A stretch of DNA of 64,000 bases from Ignavibacteriota bacterium (GTDB lineage Bacteria > Bacteroidota > Ignavibacteria > UBA10030), in contig PMZI01000023.1 in NCBI GenBank assembly GCA_003170475.1, forward strand, positions 20,587-84,586. Direction: 5' to 3'. The notes beneath the pieces were generated by a model that saw nothing but the letters and a program-made list of their open reading frames with translations, did no database searches and was not told where the DNA came from. Within the stretch, counting starts at the first letter, position 1, and every line of letters begins with the position of its first letter. This document shows, piece after piece, positions 1 to 64,000 of this stretch. The position numbers were made by a program, and so were the translations under genes.

Positions 1-22
1 GCCTTTTTTGTGTTATAAGGAT

Positions 23-1234
23 ATGCAAAGAGAGAAGCTTGTCGTTCTGTTTACTGTGTTTGTCGATGTCATCGGGTTTGGGATCGTCATCCCGATACTT
101 CCGTTTTATGTGGGATCCTTCGGCGCATCACCCTTCGTCATTACGCTTTTGTTCGCCTCGTTTGCCTTTTTCGCTTTTCTCAGCAGTCCCTTCCTTGGGG
201 CACTCTCAGACAAGATCGGCCGTCGACCCGTCCTTATCGCCAGTATTACCAGTACGGCAATCGGATGGTTTGTCTTCGCAAGCGCAACCAGCATCCCCCT
301 GTTGTTCCTTGGAAGAATCATTGACGGCTCCGCCGCCGGAAACTTTACGGTTGCTCAGGGTTGTCTCATCGATCTTGCGCGCGACGACAAGGAGCGCTCC
401 GCAAACCTCGGCTTGATTGGAGCTGCTTTCGGCGTAGGCTTCATGATCGGACCGTTTCTCGGCGGCTTACTCAGCACCGTTTCCCATGCGTTTCCATTTT
501 GGTGCGCAGGCGGACTTGCAGCGCTCAACACAACGCTGGCGTATTTCTTTCTCCCGGAAACCCATCGCCGGCGCGATCCTCATGCCAGGATATCGTTCAA
601 TCCCCTCGCTCCTCTGGCTCGAGCCGCCGTCAACAAGAAGCTCCGACCATATTTTTCCAGCTGGCTGTTTTTCGCGGTTTCCATCTCCGCCGCACAGTCG
701 ATTTTCGCTTTGTACGGCAAGCATGCGTACAATTTCGATGCATTCAGCACAGGCTTGATCTTCACTTCAACAGGCGTTCTCGCTGCTCTGAACCAGACAC
801 TCCTCCTGCGACGCGTCTGGCTCAGGTACTTTACCGAAGCACGCCTGGAAATTATTATGACCATCATGTTGGGGGTGAGTTTTATCTTCTTTGGTTCGGA
901 CGTGCTTCCGTTGTTCTATCTCGCCCTCCCGCTGTTTGCCACAGCACAATCAGTGCAACGCGTCGTTATCACGAGCCAGGTGACCGGGCACGTCGACCCC
1001 CTGATGAAAGGCGAAGCCCTTGGAATTCTTACCTCACTGATGGCTGCATCCATGGTTGTCGGCCCGATTATCGGAGGTGCGCTGTTCGAAATCCACGATG
1101 GCTACCCATACTTCTTTGCCGGCCTCCTCATGCTCGTCTCCCTTTTCATGACACTTCAGTTTAGAAAATCTCCACCAGATCGTCTCCAACCGGTTGTCGT
1201 CCCCGTGAACCAAGCCGAAAGTTCACTGAGGTGA
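23..1234 (+). CDS. MFS transporter (TetA / drug-H+ antiporter-like)
   Basis: ORF 8..1234 opens on TTG; the first ATG is at 23 (MQREKLVV). About 12 hydrophobic spans. MFS motif-A-like GALSDKIGRRPVL follows TM2. Confidence 0.8.
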   Translation: MQREKLVVLFTVFVDVIGFGIVIPILPFYVGSFGASPFVITLLFASFAFFAFLSSPFLGALSDKIGRRPVLIASITSTAIGWFVFASATSIPLLFLGRIIDGSAAGNFTVAQGCLIDLARDDKERSANLGLIGAAFGVGFMIGPFLGGLLSTVSHAFPFWCAGGLAALNTTLAYFFLPETHRRRDPHARISFNPLAPLARAAVNKKLRPYFSSWLFFAVSISAAQSIFALYGKHAYNFDAFSTGLIFTSTGVLAALNQTLLLRRVWLRYFTEARLEIIMTIMLGVSFIFFGSDVLPLFYLALPLFATAQSVQRVVITSQVTGHVDPLMKGEALGILTSLMAASMVVGPIIGGALFEIHDGYPYFFAGLLMLVSLFMTLQFRKSPPDRLQPVVVPVNQAESSLR

Positions 1235-1406
1235 ACGGAGGCCGACCATCAACGCCGCGGTGAAGCTCCGACCGGACGATGGAATCTTCCCGTTTCATCC
1301 GTTGTTCCGATAGAAGATCATTGTCAGATTTTCTGCGTCGCTTCTTTGTTTCATTCACGCTGCGGTTGGTTCTTCATTCAACGGAACTCCAACAAAGGAT
1401 CGCGTC

Positions 1407-1784
1407 ATGGATATTCTCATCTTGCTTCCTGCTGTCATTCATATGTACATCTTTTCTCTCGAGAGCCTTCTTTGGGACCGTCCATCGACGATGCGAGCGT
1501 TTGGACTCTCGCCCGATGAGGCTAAGACGACAAAGCTGTTCGCATGGAATCAAGGCTTCTATAATCTTCTGTTGGCGATCGCGATTTTCGCCGGCTGGTG
1601 CTTGAGACACGGCGTTGTGCTGATGAGCGATGGAGTGATCGCCGGGAATGTTTTGATCCTCTACGGATTGGTATCGATTTCGATTGCAGGAATCGTTCTT
1701 TTTCTATCTGCCCGACGGCTCTGGAGATCGGCTCTGCTGCAAACTGTTCCTGCTTTCATTGGCCTGATCATCCTCGGAACATAG
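1407..1784 (+). CDS. DUF1304-like small membrane protein
   Basis: 125 aa with four hydrophobic spans. The pattern IHMYIFSLESLLW...AWNQGFYNLLLA resembles DUF1304 proteins as I remember them. Confidence 0.6.
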   Translation: MDILILLPAVIHMYIFSLESLLWDRPSTMRAFGLSPDEAKTTKLFAWNQGFYNLLLAIAIFAGWCLRHGVVLMSDGVIAGNVLILYGLVSISIAGIVLFLSARRLWRSALLQTVPAFIGLIILGT

Positions 1785-1798
1785 GAGTAACGAACGAT

Positions 1799-2572
1799 AT
1801 GGTGCAGTTGAAAACAGTTGTTTTCATTCATGGTCTCTTCCAGAATCCCAAGAGTTGGGACCGATGGGTAAGATACTTCGCCGATCGAGGATACGCCTGT
1901 CATGCGCCCGCATACCCGTTTCACGACGGTGATCCAACCAACCTCCGAGCGAACATACACCCAGACCTCGGCGACCTTACCTTTGCACAGGTTGTTCACA
2001 GCTTCGGGGCGGTGATTGATGCCCTTCCCGAGCCTCCTCTGCTCGTTGGACATTCGATGGGTGGTTTGGTCGTGCAAAAACTCATTTCCCAGAATCGCGG
2101 CCTCGCCGGCATCTGCATCGACACCGCTCCACCAAAGGGTGTGTTCAGTATGAAATGGAGTTTTCTCAAGTCGAACCTCCCGACCATCAATCCGTTGAAG
2201 GGCAACAGCCCGTGCTTGCCCTCTGTTGAATGGTTCCAATACGCATTCTGCAACACGATGACGTTTGAGCAAGCGAAGAAGGAGTACGATCTTCTTGTCG
2301 TGCCGGAGAGCAGAAACATACCAAGAAGCAGTGCGGGCGCTGACGGTATCATTGATTTCAAGAAGTCTCATGCACCGCTTCTCTTCATCGCCGGAGAAAA
2401 GGACCACATCATCCCCTCGTCGCTGAACCTGAAGAACTGCAGAGCTTACAAAGATCCCAAGAGCGTCTGTGACTTCAAAGAATTTCCCAGACGGACGCAT
2501 TTCATTTGCGGACAGCCTGGATGGGAAGAGGTGGCTCAATATGTTGAACAGTGGATTTCCAAACTCAAGTGA
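1799..2572 (+). CDS. alpha/beta hydrolase
   Basis: ORF 1598..2572, but the ATG at 1799 (MVQLKTVVFIHG) sits 15 nt after the upstream stop. Has the nucleophile elbow GHSMGG and an HG oxyanion region FIHGLF. Confidence 0.8.
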   Translation: MVQLKTVVFIHGLFQNPKSWDRWVRYFADRGYACHAPAYPFHDGDPTNLRANIHPDLGDLTFAQVVHSFGAVIDALPEPPLLVGHSMGGLVVQKLISQNRGLAGICIDTAPPKGVFSMKWSFLKSNLPTINPLKGNSPCLPSVEWFQYAFCNTMTFEQAKKEYDLLVVPESRNIPRSSAGADGIIDFKKSHAPLLFIAGEKDHIIPSSLNLKNCRAYKDPKSVCDFKEFPRRTHFICGQPGWEEVAQYVEQWISKLK

Positions 2573-2787
2573 TAGCAGGGTATTGTCGGCCTTCACTTTT
2601 ACTGACCTATGATGCCATGGTTCTTTCTCCTTATCGATGAGGGTCAGTCGGGAGACAAGGCGGGGCGCCACCTTCGCCTCCAACCCACAACAATTCCACG
2701 ATGCCTACACCAAGAGAATTGCCGGTGTGTTGACGGGGAGAGCGCGTATTTGGTTGGACGAATAGAGTTTAATGTCTATTATCATTC

Positions 2788-3984
2788 ATGCGTTCAGGAT
2801 TTGCTGTCTTGACTTTGGTGCTCGCGGTAATGACGGGGGTTCGGGGCCAGACCTCCCTCAGCAGCGAAGCATCACCCTCTTTTGTAGCGGGATTTCGCGC
2901 TTCCCGGATTCTCAGCAACTATCCCAACAGGCAATTTCCCTCACCCGAATACTGGATTTCCGCTGGTCAACGAATGGCGCAGAAGTTCTCAGGCGCATCA
3001 CCTGCGGGCATATGGATTGTCAGTCTCTACCAAGACAACGGTGTGACACAGATGAACTTCCCCGGCAACGGGAACTCGTATCCCTACATCCAATTCATCA
3101 GCACAGACCAGAATGAAGCGTACCTCTCGAGATTCGATTCCGCCGGTGTCAACATCTGGTTGCAAGTCGAGCCAGGGGCTGCTTCCATGGACACGCTGAT
3201 CACTCTTGTTTTGGGACGTTACAAACAACATCCCTGCGTCAAGGGCTTCGGTGTAGACGTCGAGTGGTTCTACGCGAACACAAGCTCCGGCGGACGCAAG
3301 GTCACTGACGCCGAGGCGCTTGCCTGGGAAACAAAAGTGAAGTCTTTCGACCCGTCATATGCGCTCTTTCTGAAGCACTATGCGACAAGCTGGATGCCTC
3401 CTTCCTACCGCGGAAGCATACTCTTCGTCGACGACAGCCAGCAGTTTCCTTCATTGAACTCCATGGTGAGTGAATTCAAGGCATGGGGAAGCAAAATCTC
3501 TCCAAACAATGTAGCATTTCAGTTCGGGTATCCGATCGACACGACATGGTGGAAGCAGTACGCTGATCCGCCGCTGACCATCGGGAGCGCTCTCCGATTG
3601 GCCGTTCCGAATTGCACCGGACTCTTCTGGGTTGATTTCACAATAACGACCGTGCTCCCACCGACGTCCATCCAAGAAACTCCGTTTGATGGACCGCTTA
3701 CGTTCGAACTTTCACAGAATTATCCTAATCCATTCAATCCGGCAACGGTCGTTTCCTATCAGCTGCGAGTGGAAAGCGACGTGATACTCAAGGTGTTCAA
3801 CGCTCTCGGTCAGGAGGTTGCCACCCTTGTTCACGAGCACGAAATGGCAGGGTCTCACTCTGTTCAATGGAATGCATCCAATGTTTGCAGTGGCACGTAT
3901 CTTTACAACCTGCAAGCCCACCACGTCTCCGGCGGGAGGGCGAGTGAATTCAACGAGACAAAGAAGATGCTCCTCTTGAAGTAA
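2788..3984 (+). CDS. secreted protein, possible TIM-barrel glycosidase-like domain, with T9SS C-terminal sorting domain
   Basis: Signal peptide MRSGFAVLTLVLAVMTGVRG. C-terminal ~93 aa (nt 3703..3981) carries NYPNPFNPAT and a beta-sandwich-like tail ending LLLK. The catalytic-domain guess rests only on WLQVEPG / GVDVEW patterns. Confidence 0.55.
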   Translation: MRSGFAVLTLVLAVMTGVRGQTSLSSEASPSFVAGFRASRILSNYPNRQFPSPEYWISAGQRMAQKFSGASPAGIWIVSLYQDNGVTQMNFPGNGNSYPYIQFISTDQNEAYLSRFDSAGVNIWLQVEPGAASMDTLITLVLGRYKQHPCVKGFGVDVEWFYANTSSGGRKVTDAEALAWETKVKSFDPSYALFLKHYATSWMPPSYRGSILFVDDSQQFPSLNSMVSEFKAWGSKISPNNVAFQFGYPIDTTWWKQYADPPLTIGSALRLAVPNCTGLFWVDFTITTVLPPTSIQETPFDGPLTFELSQNYPNPFNPATVVSYQLRVESDVILKVFNALGQEVATLVHEHEMAGSHSVQWNASNVCSGTYLYNLQAHHVSGGRASEFNETKKMLLLK

Positions 3985-4540
3985 CGCCACTGGCCAGATG
4001 GTTGAAGTGAGATCATCCCACGAAGCTGCATCCCAGTATAACCCATCCTCTTCCTTACTCTTCCGACACGTTTCAAAATTGTTCTCAACATCTCTGGGCA
4101 ACATGCCAACCGAGTTAAATTCCTTTAATCGCTAAACCTTCGAGATCACTCGGCATCAAAGCCATACAGTTCGAAGCCGAACGTACCACGAGGAGCAACT
4201 GTTCTATAAGTAAGTACCTGGACATGTGGCTTTGAGTCCACACTTTGATTTTCTCTTCATCAGAATCAAAGCACTGGATATCGCCGTTTAGCTGACATAA
4301 GAGTGTTTACTTCTTCTGCAAGTTGTCGGCATCGTTGTTGCTGCTCCTTCTGGGAGAGACACACAGTGTCGAAGGAATCGCGATTGAAGGGAAACATTCC
4401 ACAGTACTATTCATGTATATCTGGCGCCCGTAGATGCACCGTGGGTTGAAGGCCAGTTCGCGGTACTCATGGCAGGACTGGTCATGGTTGGCATGATCCG
4501 ACGTGCGTTGGGATAAGTGAAGAAAGGACAGATTACAGCT

Positions 4541-6430
4541 ATGATCCGATTAGAAAAGCAGACCCGTTACATTCAAAGGCGCCACCTTGAGGAAGCATTT
4601 TTCACCCTCCTCCTCGTTGTTGCCCCAATTCTTTGCTTGGCTCAGGCAGTGGTGTATGTTTCGCCTGTGCCGGGTTCGAGCCTGGTATCTCCGAATTCCA
4701 ATATCATCATCAGAACGAAGGGGTCTGTGAATTCCTCGGTTGTCCACGACCCATCCTTGTTCTCGGTAAATGGATCAGTGAGCGGAGTTCATACGGGCAC
4801 AACCATACTCTCCGATGATCAAGAAACAATCACCTTCCAACCAACGGACTCGTTTGCACCGGGGGAAGTTGTGGGCGTGGCGGTGAAGCTGAAGGGAACC
4901 CCGGCCGAGCCAATGGCGTTCACTTTCACGATCACTCCACTTTCTGTCTCGGATCGAGCATCGCTCATGAGCAAAGCGGGGGGTTTTTCCGCTGCTGTGG
5001 ATCAACCTTTGAACCCGCCTGGGGCGTCTCCACCTTCGCGTTTGGCTAAAGTTCAGAGTGACACGCTTCCTTTTGATTTTTCTACTATGATCATCGATCA
5101 GAACAACAGCCCGGCGGCAGGAGATGTCTTCTTGGCGACGTTCAAGATCAACATCTCGCCTGATAGTACACAGGGGAGTCTTGTTCCGTCGAATGAGCAA
5201 TATCTTTTGATTCTTTCTAATGACGGCACTCCCGTCTACCATCAAAAACTCGCCACACTTGCTACAGATTTCAAGATGCAGCAAAATGGCAATCTTACGT
5301 ACTTTAACTATGCCCGAGGGAAGTTCTTTGAACTTGACAGCAGTTACGCGGTTGTTGATAGCTTCGAGTGTGGCAATGGTTACCAGACCGACAACCATGA
5401 GTTGCTTCTCCTGCCCAATGGCCACGCCCTCTTGCTCGGCTTGGACCCGCAATATGTCGATATGAGCAGGATTGTTTCGGGGGGTGCTCTGTCTGCAACG
5501 GTGATTGGGAATGTCATTCAGGAGCTCGATCAAGACAAGAATGTCGTGTTCCAGTGGAGGACCTTCGATCATTTCCAAATTACTGATGCAACACATGAGA
5601 ATCTCCTCGCACAGACGATCGATTATGTCCACGCGAACGCACTGGACATCGATCGCGACGGTAACATTCTCATCTCAAGCCGTCACTTGGACGAGATCAC
5701 AAAGATTGATCGGCAGACAGGAAGCATCATTTGGCGATGGGGCGGAAAGAACAACCAGTTCGCGTTTACCGACGACCCCATCGGGTTTTCCCATCAGCAT
5801 TCTATCCGCCGCACCCCGACGGGTACGCTCATTCTTTTTGACGACGGCAATTTCCATACACCTCGCTATTCGAGGGCAGTCGAATACACGATGGACGAAC
5901 AAGCGAAGAGCGTGTCGCTCGCGTGGCAATTCAGGCACACACCCGATGTGTATGCATTTGCGATGGGTTCTGTCGAACGCCTTCCTAATGGAAATACGTT
6001 CATTGGTTGGGGAGCAACGAACACTGCGGTGACCGAAGTTCGCCCCGATGGCACGGTCGCCTACGATCTTCGATTGCCGGACAGTGTTATCAGTTATCGG
6101 GCATTTCGTTTCCCGTGGAAATCAGCGGCACTTGTGACGGAAGTCAAGAATACCTTTGACGTCCCCACTTCTTATGCTCTTGCTCAGAACTACCCCAATC
6201 CCTTTAATCCGAGCACGAAAATTCAATTCAGCGTTCCCCGGCAGTCGGATGTGCGATTGAAGATCTATGATATGATCGGGCGCGAAGTTGCTACGCTGGT
6301 GGACGAATCGAAGCCGGCGGGGACATACACTGTTCAGTTCGACGCGTCACGGCTGGCGAGCGGTGTATACTGTTATCGACTGACAACATCTGGCCAGGCG
6401 CTGACGAAACTCATGATGCTCATTAAATAG
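4541..6430 (+). CDS. arylsulfotransferase (ASST)-family beta-propeller protein with T9SS C-terminal domain
   Basis: ORF 4517..6430 (GTG); ATG at 4541. Signal peptide ends LCLAQA. ASST-like core DYVHANALDIDRDGNILISSRHLDEITKIDRQTGSIIWRWGG...FSHQHS...LFDDGN. CTD at 6170..6427 (NYPNPFNPST). Confidence 0.75.
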   Translation: MIRLEKQTRYIQRRHLEEAFFTLLLVVAPILCLAQAVVYVSPVPGSSLVSPNSNIIIRTKGSVNSSVVHDPSLFSVNGSVSGVHTGTTILSDDQETITFQPTDSFAPGEVVGVAVKLKGTPAEPMAFTFTITPLSVSDRASLMSKAGGFSAAVDQPLNPPGASPPSRLAKVQSDTLPFDFSTMIIDQNNSPAAGDVFLATFKINISPDSTQGSLVPSNEQYLLILSNDGTPVYHQKLATLATDFKMQQNGNLTYFNYARGKFFELDSSYAVVDSFECGNGYQTDNHELLLLPNGHALLLGLDPQYVDMSRIVSGGALSATVIGNVIQELDQDKNVVFQWRTFDHFQITDATHENLLAQTIDYVHANALDIDRDGNILISSRHLDEITKIDRQTGSIIWRWGGKNNQFAFTDDPIGFSHQHSIRRTPTGTLILFDDGNFHTPRYSRAVEYTMDEQAKSVSLAWQFRHTPDVYAFAMGSVERLPNGNTFIGWGATNTAVTEVRPDGTVAYDLRLPDSVISYRAFRFPWKSAALVTEVKNTFDVPTSYALAQNYPNPFNPSTKIQFSVPRQSDVRLKIYDMIGREVATLVDESKPAGTYTVQFDASRLASGVYCYRLTTSGQALTKLMMLIK

Positions 6431-6460
6431 AATCGAATTCTGCATACGTTCATCAACTGA

Positions 6461-6505
6461 GGAAGCAGACGCTGAACCATTGGAGTCTGCTCCTTCAGCG
6501 TTTTG
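6461..6505 (+). terminator. stem-loop plus T-run after the first ASST gene
   Basis: Two alternative hairpins: GCAGAC/GTCTGC or ACGCTGAA/TTCAGCGT, followed by TTTG. Confidence 0.4.
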
Positions 6506-6568
6506 TGGGGCGACGAACAAAGAGTTAGTGAGCCGACCTTAGTAATCATTATCTAAGAAGGAGGAGAT

Positions 6569-8491
6569 TTGAGGCAATCAAATTTGTGGTGGAGCACGGC
6601 GCTTGATGACATGTCTTTGGCGAGGCGGGTCTCCTGTTTGTTCTTCCTCCTCATCCCTCTTTTTTCCTTTTCTCAGACCATTCCTCGTTCCATCGAATAT
6701 CTTTCTCCTGTTCCGGGTTCTACGTTGGTGTCTCAGCGGTCCAATATTATCATCCGCACGAAGAATCTCATTGACCCCTCGCTCGTTATCGGTGCTACGT
6801 TGGTAAGCGTGTCGGGTTCAACGAGCGGCGAACATGCGGGCACGTTGACGATTTCCGATGATGGGAGAACAGTGTTGTTTGAACCCTCCCGGGCTTTTGC
6901 ACCAAATGAAATCGTCACCGTGCGAGTGTCTCCGCGAATGTTCTCGGGCACGACCGAAAACGCCCGACCACTGGAATTCAGTTTCAGCGTAACACCCGTC
7001 TCGAGCCTGGACCAGGAAGTCCTTCTGAATCGCCGGGGGAACTCTGATCTTCCTCGTTCATCCCCAAGAGAAGGATACAATGCGGGGCAGAAAACTCAAC
7101 TGCGGAAGATTGTCTCCGATTCGCTCCCGGCCGGCTTTCCCCCGCGTACGATCATCACCTCCGGAGCAACTGCTCCGGGACTTTTGTTTCTCGCGACGTT
7201 CAAGATCGCTGAGGCAAGCGACCATCTCTTTTTCGTTTCACTTGTCCCATCCGACAAACAGTATCTGATGATTCTCGACAATACAGCAAAGCCTCTTTTC
7301 TACAGAACAACCGGCTCGATGGCCTTTGACTTCAAGCTCCAACCGAACGGGTACCTCACTTATTATGATGACGTTGACAACACCTTCTATGAACTGGACA
7401 GCAACTATACCATCATCGGCAGCTTCAAAGCCGGGAACGGGTATCGGACCAATCCCCACGACCTTCTTGTGCTTCCGAATGGCCATGCATTGATGTTGGC
7501 AGATGATCCGGAGATTGTTGATATGAGCGGTCTCGTCCCGGGAGGAAATTCTTATGCAACAATCATCGGAGCTGTCATCCAGGAACTTGACCAGAACAAG
7601 AAAGTGATTTTTCAGTGGAGGAGCTTTGATCACTTTCAGCCCACGGATGCGACGCGGGAGAATATGACCTCTTCGGTCGTTGACGTTGTCCACCCCAATA
7701 CTATTGAGGTCGACACCGATGGGAACCTGATATTGTCGAGTCGTCACATGGATGAGATCACAAAGATCGATCGGCAAACAGGTGGGATCATCTGGCGATG
7801 GGGAGGGAAGCATAATCAGTTCACTTTCACCAATGACACCATCGGGTTCTCCCATCAACATTCCATTCGCCGCACTTCGACGGGATCCCTCATGCTTCTC
7901 GATAACGGAAATTACCGTCCCACTCCCGGTTCACGGGTGCTGGAGTACTCGATGGATGAGCAAGCGAAGAGGGTCACGCTCCTCTGGGAATACAGGCATG
8001 TTCCGGAAATAAAAGCTGTCGCGATGGGTTCTGCCGAGCGTCTTCCGAATGGAAACACGCTCATTGGATGGGGCTCAGCGAGTCCGGCGGTCACCGAGGT
8101 GCGTCCCGACAAATCGGTCGTCTTCGAGCTCCAGTTACCAGACAGCATTGTCAGTTATCGCGCTTTCCGTTTTCCGTGGAAGCAACCGCCATCCGTTACC
8201 ACGGTTCTCCCTGAAAGTGACGTTCCGCGATTCTTCTCGCTCACTCAAAACTATCCCAACCCTTTCAATCCCACGACGAGGATACAGTTTAGTCTCCCAA
8301 AGGCTACGACTGTTCATCTCGAAGTGTTTGATCTGCTCGGCCGGTCGGTCGCGACACTTGTTGAGGGGTTCAAGTCGGCGGGGACGCATTCTGTTCAATT
8401 CGATGGATCACGGATTGCTTCCGGAATCTATCTCTACCGCTTATCTACACCGGAGACATCGTTCACGCGAATTATGGCTTTGATCAAATAG
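6569..8491 (+). CDS. arylsulfotransferase (ASST)-family protein with T9SS C-terminal domain, tandem paralog
   Basis: Colinear with the upstream gene and shares the core motifs (HPNTIEVDTDGNLILSSRHMDEITKIDRQTGGIIWRWGG, FSHQHS). AAGGAGG lies just upstream of the TTG at 6569. CTD at 8231..8488. Confidence 0.75.
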   Translation: MRQSNLWWSTALDDMSLARRVSCLFFLLIPLFSFSQTIPRSIEYLSPVPGSTLVSQRSNIIIRTKNLIDPSLVIGATLVSVSGSTSGEHAGTLTISDDGRTVLFEPSRAFAPNEIVTVRVSPRMFSGTTENARPLEFSFSVTPVSSLDQEVLLNRRGNSDLPRSSPREGYNAGQKTQLRKIVSDSLPAGFPPRTIITSGATAPGLLFLATFKIAEASDHLFFVSLVPSDKQYLMILDNTAKPLFYRTTGSMAFDFKLQPNGYLTYYDDVDNTFYELDSNYTIIGSFKAGNGYRTNPHDLLVLPNGHALMLADDPEIVDMSGLVPGGNSYATIIGAVIQELDQNKKVIFQWRSFDHFQPTDATRENMTSSVVDVVHPNTIEVDTDGNLILSSRHMDEITKIDRQTGGIIWRWGGKHNQFTFTNDTIGFSHQHSIRRTSTGSLMLLDNGNYRPTPGSRVLEYSMDEQAKRVTLLWEYRHVPEIKAVAMGSAERLPNGNTLIGWGSASPAVTEVRPDKSVVFELQLPDSIVSYRAFRFPWKQPPSVTTVLPESDVPRFFSLTQNYPNPFNPTTRIQFSLPKATTVHLEVFDLLGRSVATLVEGFKSAGTHSVQFDGSRIASGIYLYRLSTPETSFTRIMALIK

Positions 8492-8590
8492 GATGGTGCA
8501 TTCTGTCGTGAGGATATTGATTCGTGGGTCGTTGGCTCGCGAGGTCAGAATGCCAACCCGATGAGCGGATAGTGTGTGAGAAACAGAACA

Positions 8591-8623
8591 GCCCGGGTTC
8601 TTGCGATCCCGGGCTTTTGTTTT
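8591..8623. terminator. rho-independent terminator between convergent genes
   Basis: GCCCGGG-ttcttgcgat-CCCGGGC followed by TTTTGTTTT. Confidence 0.7.
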
Positions 8624-8637
8624 GATGACTCCTTCTG

Positions 8638-9438
8638 CTATTTTCCTTTGATTTTCTCCAGCAAATCGGTCGCATCCTTGCGGAACTGTCCATCGTCTTC
8701 ATCCATTGTTGCGAGAGACGGAATGGCGTTCAAGTGAGTACGCGCTTTTTCATATTCGTCTTGCTCAACGTACACACGAGCGCAGTCGAGATGGTACATG
8801 ATAAAGTTCGGCCGCAAAGCGATTGCCTTTTCGCAATTCTTGACCGCATCATCGAGGTTGGCCCATCCCAAGCCCAACGGCCAGCGAACTATCCTCGGCT
8901 TTTCGCAAACCTTCATATGCGTTCTGCCCAGAACGTAGTACGCTGCTGCGTCGTTCGGATCAAGCGCAATTGCCTTTTCGCAATCCGCTTTCACTTGCTT
9001 CACGAGATCGAGAGACTCCCAGACACCTTTGAACAGTGCTATCCGACCGTTCGCGATCGCCCGCCGTGTGTACGCCATGGCTCCGTTCGCATTGGCGGCG
9101 ATGGCTTTGTTCGCAAACTCTCGGGATTTCTCATAGACTTCCAGCTGTTTTGCCTTTTCCTGTTCTGTCCCCGCCGGCAGATGTTCACCGAGATCAACAA
9201 GGGAGCGGCTGATGCGCCAGAGTATTTCATGATTGCCTGGTTCCAGTGCGAGCGCCGCCTCATAACTGTCGAGCGCTTTCTGGTTCTCGAACGTCTTCTC
9301 GGAATACATGTTTCCCTGAGCAATCAACTGATCCACGCGCGATGAGTCCGGCGCAGACGCAAAGAGTTGAGCAGCCCAGGAGACCGACAACACGAACACA
9401 CAGAGCACGAGCCGTTCTCGTTGGACGGATGTTTTCAC
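8638..9438 (-). CDS. secreted TPR-repeat protein
   Basis: ORF 8638..9507. An in-frame GTG at 9438 lies 9 nt downstream of GGAGG and yields the signal peptide VKTSVQRERLVLCVFVLSVSWAAQLFA. Repeated A-x-x-x-Y/F...AL..P.. helical pairs. Confidence 0.7.
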   Translation of the reverse strand: MKTSVQRERLVLCVFVLSVSWAAQLFASAPDSSRVDQLIAQGNMYSEKTFENQKALDSYEAALALEPGNHEILWRISRSLVDLGEHLPAGTEQEKAKQLEVYEKSREFANKAIAANANGAMAYTRRAIANGRIALFKGVWESLDLVKQVKADCEKAIALDPNDAAAYYVLGRTHMKVCEKPRIVRWPLGLGWANLDDAVKNCEKAIALRPNFIMYHLDCARVYVEQDEYEKARTHLNAIPSLATMDEDDGQFRKDATDLLEKIKGK

Positions 9439-9576
9439 GGTGGAGAGCCTCCTTGTGATGGAAAGGTAGTGAGTTTGAAGAAAGAAATGAAAGACGGGAA
9501 TTACCAAGCTGCAAATTCGAAATCCTAGGGGTTTTGCATCCGCAATTCCTTTTTGAATTTCGGATTTCGTATTTCC

Positions 9577-10176
9577 TTAGCTGTTTCGGGCTTCGAGCTT
9601 CTGGATCTCGTCACGAATCTTTGCCGCTTTTTCGTACTCTTCTTTCGCCACCGCCTCATGCAGATGCTGGTGAAGTTCTTCGAGTCGCGAGAGTTTGATT
9701 TTCGGTTTTTCGGTCGATGGGTGCTCAGGTTCAGGGACAGCAGCTGTGGCGGCAGGCTTGTCGGCTTCGTCACCATCCGGTACGAATCCGGCTTCATCCA
9801 TAACTTTATCCGCTACGAAGATGGGTACATTGTAACGGACCGCCAATGCAATGGCATCGCTGGGACGGGAATCGACTTCCTGGGAATCGAGGCTGAGCCT
9901 CGCATAGAAGGTTCCGTCTTTGAGATCGTTGATAAAGACGTCCGTGAGGCTGGCTCCGAGTGAATCCATGACATTTTTCAGGAGGTCATGGGTCAACGGG
10001 CGTGGAGGCTTGATCCCTTCCATTTCCAGAGCGATCGACTGCGCTTCAAATGCTCCGATAATGATGGGCAGCCGACGCAGTCCGTTCACTTCCTTCAAGA
10101 TCAGCGCGTACGCGCCGCCGCTCGACGGACTCGTGGACAATCCCATGATATCGACTTGAATCCTCTCCACAGCCAC
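9577..10176 (-). CDS. bifunctional nuclease (BFN/DUF151) with C-terminal UVR motif
   Basis: N-terminal LILKEVNGLRRLPIIIGAFEAQSIALEMEG...RPLTHDL pattern. C-terminal UvrB/C-type motif EEYEKAAKIRDEIQKLE. Confidence 0.75.
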   Translation of the reverse strand: MAVERIQVDIMGLSTSPSSGGAYALILKEVNGLRRLPIIIGAFEAQSIALEMEGIKPPRPLTHDLLKNVMDSLGASLTDVFINDLKDGTFYARLSLDSQEVDSRPSDAIALAVRYNVPIFVADKVMDEAGFVPDGDEADKPAATAAVPEPEHPSTEKPKIKLSRLEELHQHLHEAVAKEEYEKAAKIRDEIQKLEARNS

Positions 10177-10203
10177 TGCTCCTTGACCTGCTGTTGTGCC
10201 CGG

Positions 10204-11178
10204 CTATGTACCGAGTAGCTTCTTCACTTCCACCGTCAAAGCGGGGACAATCTCAAACGCGTCCGCCACAATGCCGTACGTCGCGACCTGAAAGATCGGT
10301 GCGTCTTTGTCTTTGTTGACAGCTACAATATACTTTGAAGATGACATTCCCGCAAGGTGCTGGATCGCACCGGAGACAGCCACAGCGATATAGAGCGAGG
10401 GGGAGACGGTCTTTCCCGTCTGACCAACCTGTTCTTCGTGCGGACGCCAGCCGGCATCGACCACTGCCCGGGATGCTCCGACCGCAGCACCCAGTGCCCC
10501 AGCCAGATCCTCAATCATACCGAACCCTTCCGGTCCCTTGAGGCCGCGCCCACCCGTGACGATAATATTCGCTTCTGCAACATCAAGTTTGCCGGATGAT
10601 TGTTTCATCTCCTTTGCACCACATGAGAAATCCGGATCCGTCAGCGCGGCAGAGAATTTCTCGGTGGGTGCGGGCACGCCGCCGGATTCCCCCGACGAAA
10701 ATACGTTCGGGCGCAACGTGAACACCTTCACAGCGGAGGTGATCTTCACTTGTGCAAGGGCCTTGCCGGCGAATACAGGGCGGGTGGCAACAATCTCCCC
10801 TCCCTGAACATTCAATCCCGTACACTCCGCCGCCAACCCGGCATCAAGTTTCACTGCAACTCTCGGCGCGAGATCTTTTCCAAGAGCTGTGGCGGACATG
10901 ACAACGACGGTGGCGTGTTGAGCCAGCGCTGCTTCCGCTACAATTGTTGCATAGGCCACCGGCGCATACCGCGCGAGTCTTCCATCCTCTGCCACGAGAA
11001 CTTTGTGTGCTCCATATCCACCGAGATCCGACCCCATCGATTGAATATTGTCCCCGATGATGATGGCGACGACCTCGCCGCCAAGCTGATCGGCAAGCAT
11101 GCGTGCAGTCTTGACCGCCTCGAATGCCGGTTTCTTAAACCTGTTGTCTCGTTGCTCTGCGAATACAAGAATCTTCAT
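10204..11178 (-). CDS. etfA: electron transfer flavoprotein alpha subunit
   Basis: 324 aa. C-terminal FAD-binding signature GGRGL...[13 protein letters not shown]...[25 protein letters not shown]. Confidence 0.9.
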
Positions 11179-11216
11179 GGCGCGTGTGAGTACTGGTTAA
11201 TTGTTGAATTGGTTAA

Positions 11217-11253
11217 CTCGCCCTGAGCGAGTCCCGACGTATTCTGTCGGGAC
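11217..11253. repeat. two adjacent stem-loops in the etfB-etfA spacer (REP-like)
   Basis: CTCGC-cctga-GCGAG (11217..11231) is directly followed by GTCCCGAC-gtattct-GTCGGGAC (11231..11253). Confidence 0.4.
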
Positions 11254-11289
11254 GAGTCGAAGGGTTGGTGATTGCAGTTCTGTCACCTG

Positions 11290-11317
11290 AATCGAAAATC
11301 CGAAATCGCGAATCGGA
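11290..11317. repeat. four tandem degenerate heptamers
   Basis: AATCGAA AATCCGA AATCGCG AATCGGA read directly from the sequence. They lie immediately downstream (in the transcription sense) of the etfB stop. Confidence 0.6.
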
Positions 11318-11322
11318 AACAG

Positions 11323-12069
11323 CTATATCACTTTCGCTTCTTCATGCAGGAGCCGCACGAGCTCAGGGACAGCGCTGACGTCTGTGCCGATTATTCTTCC
11401 TGCGGGTTTTGCCGGGGGTTTCTGCATGAGCAGCAACTCTATTTTTGCTGTGACGGGAGAAGTCGGCCGTTCTTCGATCGGCTTGCTCTTGGCACCCATG
11501 ATTCCCTTCAACGACGGATAGCGGGGTTCATTCAGCCCCTTTTGTGTAGTGAAGACGGCGGGGAGGGATGTTTCCAAGACCTCGCGTCCCCCTTCGATCT
11601 CACGTTCTGCTGTCGCCTTCCCATCCGCAATATCCAGCTTCACGACAACCGAAACCGATGGCAAGCCAAGCATCTCCGCCACCATCACACCAACGGCGCC
11701 GTCATCGTAATCCACAGACTGCTTTCCAAAGAACACGATGTCCGGAGAGAGTTCTTTGAGATAGTCTGCCAATGCCCGCGCCACGCCGGAAGAATCGCGC
11801 ACGCTGTCATCTCTCAGGAGCACAGCCTTGTCCGCCCCCATCGCGAGCGCCTTTCGGAGTGTTTCCTTGTGCGCATCCCCGCCGAGGGAAATCACGGTCA
11901 CGTCGCCCCCATTTTTTTCTTTCAGCCTGAGGCATTCCTCTACGGCGATTTCATCATACGGACTGATGACGTACGTAACACCAGATTTGTCTATGGTTTT
12001 ACCGTCGGCAGCGATGTTAATCTTCGCTGCGGTGTCGGGGACATGATTGATACAGGCGGCCAGCTTCAT
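11323..12069 (-). CDS. etfB: electron transfer flavoprotein beta subunit
   Basis: 248 aa. MKLAACINHVPDTAAKI..., typical EtfB length, positioned upstream of etfA. Confidence 0.9.
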   Translation of the reverse strand: MKLAACINHVPDTAAKINIAADGKTIDKSGVTYVISPYDEIAVEECLRLKEKNGGDVTVISLGGDAHKETLRKALAMGADKAVLLRDDSVRDSSGVARALADYLKELSPDIVFFGKQSVDYDDGAVGVMVAEMLGLPSVSVVVKLDIADGKATAEREIEGGREVLETSLPAVFTTQKGLNEPRYPSLKGIMGAKSKPIEERPTSPVTAKIELLLMQKPPAKPAGRIIGTDVSAVPELVRLLHEEAKVI

Positions 12070-12177
12070 AGAGCGTATCGAGTTATGAGAAATTGTGCGG
12101 TTGTTTGAAATTAGGTGATGTCAATAATAAAAAGGATTTCCGTGAGCGGTAAGTCAAGACCGAGCTCGATCCGCTGA

Positions 12178-13125
12178 CTACAGAATTTTCTTCAGAAGTG
12201 CAGGATCAACGTTGCCACCACTGATGATGGCACAGACATTCCTTCCCGACAGACTCAAGATGTTGTGAAACACCGCCGCGGGCGCCACGGCCCCTGTGGG
12301 CTCAACAACAATTTTCATTCTTTCCAGGAAGAATCGCATCATATCGATGACCTGATCGTCTTTGACCGTGATGACGTCATCCACGTATTGCAGAATGATC
12401 TCAAAGTTCCTCTTACCAACCGCCTGGGTGCGCATACCATCAGCAATGGTATTGGGCGGATTGATGCGGACGATTTCTTTCTTGCGAAATGACTGATAGC
12501 AATCATTCGCCGGCTCAGTTTCCACTCCAATAACCTTGATGTTCGGGAAGAGATGCTTGGCTGCTATTGCACTACCCGCAATCAGACCTCCACCGCCGAT
12601 GGGAACGAACAGAAAATCGAGCTCGTCAACGTCTTGGCCAACCTCGATCATGGCCGTTCCCTGTCCTGCGATGATCTTGTCATCGTCGAACGGCGGGACC
12701 AAAACGTAGTTGTGTTCCTGCTGCAGCTGTCTTGCGACCCGTTCGCGGTCATCCGAGGAGTCTTCGCAAAACACCACCTCCGCGCCATAGGCTTGCGTTC
12801 CCGCCACCTTGATCGCCGGGGAGTTCTTTGGCATCACCACGACCGCTCGCGTGTTCAGGAGTTTTGCCGCCAGAGCAACCCCCTGTGCATGATTGCCGGA
12901 GGAATGGGCAACGACCCCACGCTTCCGCTCCTCGGCCGTCAGAGAGGCAATCTTGTTATATGCCCCACGAATTTTGAAGGCACCAATTCTCTGGAGGTTT
13001 TCCGCTTTAAATAATACCTTATTTCCAATGCGGGCGTTGAGGGTCCGCGACATCAGGAGCGGCGTCTTGTGAACCACCGGCTGAACAATCCTGTAAGCCA
13101 TTTCGATGTCATGGTAGGTAATCAT
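12178..13125 (-). CDS. PLP-dependent threonine/serine dehydratase (short form, no ACT regulatory domain)
   Basis: ORF 12178..13164; internal ATG at 13125 (MITYHDIEMA) preferred. PLP-lysine motif FKIRGAYNK and glycine loop GGGGLIAG. Confidence 0.85.
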   Translation of the reverse strand: MITYHDIEMAYRIVQPVVHKTPLLMSRTLNARIGNKVLFKAENLQRIGAFKIRGAYNKIASLTAEERKRGVVAHSSGNHAQGVALAAKLLNTRAVVVMPKNSPAIKVAGTQAYGAEVVFCEDSSDDRERVARQLQQEHNYVLVPPFDDDKIIAGQGTAMIEVGQDVDELDFLFVPIGGGGLIAGSAIAAKHLFPNIKVIGVETEPANDCYQSFRKKEIVRINPPNTIADGMRTQAVGKRNFEIILQYVDDVITVKDDQVIDMMRFFLERMKIVVEPTGAVAPAAVFHNILSLSGRNVCAIISGGNVDPALLKKIL

Positions 13126-13187
13126 AGGCCTGAAAAATGTAGAGAAAATGACCTTTATTGACAAGTGAATTTTCTTGAGCTCTGCCC

Positions 13188-13216
13188 TTGCGCTTTGAGG
13201 AAGAATTCGCTATACT
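13188..13216 (+). promoter_or_regulatory. candidate sigma70-like promoter for the TrpR-like gene
   Basis: TTGCGC (13188..13193), a 17-nt spacer, then TATACT (13211..13216). This would give a very short 5' UTR. By eye only. Confidence 0.3.
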
Positions 13217-13230
13217 TTACTCAGGTAAAG
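13215..13230. promoter_or_regulatory. perfect palindrome CTTTAC-tcag-GTAAAG, candidate operator
   Basis: Ends 1 nt before the ATG at 13232 and overlaps the candidate -10 element. Confidence 0.45.
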
Positions 13231-13231
13231 C

Positions 13232-13531
13232 ATGAAACACGTAAAACAACGAGATATCGACGAGCTGTACGCTGTCATCACACGTCTGCAAGACCTGGAC
13301 GAGTGCCGAAAATTCTTTCGCGATCTTCTCACGGAGACCGAAATACGTGAACTTGCAGAACGCTGGAAAGTGGCCCGGATGCTTTGGCAGGGAGTCCCGT
13401 ATACCTCCATCGAAGAGGAAACGGGCCTGAGTTCCCGCACCATCGCGCGCGTTCACAAGTGGCTCAAGCGCGGCAAGGGTGGGTACATCATGATGCTACG
13501 GCGTCTCGATGTCTTGAAACGAACTCAATGA
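13232..13531 (+). CDS. TrpR-like YerC/YecD-family DNA-binding protein (candidate histidine-operon regulator)
   Basis: 99 aa. FFRDLLTETEIRELAERWKVARMLWQGVPYTSIEEETGLSSRTIARVHKWLKRG matches the YerC/YecD TrpR-related family as I know it. Sits directly upstream of hisG. Confidence 0.8.
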   Translation: MKHVKQRDIDELYAVITRLQDLDECRKFFRDLLTETEIRELAERWKVARMLWQGVPYTSIEEETGLSSRTIARVHKWLKRGKGGYIMMLRRLDVLKRTQ

Positions 13532-13549
13532 TTTTTTTTGCACCAAACA

Positions 13550-13565
13550 CTTTATCAAGGTAAAG
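13550..13565. promoter_or_regulatory. second copy of the palindrome (CTTTAT-caag-GTAAAG)
   Basis: Ends 1 nt before the hisG ATG at 13567. One mismatch from perfect dyad symmetry. The flanks are also similar to site 1 (ACTTTAyc.aGGTAAAGnATG). Confidence 0.45.
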
Positions 13566-13566
13566 T

Positions 13567-14442
13567 ATGATTGCCAACAACGGACGACTCAAAATTGCCA
13601 TTCAGAAAAGTGGCCGATTAACAGAAGACTCTCTTTCACTCCTGCGTGCATGCGGACTCGAATTCGAGTTTCAGAAACAAAGCCTCTATTCACCCTGCCG
13701 GAACTTCGACCTCGACGTTCTTGCCCTTCGCGATGACGACATTCCTGAATATGTTCAGGATGCCGTCGCCGATCTCGGGATCGTTGGCGAGAACATTGTC
13801 CGGGAAAAAGGTGCCCGAGTTGAGACGATCTCTGTGCTTGGGTTCGGAGAGTGCCGCCTTTCCATCAGTGTTCCGCAACGGTCATCCATTCGCTCCGTGA
13901 AGCAGCTCAACCGAAAGCGCATTGCCACATCCTATCCGACGACGCTGAAACAGTACCTTCGCTCCCAGGGACTCAAGGCGGAGGTGATTGAACTCAGCGG
14001 TGCTGTGGAACTCGCGCCGACGCTTGACGTGGCAGATGCAATTTGTGATATTGTGTCCACGGGGACGACGGCTCGGGTGAACGGCTTGCGCCCGCTCACG
14101 ACGGTATTGACCTCCGAAGCTGTTCTCGTCGCCAACCGGGCAACGTTAAGAAACCCGAAGAAGAAGCAGCTCATCGACCGACTCCTCATTCGTATTTCCG
14201 GAAGTCTCCAGGCCCACGGAAAACGGTACATGATGATGAATGCGCCGGCAACCGCCGTCCCGCGCCTGAAGAAAATCATTCCAAGCTTGAAAAGCCCCAC
14301 GGTCGTTCCGCTGGCCGATGAAGGAATGGTGGCTCTCCACTCGGTGATCCCCGAAGACGTGTTCTGGGACGTCATGGAGAAGTTGAAGAAAGCCGGAGCA
14401 AGTGACATTGTTGTCGTACCCATTGAAGCGATTATCCGATGA
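13567..14442 (+). CDS. hisG: ATP phosphoribosyltransferase, long form
   Basis: 291 aa including a C-terminal regulatory domain. LKIAIQKSGRL...DIVSTGTT pattern. Confidence 0.92.
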   Translation: MIANNGRLKIAIQKSGRLTEDSLSLLRACGLEFEFQKQSLYSPCRNFDLDVLALRDDDIPEYVQDAVADLGIVGENIVREKGARVETISVLGFGECRLSISVPQRSSIRSVKQLNRKRIATSYPTTLKQYLRSQGLKAEVIELSGAVELAPTLDVADAICDIVSTGTTARVNGLRPLTTVLTSEAVLVANRATLRNPKKKQLIDRLLIRISGSLQAHGKRYMMMNAPATAVPRLKKIIPSLKSPTVVPLADEGMVALHSVIPEDVFWDVMEKLKKAGASDIVVVPIEAIIR

Positions 14443-15740
14443 AACTCTACTCTTCAAATCGGTTGACGCGCGAAGACCGGAAACGGTTATGCCTCCGCCC
14501 CTGGAGCATCGACACGTCGCTCCGCGAGACCGTGGCCTCTCTCTGCCTCGACGTCAAACAGAGGGGTGACGATGCCTTAAAGGAATACAGTAAGAAATTC
14601 GACGCTGTTCCTATTTCCGAGTTCGGTGTGGCAACTCCAGAAATTGAAGACGCGCGCAGCAATGTACCCCCGGCACTCGTCGCTGCCATCGAGCATGCAG
14701 CACGAAACATTCGGGCATTTCATGCCGCGCAGGCGCGAACTGAGGAGAGAATTGAAACGGAAACCGGCGTTGTCTGCTGGCGTGAACGTCGAGCGATTGA
14801 CACTGTCGGGCTCTATGTGCCTGCCGGTTCCGCACCGCTGCCATCGACAGTTCTTATGCTGGGAATTCCAGCGCTGCTTGCCGGGAGTCGCCGGATTATC
14901 CTGTGCTCGCCGCCGAAATCCAATGGAACCGTTGATCCGGCAGTGCTTGCAGCAGCAGCCTACCTTGGCATACGGGAAATCTACAAGGTGGGGGGCGCTC
15001 AGGCTATTGCAGCGATGGCGTACGGAACGCAATCGATCCCGAAAGTCGAAAAGATCTTTGGGCCGGGGAACCAATATGTCACCGAAGCAAAACGCTTTGT
15101 CTCCTCTGATCCCGATGGTGCTGCCATTGATCTCCTCGCGGGACCTTCAGAACTGTTGATCATTGCCGATGACTCGGCCGATTCTACCATTGTCGCTGCG
15201 GACTTGCTTTCACAAGCCGAGCACGACCCCCAATCACAAGTCGTTCTCTTAACCACGAGCGAAGCACTTGCAGAAGCAACGATGAGTGAAGTTCAGTTGC
15301 AGCTCCAACGACTTCCCCGGAACGAGATTGCCGCGAAGTCTCTGGACAACAGTTACGCAATCGTTATGCGATCGGTTGAAGAGGCCGTCGGCTTCTCGAA
15401 CATGTATGCACCAGAGCATCTTCTGATCAATACGCGCAGTCCAGAAATACTTGTGTCGGAAATCCAGAACGCCGGATCTGTCTTTCTCGGCTCATTTGCA
15501 CCCGTTACTGCTGGAGATTATGCTTCCGGTACCAATCATACACTTCCCACCGGGGGGTCGGCAAGATGGGTCAGCGGCCTTTCCGTCGAGAGTTTTCAAA
15601 AATCGATGACGTTTCAGTCGATCACCCGGCATGGTCTCGAGCGGCTGGCTCCTGCTTTGACAACGCTCGCAAAGGCTGAGGGGCTTGAAGCACACGCCCG
15701 GGCTGTGACACAGCGACTCGATCGACAAGTACGCTCATGA
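14439..15740 (+). CDS. hisD: histidinol dehydrogenase
   Basis: 433 aa. QAEHDPQSQ and GDYASGTNHTLPT motifs. ATGA overlap with hisG. Confidence 0.95.
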   Translation: MKLYSSNRLTREDRKRLCLRPWSIDTSLRETVASLCLDVKQRGDDALKEYSKKFDAVPISEFGVATPEIEDARSNVPPALVAAIEHAARNIRAFHAAQARTEERIETETGVVCWRERRAIDTVGLYVPAGSAPLPSTVLMLGIPALLAGSRRIILCSPPKSNGTVDPAVLAAAAYLGIREIYKVGGAQAIAAMAYGTQSIPKVEKIFGPGNQYVTEAKRFVSSDPDGAAIDLLAGPSELLIIADDSADSTIVAADLLSQAEHDPQSQVVLLTTSEALAEATMSEVQLQLQRLPRNEIAAKSLDNSYAIVMRSVEEAVGFSNMYAPEHLLINTRSPEILVSEIQNAGSVFLGSFAPVTAGDYASGTNHTLPTGGSARWVSGLSVESFQKSMTFQSITRHGLERLAPALTTLAKAEGLEAHARAVTQRLDRQVRS

Positions 15741-16789
15741 TCGACATTGAAACCCTTATACGACCGAACATTCGTGCGCTGAAACCGTACCGGAGCGCTC
15801 GCCAGGATTATCTAAGCGGTGTGCTGCTGGACGCGAACGAGAATGCGTTTGGCAGCGCCATTACGTTCGACGGATTGGATCTCAATCGTTATCCTGATCC
15901 CTTCCAGACCGCCCTGCGTTCCCGACTTGCTCAGCTCCATGAAGTCCAACGCGAAAACCTCTTTGTTGGAGTCGGATCCGATGAAGTGATCGATCTCCTT
16001 CTGCGTATTTTCTGCGAGCCTCGGAAAGACGCGGCGCTCATTCTCGAACCCACCTACGGAATGTATCGCGTCGCCGCAGACGTTAACAATGTCGAAGTGG
16101 ATTCCTGCTTGCTGACCGACGATTTTCAGATCGATGTGGAGGCTGTCAAGAAGTGTACGAAGGAAAACACGAAAATCATCTTCTGCTGTTCTCCGAACAA
16201 CCCGACCGGCAACCTTCTGAATCGTGACGACATCCTGAACCTTTGTGCTCAGACGTCAGCCATCGTCGTTGCCGATGAAGCGTACGCCGACTTCGCCCAG
16301 GCTGAATCGTTGATATCATCCATCGGGCAATTTCCCAATCTCGTTGTTCTGCGTACGTTGTCGAAGGCCTGGGGCCTGGCGGCCATCCGGCTTGGCTACG
16401 CCGTTGCTCACCCGCAGATTGTCACGTATCTGATGAAGGTGAAGTCGCCATACAACATCAATATCCTCACAAGCACCGAGGCGTTGAAGGCGCTTGTCAA
16501 CACAGAGCATGTACAAAAGAGCGTGGCGGCCGTCGCCGCCGAGAGGCAGAGGCTTGTGAGGGAATTGTCTACATTTCAATTTGTGAAGAAAGTCTATCCG
16601 TCGGACGCGAACTTTCTTCTGGTCCGTTGCACTGAAGCGCGATTACTGTATACGCAACTTGCTCAGCGCGGTATCATTGTGCGCGATCGAAGCTCCGAGC
16701 CAAAACTGGAGAACTGTCTTCGCATTTCCATTGGCACTCCTGAACAAAATGATCTCCTCCTGAATGCATTAAAGGAACTTGAACAATGA
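15737..16789 (+). CDS. hisC: histidinol-phosphate aminotransferase
   Basis: 350 aa. PNNPTGN and PLP-lysine context RTLSKAWGLAAIRLGY. ATGA overlap with hisD. Confidence 0.93.
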   Translation: MIDIETLIRPNIRALKPYRSARQDYLSGVLLDANENAFGSAITFDGLDLNRYPDPFQTALRSRLAQLHEVQRENLFVGVGSDEVIDLLLRIFCEPRKDAALILEPTYGMYRVAADVNNVEVDSCLLTDDFQIDVEAVKKCTKENTKIIFCCSPNNPTGNLLNRDDILNLCAQTSAIVVADEAYADFAQAESLISSIGQFPNLVVLRTLSKAWGLAAIRLGYAVAHPQIVTYLMKVKSPYNINILTSTEALKALVNTEHVQKSVAAVAAERQRLVRELSTFQFVKKVYPSDANFLLVRCTEARLLYTQLAQRGIIVRDRSSEPKLENCLRISIGTPEQNDLLLNALKELEQ

Positions 16790-17877
16790 GCCTCGTCTTT
16801 CTCGATCGTGACGGAACAATTATCGTCGAACCGCCTGATGAGCAGATCGATTCACTTGAGAAGCTTGAACTTCTTCCCGGCGTCATTGAGGGACTTCGTT
16901 TGCTTCGCGACAGAGGATTTGAATTGGTCCTCGTCACAAATCAGGATGGACTAGGCACGGATCGATTTTCCCAGGACTCCTTTGATGCGCCGCAGAAAAA
17001 GCTTCTTGGCATCCTTCAGGGTGAAGGAATAGCATTCTCACAGGTTTTCATCTGCCCGCATATTCCTGCCGACCAGTGCGGCTGCAGGAAGCCAAAGACC
17101 GGACTCGTGGCGGATTACCTCAGAGAGAAGAAACCCGATCTCCGGCAAACATTCATGATTGGCGACCGTGAATCTGATGTGCAGTTCGGAAAGAACGTCG
17201 GCTGCAAAACGATTCGATTGGGGGGTTCTCCGGGAACCGCTGCCGATGTTGCTGTGAATAATTTTCTCGATGCCTGCCGATATATCGCATCCAGCATCCG
17301 TACCGCACATATTGACCGGGCGACAAACGAGACATCCATTGCGGTTGACGTCTCTCTCGACGGAACAGGATCATACGTGGTGAACACGGGCCTGGGCTTT
17401 TTCGATCATATGATTGCGCAACTTTCAAAGCATTCTCTGATCGACATCAAACTGAGCGTCAAAGGAGATCTGCATGTCGACGAGCACCATACTATAGAGG
17501 ACACGGGCCTGGCCTTGGGTGAAGCCCTTCGACAGGCGCTTGGAGATAAGCGCGGTATTGAGCGCTATGGTTTTCTCCTTCCGATGGACGAGTCTCTTGC
17601 ACAGGTGGCAATTGACCTTGGCGGCAGGCCGTTCTTTCTGTTTCAGGGAACATTCGAACGAGAACGAGTAGGCGAATTCCCGACAGAGCTTGTGGAGGAT
17701 TTCTTCCGCGCGTTTGCCGATGGATTGCGGGCAAATCTCCATATCACGGTGCAGGGTCGGAACGATCATCACAAAATTGAGGCAATCTTCAAAAGTGTTG
17801 CAAGAGCGCTGAAACAAGCGATCGCGATCGATCCCAAATCTTCTGGCTCGCTTCCGTCGACGAAAGGATCGCTATGA
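16786..17877 (+). CDS. hisB: bifunctional histidinol-phosphatase / imidazoleglycerol-phosphate dehydratase
   Basis: N-terminal HAD motif FLDRDGT...VTNQDG. C-terminal IGPD histidine motifs DEHHTIED and NDHHKIEA. Confidence 0.93.
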   Translation: MSLVFLDRDGTIIVEPPDEQIDSLEKLELLPGVIEGLRLLRDRGFELVLVTNQDGLGTDRFSQDSFDAPQKKLLGILQGEGIAFSQVFICPHIPADQCGCRKPKTGLVADYLREKKPDLRQTFMIGDRESDVQFGKNVGCKTIRLGGSPGTAADVAVNNFLDACRYIASSIRTAHIDRATNETSIAVDVSLDGTGSYVVNTGLGFFDHMIAQLSKHSLIDIKLSVKGDLHVDEHHTIEDTGLALGEALRQALGDKRGIERYGFLLPMDESLAQVAIDLGGRPFFLFQGTFERERVGEFPTELVEDFFRAFADGLRANLHITVQGRNDHHKIEAIFKSVARALKQAIAIDPKSSGSLPSTKGSL

Positions 17878-18461
17878 TCGGCATCATCGATTATGGAGCC
17901 GGCAACATCCGGTCCGTCGGCAATGCCCTCGATCGGCTCGGTCAACAGTATTTCGTGTCGAACAATATCGCTGAACTTCAGCGGGCCGGGAAGCTGATCT
18001 TGCCGGGTGTCGGAGAAGCACGCAGCGCGATGGAATCGCTCGGGCAAATCGGACTTCTCCGCTGGTTGACAAACGTAACCGTTCCATTTCTTGGGATTTG
18101 CATCGGCATGCAAATTCTTTTTGATCATTCCGATGAGCGAGATACGGCATGCCTCGGTGTCGTTCCGGGTCGAATCTCGCGCTTCGACGATACGAAGCTG
18201 AAGGTTCCGCACATCGGTTGGAATCGGGTCAATGTCACTGCAACGAGTCCTCTTTTCAGCAAGATTCGTGACAACGAGTTCTTTTACTTCGTCCATTCGT
18301 TCCGCGCATCCGTCGGGCCCAACACCATCGGGATGACGGAGTATGGCGAAGCGTTCTCCGCGGCAGTGCAGAAGCAGAATTTTTACGGCGTCCAGTTCCA
18401 TGCGGAGAAGTCGGGGGATGCCGGTATTCAGGTATTGAAAAACTTTATTGAATTATGCTGA
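17874..18461 (+). CDS. hisH: imidazole glycerol phosphate synthase, glutaminase subunit
   Basis: 195 aa. Catalytic GICIGMQ and the late FHAEKS motif. Confidence 0.93.
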   Translation: MIGIIDYGAGNIRSVGNALDRLGQQYFVSNNIAELQRAGKLILPGVGEARSAMESLGQIGLLRWLTNVTVPFLGICIGMQILFDHSDERDTACLGVVPGRISRFDDTKLKVPHIGWNRVNVTATSPLFSKIRDNEFFYFVHSFRASVGPNTIGMTEYGEAFSAAVQKQNFYGVQFHAEKSGDAGIQVLKNFIELC

Positions 18462-19177
18462 TTTATCCGGCGATCGACATTTATCAGGGAAATTGTGTCC
18501 GGTTACGGCAGGGCGATTTCGCGTCTCAAAACGTGTATTCCGATTCTCCTTCAGCCGTGGCCCGGTCGTTCCGGGACGCCGGCCTGAATTCCCTCCACGT
18601 CGTTGACCTGGAAGGCGCAAAGGAGAGTCATATTGTCAACTGGGAGGCCCTCACCTCCATTCTGGAGATTGACTCGATGCAAGTCCAGATCGGAGGCGGG
18701 ATTCGTTCACGCGAGGACATTTGCCGACTTTTCGATGCGGGAGCAGCGCGAGTCGTCATCGGCAGCCTCGCGGTTGAATCTCCTCATGTTGTTCAGGATT
18801 GGATCCGCGAATTCGGAACAGAGCGATTTGTGATCGCGGTCGATGTTCGCGATGGAGCGGTCGCTCACAAGGGCTGGCTTGAACGCGCTCATCTTACTGC
18901 ATCAACGTTTGTGGACGCAATGGCACGCGCCGGTGCGACAAGTTTTCTTTGCACCGATATCAATCTCGATGGAATGCTCGGCGGTCCGAACCTGGAGCTG
19001 TATCGGTCACTCCTGGCAGAGTTTCCTTCAATTCATCTCATTGCATCCGGAGGGGTTTCGCAGATCAGGGATATCGAAAATCTCGCGGGCATTGGCTGCC
19101 ACGCTGTCGTGGTCGGGAAAGCACTGTACGAGGGAAAAGTGACGACGGATCAATTGAGTGGTTTCACCAAAAAGTGA
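18455..19177 (+). CDS. hisA: ProFAR isomerase
   Basis: 240 aa. [16 protein letters not shown]-terminus and (beta/alpha)8 glycine-rich phosphate sites. Confidence 0.92.
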
Positions 19178-19184
19178 AGAACAC

Positions 19185-19940
19185 ATGTTGACAAAGCGGA
19201 TCATACCCTGTCTCGATGTCAAGGATGGCAGGACCGTCAAGGGGACAAAATTCGTGGACTTGCGCGACGCGGGCGATCCCGTGGAACTCGCATCGCGGTA
19301 CTCCGACGAAGGAGCAGATGAACTTGTCTTTCTTGATATCAGCGCTTCGAGAGAAGGACGGAAGACCTTTCTCGCGGTTGTCGAACGCGTCGCCCGGGCA
19401 ATTCAGATTCCGTTTACCGTCGGCGGCGGAATCAGTGTTGTCGATGACGTCTTACGCGCTCTTGACGCAGGAGCTGACAAAGTCTCCCTGAACACAGCGA
19501 TCGTGGAGCAACCGGAGTTTCTGCAGGCAGCTTCGTCGGCTGTTGGTTCACAATCGATCGTTGCTGCCATTGACGCCAAACGAAAGGGAAGCAGTTGGAG
19601 CGTCTGGACAAAGGGCGGGTCGGAGGAATCGCCGCTCGATGCCATTGCCTGGGCTCAGGAAGCCGTCCGACGCGGTGCCGGCGAACTTCTGATAACATCC
19701 ATGGATGCAGATGGCACAAAAGAAGGTTACGACCTCGACTTGCTTCGAACAATTTCACAGTGTACCAGTGTTCCCGTGATTGCCTCGGGAGGTGCTGGAA
19801 CAAAAGAGCACATCAAAGACGCCATCACCATTGGCAAAGCTGATGCGGTTCTCGCGGCGAGTATTTTCCATTATCAACAGATATCGATTGCCGATATCAA
19901 AGAGTTTCTACAGACAAACAATATTCCGGTCCGGATATGA
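19185..19940 (+). CDS. hisF: imidazole glycerol phosphate synthase, cyclase subunit
   Basis: ORF 19158..19940; ATG at 19185 ([20 protein letters not shown]) follows the hisA stop by 7 nt. Confidence 0.93.
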
Positions 19941-20569
19941 TCGACAAATTGAATTTCGAAAAGATGAACGGCCTGATACCTGCAGTCATTCAGGACGCAA
20001 CAACCAGGCAGGTGCTCATGCTTGGCTATATGAACAAGGAAGCGCTGGGGAAGACTCTGGAAGAACGAAGAGTCACATTCTGGAGCAGAACAAAGAATCG
20101 ATTCTGGCAAAAGGGTGAAACTTCCGGCAATGTGCTTGAAGTGGATTCCGTGAAAGCCGACTGCGACGGAGATGCTCTCCTGGTGTACGCGCATCCTTCA
20201 GGTCCCGTGTGTCACACCGGAACGCACACATGTTTTGGCGAAGAAGCGACGGACGAAGTGAGTTCTGTGCTCGGCAAGCTGGAAAATATCATTAGGGTCC
20301 GCCGACAGGACCGACCCGAGGGTTCGTATACAGCAAAACTCTTTCAGCAGGGCACAGGGCGTATCGCGCAGAAAGTCGGAGAAGAAGCCGTCGAGACGGT
20401 GGTCGCAGCCCTGCAGCAGGACCGAGAAGCACTCAAGGAGGAATCGGCAGATCTCCTTTACCATTTGATTGTCCTTCTCGAAGATCGAGGAGTAAAATTA
20501 GCGGATGTTGCCGGGGTATTAAGAAAGAGGATGGAAAAGCCGATACCGAAGCCATCGCCGGCCGGCTAG
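19937..20569 (+). CDS. hisIE: bifunctional phosphoribosyl-AMP cyclohydrolase / phosphoribosyl-ATP pyrophosphatase
   Basis: 210 aa. N-terminal HisI pattern (LIPAVIQD...[16 protein letters not shown]...DCDGDALL...CH) plus a C-terminal HisE helical domain. Confidence 0.92.
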
Positions 20570-20575
20570 CGTATT

Positions 20576-20971
20576 CTATTGTTCCTTGTGGACAAACTCG
20601 TGTCCGGCCTTTTGAAGCGCCTGCACAGCATTTACCAGATGCTCTTCCATCACGAGCACGTAGTCCGTGTTGAAGGTGCTGATTGCAAAAAGGGGGACCT
20701 GAGCCTCCGCGAGTGGTTCGCTGATCGCCGCAAGCACGCCAACTTCTTCCAGTTTCATCTGGCCTTGCACCCTGATACACCGCCATCCCAATTCCTGCTG
20801 AACGTTATTCGGCGCCATGTAGTCAGGACAGACAATAGTGAGTTCATCGTCGGTTCGAAAGATGAAACACATTTCTCCTTTCGAGAGAATCGAAGGGATT
20901 TCTGCAAACTGCGGGAGCTTGTTGATCGTGAACGTGTCGTTGAGCAGGTGAAGCGTAAGTTTCTTCTTCAT
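20576..20971 (-). CDS. ACT-domain protein (ACT_7-like)
   Basis: ORF 20576..21037; ATG at 20971 (MKKKLTLHLL). About 130 aa with ...GWRCIRVQG...GVLAAISEPLAEAQVPLFAISTFNTDYVLV, typical of small ACT proteins. Confidence 0.6.
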   Translation of the reverse strand: MKKKLTLHLLNDTFTINKLPQFAEIPSILSKGEMCFIFRTDDELTIVCPDYMAPNNVQQELGWRCIRVQGQMKLEEVGVLAAISEPLAEAQVPLFAISTFNTDYVLVMEEHLVNAVQALQKAGHEFVHKEQ

Positions 20972-21136
20972 GAACGGTGCCTCATCGGACACAGGGAGCG
21001 ATTGTGGGTGTGGTGATGCCTGCGCAAAAGGTACCACATCCCCCGCTCTCCCGCAAGTTTGTTCTCTTGTTCGTTGACCGCCAGCACAAAATTCATTAGT
21101 ATTCCTGACCCCGTAACGAATCTCTGGACATCAGAT

Positions 21137-21808
21137 TTGACAGTGAACACACGATCAGCGCTTGTTGTTGGCGCTTCAGGCCTCGTTGGCAGCCATCTTC
21201 TTCGACTTCTTCTTGAAGACGACACCTATTCCTGTATTGTCGTCTTGACGCGTAAATCCCTCGATTTCGAACATCCGAAACTCGTGGAGCGTGTGGTCAA
21301 CTTTGACCAGTTGGACCAACACCAAGATCTGATGAAGGCCGAGGATGTGTTCTGCTGTCTTGGAACGACGATCAAAGCGGCAGGATCGCAGGAGGCATTT
21401 CGGAAAGTCGATTTCACTTATGTCGTTCAAATCGCTGCGCTTTCTCAGAAGAACGGCGCTCGACAATTTCTGCTCATTTCTTCCCTTGGAGCAGATATCC
21501 ATTCCCGTATTTTCTACAACCGGGTCAAAGGAGAAATGGAAGCGGCGGTAAAAAAAATCCCTCTTGCTGCGGCAAGGATTTTCCGCCCATCACTTCTGCT
21601 GGGTCACCGTCGTGAATCGCGATTTGCAGAGACGGCGGGAATTTTCCTTGTCAAGACATTCTCGGTTCTGCTCTTCGGCTCCCTGCGTCGATATCGCGGA
21701 ATTCATGCTCAAACGGTGGCAAAAGCAATGCTCGGGGCGGCAGAACAACCGCTCGAAGGTTTTCAGATTTATGAATCCGAAACAATTCAATTGCTCGGCC
21801 AATCATAG
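21137..21808 (+). CDS. NAD(P)H-binding Rossmann-fold protein (atypical SDR / HTATIP2-like)
   Basis: ALVVGASGLVGSHLL dinucleotide-binding loop near the N-terminus. The start is uncertain (ATG 21059, TTG 21137 or GTG 21143). Confidence 0.6.
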   Translation: MTVNTRSALVVGASGLVGSHLLRLLLEDDTYSCIVVLTRKSLDFEHPKLVERVVNFDQLDQHQDLMKAEDVFCCLGTTIKAAGSQEAFRKVDFTYVVQIAALSQKNGARQFLLISSLGADIHSRIFYNRVKGEMEAAVKKIPLAAARIFRPSLLLGHRRESRFAETAGIFLVKTFSVLLFGSLRRYRGIHAQTVAKAMLGAAEQPLEGFQIYESETIQLLGQS

Positions 21809-21852
21809 ACACGCGCGCTTCGGTTCCTTTCATTGTCAGGAGAATCCATTTC

Positions 21853-23235
21853 ATGCAGACAAAACATCTCGTCTTCATTTCAGCGTTCATACTGTTGTTC
21901 TCGTCCATCCTCGCCGCTCAGTCTTCGGTGGTTCAGAAGTACGACTCCGTCGCGGTGCACATTGCCAAGGAGGCTCTTGGCTCAAACAACTCATACACTA
22001 TGCTCGAGGACCTGTGCACGAAGGTCGGCAATCGCATCAGTGGATCGCCGCAGGCCGCAAAGGCCGTTCAGTGGGCAATGAAAAGGATGCAAGATCTCGG
22101 CTTTGAGAATGTCCATCTTGAACCCGTGATGGTTCCGCACTGGGTTCGCGGGCCGGTGGAGGAAGCGTATCTTTTGCTCCCTTCCGGCCAGCGGGAAAAA
22201 CTCAAGATTACGACGCTCGGCGGAAGCATCGCAACGCCCGCGGAAGGAATTACTGCAGAAATCGTCGAGGTTAAGTCATTCGATGAGCTGCGCGCGCTGG
22301 GAGACAAAGCAAAAGGGAAGATCGTCTTCTTCAACCGTCCGATGGATCGAACCCAATTCCAGACCTTTGCCGCTTATGGTGGCGCTGTTGACCAGCGGAG
22401 CATTGGGGCAATCATGACAGCAAAAGCAGGAGGGGTGGCTGCCCTGGTTCGGTCGATGACCACACGAATTGACGATTCTCCACACACCGGCGGCATGGCA
22501 TATGACGATTCAGTCAAGAAGGTGCCCTCCGCGGCCATCAGCACGCGCGGGGCCGAATACTTGAGCCAGCTGTTGGCACAAGGAAAGACCGTTCGCATTC
22601 AATTGAAACTCTCGGCTCAGACATTGCCCGACGTTGAATCGGCAAATGTTGTCGGGGAGTTGAGGGGAACCGAGAAGCCCAACGAGGTGATCGTCATGGG
22701 TGGACACCTTGACAGTTGGGACATTGGCGCCGGCGCCCACGACGATGGGGCCGGGTGCATCCAATCCATCGAGGCATTGAGGATTCTCAAGAAGCTTGGC
22801 CTGAAACCGAAGCGAACAATTCGCGCAGTGATGTTCATGAACGAAGAGAATGGCCTTCGTGGAGGCATCGGGTATGCAGCAAAGGATCGCCCCGGTGAGG
22901 AGCATATCGCGGCGATCGAGTCAGATGAAGGTGGATTCAGCCCGCGCGGGTTCGCCATCAATGACACTGTTACGTACACGAAAGTAGCGCCCTGGGCACC
23001 GCTTCTCCATTCGTTTGGCGCCGACCGGATCACTCTCGGGGGTGGGGCAGCCGATATCAGTCCGCTTGCTCAAAAGGGTGTGCCAATGATTGCGTTGTCG
23101 GTTGATGTACACCGTTATTTCGATATGCATCATTCGGAGAATGATAACCTTTCCGCTGTAAACGAACGCGAACTGGCTCTCGGCGCAGCAGCAATGGCGA
23201 TCTTAACGTACGTCATGGCACAGGAAGGTCTGTAG
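21853..23235 (+). CDS. M28-family aminopeptidase with PA domain
   Basis: Signal peptide present. HLDSWDIGAGAHDDGAG and FMNEENG metal-ligand motifs. Confidence 0.8.
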   Translation: MQTKHLVFISAFILLFSSILAAQSSVVQKYDSVAVHIAKEALGSNNSYTMLEDLCTKVGNRISGSPQAAKAVQWAMKRMQDLGFENVHLEPVMVPHWVRGPVEEAYLLLPSGQREKLKITTLGGSIATPAEGITAEIVEVKSFDELRALGDKAKGKIVFFNRPMDRTQFQTFAAYGGAVDQRSIGAIMTAKAGGVAALVRSMTTRIDDSPHTGGMAYDDSVKKVPSAAISTRGAEYLSQLLAQGKTVRIQLKLSAQTLPDVESANVVGELRGTEKPNEVIVMGGHLDSWDIGAGAHDDGAGCIQSIEALRILKKLGLKPKRTIRAVMFMNEENGLRGGIGYAAKDRPGEEHIAAIESDEGGFSPRGFAINDTVTYTKVAPWAPLLHSFGADRITLGGGAADISPLAQKGVPMIALSVDVHRYFDMHHSENDNLSAVNERELALGAAAMAILTYVMAQEGL

Positions 23236-23244
23236 GCGCAACGG

Positions 23245-23275
23245 ACCCTGCGAAGCGCTCCGAGCTTCGCAGGGT
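23245..23275 (+). terminator. 12-bp stem-loop downstream of the M28 peptidase gene
   Basis: ACCCTGCGAAGC-gctccga-GCTTCGCAGGGT. There is no clear T-run. Confidence 0.4.
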
Positions 23276-23325
23276 CTTCTCGCCAAACGCGTTGCCGTTT
23301 TCTCTGTCAAAGAACAAGAGTCCTC

Positions 23326-24408
23326 ATGACAAACCCCAAGCTGATTCTGCTGCTGTGTGCTTTTTGTGTTCTTTCCTGTGCACCCTATTCTATGAAAGAT
23401 ACCCCCTCTCACTCCGTTGACGTGTTGTTCTCCGATTACTCCTTGTCAACCGGCCCCGGTGCCTCCGTCGCTATAATCAAAGACGGCAGGCTTTTCTATA
23501 GTAAGGCGTATGGCATGGCTGATTTGGAGACTCGAACTTCGGCCGCGACAAGCACCAACTATCGCCTCGCTTCTGTGACAAAACAATTTACTGCCACGGC
23601 GGTGTTGATGCTCGTTGACAAAGGAAAACTCTCGCTCGAAAGCCAGCTTACCGATGTGCTGCCCGGAGCACCGGCGTATTTGCAGGGAGTGAAAATCCGC
23701 CATCTGCTCAATCACACATCGGGAATTGTCGACTATGAGGATCTTATCCCGGAGAGCCAGACTGCTCAGGTTCTTGATAAGGATGTTCTCTCCCTCTTGC
23801 GAAGCATTGACTCCGTCTATTTTCCGCCTGGAGCAAAATTCAAGTACAGCAATTCTGGATATTCGCTCCTCGCTCTCGTTGTCGAATCAATCTCAGGACA
23901 ATCATTTGCAGAGTTCCTGAAGAAGAACATCTTCGAACCGCTCGGGATGAACCACACTCTTGCCTATCAGCAGGGCATCTCGACCGTTGATCACCGGGCG
24001 TACGGCTATTCACACTCCGACACAGGGTTCGTCCGCACAGACCAGAGTGTAACGAGCGCCGTGTTGGGAGACGGCGGTATCTATTCCTCTGTCGATGATC
24101 TATTCCGTTGGGCTGTAGCGCTCGATTCCCGGCCGCTTGTACGCCCTTTACTTCATTCCGAGGCTCATACCCCAGGACATCTTACCGATGGAAGTTCCAC
24201 AACATATGGTTTCGGTTGGTACATCGAACCGTACAAAGACTTCCCGACTTTCTATCATACAGGATCAACCAGAGGCTTCCGAAATGCCATCCTTCGTCTC
24301 CCCAGCCAACACCTGACGATCGTCATCCTTACCAACCGAAACGAGGGAGAGCCGATCGAAATTGCGCGGAAGATTGCGGATTTGATGATGCTTGGACCAA
24401 CTTCCTGA
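23326..24408 (+). CDS. serine hydrolase, class C beta-lactamase / PBP4*-like family
   Basis: S-x-x-K motif in ASVTKQFTA and a YSNSGY (Y-x-N) motif. Lipoprotein-like signal LLLCAFCVLSC. Confidence 0.85.
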   Translation: MTNPKLILLLCAFCVLSCAPYSMKDTPSHSVDVLFSDYSLSTGPGASVAIIKDGRLFYSKAYGMADLETRTSAATSTNYRLASVTKQFTATAVLMLVDKGKLSLESQLTDVLPGAPAYLQGVKIRHLLNHTSGIVDYEDLIPESQTAQVLDKDVLSLLRSIDSVYFPPGAKFKYSNSGYSLLALVVESISGQSFAEFLKKNIFEPLGMNHTLAYQQGISTVDHRAYGYSHSDTGFVRTDQSVTSAVLGDGGIYSSVDDLFRWAVALDSRPLVRPLLHSEAHTPGHLTDGSSTTYGFGWYIEPYKDFPTFYHTGSTRGFRNAILRLPSQHLTIVILTNRNEGEPIEIARKIADLMMLGPTS

Positions 24409-24649
24409 TCTGAAGAAATCCGAAGCTTCGAACAATTGGTAATTGATCCGTTGAATCCGTAGCCCGATCACTGGATGATAGTATTCCTTTCTCGTCTCAC
24501 CTCTCTCGTCTTGCGTTCTTCTCTCCCCATTGGCTTTTCGAGAAAAAATGAATACACTTCGATCTCATCTCTTTCTCAAAAAACTCGGAATTCAGAAGTG
24601 ATCCCATCGTTCAAGCATCAGTTCTGATCACCGACAAAAGGAGCATTTC

Positions 24650-25300
24650 ATGGGATTTCTCCAGGATCTTCTGGAATTTGTTCTTCATCTCGACCGGCAT
24701 TTGTTTGACCTCTGCACGCAGTACGGAGCATGGGTGTATTCAATTCTTTTTGCGGTTGTCTTTTGTGAAACGGGTTTCGTTGTCACGCCGTTTCTTCCTG
24801 GAGATTCCTTGCTCTTTGCGGTGGGTTCTCTCGCGGCAATCCATGCACTGGACCTTCCATCATCTCTCGTTCTGCTGATTCTCGCCGCAGTGCTGGGCGA
24901 TACGATGAACTATTGGATCGGTAATTACGTCGGTCCGAGGATCTTCAACAAAGAGAAAAGTCGTCTCCTGAACAGGGAATATCTTGTTCGAACGAATCAG
25001 TTCTATGAAAGACATGGAGGAAAAACCATCATTATTGCTCGTTTCCTGCCGATCATCCGTACGTTCGCCCCTTTTGTGGCAGGCATTGGGCACATGAGGT
25101 ATCGTCGCTTTCTCATGTTCAATTTCGTCGGTGGTGCGGCCTGGGTCGTTCTGTTCATCTCCGCAGGATATTTCTTCGGAAGCGTTCCGTTTGTCAAGAA
25201 TAACTTTAGCCTCGTGATCATTGCTCTCATCTTGATTCCCGGCATTCCGAGTTTGGTCGAGATCATCCGAATGCAGCTCAGAAAGCGCAAAGCGAATTAG
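24650..25300 (+). CDS. DedA-family membrane protein
   Basis: 216 aa. VTPFLPGDSLLF and IIARFLPIIRTFAPFVAG signatures. Confidence 0.85.
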   Translation: MGFLQDLLEFVLHLDRHLFDLCTQYGAWVYSILFAVVFCETGFVVTPFLPGDSLLFAVGSLAAIHALDLPSSLVLLILAAVLGDTMNYWIGNYVGPRIFNKEKSRLLNREYLVRTNQFYERHGGKTIIIARFLPIIRTFAPFVAGIGHMRYRRFLMFNFVGGAAWVVLFISAGYFFGSVPFVKNNFSLVIIALILIPGIPSLVEIIRMQLRKRKAN

Positions 25301-25382
25301 TGACTTTGTTGTTTGAGGAGCGGACTACCGCGAGTTCCTCTGTTTTGCGTACGGGCTCACCGTCAATCAAAGGTATAGACTC

Positions 25383-25775
25383 ATGCCACGACAGAACGTT
25401 TCAAGCGGCGCGCCCTGGGAGCCCATTGTCGGATACTCGCGCGCCGTCCGTGTTGGTCCCACCATCCACGTTGCAGGTACCACCGGCATTGGAACGGACG
25501 GAAAAGTCGTCACGAAGGGCGATGCGTATGCGCAAGCAGTCCGGGCGCTGAGGATCATCGAGATGGCTCTTCAGGAAGCCGGCGCCACTATGAAAGATGT
25601 TGTGAGGACGAGAACGTATCTCATCAACATTGCCGATTGGCAGTCGGTGGGCAAAGCCCACGGGGAATTTTTCCGAGACATCCGGCCTGCATCCACCATG
25701 GTCGCCGTCAACGCCCTCATTGATCCAGACATGCTCGTTGAAATCGAAGTTGATGCAATCGTTGACAACGAGTAG
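25383..25775 (+). CDS. RidA/YjgF-family protein
   Basis: 130 aa. [18 protein letters not shown]...RTRTYL...ASTMV pattern. Confidence 0.85.
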
Positions 25776-25887
25776 ATGAAGATCGAATCTCAGGGAAATG
25801 CAAAACGTTGGAGGTTCTGTTTCCGATTTGGATTGTGCCTGATAATTCGTGTTTCGTTGGCGCTCACCTGACATCGCAAGTATTTCT

Positions 25888-27747
25888 ATGAAAGACTTCG
25901 CGCGTTCGTCGGTCATCATTTTCTTGCTTCTTCTTTCAACGGTCGCATTTGCCCAGCGGCAAAGTTTCCGCTTTGCCTGGTTGAGCGACACGCACGTCGG
26001 CAGCCAGACGGCGGCCGCGGACCTCTCCACGTCTGTCCTTGATATCAATGGAATGAATGACGTGGCGTTCGTGATTCTTTCCGGTGACGTCACGGAAATG
26101 GGCTCGGATTCTCAGCTGGAGACGGCCAAATCGATACTCGACAGTCTGAAAAAGCCCTATTACCTTATTCCCGGCAATCACGATACAAAATGGTCCGCAT
26201 CGGGCTGCACGAAATTCCTCGCACTCTGGGGAAACGATAAGTTTTCTTTCACCTATGGCGGTTACCGGTTCATTGGTATTCACCAAGGCCCGATCATGAA
26301 GATGGGAGACGGACATTTTCCGCCGGAAGATCTTCGCTGGCTCGATTCGACCCTGGCCGCATTTCCCAAGAGAACTCAACCATTGCTTTTTGTGACTCAC
26401 TATCCGCTCGATTCGGGCATCGACAACTGGTATACCGTCACCGAGAGACTGAAACAGTGTAATACACAGGTGGTGTTGGTCGGACACGGACACACGAACG
26501 AGGTGATGAACTTCGAAGGTCTTCCTGCGGTTATGGGGCAATCCAATCTCCGTGCGCGCAAACCGGTTGGTTCCTACACAATCGTCGACGTGAAGCCCGA
26601 TACCATCTTCTTTACAGAGCGCACGCCCGGATCCCCTTTGAAGAGCCCCTGGCACCGGGTCGCTCTCGGTCAACGGGATTTCGCAAAAGACACAACGACA
26701 TTTTCACGCCTGGATCTTGCCGTCAATAAGATCTATCCGGCCACGACATCACGCTGGAGCGTGGACACCCGATGTACCATTGCCTCAACCCCTGCCGTGT
26801 GGAAGGAATACGTCATCTCGGGTAATAGCAGCGGGATGGTGTCTTGCTATTCTATAATAGATGGATCGCTGAAATGGACATTCAAGACTGCTGGAACCGT
26901 TTATTCCACCCCCGATGTTTCAGATGGCAGGGTGGTGATTGGTTCTTCTGACAGGAATATCTATTGCCTGGATGCCACCCGCGGCACACTCTTGTGGAAG
27001 ATACAGACAGGAGCACCGGTTGTGGCCGCGGCCGTGATTCGCAACGGCATCGTCTATATGGGTGGGAGCGACGGAGTGTTTCGCGCACTCGACCTGAACA
27101 CCGGTGGCGTGAAATGGGAGTTCAGGCGTGTTGGCGGGTTCGTTGAGGCAAAGCCGCTCATCTATGAGGACAAGGTGATTTTTGGCGCGTGGGACTCTTT
27201 TCTCTATGCGCTTTCTCTCAAAGACGGTTCGCTCCTTTGGAAGTGGTCGAATGGAAACGCGGGAGCGCTCTACTCCCCAGCCGCGTGCTGGCCTGTGGCT
27301 GCAAGCGGAAAAGTATTCATCGTTGCACCCGACCGCTTCATGACGGCAATCGATGCCAAAACAGGTACAACGATCTGGCGATCAAAGCAGCATCAAGTGA
27401 GAGAATGCGTCGGGATTTCAGAAGACAGCAAACAGATCTATGTGCGATGCATGACGGATACCGTGATTGCTTTCAGTTCCTCGGCTCCATCACCCAAAGA
27501 AATCTGGGCTACAAATTGTGGATACGGATACGATATTGATCCGTCGATGCCTATCGAGCGGGATGGTGTTGTGTATTTTGGAACAAAGAACGGATTGATT
27601 TTTGCGCTGAACGCCCAATCCGGAACAATTCTTTGGGAACACCGGATTGGCGTGACTATAGCAAGCACACCGGTTCCGCTCGGAAAACGATGTGTGGTTG
27701 TTTCAGATCTTGACGGCAGAATTTCTCTGCTGGAAGAAAGACACTAA
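25888..27747 (+). CDS. secreted metallophosphoesterase fused to a PQQ-like beta-propeller
   Basis: ORF 25849..27747; ATG at 25888 (MKDFARSS, signal peptide). Has DTHVG, GDVTE, GNHD and GHGH calcineurin-like motifs. These are followed by repeated ...G.L.W.F....V.S.P... blades. Confidence 0.75.
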   Translation: MKDFARSSVIIFLLLLSTVAFAQRQSFRFAWLSDTHVGSQTAAADLSTSVLDINGMNDVAFVILSGDVTEMGSDSQLETAKSILDSLKKPYYLIPGNHDTKWSASGCTKFLALWGNDKFSFTYGGYRFIGIHQGPIMKMGDGHFPPEDLRWLDSTLAAFPKRTQPLLFVTHYPLDSGIDNWYTVTERLKQCNTQVVLVGHGHTNEVMNFEGLPAVMGQSNLRARKPVGSYTIVDVKPDTIFFTERTPGSPLKSPWHRVALGQRDFAKDTTTFSRLDLAVNKIYPATTSRWSVDTRCTIASTPAVWKEYVISGNSSGMVSCYSIIDGSLKWTFKTAGTVYSTPDVSDGRVVIGSSDRNIYCLDATRGTLLWKIQTGAPVVAAAVIRNGIVYMGGSDGVFRALDLNTGGVKWEFRRVGGFVEAKPLIYEDKVIFGAWDSFLYALSLKDGSLLWKWSNGNAGALYSPAACWPVAASGKVFIVAPDRFMTAIDAKTGTTIWRSKQHQVRECVGISEDSKQIYVRCMTDTVIAFSSSAPSPKEIWATNCGYGYDIDPSMPIERDGVVYFGTKNGLIFALNAQSGTILWEHRIGVTIASTPVPLGKRCVVVSDLDGRISLLEERH

Positions 27748-27777
27748 ATTGTTGTCTAGAGGAAGGATGAGAAGATT

Positions 27778-28305
27778 ATGACAGATCTCCGTTATCCAGT
27801 CGGAAAATTCCAACCGGAACCCGAGCTCACTGATATCAGCCGGCAAAATCTCATCCGGCAGATCGCGGAAGTACCGGCGGAGCTTCGTGAGGCAATCAAG
27901 GGCCTTACAGAAGAACAGCTCGATACTCCGTACCGGCCAGGCGGCTGGACGGTCCGGCAGGTGGTTCACCACATCCCCGACAGTCACATGAACGCCTACA
28001 TTCGATTCAAACTCGGTATGACCGAGGAAGAGCCGCCGGTGAAACCCTATAAGGAAAACCTGTGGGCTGAGCTTGTCGATGCAAAATCATCTCCCATTGA
28101 ACCCTCGCTCACACTTCTGGAATCTCTTCATCAGCGTTGGACCGTGTTTCTGCGTTCCATGGCAACTGCAGATTTTTCCAGGACCGTCATGCACCCGGAG
28201 ATGGGGAAAATCGCGCTCGACAGAATCCTCCAGCTGTACGCCTGGCATGGACGACACCATGTAGCGCATATTACTTCGCTGCGCGAACGTATGAACTGGA
28301 AATAA
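27778..28305 (+). CDS. DinB/YfiT-family metal-dependent protein
   Basis: 175 aa. YRPGGWTVRQVVHHIPDSHMNAY and YAWHGRHHVAHI His-triad pattern. Confidence 0.8.
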   Translation: MTDLRYPVGKFQPEPELTDISRQNLIRQIAEVPAELREAIKGLTEEQLDTPYRPGGWTVRQVVHHIPDSHMNAYIRFKLGMTEEEPPVKPYKENLWAELVDAKSSPIEPSLTLLESLHQRWTVFLRSMATADFSRTVMHPEMGKIALDRILQLYAWHGRHHVAHITSLRERMNWK

Positions 28306-28377
28306 TCCCCCCTTCTGAACAAAACCCGCTATGCGAGAAGTCAGACTTCTCACATGGTCTCATCCAGACTTCGAACG

Positions 28378-28836
28378 ATGAATATGACTATCCGTCCGGC
28401 CACGCTTGCCGATGCAGTAACCATTGCCCGTTTCAACGCCCTCATGGCCGCTGAAACCGAACAGATCACTCTTGATCAAAATCGTCTGCTCAAAGGCGTC
28501 GAAGCCCTCTTGCGTGATTCGACTAAAGGCTTCTACCTCGTCGTTGAACACGACAATGTCATCGTCGGTCAGCTCATGATCACCTACGAGTGGAGCGATT
28601 GGCGAAACGGCGTATTTTGGTGGATTCAAAGCGTTTATGTGGAAAAGTCGGCCCGTGGAACAGGCGTGTTCAAGATGCTGTTTGACCATATTCACACGCT
28701 CGCAAAATCAGCCCCGGATGTGTGTGGACTACGGTTGTATGTCGAGAAGACGAACGCACGCGCAAAACAGACATACGAGCGGCTCGCAATGCATCCCTCT
28801 CACTATGAGATGTACGAAATGGATTTCGTTCTCTAA
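28378..28836 (+). CDS. GNAT N-acetyltransferase
   Basis: ORF 28354..28836; ATG at 28378 or 28384 (MTIRPATLAD). Acetyl-CoA loop VEKSARGTGVFKML. Confidence 0.75.
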   Translation: MNMTIRPATLADAVTIARFNALMAAETEQITLDQNRLLKGVEALLRDSTKGFYLVVEHDNVIVGQLMITYEWSDWRNGVFWWIQSVYVEKSARGTGVFKMLFDHIHTLAKSAPDVCGLRLYVEKTNARAKQTYERLAMHPSHYEMYEMDFVL

Positions 28837-28875
28837 ATCTCCCGACGATATTCTCAAAATACATCAAGAAAGTAG

Positions 28876-29535
28876 ATGCCGATGGATTCTTGCTGCGTTC
28901 CCGGTGGCTCCTGCTGCGAAACCGGATCTTTCTTTTCCCGATGGTCTCGCATCTATGCAAAGCGCTTCCGCAGCGGCGGACTCGAGCCGGTTCAGAAGTA
29001 CTTGCTCCAGGGGATCAGGTTGCAGCCTGTTCATGGAACTTCCGTGCTCGACATCGGGTGCGGCGTCGGGGCGCTTCATCTGACGCTGCTCAAAGAAGGT
29101 GCAGATCGTTCAGTCGGTATTGATATGTCAGAGGGAATGCTCCGCGAGGCAAAACGGTTTGCTGAAGATTCTGGCGTCGCCGCCCATACACACTATGTGG
29201 TTGGGGATTTTGTTCAACTTTCATCGAGGATGACAGAGAGCGACATTACCATCCTCGACAAGGTCGTCTGCTGCTATGCAGACGTGGAGAATCTTGTGAG
29301 CGCAGCAACGGCGAAAACAAAGCACACCTTTGCGTTGAGTCATCCAAAAGAAAATCTTCTGATGAAGTCACTCTTCAAGGGACACATGGTGCTCGCGAAA
29401 ATACTCCGGTGGAGTTTCCATCTATTTTGGCACAACTGGGATGAGGTCGCATCCCTCATCCGGTCGCATGGCTTCGAATTGATGTATGAGAATTCAACCA
29501 TCTCCTGGCAGGTGTTAGTTTACAAAAGGAAATGA
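28876..29535 (+). CDS. class I SAM-dependent methyltransferase with Cys-rich N-terminus
   Basis: Motif I VLDIGCGVGAL. The N-terminus MPMDSCCVPGGSCCETG has two CC pairs. Confidence 0.75.
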   Translation: MPMDSCCVPGGSCCETGSFFSRWSRIYAKRFRSGGLEPVQKYLLQGIRLQPVHGTSVLDIGCGVGALHLTLLKEGADRSVGIDMSEGMLREAKRFAEDSGVAAHTHYVVGDFVQLSSRMTESDITILDKVVCCYADVENLVSAATAKTKHTFALSHPKENLLMKSLFKGHMVLAKILRWSFHLFWHNWDEVASLIRSHGFELMYENSTISWQVLVYKRK

Positions 29536-29564
29536 TTGATCTTCAGATGATTCACTTGGAAAAG

Positions 29565-29596
29565 AAAAAGGCGCTTGGTCACAAGCGCCTTTTTTG
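29565..29596. terminator. bidirectional rho-independent terminator
   Basis: AAAAAGGCGCTTG-gtca-CAAGCGCCTTTTT, between convergent genes ending at 29535 (+) and 29621 (-). Confidence 0.8.
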
Positions 29597-29620
29597 TTGT
29601 ACCGCCGATCCATGCTCTTT

Positions 29621-30841
29621 CTACTTCTGCAATTCGCGCGCAAGAACGTTCAGAAACGCCCCCACATCCGTAACGACGCCGATGGTCTGCTGCGAGCCGC
29701 GGTCTGACAGTTTCGTCACGACCGCCGGATTGATATCAACACACACCATGCGAACCCATGATGGCAGCATGTTTCCGACACCAATCGAATGCAGCATCGA
29801 TGAGAGACAGATGACCATGCTCGCATTCGTGAGCTGCTCGCCATAAGCAGCCTGTGCCTTGATCAGATCCATCATCGTATCCGGCAATGGGCCATCATCT
29901 CTGATTGAACCGGCGAGGATGAACGGCACGTCATGCCGAATGCACTCATACATCACTCCCGATTTCAGGAGGCCGGATTCGACAGCCTTTCGGATGGATC
30001 CCTTTCGATTGATGGCATTGATAGCGCGCATGTGGTTCTTGTGGCCCTCCTCGATCGGGACGCCGCGTTCCATATCGACGCCGAGGGATGTACCGTACAA
30101 TGCGTGCTCAACGTCATGAACGGCAAGAGCGTTGCCAGACAGAAGCGCATCCACATATCCACCGTGAATCAGGTCACAAAATGCCCCGACGCCGCCGGTG
30201 TGCACAACGACCGGCCCGGCCACGAACACAATACGTCCTCCGGTGGACTTTATCTTGCGCATAAGCTCCGCAATTTTTTGAACGGCCGTTTCTGTGCGCC
30301 GTTCGGAGGAGATATCGTTTGCCATGAAGGCAAAGCCCAGGCGGTCGCGTTCCTTGAACTCCGGCTGTATGCGAACACCTTGCATCCCGCAGACGATTTG
30401 GTCGCCACGCCGGACATCGCGCAACTTGCGGCACTCTGCCCGCCCACCTGCAACCACAACCACGGCATCCATGCGCTGGCGAGCGACCTCAAGCCAGGTA
30501 CCTCCGGAACGTACGAATGTTCGGTGGTTCGTCGTAGAATAGAAATCGTCCGGCACCACACAGTCAGCCTCGGCGGGACGGAGCAACGCATCAGCTACTG
30601 CCTTCTGATAACAGCCCAGTTCGATGAGTTCCTCCAACGTCCTGGCGAGGATCTTCGGGTTTTGAGCTGTCACCCGAAGCTGCAAATGAGAGAAATCCTG
30701 GTTGGTGCGCCCGAGGTCAAACGTGACGACCTCGAATTCCGCGCCACACTCGATCACGCGATCGAAGATTTTCGAAAGAATCTGCGAGTCAACGAGATGG
30801 CCTTCTGCTTCAACGATTTCCGAGTACATTGCTCTTCCCAT
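29621..30841 (-). CDS. TIGR00300-type protein (LOR/SDH N-domain plus deoxyhypusine-synthase-like fold); possible ornithine cyclodeaminase-type enzyme
   Basis: 406 aa. N-terminus MYSEIVEAEGHLVDSQILSKIFDRV... and overall length match the family as I recall it. The functional call is an inference. Confidence 0.6.
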   Translation of the reverse strand: MGRAMYSEIVEAEGHLVDSQILSKIFDRVIECGAEFEVVTFDLGRTNQDFSHLQLRVTAQNPKILARTLEELIELGCYQKAVADALLRPAEADCVVPDDFYSTTNHRTFVRSGGTWLEVARQRMDAVVVVAGGRAECRKLRDVRRGDQIVCGMQGVRIQPEFKERDRLGFAFMANDISSERRTETAVQKIAELMRKIKSTGGRIVFVAGPVVVHTGGVGAFCDLIHGGYVDALLSGNALAVHDVEHALYGTSLGVDMERGVPIEEGHKNHMRAINAINRKGSIRKAVESGLLKSGVMYECIRHDVPFILAGSIRDDGPLPDTMMDLIKAQAAYGEQLTNASMVICLSSMLHSIGVGNMLPSWVRMVCVDINPAVVTKLSDRGSQQTIGVVTDVGAFLNVLARELQK

Positions 30842-30981
30842 GGTTTGTTGTGTTCACAAAGAGTCCTTTGATATAGGTAATGTAGCAGATTCCAGGGGAA
30901 AACAAAATCACCCATCCCGCGGGCTCCAGCCGTGGCTTTTCGCTTTTGCCGTGGCCACGTTTTTCGTACCATCATAGTATC

Positions 30982-32496
30982 ATGAAACCGATTCTGCTTT
31001 CCGTTTTGCTCTTTTCTTTCAACGCCGTCGTCACCGCCCAGGACTCCTCTTTTGTTCAGAGAGATGGTGCCCATCTCACGTCGGCAGGAAAACCATTTTA
31101 TGCTGTTGGGGCAAATTGCTACTACCTGCATGATCTTGCCGTTCAAGGTGACACCGTGCACATTACGGAAGTTCTGAGGAATGCGCGAGAACTCGGGTTT
31201 ACCGCAATCCGAACGTGGGGGTTTTACGATGGCACGGACTCGTCAAATTCCGCCGTCATCCAATTTGCACCGGGGCGGTACAATGAGCGGGCGTTGCGTT
31301 CACTCGACTTTGTTGTCGCGAAAGCAAGAGAGTTTTCGCTTCGTCTTATCATCACGCTGGTGGACAACTGGGATTACTACGGCGGAATGAATCAGTACGT
31401 CCGGTGGCTTGGCGGCAGCTCGTTGACGAAAGGACTGTTGCAAACGGAGAGAACGTTTTCATCCCCGATGGTCACAAGTGTGGGAGGACGGTCGTATGCC
31501 ATGCAGCCCACCGTAGCGTACACGCACGACGATTTCTATCGAAATGCGACAATCAAGCAGTGGTACAAAAATTACGTTTCGATGATTCTCAATCGCTTCA
31601 ACGTCTTTACGGGCAAAACCTACAAGAACGAACCAACGATCATGCTCTGGGAGCTTGCTAACGAACCACGGTCCTCAGACCCATCCGGAAATCTCGTCAA
31701 CGGATGGATACAGGAGATGGCCACATTTGTTAAACAAATCGACAAGGTGCATTGTGTTGGGACGGGAGAGGAAGGCCACGACATCCAGGGTATGCCGTAC
31801 GCGCCCGCTCTTCTCGCGGCTCAACAGTGGATATTCAACGGAAGTGCCGGCATTTCGTTTCTGAAAGATATTCAACTGGATGTCGTCGATGTAGCGAGCA
31901 TTCATTTCTATCCTGAAGATTGGGGGTTTGCGCCCGGCGCTGTTTCTGATTGGATCCAGGACCACCAGCGATTGGCGCTCGGGCAGCAGAAACCACTTCT
32001 CATCGGGGAGGTGGGGATTCGGAAACAACGCACCCCATTCTTTGACGCCGTTGCCAGCACGGCATTCTCCGAAAACGTAGCAGGTCTTCTCTTCTGGCAG
32101 CTCGCGTACCCGGGTCAAACGAATCTTGACGGTTATCAGTTCTCTTGCCCTTCAAGCGATCCGGTTTGCGGTCTGCTTTCCCGCACAAGCTCCCTTTTCG
32201 CGCAGCGGCGGTCGTCAAGCTATACACCTCCAACCTCCGTCCGATTCTTTGCGAGTTATCCGAACCCATTTAACTACATTACGGCACTGTCGTTTGATAT
32301 TCCCTCCTCCGAATTCGTCAGGCTGGAGGTCTTCGACTTGCTTGGGAGGAGGCTTGCGTCGCTCGTCGACGAAGCCCTGCCAGCCGGAACGCACGCTGTG
32401 CTCTTCAATGCATCAACGGCATCCAGCGGAGTGTTCATCGCTCGACTGCGTGTAGGGAACAACGTTTTCTTTCAGAAGCTGGTCCTCGTGAAATGA
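30982..32496 (+). CDS. GH5 glycoside hydrolase (mannanase/cellulase-like) with T9SS C-terminal domain
   Basis: ORF 30946..32496; ATG at 30982 (MKPILLSVLL signal). Acid/base motif WELANEPR, candidate nucleophile LLIGEVG, CTD at 32245..32493 (YPNPFNY). Confidence 0.8.
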   Translation: MKPILLSVLLFSFNAVVTAQDSSFVQRDGAHLTSAGKPFYAVGANCYYLHDLAVQGDTVHITEVLRNARELGFTAIRTWGFYDGTDSSNSAVIQFAPGRYNERALRSLDFVVAKAREFSLRLIITLVDNWDYYGGMNQYVRWLGGSSLTKGLLQTERTFSSPMVTSVGGRSYAMQPTVAYTHDDFYRNATIKQWYKNYVSMILNRFNVFTGKTYKNEPTIMLWELANEPRSSDPSGNLVNGWIQEMATFVKQIDKVHCVGTGEEGHDIQGMPYAPALLAAQQWIFNGSAGISFLKDIQLDVVDVASIHFYPEDWGFAPGAVSDWIQDHQRLALGQQKPLLIGEVGIRKQRTPFFDAVASTAFSENVAGLLFWQLAYPGQTNLDGYQFSCPSSDPVCGLLSRTSSLFAQRRSSSYTPPTSVRFFASYPNPFNYITALSFDIPSSEFVRLEVFDLLGRRLASLVDEALPAGTHAVLFNASTASSGVFIARLRVGNNVFFQKLVLVK

Positions 32497-32657
32497 TCTT
32501 TTTCCGCAACGGCTGTACTGCACCCGGCTCCTGACAGCACCAGAAATCGGACCGAGATGTTTGGTTCTTCCCCAACCCTTGGGTTTCCAGTTCTTTTTGC
32601 CTACATTTTCCATCGCCCCGTGGAACCAGACCATGAGGGTTTTACGTTAGACCACGT

Positions 32658-33368
32658 ATGGAATCGAAGCGCTTCGCCATTATATCTGATATTCACGGGA
32701 ATCTCGAGGCTTTGAGCCGGGCGCTCGAGGTCATTGACGAGGAACGTGTTGACGAAATTGTATGCCTTGGTGACACCGTAGGATACGGAGCAAATCCCAT
32801 CGAATGTCTTACGCTCGTTCGATCCCGCTGTTCTATCATCCTACTTGGCAATCACGACGCCGCTTCGATTGATCTTGCCGTGGCAAACCAGTTTACGCTG
32901 AATGCTCAATTGTCGGCGATCTGGACTTTTGGCGCGCTTGATGAAGAGAGCAAGGCATTTCTCCGCGGCTTGAAGCCTACCCACCCTCTGGGTGAGGTGC
33001 TCTTTTCGCACGGTTCACCGTACGAGCCGGATGAGTGGCATTATGTCATCAGCGAGTTTGACATGCGCGAAGCATTCCGTGCATTTACTGAAAGAATTTG
33101 TTTTGTCGGACATTCGCACATTCCCGTCATCTTCTCGGAGGATGGCGAGACCGATGATATTGCCCACCAGGGACGGTTTATCGTGAATGTAGGAAGCGTC
33201 GGTCAGCCGCGCGACGGAAACCCGGATCTCAGTTTTGGAATATTTGATAGAGAGCAGTGGAGTTATCGAAATGTGCGCGCCGAATACGATTTCAAAACGA
33301 CGGCAAAAAAAATCCGGGAGACTGGATTACCCCGGGCCCTCGCTGATCGACTGACAGTCGGGATGTAA
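32658..33368 (+). CDS. metallophosphoesterase (YfcE/MJ0936-like)
   Basis: ISDIHGN, GDTVGYG, GNHD and GHSH motifs. Confidence 0.8.
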   Translation: MESKRFAIISDIHGNLEALSRALEVIDEERVDEIVCLGDTVGYGANPIECLTLVRSRCSIILLGNHDAASIDLAVANQFTLNAQLSAIWTFGALDEESKAFLRGLKPTHPLGEVLFSHGSPYEPDEWHYVISEFDMREAFRAFTERICFVGHSHIPVIFSEDGETDDIAHQGRFIVNVGSVGQPRDGNPDLSFGIFDREQWSYRNVRAEYDFKTTAKKIRETGLPRALADRLTVGM

Positions 33369-33378
33369 GAGAGAAGCG

Positions 33379-34233
33379 CTAGAATTGCTGGGGAAGATTT
33401 GTCGAAGGAGTCAGAAGCGCCAGAAGTTGTTGTTTTCCCACCGTCGAAACCGCCACACACACCAAGCCATCCTTTTTCCAGACAACGACATTGCAGTTCG
33501 GATGAAGCGGGTCGGTATACCAGCCTGATCGTGCGAGTGCGGCCTTGGCCGCCGGCGGGAGAGAGAGCCGGGGTCCGTTCAGGGCGTCGCTGCTATTCAT
33601 TTCGCAGACGTACACCCATTCCTCGCCGAGTTTGTACACCAGGTGTGCTTGTTTCACCCCCCTGTTGTCAGAAGCGGATCCGCCGTACCAGTTGTATCCT
33701 CGGATCTTTGGAATTTGAACTCCAAATTGCAGAAAGCTCTTCTGAAAAAACCCACCCACACTCTCAGGTACTGACGAGACCGTTGCCGGAACAAACTGGC
33801 CTGTTTTCAACAGTGCAAAAGTTTCAAACGATTGACGGATGATATCATTTTCTGCGGTATGCGCCGACAGAAGCGATGACCGATCACTCGGAATGCCGAC
33901 CATGAGGAAGAATGCGGCAGCAACCGCTCCACCGGTCAATGCCGGAACGAGGACGCGCAATCGGGTTGCCCTTGCGAACCAGGAATTGTTCCTTGAGCCG
34001 TCAGATTTATATTCTTGATGCAGGGAAGCGACAACGAAGGTCTGTATACTCGGAGGGGTGGAAATCCACGAAACATGTCGCTGGACCAACTTCTTTGACA
34101 GCTGCTCCAGCATAACGTCATCGCGGCACGGTCTGCACCGTTCGAGGTGAGACCGGAACTCATACTCTGCGTCTTTCGCCAGAACTCCATCAATCGCACC
34201 GCCAGCATGCTGCCGGACGCCGTCACAATCCAC
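33379..34233 (-). CDS. anti-sigma factor (zf-HC2) with one TM and an uncharacterised extracytoplasmic domain
   Basis: GTG start. HLERCRPC zinc-finger motif, central hydrophobic span LVPALTGGAVAAAFFLMVGI. Immediately downstream of the ECF sigma gene. Confidence 0.65.
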   Translation of the reverse strand: MDCDGVRQHAGGAIDGVLAKDAEYEFRSHLERCRPCRDDVMLEQLSKKLVQRHVSWISTPPSIQTFVVASLHQEYKSDGSRNNSWFARATRLRVLVPALTGGAVAAAFFLMVGIPSDRSSLLSAHTAENDIIRQSFETFALLKTGQFVPATVSSVPESVGGFFQKSFLQFGVQIPKIRGYNWYGGSASDNRGVKQAHLVYKLGEEWVYVCEMNSSDALNGPRLSLPPAAKAALARSGWYTDPLHPNCNVVVWKKDGLVCVAVSTVGKQQLLALLTPSTNLPQQF

Positions 34234-34279
34234 AGGAGCACCTCAAGAAACCGGATAACAATGCGTTCTGTTATCCTTT

Positions 34280-34873
34280 CTAATCGCCCTTGATAATCCC
34301 CTGCTGCCTGGCATATTCGTACAATTTGTCCTGCAGCAGCTTCCGTCCCCGGTGTAGTCGTGATCGGACGGTTCCAATAGGGCACTCGATAAATTCCGCG
34401 ATCTCCTCGTACGTCAACCCTTCAATATCACACAAAATCACAACAGTTCGAAAATCGTCTGGAAGGCTTTGCAGTGCTTTCGTTACTTCGTCACCAAGCA
34501 GATTTCCGTACAGTTGCTGCTGAAGATCGTTGGGGTCCGTCGACTGAGCGCGGATCGAATTATAAAAGTTCTCGATGTCATCGTAATCAACCTTATCCGG
34601 TTCTTTTGTTTCCTTCCGATACCGGTTGATATACGAATTCTTCATAATCCTGAACAACCACGCACGAATATTCGTTCCCTTTTCATACTTATCCCAGAAG
34701 CGATACGCTTTGAGATACGTTTCCTGTAAAAGGTCCCGCGCATCGTTTTCATTCCCCGCAGTACGCAACGCGAAGTTGTACAGCACATCCATGTGAGGCA
34801 ACGCTTCTGCCTCAAACTCGGCATGCTTCTTCTTCGTTCCGCGAGAAACGCTTGGTTGATTCAGAGAAGCCAT
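34280..34873 (-). CDS. ECF-type RNA polymerase sigma factor
   Basis: 197 aa. Region 2 (DLLQETYLKAYRFWDKY) and region 4 HTH (LTYEEIAEFIECPIGTVRSRLHRGR). Confidence 0.85.
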   Translation of the reverse strand: MASLNQPSVSRGTKKKHAEFEAEALPHMDVLYNFALRTAGNENDARDLLQETYLKAYRFWDKYEKGTNIRAWLFRIMKNSYINRYRKETKEPDKVDYDDIENFYNSIRAQSTDPNDLQQQLYGNLLGDEVTKALQSLPDDFRTVVILCDIEGLTYEEIAEFIECPIGTVRSRLHRGRKLLQDKLYEYARQQGIIKGD

Positions 34874-35103
34874 CGATCGTCTTTACTCTTCTCCCTGCTG
34901 GAACCGTCTCCGCCTGTCACGCCTGAAGAGAGGGGCGACCTGCTGTTGAACCACGAAAGCTTCGTCGGGGGTTCTCCTCTGAAGACTTCCGGCAGGCAGC
35001 CCCCTCCGTGCCATCGGATGGAGATGCGGTCTGTGGATGTATCTACTTCAAATTAGCGAAAACTCTTTCCGCGCGCAAGGCGTAGACCATCTTGCCCTGA
35101 TGC

Positions 35104-36378
35104 TCACTTCTTCCTTAGGAGCGAATTTACTCTTTCCATCGGTATCTGTTGATCGAGCTTGACTTCGGCGCCAACAACAACGGCCCCGCGCACATCAACA
35201 TCCTGAAACGCGCCGAATGTGCGAAGATCGCCGATATCGACAACTTTCGCCACCTGTTTTGCCTGTCTTGTCTTCGGATTAAACTCCTCATCAATATTGA
35301 TCCCAATATCGACAGTCGTGGAAGGAACCGTATCGTTTGCCTTCAATTGTGCGTTCCGCAAGATGATATCATAGAGATATTTCGTGTTGAACGGAAGTTG
35401 TTCATACACCTTCACATCAGCGTGTTCACACCGATCTGCTGCGATACCATACAGGGTCGTCAGCAGCGCCACGCAATTGAGTTTCCGAACAAACATCTTC
35501 TCACGATCGCCCGGCCACCCGCCGGATTCAATCAAAACCGTGCTTGTTCCCCATTTTTGAATGTTATCGCCAAACGCTCGTTGCTCAAAGGCATCGTCAT
35601 ACTTGGAAACATTGTTCGGGATGAACTCCTGCAGTACTGCCGCGAGCGACGCGGCCACCTTCTTGGCGGGCAGACGGACGCTGTTGTCCGAGCGCGTTTC
35701 GTCGAATGCCGGAGCAAGGAGCGCGATCGTGCTCACATTTCGCGTTTCGCCGACTGAATATCGCGGATCCTGGTCGTGCAGATTGAATCCAAATTGCGGT
35801 CGGTAGGTATCGCGGGTCTCTTTCAGAATTCGGGCTTCCGGAGTTCTCAGCGCGAGTGCGTCACGGTTCATGTCGATCGATTGTGCTGTGCGCCGCTGGA
35901 ATCGCTCCGCGCCATCCGGATTCAGCATCGGGATGATCAGGAGGTTGAGTTTGTCCAGAATCGACCGCGTGACAAGATGTCCGGGCTCCTGCGAAAAGAA
36001 CTTCAGCATATCCAGAAGCGCCATCGTCGCTGTCGATTCGTCGCCATGCATTTGCGACCACAGAAGAACGGTGGTTTTTCCCGTTCCCAACTTCAACATG
36101 GAAATGGTTCGCCCTTCGGCTGATCGGCCAACCGGCGTCATGACGAAAACCTTTTGGTCACGCAGCGGGTCCAGCCATTTGATCATCTCCGCTTGTGAAA
36201 ACCGCCGTGAGGTAACGGGGGACATTTTGAAGTTCTCATACTTGTCAAAAAGTTCCCTGGCAAGTGCTGAATTTGTCTGCGCAGAGGCGGTCGAAAGGAC
36301 GGTACTCATACCGACGATCCAATAAAGTGATTTCAATATGATGATCTTGATGGGGGCGTGGCTGAGGGGTGCTCTCAA
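35104..36378 (-). CDS. M14-family zinc carboxypeptidase
   Basis: The TTG start gives a signal peptide ending ASAQT. Zn motif QMHGDEST and a later FNLHDQ. Confidence 0.8.
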   Translation of the reverse strand: MRAPLSHAPIKIIILKSLYWIVGMSTVLSTASAQTNSALARELFDKYENFKMSPVTSRRFSQAEMIKWLDPLRDQKVFVMTPVGRSAEGRTISMLKLGTGKTTVLLWSQMHGDESTATMALLDMLKFFSQEPGHLVTRSILDKLNLLIIPMLNPDGAERFQRRTAQSIDMNRDALALRTPEARILKETRDTYRPQFGFNLHDQDPRYSVGETRNVSTIALLAPAFDETRSDNSVRLPAKKVAASLAAVLQEFIPNNVSKYDDAFEQRAFGDNIQKWGTSTVLIESGGWPGDREKMFVRKLNCVALLTTLYGIAADRCEHADVKVYEQLPFNTKYLYDIILRNAQLKANDTVPSTTVDIGINIDEEFNPKTRQAKQVAKVVDIGDLRTFGAFQDVDVRGAVVVGAEVKLDQQIPMERVNSLLRKK

Positions 36379-36512
36379 AGACTTTTGATCCCCGGTGCTG
36401 CCACAAGCGTAAGATAGTGGGAAATTCGTTAAAGCGCATCAGAAACGATACTTTTTCACCGCTGTTGATAGAAGCGGTAACTTTTGCGTGAAATTGTAGA
36501 TAGGAGTCGGGA

Positions 36513-36542
36513 CAAAAAAAGGTCGGATGTGTCATCCGACCT
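36513..36542 (-). terminator. rho-independent terminator of the outer-membrane protein gene
   Basis: On the minus strand: AGGTCGGAT-gacac-ATCCGACCT followed by TTTTTTT. Confidence 0.75.
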
Positions 36543-36571
36543 TCTCACAACGACAGATAATGCAGTGTTTC

Positions 36572-38266
36572 CTAGAACGGGCGGGCGACACGGAGTATCA
36601 GGCGTGCGGGCTCGCTCCGATCGGTTCTCCACGCGAAGGCGATCCGAAACGAACCGCTACGCGTTCCAAGCCCGACACCGACATCATGCTGAAAATCCGA
36701 GAAGTGTATCCTATCGAATCCTTCCGTCCATCGCGCGGCCGTCGGCATCGTGCGAACGAGTCCGGCATCTGAGAATACGACAAAATTGAACTCACGAAAT
36801 AGCCAACTCGGCCAGAATTCGAGATCCCCAAAGATGTCGCCGTTGAAAACGAACTCAGCATTCATCAGGAGCATTCTGTTTCCCGTCTCCCCCTTGAACG
36901 GAAATGCCGGTACGGTCCCAAGCCCGCCCATATCGAAGGCTTTCTGAATCGGAAGCGCCCCCTCCGAACTGCCAACCCTCAGACGAACATTCAGATTTTC
37001 ATATCGTCCCAACGGCTGATAGCGTCGCAGATCTCCCACATACCTGTTGAACTCAAAGTCACTCTTCATACTTTTTTCAGCAACTTCCGCCGTGCCAACG
37101 ATGCTCCACCCTTCCGGACCGTAGATCGTCGTCGTCACCGTGCTCAGCCCAGCCGACCCAACGACACTTCTCATCATGCCTTCATTGATCAGAGGGTTCA
37201 ATCGGAAAACTTTGTTGCCGCCAAAAAGCGACCATTCAGTTTGATTTGTCATCGAGGTGTATTCATCCGACAAATATCCCACTTTCACCTGTCCCGTGAG
37301 GTAGTCCTGCTGTACCGCATAACCCGCATTCACGCCAAATCCATTGCGCTGAAAGTAGTCGCGGAAATCCTCGTGAATAAAAAATGCCGCAGCTGTGTTC
37401 TCGCCCAGTCCAATCATCCAGTCGTCTTTCGAGTCGGTCAGGCTGTGTCCTTCGACTTCAAGCTCAAATAGCTGCCCATCGTCGAACGCGAATTGTCTGC
37501 TCAATCCCAGGTTGCCGCGCCAGGTGTGCGACTTGAATCCATAACCAACAGATCCATACAAGCTGTACAGTTTCTGACCTTCCCAATAGTACCGCTTCTC
37601 GGATCCTGCTCCAAGAAAGAGGCCTTCCACACGATTGTAGCGGAAAACGAAATTGTCCAGGTTGGTTGTTTCGGGAACCCAGTTTGCGTTCAGCCGGGTC
37701 GACGCTCTGCGAAAATCCTTCGCTTCCTCACGATACGCTTTCTCTTTGTGTGAGCTGGTCTTGTCGATATAACCAACGACAACAGCATCGTCGTCTTTCG
37801 TTACTTCACCGTTGATGATCTTGACATTCCCCCCGATGTAGGCATTGCCTTTGATTTTCAGATCACCACCCACAACCAGAACGTCCCCATTAATGCGACC
37901 GTAGATCGTCAGCGTTCCCGCTTTGACAATGACATTCGAATTGATGGTGTCGGATTTCTCGATGACCGTGTTGCCTTCGTAGGTGACACTGGTGTCTTCG
38001 TCAACAATGATGTTTGGTTCGTCGGTCGGAAGGTGTCCGGTACGCAGGAGCGACCGCGTAGTCTTTTTGGAATTGTCCTCGGACCGATCGGAGAACGATC
38101 TCTCGATCGAATTGACCACATCCTCGACGATGGACCCGATACGTTGGCCAACCGTTTCACGATTCTCTGTCGGCGGAGTGTCGTTCTTTTTCGATTGAGC
38201 GGCTACGGCAGCCAGGAAGGACATGGCAACAAGCATCACCAGCAAAAGCCTGGGCATGAGTTTCAT
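36572..38266 (-). CDS. outer-membrane beta-barrel protein: bactofilin-like repeat segment plus Omp85/surface-antigen-like C-terminal barrel
   Basis: ORF 36572..38302; ATG at 38266 (MKLMPRLLLVMLVAMSFLAAVAA). Segment NVIVKAGTLTIYGRINGDVLVVGGDLKIKGNAYIGGNVKIINGEV. The C-terminus has alternating beta-strand patterns and ends in ...RVARPF. Confidence 0.55.
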   Translation of the reverse strand: MKLMPRLLLVMLVAMSFLAAVAAQSKKNDTPPTENRETVGQRIGSIVEDVVNSIERSFSDRSEDNSKKTTRSLLRTGHLPTDEPNIIVDEDTSVTYEGNTVIEKSDTINSNVIVKAGTLTIYGRINGDVLVVGGDLKIKGNAYIGGNVKIINGEVTKDDDAVVVGYIDKTSSHKEKAYREEAKDFRRASTRLNANWVPETTNLDNFVFRYNRVEGLFLGAGSEKRYYWEGQKLYSLYGSVGYGFKSHTWRGNLGLSRQFAFDDGQLFELEVEGHSLTDSKDDWMIGLGENTAAAFFIHEDFRDYFQRNGFGVNAGYAVQQDYLTGQVKVGYLSDEYTSMTNQTEWSLFGGNKVFRLNPLINEGMMRSVVGSAGLSTVTTTIYGPEGWSIVGTAEVAEKSMKSDFEFNRYVGDLRRYQPLGRYENLNVRLRVGSSEGALPIQKAFDMGGLGTVPAFPFKGETGNRMLLMNAEFVFNGDIFGDLEFWPSWLFREFNFVVFSDAGLVRTMPTAARWTEGFDRIHFSDFQHDVGVGLGTRSGSFRIAFAWRTDRSEPARLILRVARPF

Positions 38267-38464
38267 GGTATCACCTTGAAGAGGTATTGAGGTTAAATAC
38301 ACTCAAACCTACGCTGTTTTCAGAACAAAAGTTGCGGCTGTGGTGGCGCACCACGGCGGAATGTGTGTCCGCAAAAACTCATATTTGTTCGAATTTTGAG
38401 GGATTTCCAAAGAGTGCGAATTTTCATATATTAGTACCATTCTATCCATCGTTGTGAGGTTTGA

Positions 38465-39178
38465 ATGCGCCTGGCCATCAATATTGATCATATTGCCACC
38501 CTCAGAAATGCTCGCGGCGGATCGGAACCTGATCCCGCAGGGGCGGCCCGGATCTGCGAGGCTGCCGGCGCCAGCGGTATTGTTTGCCATCTTAGAGAAG
38601 ATCGGCGCCATATCCGCGATGCCGATGTGCACTCCCTCCGACAATCGATCAAAGGAAAGCTCGATCTCGAAATGGGGGCCACAGACGAAATTATACGGAT
38701 AGCACTCGAAATTGCTCCCGATTTCGTCACCCTCGTCCCCGAGCATCGCAGGGAATTGACAACAGAAGACGGATTGGACGTTCGGGCAAACAAACGCCAA
38801 CTTGAGGGAGCGATCAAGACTTTTCATCAACACAATATTCCTGTCAGTCTCTTCATCAATCCGATCCGCGAACAGATTGATCTCGCTCGTGAAATTGGGA
38901 GCGACATGATTGAAATCCACACTGGCGAATATGCTGACGCCCATGACCGGCACAAGCAGAATGAATTGCTCAAACAAATCCAGCTGGGTGCAACGCACGC
39001 CAAATCCCTGGGCCTTGGCGTTAATGCCGGACATGGCATCGATTACTCAAACGTCGCACCCATCGCCGCAATAACCGAGATCGACGAACTGAGCATTGGT
39101 TATGCTGTCATTGTTCGGTCGATATTTGTTGGTCTCGATCACGCAGTCCGCGAAATGCTCGCACTCGTAGCACGCTAA
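38465..39178 (+). CDS. pdxJ: pyridoxine 5'-phosphate synthase
   Basis: 237 aa. LAINIDHIATLRNARG, HLREDRRHI and NAGHG motifs. Confidence 0.93.
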   Translation: MRLAINIDHIATLRNARGGSEPDPAGAARICEAAGASGIVCHLREDRRHIRDADVHSLRQSIKGKLDLEMGATDEIIRIALEIAPDFVTLVPEHRRELTTEDGLDVRANKRQLEGAIKTFHQHNIPVSLFINPIREQIDLAREIGSDMIEIHTGEYADAHDRHKQNELLKQIQLGATHAKSLGLGVNAGHGIDYSNVAPIAAITEIDELSIGYAVIVRSIFVGLDHAVREMLALVAR

Positions 39179-39521
39179 TCCCATCACCGCTGACGGTTCG
39201 GTTTTATCTCACGCAAACCCGGAGTCGCCGACTCTTGTCGTGGAAGAATGTGTTCTATGAAATCTTTCACTTCTCGCGGAGAGCGGTCTTCTTCGCGCTT
39301 ACGTACATTGTTTGCGGCCGGCGTTCTTATTCCGGCTCCCCTTACATCATGAGCGCGTGATGGTTTTCGCTTTCTTCGTTCAGCCTCCCATCTGAAGACT
39401 TCCTTAAGTATCACCCAGGAGATTGCCGACACCGGGAGATATTCATCGCTTGTGTTTGTTCGCGACGCTTGCGTGCCGCAATGTGTGCTCGCGTTCGCTC
39501 GTCCAAGGAGTATTATAGATT

Positions 39522-39722
39522 ATGCAAATGAGCGACACCCCAACTCTTCCTGACGAAGCGCAAGAGATCGAGACCAAGCGCATTCCCCCGCGAAATGAAT
39601 ATCGGGCCAGGGGGGAAGGCTCTTTGCGGAAGATGAAGCGGTTACAGGACCTCTTGGTTTCAGAACATCAAGGGTGGTGTGCAAGGGATATTTTGGATGT
39701 TGTTCGGGTCACGCAGCCATAG
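39522..39722 (+). CDS. hypothetical small protein (doubtful)
   Basis: 66-aa ORF with AAGGAG 12 nt upstream. No recognisable domain. Lies in the gene-poor stretch. Confidence 0.2.
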   Translation: MQMSDTPTLPDEAQEIETKRIPPRNEYRARGEGSLRKMKRLQDLLVSEHQGWCARDILDVVRVTQP

Positions 39723-40539
39723 GGGGAGCCACGACGTCGCCGTGCATTTTCCAAAAAATGGAGTTGCGGGAGAATTGTCACTCGCTTGTCGGTGGTGAAC
39801 CAGATTCCACGGGTCAACACTTCAATGCCGACAATCGGCAGATCAGAGATGGAGATTTCTCACCTCTGGAACTTGCTCACGAGCAGACACACAATGCGAA
39901 TGGCAACATGCTTTGTATTCGGTGAACGGAAAATTAAGATCGTCGTAAGAAACGCCCAACGAGTGCTATTCAGAGCTCGACCGCGCTTTCCGTGAAGTGA
40001 CTATCCGGTCGGCGTTACGAATTCAAACGCATCTGTTGTCGAGATCCCATGGTGATTTCGGGAAGAGACTCTGATTTTCTTGAGTTCGCGCGGTTCATTG
40101 CCTGCCAAGCCGAGACACCAATAGAGAGATCACATTGCACAAGACCACACCGGGCCTATCTGAGGAAGACCGGGGTTTCACGATGAGGCAAGTGGGAGAC
40201 AAATAGTGAGAGAAGCAGGAATCTTCAGTGGCCAGGGCTTGTTACATTATGAGACATGTCTCGTTTTATTTCTGTCCAAGAAAGAAAACAGACTCTTTTG
40301 GGTTCCGAAGTTTCCAGAAAACCTCACATTACTTGATAATTCCTTGTTGGTACGCCTATTGAGATATGAATCTCGGCAGTGATTCAGATACCTCGATTTC
40401 GCAGAATTTCTCAAATGTGATACCAGTCATTTGATGTTCCGCCACTAATCAACTAATTTGATTGGAGCATCGCGTTCGTGTCTTCAAGGCCGACACGTCG
40501 ATAACAGGCTGTGAAGGATTGGAAGAAAGGTAGATTCTT

Positions 40540-41034
40540 ATGGGTACGGGCCAGACTATTCTCACCATCGTTGCCATCGTCCTCCTGGGCACGAACGTCG
40601 TCAGCGTGAACAGGACGTTCACGCAGCATGGGATTGTTCTCCAGCAAACTGAGATTGGACTCTTTGGAGTATCGCTCGCGACATCTCTTCTTGAAGAGGC
40701 TCGCGGCAAGGCATTCGATCATTACTCCTTGATCGGGTTTCCTACCGTCCTGACGCAGTTGACTCCGCAAGATTCTCTCGGTCCGGAACCAAGCGAGCTT
40801 CGCGCCAACTGGGATGACTTCGACGATTACAATAATCTTAGAGACACCGTGAAAGTGCCTGACGTCGACACGTTCTATCGGTGGGCCACAGTCTGCTACG
40901 TAGACACGACGAACCCAAACATCCTGCGAAATTACCGGACGTGGATGAAGAAGCTTACGGTGTACGTCAGAGGACAGAACTCGAGTGATACTCTCCAGAT
41001 GTCCTATCTCTTCAGCAACTGGTCATTCAGGTGA
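40540..41034 (+). CDS. pilin-like protein 1 (PilV/GspI-like minor pseudopilin candidate)
   Basis: N-terminus MGTGQTILTIVAIVLLG is a pilin-type hydrophobic helix without Glu5. A TAG 3 codons upstream fixes the start. GAAAGG lies 9 nt upstream. Has a WDDFDDYNN motif like minor pseudopilins. Confidence 0.5.
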   Translation: MGTGQTILTIVAIVLLGTNVVSVNRTFTQHGIVLQQTEIGLFGVSLATSLLEEARGKAFDHYSLIGFPTVLTQLTPQDSLGPEPSELRANWDDFDDYNNLRDTVKVPDVDTFYRWATVCYVDTTNPNILRNYRTWMKKLTVYVRGQNSSDTLQMSYLFSNWSFR

Positions 41035-41037
41035 ACC

Positions 41038-41679
41038 ATGGGAACGAATGTCATATTCGATATCATCACATCGACGGTCATCGGAGGCATGCTCTTGTTA
41101 ATGGCACTTCGGCTGAACGCCCAGGCCATTGAGACCAATGCCATCTACCAGGACAACCTCAATCTCCAGACGGGGTTGGTCGCCCTCGTCGATATCGTTG
41201 AAAACGATTTCCGAAAAATTGGCTATTGCAAAGACTGGACCAAAATCAGTCCGCCGAACATCGCCATCGTCTACGCCGATTCCAATAGCATTAAATTCCT
41301 CACAGACATTCCGTCAAGTCCTACCGACTTTGGCGATGGCATCGTTGATACCATCTATTACTACACCGGTTCAACCGGAGGCAATCCGAATAATCTGAAA
41401 GAGAAGCCTCTCTATCGTGTCGTCAATGGTAATGCGGCCACGGGCTGGAATCTCGGCGTCACCCGATTCGCCCTTCGGTACTACGACGCCCTGAACGATA
41501 CTCTTCATTTCCCCATTACAGATCCGACACTCATCTACGAACTCGAGGTCAACATCTCTCTCGAGAGCCCGGCGCCCCTGACAAAAATCAGCTATCACGA
41601 CACAACGGCCGCCAAAGAAGATTTCAAAGTATACTGGAAACAAATCCGGCTTGCATCGCGCAACCTGCGAAACCGATAG
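41038..41679 (+). CDS. pilin-like protein 2 (PilW/GspJ-like candidate)
   Basis: MGTNVIFDIITSTVIGGMLLLMAL helix, followed by LVALVDIVENDFRKIGY...SIKFLTD...DTIYYY...LYRVVNG...FALRYYD, a PilW/GspJ-like pattern. Confidence 0.5.
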   Translation: MGTNVIFDIITSTVIGGMLLLMALRLNAQAIETNAIYQDNLNLQTGLVALVDIVENDFRKIGYCKDWTKISPPNIAIVYADSNSIKFLTDIPSSPTDFGDGIVDTIYYYTGSTGGNPNNLKEKPLYRVVNGNAATGWNLGVTRFALRYYDALNDTLHFPITDPTLIYELEVNISLESPAPLTKISYHDTTAAKEDFKVYWKQIRLASRNLRNR

Positions 41680-41694
41680 ACAAAGGAGTGATCC

Positions 41695-42903
41695 ATGGGA
41701 CGTTCATCTCTTATAATGGTCCTTGGTTTTACCACGGCCCTTCTTATGCTCGGCTCAAACATTTCGAGAGTATCCAACTCGGCGATGGATAACTATACGT
41801 ACTACTACAACAATGCCATGGCACACAACATCGCGGGGGCTGGCATCAACATGGCCTCGCGGTCGCTCCAGGAAAACCAATTCTGGACAGCTGGATTCTC
41901 CAACAAGAGTTTTTCCAACGGCATATTCAGTGTCGCGGTGACCAGCCTCGGAAGCCAGAAAATAAAGGTGGTCTCAACGGGAACCTTCGCCGGTTCCCAA
42001 CACGTTGTCTCTTGTGTTCTTCAGCCGAGCTCCTTTTCAAAATTCAATTACTACAGCGTCACTGACCAAAACGGATTCTGGGGGGGCGGTGACACGATCT
42101 GGGGGCCATTCCACTGCAACAACACCATCAACGTAGCCTATTTCAATGGCGGCAGCCCCGTGTTCATGCAGAAGGCGACGAGCCTGAACGGTATTTGGAA
42201 CTACAACGGAGCGCATCCGGTTTTCAAGGGGGGGTACGCTGCTGGTGTGAATGTGGCATTGCCGGGTGACCTCTCTTCACTCAAAACTGCGGCGCAGACC
42301 AGTGGCCATTATTTCAACGGGCAGAAACTGTTTGTACAGTTAAACGCAAACGGAACCGTTACGTGGAAAGCTGGCGGAAGCGATTGGGGGGGCGGGGGCT
42401 GGACAACTGAGCCTGTCACCTCCTTCACAGCAAATGGTGCTGTATGGTGCAATGGATCGGACGTTCACGTCAAGGGAACCCTGCATGGGCAAATGACATT
42501 GGGAAGCGGAGGCCAGATTTGGATTGACGATGATGTTACATACGCCACCGATCCGCGGTACGCTTATTCGACGGACATGTTGGGGCTTGTCGCTGAGGGA
42601 AAACTCTGGATTTCTGACGTCCCCGCCAACCACGGCAATGACTTTATGCTCATGGCTTCCGTGTTCTCGCGAACGGATGGTCTCTGGGCTGAAAACTATG
42701 GCTCACGCCCCGTCGAAGGAAAAATGACCACGCTTGGCGGACAGATATCGAACGTGGGCGGGTATACAGGTACGTTTTCGGGTACCACGATCACCCACGG
42801 ATTCCTGCCGGGGGGCACGTTTTATGACCCCCGATTGTTAAACGATGCACCGCCGTTTTTCCCGACGACGGGTAATCTTGAAGTTATTTCATGGTTTGAG
42901 TAA
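41695..42903 (+). CDS. PilX_N-like large pilin-like protein, paralog A
   Basis: MGRSSLIMVLGFTTALLMLG...AMAHNIAGAGINMASRSL resembles the PilX N-terminal domain. AAAGGAG lies 6 nt upstream and a TGA 2 codons upstream. The body is Gly/Asn-rich and beta-rich (402 aa). Confidence 0.55.
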   Translation: MGRSSLIMVLGFTTALLMLGSNISRVSNSAMDNYTYYYNNAMAHNIAGAGINMASRSLQENQFWTAGFSNKSFSNGIFSVAVTSLGSQKIKVVSTGTFAGSQHVVSCVLQPSSFSKFNYYSVTDQNGFWGGGDTIWGPFHCNNTINVAYFNGGSPVFMQKATSLNGIWNYNGAHPVFKGGYAAGVNVALPGDLSSLKTAAQTSGHYFNGQKLFVQLNANGTVTWKAGGSDWGGGGWTTEPVTSFTANGAVWCNGSDVHVKGTLHGQMTLGSGGQIWIDDDVTYATDPRYAYSTDMLGLVAEGKLWISDVPANHGNDFMLMASVFSRTDGLWAENYGSRPVEGKMTTLGGQISNVGGYTGTFSGTTITHGFLPGGTFYDPRLLNDAPPFFPTTGNLEVISWFE

Positions 42904-43286
42904 GAGCTTTGTAAATTCACAGACTGTTCAATCTACATTGAACGCAAGAGAGCAACAGCGCTAAGTGTATCATCACCAAAGAATCGAGAATAAATCCGAT
43001 GGCAAATTTTGTTGCTCCTCGGATTTTGATCTCGTTGCCGGAGATTTTTAAGACCATCCGGCTGATCGGCGCTTCTGGGCTTGAAGGGAAGAATCTGCGA
43101 ACGTAGACACCAGATCGCCCATTGTTTTCTCTTGAACCAAGGACACTTCGACATCATTTCGCTTTTTGTAACTCATACGTAAGGATCGTTGATAACAAGA
43201 TCCTGCCGAAGCGGACTCTCAGGGGAGTCCGGCTGCCTTCTGCCCCGCTCTGCTTCTCAAATTGCACCGGCCAAAAGGAATATCCC

Positions 43287-44534
43287 ATGGGACGAGCTTC
43301 GCTCATCATGGTCCTGGGCTTCACAACGGCCCTGCTCATGATCGGTTCAAACATCTCCAAGATATCGAACGCGGCGATGGACAACTACACCGCCTACTAT
43401 AATGATGCAATGTCGCATTCCATCGCGGGTGCAGGTATCAATATGGCTTCCCGGGCTCTCTACGAAAATTCGCTCTGGCGCTCAGGGTTTTCCAATAAGA
43501 GTTTCGGCAACGGAACGTTCGACGTCCAGGTAACAGACCTTGGAAGCAACCGGATAAGAATTGTCTCCACAGGCACCTTCTCCGGTATCGCGCATGTTGT
43601 AGCCTGTGTTCTCCAACCGAGCAGTTTTTCGAAATTCGCCTACTACAGTGTCACCGATCAGAACGGTTTTTGGGGAGGCGGCGACACCATCTGGGGACCA
43701 TTCCACTGCAACAACACCATCAACGTCGCCTATTTCAATGGCGGCAGCCCCGTGTTTATGCAGAAGGCGACGAGTCTGAACGGTATTTGGAACTACAATG
43801 GCGCCCATCCTGTCTTCAAAGGAGGGTACGCTGCGGGTGTGAACGTTTCATTGCCGGCAAACCTGACACCACTGCAGACATCGGCACAGACGGGCGGCAA
43901 GTATTTCACGGGTGCGGGTGGAGATGTGTTCATTCAGCTGAACAGTGACGGGACCGTGACATGGAGACAAGGCGGAGCGGCGGATTGGAGCGGCACTGGT
44001 TGGTCAACCGATCCGATCAGCTCATTTGCTCCGAACGGAGCGCTCTATCTGACCGGCGCAAATCTCCGACTCAAAGGAACGCTTCATGGACAGCTGACCA
44101 TTGGTGTCGGCGGCACGACAGGGAGCACGACGCAGGGTAACATGTGGCTTGACAACGATGTCGTTTACAAAGATGATCCTCGCAACGGATATTCTACGGA
44201 CATGCTCGGCCTTGTTGCCGAGAACAAGCTCCAGATCACGGATAATGCATGGAATCAAGGCCCAGGCAACGACTTCACGTTGATGGCATCAGTCTTTTCG
44301 AGGACGGATGGCCTATGGGCTCAGAATTATGGATCCCGGGGAGTCGAAGGAAAACTGATCACGCTCGGCGGCCAGATCTCGAACGTTGGCGGATACACGG
44401 GCACTTTCTCCGGTACCACCATTACTCACGGCTTCACGCCGGGAGGCACATACTACGATCAACGCCTTATGAATGATGCTCCGCCGTTCTTTCCGACAAC
44501 AGGAAATTTCGAGGTCGTTTCATGGTTTGAATAG
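43287..44534 (+). CDS. PilX_N-like large pilin-like protein, paralog B
   Basis: ORF 43122..44534. The start is taken at ATG 43287 by homology to paralog A (MGRASLIMVLGFTTALLMIG) and AAAGGA 7 nt upstream. 415 aa. Confidence 0.55.
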   Translation: MGRASLIMVLGFTTALLMIGSNISKISNAAMDNYTAYYNDAMSHSIAGAGINMASRALYENSLWRSGFSNKSFGNGTFDVQVTDLGSNRIRIVSTGTFSGIAHVVACVLQPSSFSKFAYYSVTDQNGFWGGGDTIWGPFHCNNTINVAYFNGGSPVFMQKATSLNGIWNYNGAHPVFKGGYAAGVNVSLPANLTPLQTSAQTGGKYFTGAGGDVFIQLNSDGTVTWRQGGAADWSGTGWSTDPISSFAPNGALYLTGANLRLKGTLHGQLTIGVGGTTGSTTQGNMWLDNDVVYKDDPRNGYSTDMLGLVAENKLQITDNAWNQGPGNDFTLMASVFSRTDGLWAQNYGSRGVEGKLITLGGQISNVGGYTGTFSGTTITHGFTPGGTYYDQRLMNDAPPFFPTTGNFEVVSWFE

Positions 44535-44557
44535 CGATTCTCCTTTTTGACTCAATC

Positions 44558-44588
44558 AAAAAGATCGCCCTAGAGGCGATCTTTTTTT
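44558..44588 (+). terminator. rho-independent terminator after the pilin-like cluster
   Basis: AAAAAGATCGCC-ctaga-GGCGATCTTTTTTT. Confidence 0.8.
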
Positions 44589-44850
44589 GCCCAATCGGCA
44601 TGAACCCCGCCTTGCCCTTCAACGGAAGGAACATTACATTCTGCCTCACGAGAGGTTCTGCACGGCTCGGCGTGCGTGGACTAGCGTCGTCTGTACGTGT
44701 GTGCGCTGCGCCATCACTATTGTCGCCGAAATCAACCAACTTGTGATGAGCACAGAATCACGGTCCCGCGCAATGGGTTGGAAGTGATGCCTGTGAGAGT
44801 TGTTGGCATCGCAGCCACGTTGCAAATAGGACCGTCACATATCAAATCTT

Positions 44851-45996
44851 ATGCGAACACCGACGTCGATATACGATGTAGTGACTCCGGCACTCCTCAT
44901 CGATCATAGCATCCTTGAACGAAATCTCACGAGGATGCAGGACCGAGCGAACTCGCTGGGTGTCACTCTTCGGCCGCACATCAAGACACACAAGTGCGTG
45001 GAGATTGCTAATCATCAACTGGAGCTTGGAGCACGCGGCATAACGGTTTCAACAGTGTACGAACTCGAGCATTTTATCGCCGCCGGATTCAATGACATCA
45101 CCTGGGCGTTTCCACTTATCCCTGCTCATGTCGATCGTGTTGTCGAACTCAACGAGAAAGCGACGGTTCGCCTTGTCATCGACAGCATGGAAATGGTCGA
45201 TCGCCTGGAGGCCATCGAACGGTCTGGCAACGAGCGATTCCACGTTTGGCTGAAAGTCGATTGCGGTTACCATCGTGCCGGCGTTGATCCAAAATCTCCG
45301 TTCGCCGAACAGCTCGTCCGCGTCCTGAATGATTGCAGGAACATTATTTTCGACGGCATCCTCACCCACTCAGGGCATTCGTACGAAGCCCATAACCGGG
45401 ACGAAGTCGTTGCCGTTGCCGAGCAGGAGCGGAAGGTGATGGTGGAATTTGCCGAGCGGATGAGAAACCGCGGGTACAAGGTTCCCATGATTAGTGTCGG
45501 CTCGACACCAACCATGTCGGTTGTCGAGAACCTCGACGGGGTCAGCGAGATGCGGCCGGGAAACTATGCCTTCTATGATTATACTCAGGTAATGCTTGGA
45601 GTGTGCGGCGTTGCCGATTGTGCGCTCAGTGTCATGTCGACTGTCGTTTCACATCAGCCGGGAGCCGCCTACTTTATTACCGACTCCGGTGCCCTCGCTC
45701 TCTCAAAAGACTCCGGCCCGACCCATATCAGCAACGACATGGACATAGGCATTGTGTTCGAGGACTACGAACGGAAGCGCCTTCATCCTCACGTGCACAT
45801 GAAAATCCTCTCCCAGGAGCACGGGAAGGTGTTGATTTCAAACTCGCGCGTCATTGCTGACAACTACAAGGTTGGGGAAAAGATCCGGATCCTCGAACAC
45901 CATTCCTGTCTGACGGCTGCAAATTTCGACCACTACTACGTTGTGCGCGGCGACGAGGTGATCGACCGCTGGAAGATTCTTCGCGGCAGAATCTAG
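44851..45996 (+). CDS. alanine-racemase-fold PLP enzyme, D-threonine aldolase / D-serine dehydratase (DSD1)-like
   Basis: 381 aa. TPALLID...LRPHIKTHKC (PLP lysine context) and a C-terminal beta-domain. Confidence 0.75.
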   Translation: MRTPTSIYDVVTPALLIDHSILERNLTRMQDRANSLGVTLRPHIKTHKCVEIANHQLELGARGITVSTVYELEHFIAAGFNDITWAFPLIPAHVDRVVELNEKATVRLVIDSMEMVDRLEAIERSGNERFHVWLKVDCGYHRAGVDPKSPFAEQLVRVLNDCRNIIFDGILTHSGHSYEAHNRDEVVAVAEQERKVMVEFAERMRNRGYKVPMISVGSTPTMSVVENLDGVSEMRPGNYAFYDYTQVMLGVCGVADCALSVMSTVVSHQPGAAYFITDSGALALSKDSGPTHISNDMDIGIVFEDYERKRLHPHVHMKILSQEHGKVLISNSRVIADNYKVGEKIRILEHHSCLTAANFDHYYVVRGDEVIDRWKILRGRI

Positions 45997-46194
45997 AACA
46001 ATCCAGCCGCGGCGTCATTCGTCAACGCAGGTCGTTTTGACGGAGAGAGACACGCGCGGCTCTCTGCAACCGCGGGTATTTCATCTCCTTCCCTCAGTCC
46101 AGAAAAATTCCCAGCTTCTTCTCCGGGGAATCCATAGACTTTTTGAATCTTTCGTGGTATCTTCCAGCAACCGAAGGGATGTACAGGCCATTTC

Positions 46195-47496
46195 ATGAGC
46201 GGCGACAATTTCAATTTCATATTTCTGTCTGAGATCCTCGGTTTGCCGATCTTCAACGCAACGAGCGGAGTGAAGATCGGTAAGATCGTCGACCTTGCCG
46301 CGCGCACAAGTCACGTGTATCCAAAAATCACGGCCATCATCGCCCTGATGAAAAATTCACTGGAACCCGTGTACATTCCATGGAATCACGTGCGCTTGAC
46401 GGTTTTCAAAAAGCACGTTACGGTGGACTATCCGTTTGAGACTGACCCGGGAGGCTCTGAGTCCATCGAGAACGAAATTCTGTTGAAACAAACATTTCTC
46501 GACAAGCAGATTATTTCAACGACGGGCTATAAGCTTGTTCGAGTGAATGACTTACAGTTGCTCATTGACAATTCTTCAAAGGAAAACCCTAATCTTTGGC
46601 TTGTACACATCGACGTCGGTTTCAAGGGGCTGCTGCGACGACTTGGCTGGCTGAATGTGATCAATCCTGTTTTCAACTGGTTTTTTGCACGTGAGATCAA
46701 CGACAGGTTTCTCACCTGGAAAAATGTGCAGCCGACAACGGCAACCAACGTCAACGGTTCGGTTGTCTTGAAAACAGATTCTTCAAAGTTGTCTTCCATT
46801 CTGCCCGCAGATCTCGCCGACATCGTTGAAGATCTTGGGATCGACGAGCGAATTTCCCTTCTTGAGTCGATCAGTTCCACTCTCGCAGCGGCAACGCTTC
46901 AGGAAATGCCGATGAATTTGCGAGTCCAGCTCGCGGAATCCCTGGACACCGATCACCTTGCGCGTATCATCACAGAAATGGAGATGGACGAGACGGTTGA
47001 TTTGCTGGATGAAATTCTTGCGGAAAAGCGCGAAGCGGTCTTTGCTCTCCTTACCAAAGAGCGGGTTGATGAGATTCACGATCTTTCCAGAATGTCTGTT
47101 TCCGGTGTCGGAAGTATCATGAACACCAACTTCATCACGGTGAAAGAAACACAGACTGTCCGGGAAGTGATGAAGATCGTGAAGGAGGAAACGAAACGAG
47201 CAGAGCTTCTCTATTACGTTTATGTCATTGACGAAGAAGAACGACTCAAAGGGCTTATCACGCTGCGCCAGTTGCTTTCGACCAAGGGAACAACACCGAT
47301 TGCCGCGATCATGCGCGGCAACATCGTTTCGGTGCGTGTCGATTCCAGCATCAAGAAAATGGCGCAACTCTTCTTCAAGTACAAGTTTGATGCTATTCCG
47401 GTCGTTGACGATGACGACAAGCTTCAGGGTTTCATCACCATTGGCGATACGCTCGACGCGGTGTTCCCCGAAGTAAAACAGGCGGCTGAGGGATGA
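46195..47496 (+). CDS. soluble MgtE-N / CBS-pair protein (no membrane domain), with PRC-barrel-like N-terminal region
   Basis: 433 aa. Acidic helical MgtE_N-like segment (LADIVEDLGIDERISLLESI...MEMDETVDLLDEI) followed by two CBS motifs (IMNTNFITV..., IMRGNIVSV...FDAIPVVDDDDKLQGFITIGD). No hydrophobic spans. Confidence 0.75.
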   Translation: MSGDNFNFIFLSEILGLPIFNATSGVKIGKIVDLAARTSHVYPKITAIIALMKNSLEPVYIPWNHVRLTVFKKHVTVDYPFETDPGGSESIENEILLKQTFLDKQIISTTGYKLVRVNDLQLLIDNSSKENPNLWLVHIDVGFKGLLRRLGWLNVINPVFNWFFAREINDRFLTWKNVQPTTATNVNGSVVLKTDSSKLSSILPADLADIVEDLGIDERISLLESISSTLAAATLQEMPMNLRVQLAESLDTDHLARIITEMEMDETVDLLDEILAEKREAVFALLTKERVDEIHDLSRMSVSGVGSIMNTNFITVKETQTVREVMKIVKEETKRAELLYYVYVIDEEERLKGLITLRQLLSTKGTTPIAAIMRGNIVSVRVDSSIKKMAQLFFKYKFDAIPVVDDDDKLQGFITIGDTLDAVFPEVKQAAEG

Positions 47497-47497
47497 C

Positions 47498-48754
47498 ATG
47501 AGCATTGTCCAGAGAATGAAAGAGCAGCCGATGTTCCGCAACCTGCTGATTTTTCTCAGCGTTGTGGGACCCGGCATCATTACCGGAAGCGTCGACAATG
47601 ATGCCGGTGGTATCACAACCTACTCTGTTGCCGGAGCCACGTACGGATACAAACTCCTCTGGACGCTGCTTCCGTCGTTCATTGCGTTGCTGACCGTTCA
47701 GGAGATGAACGCGCGCATGGGAATTGTGACGGGGAAGGGGCTTGCAGATCTTATTCGCGAGAACTTCGGCGTCAAGATTACGTTCTATATTTTCATTTTC
47801 CTGCTCGTTGCCGACGTCGGCAACACTGCCACGGAATTTGCGGGTGTGGCAGGAAGCATGATGGTGTTCAACATCGACAAGAATATCTCCGTCCCCCTGG
47901 CTGCGATCGCCGTGTGGCTTCTTGTCGTCAAAGGCAATTACAAAATTTCCGAGAAGATTTTTCTCCTCTTCAGTGTTTTTCTTCTTTCGTACGTGGTTTC
48001 AGCCCTGATGGCGAAACCGGACTGGGGTGAGATCGGAAAGGCAATGCTTGCGCCGTCAATCCAATGGGACACGCCTTACATTACAACGGTGCTGGGATTG
48101 GTGGGCACCACGGTTGCACCCTGGATGCAGTTCTACATGCAATCGTCCGTGATTGAGAAGGGTATCAAGATTGCCGATTACAAATACACCGTTTGGGATG
48201 TGGTGGTCGGTTGTATCGCGACCGTTGTCGTTGCATTCTTCATCATTGTTGCCTGCGGTGCCACTCTTCATGTGAACGGCGTGCATATCGAAGAGGCGAA
48301 GGATGCTGCGTTTTCGTTGAAGCCATTTGCGGGCGCTCTTGCAAGCGAGGTCTTTGCTTTCGGCCTTTTCGTGGCTTCGATTTTTTCTGCAGCGATTCTC
48401 CCGTTGGCGACTGCATTTTACATTTGCGAGGCCTTTGGCTTCGAGGCGGGCATCAACAAGAAGTTCTCGGAGGCGCCGCAGTTTTATTCATTGTTCACGT
48501 TGATCATCCTTATTGCTGTCGTCATCATCCTTATCCCGAATGCTCCACTGATCGCCATCACTATCTGGACGCAGGTGCTGAACGCTATACTTCTTCCCGT
48601 CGTCCTGATTTGCATGATGCTGATCATCAACAAGACGGAGATCATGGGAGAATATACAAATAAGCAATACCAGAACGTGATCGGGTGGACAACCTCCATC
48701 ATCCTGATCATTCTGAGTACGGTGCTTCTCGTCTCCGGCATCGGAGTTGGCTGA
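47498..48754 (+). CDS. NRAMP/SLC11-family transporter with non-canonical (NRMT-like) metal site
   Basis: 418 aa, about 11 TM. TM1 GPGIITGSVDNDAGGITT replaces DPGN. TM6 GTTVAPWMQFY replaces GATVMPH. Starts 1 nt after the upstream stop. Confidence 0.8.
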   Translation: MSIVQRMKEQPMFRNLLIFLSVVGPGIITGSVDNDAGGITTYSVAGATYGYKLLWTLLPSFIALLTVQEMNARMGIVTGKGLADLIRENFGVKITFYIFIFLLVADVGNTATEFAGVAGSMMVFNIDKNISVPLAAIAVWLLVVKGNYKISEKIFLLFSVFLLSYVVSALMAKPDWGEIGKAMLAPSIQWDTPYITTVLGLVGTTVAPWMQFYMQSSVIEKGIKIADYKYTVWDVVVGCIATVVVAFFIIVACGATLHVNGVHIEEAKDAAFSLKPFAGALASEVFAFGLFVASIFSAAILPLATAFYICEAFGFEAGINKKFSEAPQFYSLFTLIILIAVVIILIPNAPLIAITIWTQVLNAILLPVVLICMMLIINKTEIMGEYTNKQYQNVIGWTTSIILIILSTVLLVSGIGVG

Positions 48755-48818
48755 GGAGAACTCGCACCTTGACCAACAACTTGACTGATATTCACTCTCT
48801 AAAGAACGTGCTCACTCT

Positions 48819-49601
48819 ATGATCGATCTCTCTCAGAAAACCGTGTTCATTACCGGCGCCAGCAGCGGCATCGGACTTGCGTGCGCCTACGCATTTGCCC
48901 GTCAGGACGCGCGCCTCATCATTGCCGCACGACGCAAAGAACGCATTGAAGCTCTTGCACAGGAACTCAACCGGGTTCACGACACCGAGGTGCTCACCAT
49001 TCAGCTCGACGTCAGAAATCAACCAGCGGTGGAGAAGGCGGTGAAGGATCTTCCGCCGAACTGGAAGGACATTGACGTTCTCGTGAACAACGCAGGGCTC
49101 AGCCGCGGACTCGACAAGCTTTACGAAGGAAAGCTCGAGGACTGGGAGGAGATGATTGATACGAACATCAAGGGGTTACTGTATGTGAGCCGTGCTGTCA
49201 TTCCCGGCATGGTGGCGAGGGGAAGGGGAACTGTCATCAACATCGGATCCATCGCGGGGCACGAAGTGTATCCCGGTGGAAATGTCTACTGTGCAACGAA
49301 ATTTGCCGTCGATGCACTGACGAGGGGATTGCGCCACGATCTCGTTGACACGCCGATCCGCGTTTGCACGGTGGATCCCGGCCTTGTCGAAACAGAATTC
49401 AGTGTGGTGCGTTTCCGGGGAAATGAACAGCGGGCGAAAACTGTGTATCAGAATCTTTCTCCGCTCACAGGAGCTGACGTGGCGGATGCCGTTCTCTATT
49501 GCGCGTCACGGCCACCGCATGTACAAATCGCCGAGATGATCATCCTGCCCACCAATCAAGCTTCCGCGACACTCGTGCATCGCGCCCCGCCGACGAAATA
49601 A
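48819..49601 (+). CDS. SDR-family oxidoreductase (YdfG-like)
   Basis: TGASSGIG cofactor loop, NNAG, and the Y-x-x-x-K motif in YCATKFAV. Confidence 0.85.
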   Translation: MIDLSQKTVFITGASSGIGLACAYAFARQDARLIIAARRKERIEALAQELNRVHDTEVLTIQLDVRNQPAVEKAVKDLPPNWKDIDVLVNNAGLSRGLDKLYEGKLEDWEEMIDTNIKGLLYVSRAVIPGMVARGRGTVINIGSIAGHEVYPGGNVYCATKFAVDALTRGLRHDLVDTPIRVCTVDPGLVETEFSVVRFRGNEQRAKTVYQNLSPLTGADVADAVLYCASRPPHVQIAEMIILPTNQASATLVHRAPPTK

Positions 49602-49645
49602 GCATCGATGGTTTGTGGATGGCGACAGGGGCTGTTCGGTTTATC

Positions 49646-49685
49646 AGTGCCATGACATGAAAGATGCGTGGCACTCTTTTTTTTA
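49646..49685 (+). terminator. rho-independent terminator
   Basis: AGTGCCA-16 nt-TGGCACT followed by CTTTTTTTT. Confidence 0.65.
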
Positions 49686-49774
49686 TCCACCGACCCGATG
49701 AGCGGCTTTGCTTCACCGTTTTGATTTTGAAAGGCATATCGCTAACTTTGAAATAGTTTCCTGGAGGATAGGAC

Positions 49775-51292
49775 ATGCGGGGAGTTTCCGATACGAAGGA
49801 GCAGTCATCCGATCGCGTGGCAACGGAACTCGAGAAATACTTCGAGCCATTCCGCCGTCATACGGTCGGCTATCATCAGCCTTTCCAAACGCCGTACGGA
49901 GAGAAGCAGATTATTTACGCCGATTGGACCGCCAGCGGGCGACTGTACGGACCGATTGAAAACAAGATGCGAGATGTGTTTGGACCTTTTTTGGGCAACA
50001 CCCACACGGAAACGAACGTGACGGGCACATCGATGACCCAAGCGTATCGCATCGCTCACCAGATTATCAAGAGACATGTGAATGCGGGACCGGACGATGT
50101 ACTGCTCTTCTCCGGTTTTGGGATGACGGCTGCCGTCTGCAAACTTCAGCGGATGCTCGGATTGAAGGTTCCCGAACAGATCGATCCATATGTTTCCCTG
50201 CCTCCTGAGTTGAAACCTGTCGTGTTCGTTACTCATATGGAGCATCACTCCAATCAAACTTCGTGGTACGAGACGCTCGCTGACGTCTGCGTGATCAAGC
50301 CCACCAGCGATGGGTTTGTGGACGTTGATGATCTCAGGGCGTCGCTGAAGGAATATCGAAACCGCAAGCTCAAGATCGGCTCGTTTACCGCCTGTTCAAA
50401 CGTCACGGGCATTCAGACTCCTTATCATGCCCTGGCGAAGATCATGCACGAGCACGGAGGACTGGCCTTTGTCGATTTCGCAGCCTCAGCACCGTATGTG
50501 CCCATCGACATGCGCCCTGCGGATCCAAGCGAAAAACTCGACGCCATCTTCTTTTCCCCGCACAAGTTCCTTGGCGGACCCGGGGGTTCGGGGGTGTTAG
50601 TCTTCGACTCAAATTTGTACCATCTCCGCTCTCCTGACCAGCCTGGAGGTGGGACGGTCCTCTGGACGAATCCTTGGGGAGAGTACAAATACAAGCCAGA
50701 AATTGAGGAACGTGAGGACGGAGGTACGCCGGGGTTTCTTCAGGCAATCCGGGCCGCGCTTGCAATCGAACTCAAGGAGCAGATGGGCTCCGAGAAGATG
50801 CTGCTCCGAGAAAAACAGCTCGTAAAGAAACTTTTCCGGGGAATGCGGGAAATTCCCGGACTGACGATACTGGCTGATACCATAGAAGAACGTCTGGGCA
50901 TTCTTTCCTTCTATTTCGAGGGAATACACTACAATCTGATCGTCAAGCTGCTCAACGACAGGTACGGTATCCAAGTGCGCGGTGGCTGTTCGTGTGCCGG
51001 AACGTACGGTCATTACCTGCTTCATGTCGACCATTCCTCTTCACAGCGGATTACCGACAAGATCAGCAGCGGGGACTTTTCCACGAAACCAGGGTGGGTG
51101 CGACTCTCCGTTCACCCAACCACCACGGACGAAGAGCTTTCTTACATAATCGACGCATTGCGGGAAACCGGACGGAATGCCAGCAACTGGGCACAGGAGT
51201 ACCACTACAACTCACATACCAACGAGTATCAACACAAGTCAGGCGACACCGAGCTGCAACAAACCATCCAACGGTGGTTTAAGCTGCAATAG
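49775..51292 (+). CDS. class V aminotransferase-fold PLP enzyme (cysteine desulfurase / selenocysteine lyase-like)
   Basis: 505 aa. THMEHHSN and PLP-lysine context FFSPHKFLGGPGGSGVL. Confidence 0.7.
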   Translation: MRGVSDTKEQSSDRVATELEKYFEPFRRHTVGYHQPFQTPYGEKQIIYADWTASGRLYGPIENKMRDVFGPFLGNTHTETNVTGTSMTQAYRIAHQIIKRHVNAGPDDVLLFSGFGMTAAVCKLQRMLGLKVPEQIDPYVSLPPELKPVVFVTHMEHHSNQTSWYETLADVCVIKPTSDGFVDVDDLRASLKEYRNRKLKIGSFTACSNVTGIQTPYHALAKIMHEHGGLAFVDFAASAPYVPIDMRPADPSEKLDAIFFSPHKFLGGPGGSGVLVFDSNLYHLRSPDQPGGGTVLWTNPWGEYKYKPEIEEREDGGTPGFLQAIRAALAIELKEQMGSEKMLLREKQLVKKLFRGMREIPGLTILADTIEERLGILSFYFEGIHYNLIVKLLNDRYGIQVRGGCSCAGTYGHYLLHVDHSSSQRITDKISSGDFSTKPGWVRLSVHPTTTDEELSYIIDALRETGRNASNWAQEYHYNSHTNEYQHKSGDTELQQTIQRWFKLQ

Positions 51293-51487
51293 GGGTCGTA
51301 TTTGACGGCGCGGGATTTCCCGTGAACGTCGACCAACGGTCCGGATGGAGCCTCTTCTATCGCTAGCCTGAAGCACATTTCTATTCTCGATATCGACTCA
51401 CCTCTGCTTGCATCTCTCACACAAGAACTTGTACATTCGTATCGCAACCACGCACCGCTCTCTCACCATGCCCGGGGAGATTTTGAT

Positions 51488-53767
51488 TTGAAAAGCCACC
51501 CACATGTCTGTCTTGTCGCCGCCATTGTTTCGATCACCGTTTTCCTTTCTGTCCTCTCCGCACAAACCAAGCCGGCGACTTATTATGTTTCTCCACTCGG
51601 GGACGATTCCTGGTCAGGAACTGTGGCGTCATCAAACCGGAATTTGACCGACGGACCGTTTGCAACTCTTGAACGCGCCAACCTCGCCATTCTTCAGCTA
51701 GAATTGAAGGGCGATATTCCTGAAAGCGGTGTAGAGGTGCTACTTCGCGGCGGGACATATTCTCTGACCCACACTCTGCATCTATCCGCAGAGGGTGTTG
51801 GGATGAATGAGTCACCAATCCAATGGTCAGCCTATCCCGGAGAATCGGTCGTGCTCACCGGCGGCAGAGACATCGCTGGATTTCATTTAATCACAGACCA
51901 GTCTATTTTGAACAGAATCGATCCTCAATACCACACGAAAATCCTTGTGACTAATCTGCGGGAGCAGGGGATATCAGATTTTGGGGAGATTCTCCAGCGG
52001 GGGAATCCGGGGCTCGAGCTTTTCTTCAACGGTCAACGAATGACCATCGCCCGGTGGCCAAATACAGGATGGCTTCACATCGCCGATGTGCCGCAGAATG
52101 GAGACAGCCTCTTCAACAAGGGGTTAGATCGCGAGAAACGATACGATGGTGTGCCCGTCGGCCGGCACTATGGTCGGATAACATACGAAGGCGATCGCCC
52201 GAAGCGATGGTCCCCCGACAATGAAATCTATTTGCATGGATACTGGACCTGGGATTGGAGTGACTCGTTCCAGCGAGTGAAGTCGATCAATACCGTAAAA
52301 AGGGAGATCACGCTTCGGGAACCTCATCATTGGTATGGCTACACAAAGAACCAGCGCTACTATGTTCTCAATGTTCTCGAGGAACTGGATTCTCCCGGCG
52401 AGTGGTACCTCGACAGGAAAAACGGCCTTCTCTATTTCTGGCCACCCGGGCCACTGAATGCGGCATCCGTAACTGTTTCTCTGCTCAATGAGCCCCTCAT
52501 CTCCACTGACAGCACGAACTTTGTCACCATCAGCAACATTATATTCGAGCAGAGCCGGTCCAACGGCGTTACGATCACGGGGGGACAGCGCAATCTCGTT
52601 GCCGGATGCACGTTTCGTAATCTGGGGAATGATGCTGTTGTTATCGACGGGGGCACAAAGAACGGTGTCCAGAGTTGCGATCTCTATGATCTTTCCCTTG
52701 GCGCTCTTCGAATCAAGGGGGGCGACCGAAAGAATTTAGTCCCCGCGGGAAATTTCGCTGTCAACAACCATATTCATCATTACAGTTCATGGATGAGAAC
52801 GGGACAGTACGCCGTTCTCGTTGAAGGCGTTGGTCAGCGGGTTCAGCACAACCGTATCCACGATGCTCCGCACGAAGCGCTGACGCTGCGCGGCAACGAC
52901 CATCTCTTCGAATTCAACGAAGTGTATCGTGTCTGCCAGGAGACCGGCGATGCGGGTGCATTTCACACAGGACGCGATTTCACCTGGAGAGGCAACGTAA
53001 TCCGGTACAACTACTTCCATGACCTTCTTGGACCCGGATTGCATGGTGTAATGGCTGTATATCTTGATGATTGGGCAAGCGGGTTCCTGGTGTACGGAAA
53101 TGTATTCTACCGCTCGGGGCGTTCTGCCATGATCGGCGGCGGCCGTGACAACACGATTGAAAACAACATATTTGTTGATTGTCGGCCATCTGTGCATGTC
53201 GATGCCCGGGGACTTGGGTGGGCCGCGTACTATTTTGACGGAAAGACATGGACCGGACTCTTCGACGCGCTGAAGGAATACCGTTATCAGGATCCTCCGT
53301 ACAGCACTCGTTACCCGGATTTGCCGAGGCTTGCAACGGAGAACCCGGCTTTGCCCACGAACAACAAGATCATCCGTAACATCTCCGTTGGCGGCCGATG
53401 GCTTGATATCTATGACGCCAACTCCTTCGACTTCTCCATCGTCACCATGAAAGACAACGTGATCGCCGATTCCCTTATTTGTCGCCGGCTTGAAAAGGGA
53501 AAAACGGGATGGGATCCGTACTATCTGGATATTGATACAAAAGATGGCTATGTACTTCTTACAAGCGCCGATGAAGCAATCAAGCGAGAGTTCAAAGGAA
53601 ATGTGTTTCTTTCCACAGATCCTGGTTTTGTGAATTCAGAGGGTCTGGATTTTCGACTGAAGAATTCGTCTCCTGCATTGGCATTCGGCTTCAAACCGAT
53701 TCCTTTTGATAAGATCGGTTTGCAGGTTGACGGGTTCCGCCGAACGTTACCGGCGCGGACTCCATGA
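51488..53767 (+). CDS. secreted right-handed parallel beta-helix repeat protein
   Basis: TTG start, signal peptide. Repeated NGVTITGG..NLVAGCTFRNLGNDAVVIDGG..NGVQSCDLYD coils. No T9SS tail. Confidence 0.7.
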   Translation: MKSHPHVCLVAAIVSITVFLSVLSAQTKPATYYVSPLGDDSWSGTVASSNRNLTDGPFATLERANLAILQLELKGDIPESGVEVLLRGGTYSLTHTLHLSAEGVGMNESPIQWSAYPGESVVLTGGRDIAGFHLITDQSILNRIDPQYHTKILVTNLREQGISDFGEILQRGNPGLELFFNGQRMTIARWPNTGWLHIADVPQNGDSLFNKGLDREKRYDGVPVGRHYGRITYEGDRPKRWSPDNEIYLHGYWTWDWSDSFQRVKSINTVKREITLREPHHWYGYTKNQRYYVLNVLEELDSPGEWYLDRKNGLLYFWPPGPLNAASVTVSLLNEPLISTDSTNFVTISNIIFEQSRSNGVTITGGQRNLVAGCTFRNLGNDAVVIDGGTKNGVQSCDLYDLSLGALRIKGGDRKNLVPAGNFAVNNHIHHYSSWMRTGQYAVLVEGVGQRVQHNRIHDAPHEALTLRGNDHLFEFNEVYRVCQETGDAGAFHTGRDFTWRGNVIRYNYFHDLLGPGLHGVMAVYLDDWASGFLVYGNVFYRSGRSAMIGGGRDNTIENNIFVDCRPSVHVDARGLGWAAYYFDGKTWTGLFDALKEYRYQDPPYSTRYPDLPRLATENPALPTNNKIIRNISVGGRWLDIYDANSFDFSIVTMKDNVIADSLICRRLEKGKTGWDPYYLDIDTKDGYVLLTSADEAIKREFKGNVFLSTDPGFVNSEGLDFRLKNSSPALAFGFKPIPFDKIGLQVDGFRRTLPARTP

Positions 53768-53825
53768 AATTCTGAAACGAAGGAACTTCCTATTTGTCGT
53801 CACGCACAAAAGAAAGGCTGAGGAT

Positions 53826-54329
53826 ATGAGCGTTCAACACTCCGATACGATGCTGGAGATGGCACGGGCCATTATGAAAGAAGCGGACTACTGCTTTTTC
53901 ATGACCCATGGAGATTCCGGAGAGATCAATGCGAGGCTGATGCATCCATTCGAGCCCGATGGAGAATTTAATGTGTACCTTGGCGCCAGTCCGAACTCGC
54001 GCAAAGCACGCGAAATTCTCAAGCAGAACAATGTCACGCTCTCGTTTATCAACCCCCGCAGCACGGCCTACGCCACGCTCGTCGGCACCGCGACTCTCGA
54101 GAATGATGCTGTGTTAAAACGAAAATACTGGAGAGCCTATTGGACCGACATGTACCCCGGCGGACCGGAAAACAATGAGTATGTATTAATCAAAATCGTT
54201 CCCTACCGAATCGAATTTATGAATTTCTCAAACGCCGCGCTTCCTCAACCGTACGGTCTGAAGCCCAATGGCCTGCAGCGATCGAAAGGCGGGGGGTGGA
54301 CCGAAATCGAATCGCGCGATACGCTGTAA
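53826..54329 (+). CDS. pyridoxamine 5'-phosphate oxidase-like FMN-binding protein (general stress protein 26-like)
   Basis: ORF 53706..54329; ATG at 53826 after the upstream stop. CFFMTHGDSGEINARLM...VTLSF...YVLIKIVPYRIEF pattern. Confidence 0.65.
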   Translation: MSVQHSDTMLEMARAIMKEADYCFFMTHGDSGEINARLMHPFEPDGEFNVYLGASPNSRKAREILKQNNVTLSFINPRSTAYATLVGTATLENDAVLKRKYWRAYWTDMYPGGPENNEYVLIKIVPYRIEFMNFSNAALPQPYGLKPNGLQRSKGGGWTEIESRDTL

Positions 54330-54383
54330 GGTCGCCGAAGAAGACTGTCAACTTTCACTAACTATTGCTGAAAGTCTGTCTCC

Positions 54384-55358
54384 ATGCGCACAGGAACTCT
54401 TTTGACCATCCTTGTCTTCGTCATGTTTGCGTCGATCACCGGCTGCAGCACGAAGCAAAAGGAACAACCCAAAAAGCGAATTGCAGGAATCGTTTTTCAG
54501 GAAGACCAGTTCTTCCGGTTGATTCTCTTCGGTATGCGGGATGCTGCGACGAAAAATGGTGCGGAACTGCTCGAGGCAAACAGCGACGGCAAGCCAGACA
54601 AAGAAGTTCAATTGATCAATACCTATATCGCGAACAACGTCGACGCTATCGTTATCTCTCCGTTGAGTGCGAAGGCATCGTTAAGCGCTCTGTCCCGCGC
54701 GCATGAAAAGGGTATTGTGATCGTAACGTACAACACCACCATCGAGGGTGATGCGCCGGCATCTTTTGTCGAGAGCGATCAGTCGGATTTGGGAGCATCA
54801 ACCGGACGAGCGGCACGAGCATACGTTGAGAGCCGGCTTGGCGGCAAGGCCCAGGTCGCTATTATCTCGGGACGATCGCAGATACCGGAGCAAGCGAACA
54901 TGCGGATCGGCGGCTTCCAGAGCGAAATTACGAAACTTCCCGGGGTCAAGATTGTTGCCGATCAGGATGCCTGGCTCGCCGAACAGGCCGTGAAGAAGGT
55001 TGGCGATATTCTCACCGCGAATCCTCATGTCGACATCATCTGGGCAGCAAATGAGGGGGGAACGGTTGGGGCCGTTATGGCTGTCAAGAATGCCGGCAAA
55101 GCCGGCAGGGTTGCCGTGTTCGGCACAGACAACAGTGAACAGCTTTCGAATTTTCTCCTGGACGACGACCACATTCTTCAGGCGGTCACGGGTCAGAGGC
55201 CTTTCGATCTCGGATCCAAGGCCGTAGAAGCTGCTATCAACGTGCTGAAGGGACAGCAGGTTGAAAAGAAGGTTTCACTCCCGGGGGTTTTGCTTTCACG
55301 AGAAAAGCCCGAGGAAGTGAGGCAGTTTAAGGAACACCTGAAACAGTTGACGCAGTAG
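54384..55358 (+). CDS. sugar ABC transporter substrate-binding lipoprotein (RbsB-like), copy 1
   Basis: Lipobox ITGCS. Type I periplasmic-binding fold pattern (IAGIVFQEDQFF...NNVDAIVISP...ANEGGTVGAVMAV). Confidence 0.85.
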   Translation: MRTGTLLTILVFVMFASITGCSTKQKEQPKKRIAGIVFQEDQFFRLILFGMRDAATKNGAELLEANSDGKPDKEVQLINTYIANNVDAIVISPLSAKASLSALSRAHEKGIVIVTYNTTIEGDAPASFVESDQSDLGASTGRAARAYVESRLGGKAQVAIISGRSQIPEQANMRIGGFQSEITKLPGVKIVADQDAWLAEQAVKKVGDILTANPHVDIIWAANEGGTVGAVMAVKNAGKAGRVAVFGTDNSEQLSNFLLDDDHILQAVTGQRPFDLGSKAVEAAINVLKGQQVEKKVSLPGVLLSREKPEEVRQFKEHLKQLTQ

Positions 55359-55410
55359 TCCTGTCACATCAGAGACAATCACCACGCACCGTCACGCAGA
55401 AGGCACCGTC

Positions 55411-56385
55411 ATGGTTCGAAAAGCTCTTCTCTTTACACTCCTCCTCCTGGTTGGACTTTCTCTCAACGGTTGCAGCACCAAACAGAAAGAGCCCGGCAAA
55501 AAGCGGATAGCAGGAATCGTCTTCCAGGAAGATCAGTTCTTCCGGCTGGTGATCTTTGGAATGCGCGACGCAGCAAAAAGAAATGATGTCGAGTTACTGG
55601 AGGCCAACAGCGCCAACAAGCCCGACAAGGAAGACCAGTTGATCAACACCTACATCGCGAACAATGTGGATGCGATTGCCATTGCCCCGCTCAGCGCCAA
55701 ATCTTCTATCAGCGCTCTTGAACGCGCACGGCAGAAGGGAATCACCATCGTCACTCATAACATGACCCTCGAGAGCGATCTGGCGGCTGCGTCGATCGAG
55801 AGCGATCAGTTCGATATTGGGGCGTCGACCGGACGAGCGGCTCGTGCATACATCGAGAGCAAACTCGGCGGCAAAGCCAAGGTGGCGATCATCGCCTTTC
55901 AATCTCAATTGCCGGAACAAAGCTCCCTGCGAACGAACGGGTTCAAGAGCGAAGTCACCAAGCTGCCCGGCGTCACGATCGTCTCCGAGCAGGATGCGTG
56001 GCTCGCCGAACAAGCTGTCAAGAAGGTGGGCGATGTCCTGACCGCCAACCCCGGTGTGAATGTAGTGTACGCTGCCAACGAAGGGGGCACGGTGGGCGCC
56101 GTCATGGCCGTCAAGAATTCGGGTAAGGCGGGGAAGGTTGCCGTCTTTGGAACCGATACGAGCGAACAGCTGGCTGATTTTCTGCTCGATGATTCAAACA
56201 TTCTCCATGCAATCACCGGACAGCGACCTTTTGAAATCGGGTCGATGGCGGTGGAAGCGGCGGTAAAGATTTTGAAAGGCGAAAAAGTTGAAAAGAAGGT
56301 ATCCCTGCCCGGATTCCTTCTGACGAGAGAAAAGCCTGATGAAGTAAAGCAATTCAAAGATCGCCTGAAAGAACTGAGCAAATAG
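55411..56385 (+). CDS. sugar ABC transporter substrate-binding lipoprotein, copy 2
   Basis: Also exactly 324 aa, lipobox LNGCS. Roughly three-quarters identical to copy 1 by eye. Confidence 0.85.
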   Translation: MVRKALLFTLLLLVGLSLNGCSTKQKEPGKKRIAGIVFQEDQFFRLVIFGMRDAAKRNDVELLEANSANKPDKEDQLINTYIANNVDAIAIAPLSAKSSISALERARQKGITIVTHNMTLESDLAAASIESDQFDIGASTGRAARAYIESKLGGKAKVAIIAFQSQLPEQSSLRTNGFKSEVTKLPGVTIVSEQDAWLAEQAVKKVGDVLTANPGVNVVYAANEGGTVGAVMAVKNSGKAGKVAVFGTDTSEQLADFLLDDSNILHAITGQRPFEIGSMAVEAAVKILKGEKVEKKVSLPGFLLTREKPDEVKQFKDRLKELSK

Positions 56386-56401
56386 CCCGCCCACTGCCTG
56401 C

Positions 56402-57910
56402 ATGAGCACACCGGCCCACAGTCTTCAGACGCGTTCCTTGCGCAAAGAGTATCCTGGTACGGTTGCTCTGGATGACGTTAGCGTTTCCTTCACCGGCGGG
56501 AAGATTCACGCCCTGATCGGAAAGAATGGCGCCGGCAAAAGCACGCTTGTCAAAATCATCTCCGGTGCAACACAACCCACCCGCGGATCAATTCTCGTCG
56601 ATGGCCTCGAAGTCTCTCTCCCTTCGCCTCGTCATGCTCTCGAAAGAGGCATTGTGGCTGTTCACCAGGAACTCAGTCTCGTCCCCGAACTCACGGTCGC
56701 TGAAAACATTCTCCTCGGCCGATTGCCGAAAAAGCACGGTCTGCGGAATTCTGTGATCGATTGGCGCAGCGTGTTTCTGCGTGCCGGGCAAGTTCTTGAC
56801 GATCTTGGCGTCTATCTCGATGTGCATGAAAAGGCCGGCACCCTGGGCATTGCTCAACAGCAAGTCGTGGAGATTGCGAAGGCGATGTCGTACGAACCCT
56901 CCATCCTGATTCTCGACGAACCGACTTCCGCCCTCGCTCAACACGAAACCGAGCGACTCTTTGATGTTCTGAAGAAGCTCAAGACGCGTGGCGTCGTTCT
57001 CCTCTATATTACTCACAGACTTCAAGAACTGCATGAAATTGCAGATACTGTGACAGTCCTCCGCAATGGGGCGCTTGTGGGAACCATCGGAATTGACCAG
57101 GCGACTCCTGCCGCGATTGTTCAAATGATGTTTGGTGAGGTCGTCCAACGCTCCAGGCCCGTTGACCTGATTGCCCCGACAGAGCCATTCGTTGAGGTGC
57201 GGTCCTTGAGCAGAACCGGTTCATTCGATGATGTCAACTTCACGGTCAACAAGGGCGAGGTCCTTGGCATCGCTGGTCTGCTTGGCTCGGGGAGAACAGA
57301 ACTTCTCAGGGCAATTTTCGGTGCCGATCCGCCTGATTCCGGCGAGTTGATCATCGCCGGACAGCACATCCGTCCGACAAGTCCGGAGCAGATGAAGGAG
57401 CTCGGCATCGCCATGACGCCGGAGAACCGGAAAGACCAGGGATTGGTGCAACTTCTCAGCACCAGTGTCAATCTGTGTCTGTCCAGCCTTCATCGCATCG
57501 CTTCTCATGGATTTTTGACTCGCACCAGGGAAGAACGTTTGGTGGAAAAAAATGTTCGGGAGCTTGATATCAAAGTGAACAGGACGGACGCACCTGTCGC
57601 ATTTCTTAGCGGCGGAAATCAACAGAAGGTCGTTATCGGAAAGTGGCTCAACACGAACCCCCGGCTTGTTCTTCTCGACGAACCAACCCGAGGCATCGAC
57701 GTGCAGGCGAAGCAGCAGATGTTCCAGATCATCTGGGACATGAGCAAACGGGGCATCAGCTGTATCGTCGTGTCGAGTGAACTGGAAGAACTTCTGGACA
57801 TCTGCCACCGCATTCTGATTATGCGCGCAGGTCGCATCGTAAGCGAGGTTCGACCTTCTGAGATCTCGCTTGAAAATCTGTTTGCCGCTTGTATGAAAGA
57901 GGAAGTATGA
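56402..57910 (+). CDS. sugar ABC transporter ATP-binding protein (two fused ABC domains)
   Basis: Walker A GKNGAGKST, signature LSGGNQQKV, Walker B LLDEPT in both halves. Confidence 0.9.
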   Translation: MSTPAHSLQTRSLRKEYPGTVALDDVSVSFTGGKIHALIGKNGAGKSTLVKIISGATQPTRGSILVDGLEVSLPSPRHALERGIVAVHQELSLVPELTVAENILLGRLPKKHGLRNSVIDWRSVFLRAGQVLDDLGVYLDVHEKAGTLGIAQQQVVEIAKAMSYEPSILILDEPTSALAQHETERLFDVLKKLKTRGVVLLYITHRLQELHEIADTVTVLRNGALVGTIGIDQATPAAIVQMMFGEVVQRSRPVDLIAPTEPFVEVRSLSRTGSFDDVNFTVNKGEVLGIAGLLGSGRTELLRAIFGADPPDSGELIIAGQHIRPTSPEQMKELGIAMTPENRKDQGLVQLLSTSVNLCLSSLHRIASHGFLTRTREERLVEKNVRELDIKVNRTDAPVAFLSGGNQQKVVIGKWLNTNPRLVLLDEPTRGIDVQAKQQMFQIIWDMSKRGISCIVVSSELEELLDICHRILIMRAGRIVSEVRPSEISLENLFAACMKEEV

Positions 57911-58887
57911 TCACCACTTCAAGAATTCAATCGTTGTTCACCAACGGGATCCTCGAGATCATTTTGGCGCTGCTCTGCGTTGTCCTGGCCGTGACGGCCT
58001 CGGGGTTTCTGACTGCCGAAAACCTTCTCAATGTCCTCCGGAACGTGTCCATGCAGGGGGTGATCGCCTTCGGGATGACGATGGTCATTATTTCGGGTGA
58101 GATTGATCTCAGCGTAGGCTCGGCGGTCGCCTTTTCCGCCTGCCTCACGGCGTTTTTCACATTGAAATTTTCCGCAGAATGGGTTTCGCTTCCGATTGCT
58201 CTCGCGATCGCCATCGCGATTCTTTTCTCCCTGATCATCGGATTCTTTCTTGGCGTGTTCACTGGTTTCATGAGAACGCGCTATCAGGTGCCAAGCTTCA
58301 TCACGACGCTGGCGCTGATGACCGGACTGTCCGGTGCGGCCGAACTTATCACCAACGGATTCCCTCTTACGCCATTTCCAAACTGGTACAATTTTATCGG
58401 CGGCGGCTATCTTGTCGGCATCCCGTTCCCGGCTCTCTTGTTCCTGCTGACATTTGTCATCCTTCAGTTCCTGATGAACTATACTGCGTTTGGACGATCG
58501 GTCTACGCTGTGGGCGGGAACGCTGAAGCTGCGAGGCTCAGCGGCATCAACGTCAGCCGTGTCAAGATGATGGTTCTGGGCATTACCTCGTTGCTTGCGG
58601 CGCTGAGCGGAATCATGGTCTCATCGGAAATCATGTCCGGAACCGCGACAACAGCAAAGGGTTGGGAGCTTGATGTGATCGCCGCGGTCATCATTGGTGG
58701 AACAAGCCTGATGGGGGGAGTCGGAAGAATTTGGGGAACGATGGTCGGCGTCGTGTTCCTTGGCGTTCTTATGAATGGCATGACGCTTCTGAATGTGAGT
58801 GAATACTGGCAGCACGTTGTGCGCGGAGTCATTATTCTTGTTGCCGTTCTCCTGAATCTTCTCCAAAAAGAAAAGAGGCGTGGATGA
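57907..58887 (+). CDS. sugar ABC transporter permease (RbsC-like)
   Basis: ORF 57889..58887; the ATG at 57907 overlaps the ATPase stop (ATGA). About 10 hydrophobic spans. Confidence 0.88.
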   Translation: MITTSRIQSLFTNGILEIILALLCVVLAVTASGFLTAENLLNVLRNVSMQGVIAFGMTMVIISGEIDLSVGSAVAFSACLTAFFTLKFSAEWVSLPIALAIAIAILFSLIIGFFLGVFTGFMRTRYQVPSFITTLALMTGLSGAAELITNGFPLTPFPNWYNFIGGGYLVGIPFPALLFLLTFVILQFLMNYTAFGRSVYAVGGNAEAARLSGINVSRVKMMVLGITSLLAALSGIMVSSEIMSGTATTAKGWELDVIAAVIIGGTSLMGGVGRIWGTMVGVVFLGVLMNGMTLLNVSEYWQHVVRGVIILVAVLLNLLQKEKRRG

Positions 58888-59906
58888 ACGGTTACCAGCG
58901 GATCACGGCTGCATTCCAGGGAAAACATCCCGATACCACTCCGATCATGCTCCACAATTTCATGATGGCTGCACATGAAGCTGGATTGACGATGGAGGCA
59001 TTTCGTAACGATCCACGGGAAATGGCCCGGGCATTTATTGAAGCGGTAGAGAAGTACGAGTACGACGGGATTATGATAGACGTCGACACCGTGACGCTTG
59101 CCGGTGCGGCTGGAGTTCCGATCAGTTCCCCTGTCGATCAACCTTCGGTTGCCATCGGTTCACGTTTGAAGACATTGGAAGAAGTGCGCGACCTTGAGCC
59201 TGTTGACATTCGCCAGTACCGGGGTGTGCAGGTTTGGCTGGAAGCGACTTCCATTCTCAGCAAGCACTTTAGAAACGACATTCTGATCCGCGGCAATTGT
59301 GATCAATCGCCGTTTACGCTAGCAAGCCTGATCCGCGGCATGGAACCGTGGATGCTCGACCTTGCGGACGAGAACCAACACGAACTTGTTCACAGGCTGC
59401 TTGAATACTGCACTTCGTTGACGCTCCAGTTTATCCGCCTCATGGCAGAGACTGGCGCTCACATGACGTCCAATGGCGATAGCACGGCAGGACCGGAATT
59501 GATATCTCCGACAATGTTCAGAACTTTTGCGCTTCCGTATGAACAAAAGATTGTTCAATGCTCCCACGAACTCCGGATGCCTTATGTCCTTCATATCTGC
59601 GGCAATACAAGCCGCATCATCGACGACATGCTCGAAACGGAGTCTGACGGTTTGGAACTCGATTACCGGACGGATGCAACCAGCGCCCGCGACAAGATGA
59701 AAAATCGTGCGGTGTTCGTCGGGAACATCGACCCAAGCGGCGTTTTGGCCCTTGGCACACCTGCCCTGGTGGAAGAGAGAACCCGTGAGCTTCTCACAGT
59801 GTTTATCGATAATCCACGGTTTGTCCTCAATGCCGGGTGTGCGATTCCGCCCATGACGCCGCCGGAAAACTTGCGAACCATGATTCATACGGCGAGAAGT
59901 TTCTAA
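58884..59906 (+). CDS. uroporphyrinogen-decarboxylase-family protein, MtaA/MT2-like
   Basis: 340 aa, ATGA overlap with the permease. Retains H-x-C (LHICG, H237/C239) and a later Cys (NAGCAIPP, C319). Confidence 0.7.
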   Translation: MNGYQRITAAFQGKHPDTTPIMLHNFMMAAHEAGLTMEAFRNDPREMARAFIEAVEKYEYDGIMIDVDTVTLAGAAGVPISSPVDQPSVAIGSRLKTLEEVRDLEPVDIRQYRGVQVWLEATSILSKHFRNDILIRGNCDQSPFTLASLIRGMEPWMLDLADENQHELVHRLLEYCTSLTLQFIRLMAETGAHMTSNGDSTAGPELISPTMFRTFALPYEQKIVQCSHELRMPYVLHICGNTSRIIDDMLETESDGLELDYRTDATSARDKMKNRAVFVGNIDPSGVLALGTPALVEERTRELLTVFIDNPRFVLNAGCAIPPMTPPENLRTMIHTARSF

Positions 59907-59924
59907 GTGTAAAAACGTCAAACA

Positions 59925-60022
59925 AGAAATTCGAATATCGAAACTCCAAACAAACTCAAAGAACCAAATCTGAACATTGATATTTCGAATACTCTGTTTG
60001 GATTTCTTTGAGATTTCGGCTT
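59925..60022. repeat. imperfect inverted repeat / heptamer-rich structured spacer
   Basis: TCCAAACA (59945..59952) pairs with TGTTTGGA (59995..60002), with partly complementary GAAAT/ATTTC-rich flanks. Confidence 0.4.
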
Positions 60023-60063
60023 TAGGATTTCAGATTTAGATCCTCGTATTTCCCAAGGCTTCT

Positions 60064-61176
60064 ATGACATCCAAAGAACGTGTCCATGCGGCGCTTGAGC
60101 GAAAACCTGTTGACCGCGTTCCCATCTTTTTGTGGTTCCATCCAGCAACAACACTCCATCTTTCCACGCTTCTTGGGGTTCCACCGTCATCAGTTGCGGA
60201 GGCGATGGGAAACGATGTCAGACAAACGTGGGTGAACAATAACTTTGCGATGGAGGGAATCGTCCACCAGTGCGAAGGAGACGAACATACAGACTTCTGG
60301 GGAATACGCTGGAAGATGGTGGATGCCTTCAATCAAATTGCAACATTTCCGCTGGAACACGCGACAAGAGAGGAAATCCTCGCGTACCGCTTTCCCGTTG
60401 ATCGGCAGGAAGAGCTGCTCAACAAAATGTCGCCGCTCGTTCAAGATGCAGATGAATGGTTCGTTGGTTGCGACGTCTCACCGTGCGTGTTTGAGATGTA
60501 CTTCCGCCTGCGCGGAATGGACAGCGTTCTCGTTGATATGGCCGTCGATCCGGAGCTCGCGTGTGAGATGTTCAAACGTTGTGCCGATTTTTCCATTCAG
60601 CTTGCCGGGCAAGCTGTCAAGCGGTTTCCGCTCGACTGGCTCTGGACGGGGGATGATGTCGCCGGGCAGGATGCCCTGATGATGAGTCCTGCGATGTGGC
60701 GGGAACAGATCAAACCGGAGCTACAACGGGTCTTCGACGTGAGCAAATCTGCAGGCCTCTGGCATGCACATCATTGCTGTGGCGCCCTACGGCCAATCAT
60801 TCCGGATTTGATAGAGATGGGCCTTGATGTCCTCAACCCGATTCAGTGCAATTGTGATGGAATGGATCCACTGGACCTCAAAAGAGAATTTGGCCTGGAC
60901 ATCGCGTTCATGGGGGGTGTGGATACAGTTGATGTTCTCCCTCACGGGAGTGTGAGTGATGTACGCCGATCGACTGCCCGATTGCTTCAGGGAATGACGG
61001 CTGGTGGAGGCGGTTATATTCTCGCCGCATCGCACACCATTCCGCCGGAGACGCCGGACGAGAATATTTTCGCCCTTTTCGCGGAGGCTGGGGTAAGCAA
61101 GCAGGAAATATTTGACCGCGCGGCACAGATGAGAAAGAAAACACTTGAGGCTCCTCGGGCCGGGACCTCGCAATGA
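60064..61176 (+). CDS. uroporphyrinogen-decarboxylase-family protein, second divergent copy
   Basis: 370 aa. URO-D-like (beta/alpha)8 pattern. AHHCCG (H236 H237 C238 C239), but the third ligand position reads SHTIPP. Confidence 0.7.
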   Translation: MTSKERVHAALERKPVDRVPIFLWFHPATTLHLSTLLGVPPSSVAEAMGNDVRQTWVNNNFAMEGIVHQCEGDEHTDFWGIRWKMVDAFNQIATFPLEHATREEILAYRFPVDRQEELLNKMSPLVQDADEWFVGCDVSPCVFEMYFRLRGMDSVLVDMAVDPELACEMFKRCADFSIQLAGQAVKRFPLDWLWTGDDVAGQDALMMSPAMWREQIKPELQRVFDVSKSAGLWHAHHCCGALRPIIPDLIEMGLDVLNPIQCNCDGMDPLDLKREFGLDIAFMGGVDTVDVLPHGSVSDVRRSTARLLQGMTAGGGGYILAASHTIPPETPDENIFALFAEAGVSKQEIFDRAAQMRKKTLEAPRAGTSQ

Positions 61177-62402
61177 GCCTCACACTCCAAGCTCAAGATG
61201 TGGCCGGAGCAAAGAGAAGAAATAAAATCTTGACTATTCTTGTCATGGCCTGTTTCGCGTCCTCCTTCGCTCTCTTGGGCTATGGATTTGATTATCTCAT
61301 GGGGAAGTTCAGAAGCATTCAGATGGTCACAATTCCCATCGCAATCGTTTATGTCGGATCTGTTCTCTACAATCTTGCCAATGGACTCAATGACCGTCTC
61401 GCTGCTGGCTCGGCTGCTGCATCTCTTGACCCCGAGGGTGAAGCTGAACACGAAAAGAACAAGATCTTCCTTTGGATGGCATGGGTGACATTCGTTGTAC
61501 TGGTGTGGGAGCTCTCCTTCCTTGGCCAGTCTTTCTGGGGAAAACCCAAGGCCTTGGAGATTGTTGTTGAAACCTCACCCTACGGTGTTGTCGTGGGAAC
61601 ACTCCTCGGCATCGGCGCGGCGTTCTCCTCGCTTCAGTGGGGCGCATATTCGATTCTTCGTTCCATGACAACCGCACTCCCCGATCAAACTTCCGAGGGC
61701 GATCGCATCCTCGTGAAAAGCGTGGAAGAAATCAGTACAGCCGCTGGTATTCCAGCGCCGAGTGTCTATATTGTGCCCGATGACGCTCCAAATGCTTTTT
61801 CCCTTGGCAGAAGTCCAAAACATGCTTTCATGGTGCTCTCCGAGGGGCTTATCGAGAATTTGACGCCCGAAGAACTCACTGGCGTTATTGCTCACGAAAT
61901 AAGTCACATCAGAAACTATGACACTCGACCCAGAACGGCAGTCACAGCGCTCTTTGGCTCCGCCATCTTGCTTTCTTCGGGAGTTGAAAACCTGGCACTT
62001 CCAAGAGCCAGCGGACTGAAGAGAATCCTCTTGCTCACATTCTGGTTCGCATCGCTCTTGTTCGTTCCTGTTGCCAGGGTTGTTCTCATCGTGCTAACCT
62101 TCCGCCATCGAGAATATGTCGCTGATGCATCGGCTGCACAGTTGACGCACAATCCTCGTGCACTTGCCGCAGCACTGGCAAAAATTGACCGCAGTGTCGA
62201 ATCGTCTGTGATGATCGGGGGGAACGTTGCCCACCTGTGTATCATCGACCCGTTTCACGGAAGCGCCAACGAAAAAGAAGGATGGTTTGCAGATATCGTC
62301 GCGACTCATCCTCCTACGTCAAAGAGGATAATGGTTCTGGACTCCATGGTGCTGCAGTACGCTGCACATGAGCCCGAGCAGGTTGAGCCCCCCCAGCGTT
62401 GA
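61173..62402 (+). CDS. M48-family (HtpX-like) membrane zinc metalloprotease
   Basis: HEISH zinc motif (VIAHEISHIRNYD), several TM spans, ATGA overlap with the preceding gene. Confidence 0.8.
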   Translation: MSLTLQAQDVAGAKRRNKILTILVMACFASSFALLGYGFDYLMGKFRSIQMVTIPIAIVYVGSVLYNLANGLNDRLAAGSAAASLDPEGEAEHEKNKIFLWMAWVTFVVLVWELSFLGQSFWGKPKALEIVVETSPYGVVVGTLLGIGAAFSSLQWGAYSILRSMTTALPDQTSEGDRILVKSVEEISTAAGIPAPSVYIVPDDAPNAFSLGRSPKHAFMVLSEGLIENLTPEELTGVIAHEISHIRNYDTRPRTAVTALFGSAILLSSGVENLALPRASGLKRILLLTFWFASLLFVPVARVVLIVLTFRHREYVADASAAQLTHNPRALAAALAKIDRSVESSVMIGGNVAHLCIIDPFHGSANEKEGWFADIVATHPPTSKRIMVLDSMVLQYAAHEPEQVEPPQR

Positions 62403-62571
62403 ATCCCACCCTCCTTTTCTTTACTTTCTCCACACGCCTTCTTCTTATCGATGACCCATTATCGTGAAGTTTTTCGTATCACATTTTGTTCAACGATAGA
62501 GTTTTCTGATGCGTGCGCCGTCTTTTTGTTCTGCGGCGATATTGTTCAGATATTCTTAAGGACAACGACGA

Positions 62572-63798
62572 ATGAAAAAGAAAAAACAATCTGGCGGCAT
62601 CCTTTCTCTTTCCACCCGGGCAATTCACGGTAACAAGCTCTATGCCTACAAAGGTCCGGTCGCAACCCCCATCTATCAAACATCGACATACAGGTTTGAG
62701 ACCTCCGACGATGCTGTTCGATATGCAAAAGGTGACCCCTCGGTGTACGTCTACACACGGTATCATAATCCAACAGTGCACGATGTGGAAGAAAAGATCG
62801 CCCTTATGGATCACGGCGAAGCGGCGGCACTCTTTTCCTCGGGTATGGCGGCAATCACCACGGCGATTCTCGCGTTCACAAAACCGGGCAATGAGATCAT
62901 CAGCACGGCAGCACTGTATGGTGGCACCTACCGATGGTTCCGCGACGAATTGCCGCAGAGCGGCATCACCGTGAAGTTTGTTCACCCGGATCACCTCGAT
63001 CAGATCGAAAGGCTGGTGACCGCGAAGACCACCATTGTGTATGTTGAAACGCCGACGAATCCGACATTGGATCTCGTCGACATCGCAGAAGTTGCCAAAC
63101 GGGTGCGGAACGCTGAGCGAAAGTCCGGAAGGAAGATCTTCGTTATGGTGGACAACACGTTTGCATCGATTGTCAATCAGGACCCGTTTGCGCTCGGCGC
63201 GGATGTCATCGTGGAAAGCGCGACAAAATATCTTGGGGGACACAGCGATATCATCGCCGGCCTCGTTGTCGGCACATCAGATTTTGTGAAGCGGGTGAAG
63301 GGGTTGGCGAAGCATCACGGAGGCTGCGCCGATCCGTTTGCAGCGTATCTGCTCACGCGCAGCCTGAAGACGTTTGAGCTTCGGGTCAGGAAACAAAACG
63401 GGAATGCCTTGGCGCTTGCCCGGGCGCTCGAAAATCATAAGAAGGTCAATCGTGTTCTCCATCCCGGACTTCCGTCGTTTCCCAAACATCAACTCGCCAG
63501 GAAACAGATGTCAGGATATGGCGGAATGGTCACCATCGAGGTGAAACCTTCGAAAGGCCGATCTGCGGTCGAGGCAGCCGCACGGGTGTGTGACAATCTC
63601 AAGATTGCGGTCAATGCAATGTCGCTGGGAGGCGTGGAGACACTCGTCAGCATCCCCGTGTATTCATCACACATCTTCATGTCTGACACTGAACTTCTGC
63701 AACACGGCGTGACTCCGGGAATGATCCGGATTTCGGTTGGGATTGAAGGGATCGAAGATCTCATCGCGGATTTCGAACAGGCTCTTGCCCTTGCTTGA
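62572..63798 (+). CDS. Cys/Met-metabolism PLP enzyme (cystathionine gamma-synthase / gamma-lyase / methionine gamma-lyase family)
   Basis: 408 aa. YTRYHNPT and PLP-lysine motif SATKYLGGHSD. Confidence 0.88.
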   Translation: MKKKKQSGGILSLSTRAIHGNKLYAYKGPVATPIYQTSTYRFETSDDAVRYAKGDPSVYVYTRYHNPTVHDVEEKIALMDHGEAAALFSSGMAAITTAILAFTKPGNEIISTAALYGGTYRWFRDELPQSGITVKFVHPDHLDQIERLVTAKTTIVYVETPTNPTLDLVDIAEVAKRVRNAERKSGRKIFVMVDNTFASIVNQDPFALGADVIVESATKYLGGHSDIIAGLVVGTSDFVKRVKGLAKHHGGCADPFAAYLLTRSLKTFELRVRKQNGNALALARALENHKKVNRVLHPGLPSFPKHQLARKQMSGYGGMVTIEVKPSKGRSAVEAAARVCDNLKIAVNAMSLGGVETLVSIPVYSSHIFMSDTELLQHGVTPGMIRISVGIEGIEDLIADFEQALALA

Positions 63799-63828
63799 GT
63801 GGAATGATGCGGCAACGCACGATGAAAC

Positions 63829-63863
63829 TAAAAAGGGAGAGCTCAGCTCTCCCTTTCCCTTTT
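63829..63863. terminator. bidirectional rho-independent terminator
   Basis: AAAGGGAGAGC-tca-GCTCTCCCTTT, flanked by A-run and T-run, between convergent genes. Confidence 0.75.
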
Positions 63864-63880
63864 GCACTCTTCCGAATGAC

Positions 63881-64000
63881 CTATTTCGTTGCTCCGCGAA
63901 GCTGTATTGCCCCTGATGGTTGCGTGCTTCCGCCCCGCGGCTCCAGCGTTATGGCAAAGCCTTCAATCTCCTGCCTCTCGCCAACGGGAAGGGTCATCAC
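63881..64000 (-). CDS. C-terminal fragment of an RskA-like anti-sigma factor (gene continues beyond the window)
   Basis: The reverse-strand translation ends ...VMTLPVGERQEIEGFAITLEPRGGSTQPSGAIQLRGATK*. The FA.TLEP.GGS pattern resembles the RskA C-terminal domain. Confidence 0.4.
   Translation of the reverse strand: MMTLPVGERQEIEGFAITLEPRGGSTQPSGAIQLRGATK

Follow-up and report, generated by a model that had tools for sequence, protein, structure and literature searches.

The 64 kb stretch of DNA analysed here (the window) carries on its forward strand four co-directional genes whose products all start with MG followed by a hydrophobic helix. Gene 1 (40540-41034) encodes P1, a minor pilin-like protein of 164 aa in the PilV/GspI position (N-terminus MGTGQ); gene 2 (41038-41679), P2, a PilW/GspJ/PpdB-like putative minor pilin of 213 aa (MGTNVIFD); and gene 3 (41695-42903), P3, a putative tip pilin of the ComZ/PilX type with 402 aa and an inserted beta-rich, solenoid-like domain (MGRSS). 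The fourth (43287-44534) encodes P4, a P3 paralog of 415 aa that is likely an alternative tip pilin. In-frame stops at 40531 (TAG), 41032 (TGA) and 41689 (TGA) are located 2-3 codons upstream of the ATG codons of P1, P2 and P3, so that a longer leader is ruled out for these three proteins. The longest ORF of P4 opens at a TTG (43122), and homologs place its true start at ATG 43287 (MGR). An SD-like sequence is present at each start, and the cluster is closed by an intrinsic terminator on the same strand (44558-44588; 12-bp GC-rich stem, 5-nt loop and U-run; -21.6 kcal/mol, z = -3.1). By Pfam, the flanking genes are pdxJ and one for a PLP enzyme of the Ala_racemase_N/D-Ser-dehydratase type. The original prediction, made from the sequence alone, had described the four ORFs and their coordinates, the impossibility of a longer leader, the strong terminator and the flanking pdxJ and D-amino-acid PLP enzyme, and all of this held, the leader argument for P1 to P3. 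Its statement that the window contains no pilus machinery held too: no T2SSE, T2SSF, secretin, Peptidase_A24 or N_methyl protein was found by Pfam among 40 ORFs of the 64 kb, phmmer with E. coli Gsp probes found no machinery among all the window ORFs, and there was no pilin of the MGQQQ type described below.

The N-termini of these proteins do not conform to those of prepilins. All four have a hydrophobic alpha1N, and neither the Pfam nor the NCBIfam models of the N_methyl/TIGR02532 type matched them at E <= 10, or any of 161 family members at E <= 0.01. Among 334 copies of the genes at 79 genome loci, none displayed a G|F-T-L-I-E type motif, and the class III leader motif was absent from all of the approximately 450 pilin-like gene copies examined. 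In the copies of the module, the hydrophobic run opens after 3-8 residues, the conserved Gly is preceded by just 1-3 residues (MG... or M[NG]TG...), and most gene starts have an in-frame stop less than 10 codons upstream; P1 and P2 have no basic leader. The MG start is thus a conserved feature of the families and not the result of chance. With regard to acidic residues, P2 has one, P3 and P4 have none, and P1 carries Gln5 (some copies have Glu5 instead). That a capping subunit can lack Glu5 is known from PilX/GspK (preprint 10.64898/2026.02.12.705559).

P1, whose gene invariably opens the module, is predicted by its AF2 model (pLDDT 85) to adopt the "lollipop" topology of pilins, with a helix at residues 3-55 followed by a four-stranded sheet. 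Neither fold nor sequence searches gave a significant match to any solved pilin. G4 and Q5 were invariant in 54 sequences of the family, position 5 being Glu in only 6 of 106 copies. The DDFDDYNN motif that had been noted earlier in P1 was confirmed and is the most conserved motif of the head, with D93, D95 and D96 invariant in the same 54 sequences. For P2, several lines of evidence point to PulJ/GspJ/PpdB, and we consider this likeness weak but consistent. Its homologs carry the JGI name PulJ, and some relatives have weak precomputed matches to PF27121 (PpdB). P2 matched NCBIfam PRK10557 (PpdB) with E 0.029 and 13.7 bits, under the cutoff of 120, and hhalign aligned its residues 5-67 with E. 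coli PpdB at E 4.6e-4 (probability only 33%) and gave E 5.4e-3 with GspJ. In the PpdB alignment, Asp8 falls on Glu+5 and a GYC motif is common to both proteins. A Pfam scan of 53 P2 family members yielded no match at E <= 0.01. G2 and D8 were invariant in 53 sequences, and in the wider family, which comprises 909 clusters at 50% identity, all of them leaderless, the acidic residue is an Asp at position 8 (or 6 or 5), some relatives lacking any N-terminal Gly (M[SAN]xxLD).

The AF2 model of P3 (pLDDT 90) predicts a similar lollipop of a helix (2-60) and a four-stranded sheet (68-113), followed, according to DSSP, by a beta domain (119-376) and a last strand (391-401). In Foldseek searches with this model, the only significant PDB matches were the three ComZ chains of 6QVI (E 9e-9 to 8.5e-6, prob 1.0), and the next match was at E 2.2. 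The TM-scores with ComZ were low (0.31-0.36) and the coordinates were not inspected; moreover, the P3 family profile did not retrieve ComZ from the PDB sequences at E <= 10. The original prediction had called P3 and P4 PilX_N-like, and this part failed, as no HMM match to PilX_N (PF14341) was obtained for P3, P4 or 54 relatives. Of 54 P3 relatives, 33 matched DUF4900 (PF16241; best E 5.5e-8), while P3 and P4 themselves gave nothing with this model at E <= 10. An MG[RK] start was present in 98 of 120 P3 homologs, and none of the 122 copies of the family had an acidic residue at positions 1-14. P4 is 73% identical to P3 and the DNA identity of both genes varies in a mosaic fashion, with a high of 96% at codons ~141-160 and a low of ~50% at codons ~240-300; additional gene 3 copies after the module are common in relatives.

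Upstream of gene 1 there is a gap of 1.36 kb, of which only 40239-40539 (+ strand) is conserved, with 71-75% identity to the equivalent region in two syntenic relatives (L013 and L016), as a non-coding leader or promoter region. It contains a perfect palindrome, GAGACATGTCTC (40251-40262), invariant in the three genomes and possibly a regulator-binding site, an inference from its conservation and position, and, about 100 nt downstream, a sigma54-like -24/-12 element, TTGGTACGCCTATTGAGAT (40347-40365, + strand), in a block kept in all three. Taking as criterion for a sigma54 promoter GG at -24 and GC at -12 with 10 nt between them (TGGCAC-N5-TTGC), the window element (TGGTAC-N5-TTGA, at 40348) is degenerate at -12, with TTGA for TTGC and hence without the -12 C. 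Of 75 other modules, 16 had TGGYAY-N5-TTGC 5' of gene 1 where about 0.6 were expected, an NtrC-type activator adjoins 26 of the 79 genome loci, and a sigma54 two-component system is often a neighbour. Control by sigma54 may be common for the module in relatives, but promoter function has not been shown for the window. Pilins are known to be under PilR-type control, to which NtrC-type activators and sigma54 promoters beside the modules are comparable.

The module formed by genes 1, 2 and 3 is kept across Ignavibacteriota in an order that was invariant at the 79 genome loci, usually as an orphan and often duplicated. At about 76 of these loci, and in the window, it is far from any machinery. However, in at least 13 loci, metagenomic ones included, it forms part of, or adjoins, a gene cluster for PilC, PilB and PilT together with a PilN-domain protein and a secretin, and this cluster is headed by a putative major pilin of ~128 aa that starts with MGQQQ and is unknown to Pfam. 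The arrangement in locus L077 is two pilins, T2SSF, T2SSE, genes 1-2-3, a PilT-like T2SSE, the PilN-domain protein and the secretin; the machine and/or pilins adjoin the module in L072 and L063, and L011/L012 also show the association. Of 31 long metagenomic loci, 25 have an MGQQQ pilin at the head of a PilC-PilB-PilT-secretin cluster, and the module was found between PilB and PilT (L106, L117, L123 and L126) or adjacent to the machine cluster (L102, L129, L138, L144, L165 and L142). The linked clusters of Ignavibacteriota contained neither a major pilin recognisable by Pfam nor a Peptidase_A24, and no prepilin peptidase was found in ~1.9 Mb around these loci. The M. roseus genome paper reported pilB, pilC, pilQ and pilT, and no pilA or pilD. 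It had been stated beforehand that finding the genes in relatives as an ordinary set within a canonical, annotated type IV pilus operon would refute the prediction. This condition is only half fulfilled, since relatives do have an operon with these genes, but one that lacks annotation and is not canonical.

These results make it likely that the cluster is a minor-pilin priming or tip module of a leaderless-pilin, T4aP-type system typical of Ignavibacteriota, and that the four genes are a spare tip set for the type IV pilus machine of Ignavibacteria. That this machine is encoded elsewhere in the genome is inferred from relatives. What is shown is the order and conservation of the genes, the predicted folds and the linkage to the machine in relatives; the complex, its location at the tip, its ligand and the N-terminal processing are inferred. 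Of the two readings offered originally, a tip module for a machine encoded elsewhere is supported by the ComZ-like P3 and P4, the PulJ/PpdB-like P2, the topology of P1 and the linkage. In this model, P1 would occupy the PilV/GspI position, P2 that of PilW/GspJ and P3 that of PilX/GspK/ComZ, with P4 as an interchangeable alternative. The N-terminal alpha1 helix would anchor each protein in the inner membrane with the head in the periplasm (a topology unverified in the absence of a basic leader), and three helices would bundle into a putative heterotrimer on the PilC platform. Since PilB would then polymerise the ~128-aa MGQQQ major pilin beneath this heterotrimer, P3 or P4 would cap the filament with its bulky beta domain, which would confer binding specificity. 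As genomes carry several modules plus extra gene 3 copies, pili with different tips may be produced, often under sigma54 two-component control.

Type IV filament subunits are generally prepilins cut by an enzyme of the PilD family, a component deemed core and ancestral. In this system, only 3-8 residues precede the hydrophobic helix in all four pilin classes and a basic leader is missing, and N_methyl-type models found no MGQQQ protein either. Since the linked major pilin is leaderless and the operon has no prepilin peptidase, the odd N-terminus belongs to the system as a whole, and this adds to the interest of the cluster and does not lessen it. A bolder reading, which we advance tentatively and would not yet favour over its negation, is that the T4aP-type machine of Ignavibacteriota (PilB, PilC, PilT, PilN-domain protein and secretin) uses pilins translated essentially mature. 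Met1 or the next residue would then be pilin residue +1, and Gln5 would replace Glu5 in the major pilin and in the gene 1 product, with Asp in that of gene 2; the processing itself is inferred. If this were true, neither a dedicated prepilin peptidase nor N-methylation would be needed, and the system would break the rule that all subunits of type IV filaments require prepilin processing.

Among other explanations, the one that survives best, even if we think it unlikely, is that what the module caps is not an extended surface pilus but a short pseudopilus in the periplasm, belonging to a system that resembles type II secretion (with polysaccharide-degrading enzymes as possible substrates). In its favour, the 'T2SS' of Bacteroidetes groups phylogenetically with T4aP (PMC6668835) and is required for cellulose use in Cytophaga (PMC5553014), P2 is annotated as PulJ, the sizes follow an I-J-K-like series and there is no PilY1-type gene. 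Against it, the linked clusters encode an additional ATPase resembling PilT as well as a PilN-domain protein, which is typical of retractile T4aP, and ComZ, the nearest structural relative, is a pilus component; in addition, the recognisable GspG and in-cluster Peptidase_A24 of Cytophaga have no counterpart in the linked clusters of Ignavibacteriota. A stand-alone surface or periplasmic complex, anchored in the membrane and built on the pilin fold without a filament machine, was the second of the original readings. It is consistent with the distance from machinery at most genome loci and in the window, with the absence of a leader and with the lack of Glu5 in P1, P3 and P4. Yet it is disfavoured because relatives have the module between PilB and PilT or beside pilin-PilC-PilB, and since the adjoining major pilin candidate has the same style of N-terminus and P2 retains an acidic residue aligning on Glu+5, we regard it as very unlikely. 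Finally, Sec signals cut by signal peptidase I, yielding soluble secreted or periplasmic proteins, would fit the shortness of the N-region and the hydrophobic stretch after it, but are considered very unlikely because the first ~30 residues are the best conserved part of each family (with invariant G, Q or D positions), the segment begins a continuous helix of 53-59 residues in the AF2 models, as in pilins, residues 5-67 of P2 align with alpha1 of PpdB/GspJ, and a basic n-region is absent.

Among the closest known systems, MSH pilus loci also lack a prepilin peptidase of their own (PMC6668835), but their pilins have normal class III leaders and the peptidase is borrowed from another system, whereas those of Ignavibacteriota have essentially no leader. 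Cytophaga hutchinsonii CHU_3191-3201 (PMC5553014), from the same superphylum, is likewise a divergent cluster for PilB, PilC and a secretin, in which the minor pseudopilins show poor conservation and are annotated as hypothetical proteins; in contrast to the Ignavibacteriota clusters, its T2S-G is recognisable by Pfam and it includes a Peptidase_A24, and the PilT-like second ATPase of the Ignavibacteriota clusters is a further difference. With regard to the GspI-GspJ-GspK and PilV-PilW-PilX sets, the module differs in that neither a class III signal peptide nor an N_methyl motif occurs in its members, P1 has Gln and not Glu at position 5 and the acidic residue of P2 is Asp. It also has no PilY1 and no GspH/FimU adapter, the absence of a FimU/GspH-like gene being a point against the tip-module reading. 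The size and strand analogies to GspI/J/K drawn originally held as good. Shared with those sets are three co-transcribed genes of increasing size, a middle one with a weak GspJ/PpdB likeness and a largest product without acidic residue, like GspK/PilX. Moreover, several sets per genome may serve as alternative primers, as has been reported for cyanobacteria, where PilX also bears a beta-solenoid (preprint 10.64898/2026.02.12.705559). Lastly, the ComZ of Thermus thermophilus (PDB 6QVI; PMC6561018) has no detectable sequence similarity to the P3 family and its chains are larger (~500-520 residues versus 402 aa), PilA1-3 of Thermus have been described as (pre)pilins while in the Ignavibacteriota system neither the partners nor the major pilin has a leader, and there are no data for P3 or P4 comparable to DNA binding through Lys98/Lys233, binding of the GspI-like partner or a role in competence. 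In both, however, a pilin domain carries a large beta-rich domain inserted before its last strand, the DSSP order of P3 being the same (helix, four strands, beta domain and terminal strand). PilFind likewise failed to detect ComZ, whose hydrophobic helix begins at residue 5 and whose gene adjoins those of GspI-like and GspJ-like partners; ComZ itself has been proposed as a pilus cap (PMC6561018).

The four co-directional ORFs of the original prediction, all on the + strand, were confirmed at their coordinates: P1 (40540-41034, 164 aa), P2 (41038-41679, 213 aa), P3 (41695-42903, 402 aa) and P4 (43287-44534, 415 aa), the last being 73% identical to P3. Also upheld were the in-frame stops 2-3 codons 5' of the P1-P3 ATGs, the flanking genes (pdxJ and an enzyme of the alanine-racemase-N/D-Ser-dehydratase type), the strong intrinsic terminator at 44558-44588 that closes the cluster and the claim that no pilus machinery lies in the window. 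The latter is supported by a Pfam scan of 40 ORFs over the 64 kb, which disclosed no such machinery, and by phmmer searches of all window ORFs, none of which matched the E. coli K-12 GspC-O probes. An SD-like sequence was found at each ORF start and, although the P4 ORF can be extended to a TTG at 43122, every homolog begins with MG[RK]. No curated family claimed P1-P4 in Pfam and NCBIfam scans, which yielded nothing usable, and scanning the window for Rfam families and tRNAs brought no hit.

The 40 Pfam-scanned ORFs took in a his operon and, besides it, genes for transporters, T9SS cargo proteins and enzymes of various kinds. The histidine biosynthesis operon (13567-20569; hisG, hisD, hisC, hisB, hisH and hisA/F-type genes) was ordinary. 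Several T9SS cargo proteins with Por_Secre_tail domains were encoded at 2788-8491 and 30946-32496; one of them is GH5 cellulase-like, two others are arylsulfotransferase-like paralogs in tandem (4517-6430 and 6569-8491), and the set fits an FCB-group organism that degrades polymers. About 6 kb upstream of the cluster lies a pair of genes for an ECF sigma factor and a zf-HC2 anti-sigma factor (33379-34873, - strand), which is also syntenic in a relative's locus, L013.

The unusual N-termini were a conserved feature of the families. P3 had 237 homologs, all named "hypothetical" and all from Ignavibacteriales/Bacteroidota MAGs, and 98 of 120 started with MG[RK], the start having been called at an internal Met in the others. 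An exhaustive search with the P2 profile retrieved 909 representative clusters at 50% identity (621 at E <= 1e-10), and for each of the 150 best the match begins at residue 1-4. Invariant residues are G2 and D8 in this family and G4 and Q5 in that of P1. Among the 334 copies of the corresponding genes 1, 2 and 3 (P1-, P2- and P3-type, together the module) in 79 named genomes, none carried a motif of the G|F-T-L-I-E type; the uncharged hydrophobic run began after 5 (gene 1), 6-8 (gene 2) or 3-4 (gene 3) residues, and an in-frame stop lay less than 10 codons upstream of most starts.

In the AlphaFold2 model of P3 (54-sequence alignment, pLDDT 90), a 59-residue N-terminal helix is followed by a four-stranded sheet (68-113), then by a large beta domain (119-376), and the last element is a strand at 391-401. 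Significant PDB neighbours of the model all came from one entry, 6QVI, whose three chains scored E 9e-9 to 8.5e-6 (prob 1.0; next hit E 2.2). This entry is ComZ, a competence-associated tip pilin of Thermus thermophilus that is not recognised by PilFind, has a hydrophobic helix starting at residue 5, binds the GspI-like PilA2 and, as its authors argue, can sit only at the pilus tip (PMC6561018). The P3 family profile found no ComZ sequence, and the likeness is therefore structural only; a PDB sequence search gave only noise, hhalign against GspK and YgdB gave nothing, and DUF4900 was touched by 33 of 54 P3 relatives. At the DNA level P3 and P4 (41695-42903 and 43287-44534) form a mosaic, with 96% identity over codons ~141-160, 83-86% on either side and only ~50% over codons ~240-300, which may reflect a gene-conversion tract or a strongly constrained core beside a diversifying surface region.

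For P2 the evidence came from sequence. Many homologs are named "PulJ" by JGI and some relatives gave weak matches to PF27121 (PpdB), the NCBIfam PpdB model scoring E 0.029 against P2 itself. With hhalign, the P2 family matched E. coli PpdB (E 4.6e-4, residues 5-67, with a GYC motif in common) and GspJ (E 5.4e-3), and in both alignments the invariant Asp8 was placed opposite the precursor Glu12, that is, Glu+5 of the mature pseudopilins; the family profile did not match any PDB sequence. The P1 model (pLDDT 85) had the lollipop layout of pilins, with a helix (3-55) followed by four strands. No significant fold (Foldseek) or sequence match to solved pilins was obtained, nor did the family profile match PDB sequences or hhalign give anything against GspI, PpdC or PpdA, so that the assignment of P1 rests on topology and gene position alone. 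The most conserved stretch of the P1 head is WDDFDDYN (residues 92-99, window 40813-40836), in which D93, D95 and D96 are invariant; a metal (Ca2+) site of the kind present in some pseudopilins is conceivable here, although this is speculation.

A scan of GTDB species representatives yielded 250 loci. The genomes behind the best 80 were without exception of Ignavibacteriota type, with Ignavibacterium album MAGs and Melioribacteraceae among them. The gene 1-gene 2-gene 3 order was invariant and tightly packed. Two or three tandem modules and extra gene 3 copies were common, and thus the single module plus one extra gene 3 of the window is a standard variant. The flanks varied between clades, and two loci (L013 and L016) shared the window arrangement of pdxJ, module, D-Ser-dehydratase-like gene, MgtE and NRAMP. 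In L007, an intact module is closely preceded by a 57-aa fragment (8474-8647) with homology to the central part of gene 1, which looks like what is left of a decayed copy. In L001 (11313-14679; also in L002 and L003), two tandem modules are separated by two genes. The product of one (644 aa) has a weak T9SS C-terminal sorting domain, and that of the other (~414 aa) faintly matches LVIVD, a beta-propeller repeat; these proteins might be PilY1-like tip partners or mere cargo.

The only recurrent functional neighbours were a histidine kinase and an NtrC-type sigma54 activator, the latter adjoining the module in 26 of 79 loci. Good -24/-12 motifs were present 46-121 nt 5' of gene 1 in 16 of 75 modules (about 0.6 expected). 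In the 1.36 kb gap upstream of the window cluster, conservation was limited to the last ~300 nt. A palindrome in this stretch (GAGACATGTCTC, 40251-40262) is invariant, and at 40347-40365 a sigma54-like element (TTGGTACGCCTATTGAGAT) is conserved, although its -12 is degenerate. The window thus has no clean sigma54 promoter, only this degenerate but conserved element, and a decayed regulator gene in the gap was rejected, as tblastn with the NtrC-type regulator and the kinase gave no match. The ~1 kb 3' of pdxJ (39179-40238) gave no Rfam match, and its ORFs do not exceed 83 aa. It shows no similarity to L013 and L016, the syntenic relatives, whereas the next 300 nt are conserved.

Genes 1-3 of the window (40540-42903) lie in one reading frame, separated by stop codons and 1-5 codons, as they also do in the relatives' loci L001, L002 and L004. 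Stop-codon read-through into a polyprotein was rejected, since the shared frame, while enriched (32 of 99 modules versus 11% expected by chance), is far from universal and each gene has its own SD and start. We consider spacing inherited from a common ancestor the likely explanation.

A few module copies proved to be physically linked to machinery when all locus ORFs were searched with the E. coli Gsp probes. The order in L077, where Pfam confirmed the assignments, was as follows: two 129-aa genes, T2SSF (PilC), T2SSE with a weak MshEN N-domain (PilB), genes 1-2-3, a second, PilT-like T2SSE, a 567-aa PilN-domain protein, a 294-aa gene and a secretin. The same machine set was divergently adjacent to the module in L072, and in L011 and L012 a PilB-like ATPase was directly followed by gene 1 together with a gene 2 of the Asp6 type. 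The small genes that adjoin PilC begin MGQQQLLLIVLGVI and were not recognised by Pfam. Their family (L077:4411-5296; L072:7281-8132, - strand; L063:329-718, - strand; and the metagenome loci L094-L173), whose start reads MGQQQ[L/I]LLIVLG, has at least 439 relatives in metagenomes. One to three tandem copies lay directly upstream of PilC, PilB and PilT in 25 of the 31 loci of at least 8 kb, with a secretin also downstream where the contig was long enough. The exact MGQQQ[L/I] start was found in 114 of 117 copies (median length 128 aa), and 106 of 117 had an in-frame stop less than 10 codons upstream. Module genes were present in 12-13 of 80 such loci; 10 of these loci were among the 31 long ones, with only part of the module in two (L142 with genes 1 and 3, L165 with gene 3 only); the module lay between PilB and PilT in L106, L117, L123 and L126, and next to the machine cluster in L102, L129, L138, L144, L165 and L142. 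Because of its position upstream of the machine, its size and its N-terminal helix, we infer, without having shown it, that the MGQQQ protein is the best major pilin candidate.

No ORF resembling a prepilin peptidase was found in the ~1.9 Mb around modules, pilins and machines, two weak GspO-like candidates being CcmC/CcmB-type proteins, and no ORF in the 80 MGQQQ loci had a canonical class III motif. Prepilin peptidases can be encoded elsewhere and be common to several systems (PMC6668835). Two models remain possible, and the sequence does not decide between them. In the first, there is no leader at all. Numbered from Met1, residue 5 is Gln in both the MGQQQ pilin and gene 1, which align 1:1 from Met1, if weakly, and Glu in six gene 1 copies reading MN[ST]GE; in the Asp6-type gene 2 proteins (M[SAN]xxLD) the Gly is absent, and loss of Met1 alone would leave their Asp at +5. 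In the second, a minimal leader would be clipped after the conserved Gly: the cut would follow M[NG]TG in gene 1 and MG in the other three, namely gene 2, gene 3 and the major pilin. This is consistent with the rule that prepilin leaders end in Gly or Ala (PMC10191384), but it would put the P2 Asp at +6 and Gln or Arg at +1. A complete absence of canonical pilins from the phylum is contradicted by the PilFind-positive pilin reported in at least one Ignavibacteriales MAG (PMC7399161).

Taken together, we believe that the cluster most plausibly encodes core minor pilins (PilV/PilW/PilX-ComZ-like) that form a priming and tip module, with P4 as an alternative cap, in a T4aP-type Ignavibacteriota system whose pilins all lack a conventional leader and whose machine is encoded elsewhere in the genome; a cap ligand and the N-terminal processing are matters of inference, and the pilus could serve in adhesion, twitching, DNA uptake or secretion. 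Our motif-based literature search disclosed no description of such a pilin system, and database names are "hypothetical". Pilin-finding tools depend on the class III signal peptide motif, and a whole, environmentally widespread system (at least 909 P2-type clusters at 50% identity, besides no fewer than 439 metagenomic genes for MGQQQ pilins) has been invisible to them, which is the likely reason why M. roseus was reported with pilB/C/Q/T but without pilA/pilD. The purposes of leader cleavage, N-methylation and Glu5 are long-standing open points. If these pilins need no peptidase, they represent a natural experiment on the roles of all three in membrane extraction and filament assembly; if a peptidase clips 1-3 residues, this would be the shortest prepilin leader known. 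Tandem modules with divergent ComZ-like caps, moreover, make a system for swappable pilus tips, and their hosts are polysaccharide-degrading, metal-reducing anaerobes.

In reviews and surveys, type IV filaments are defined by two features regarded as universal, a class III signal peptide and a prepilin peptidase (PMC10191384, PMC6668835), and the module fails the formal membership tests of class III signal peptide and N_methyl proteins. The loci of modules, pilins and machines also differ from the T2SS/T4aP-like cluster of Cytophaga, which has a recognisable GspG and an in-cluster Peptidase_A24 (PMC5553014). In its inferred mode of action, however, the module would work like GspIJK and PilVWX-ComZ.
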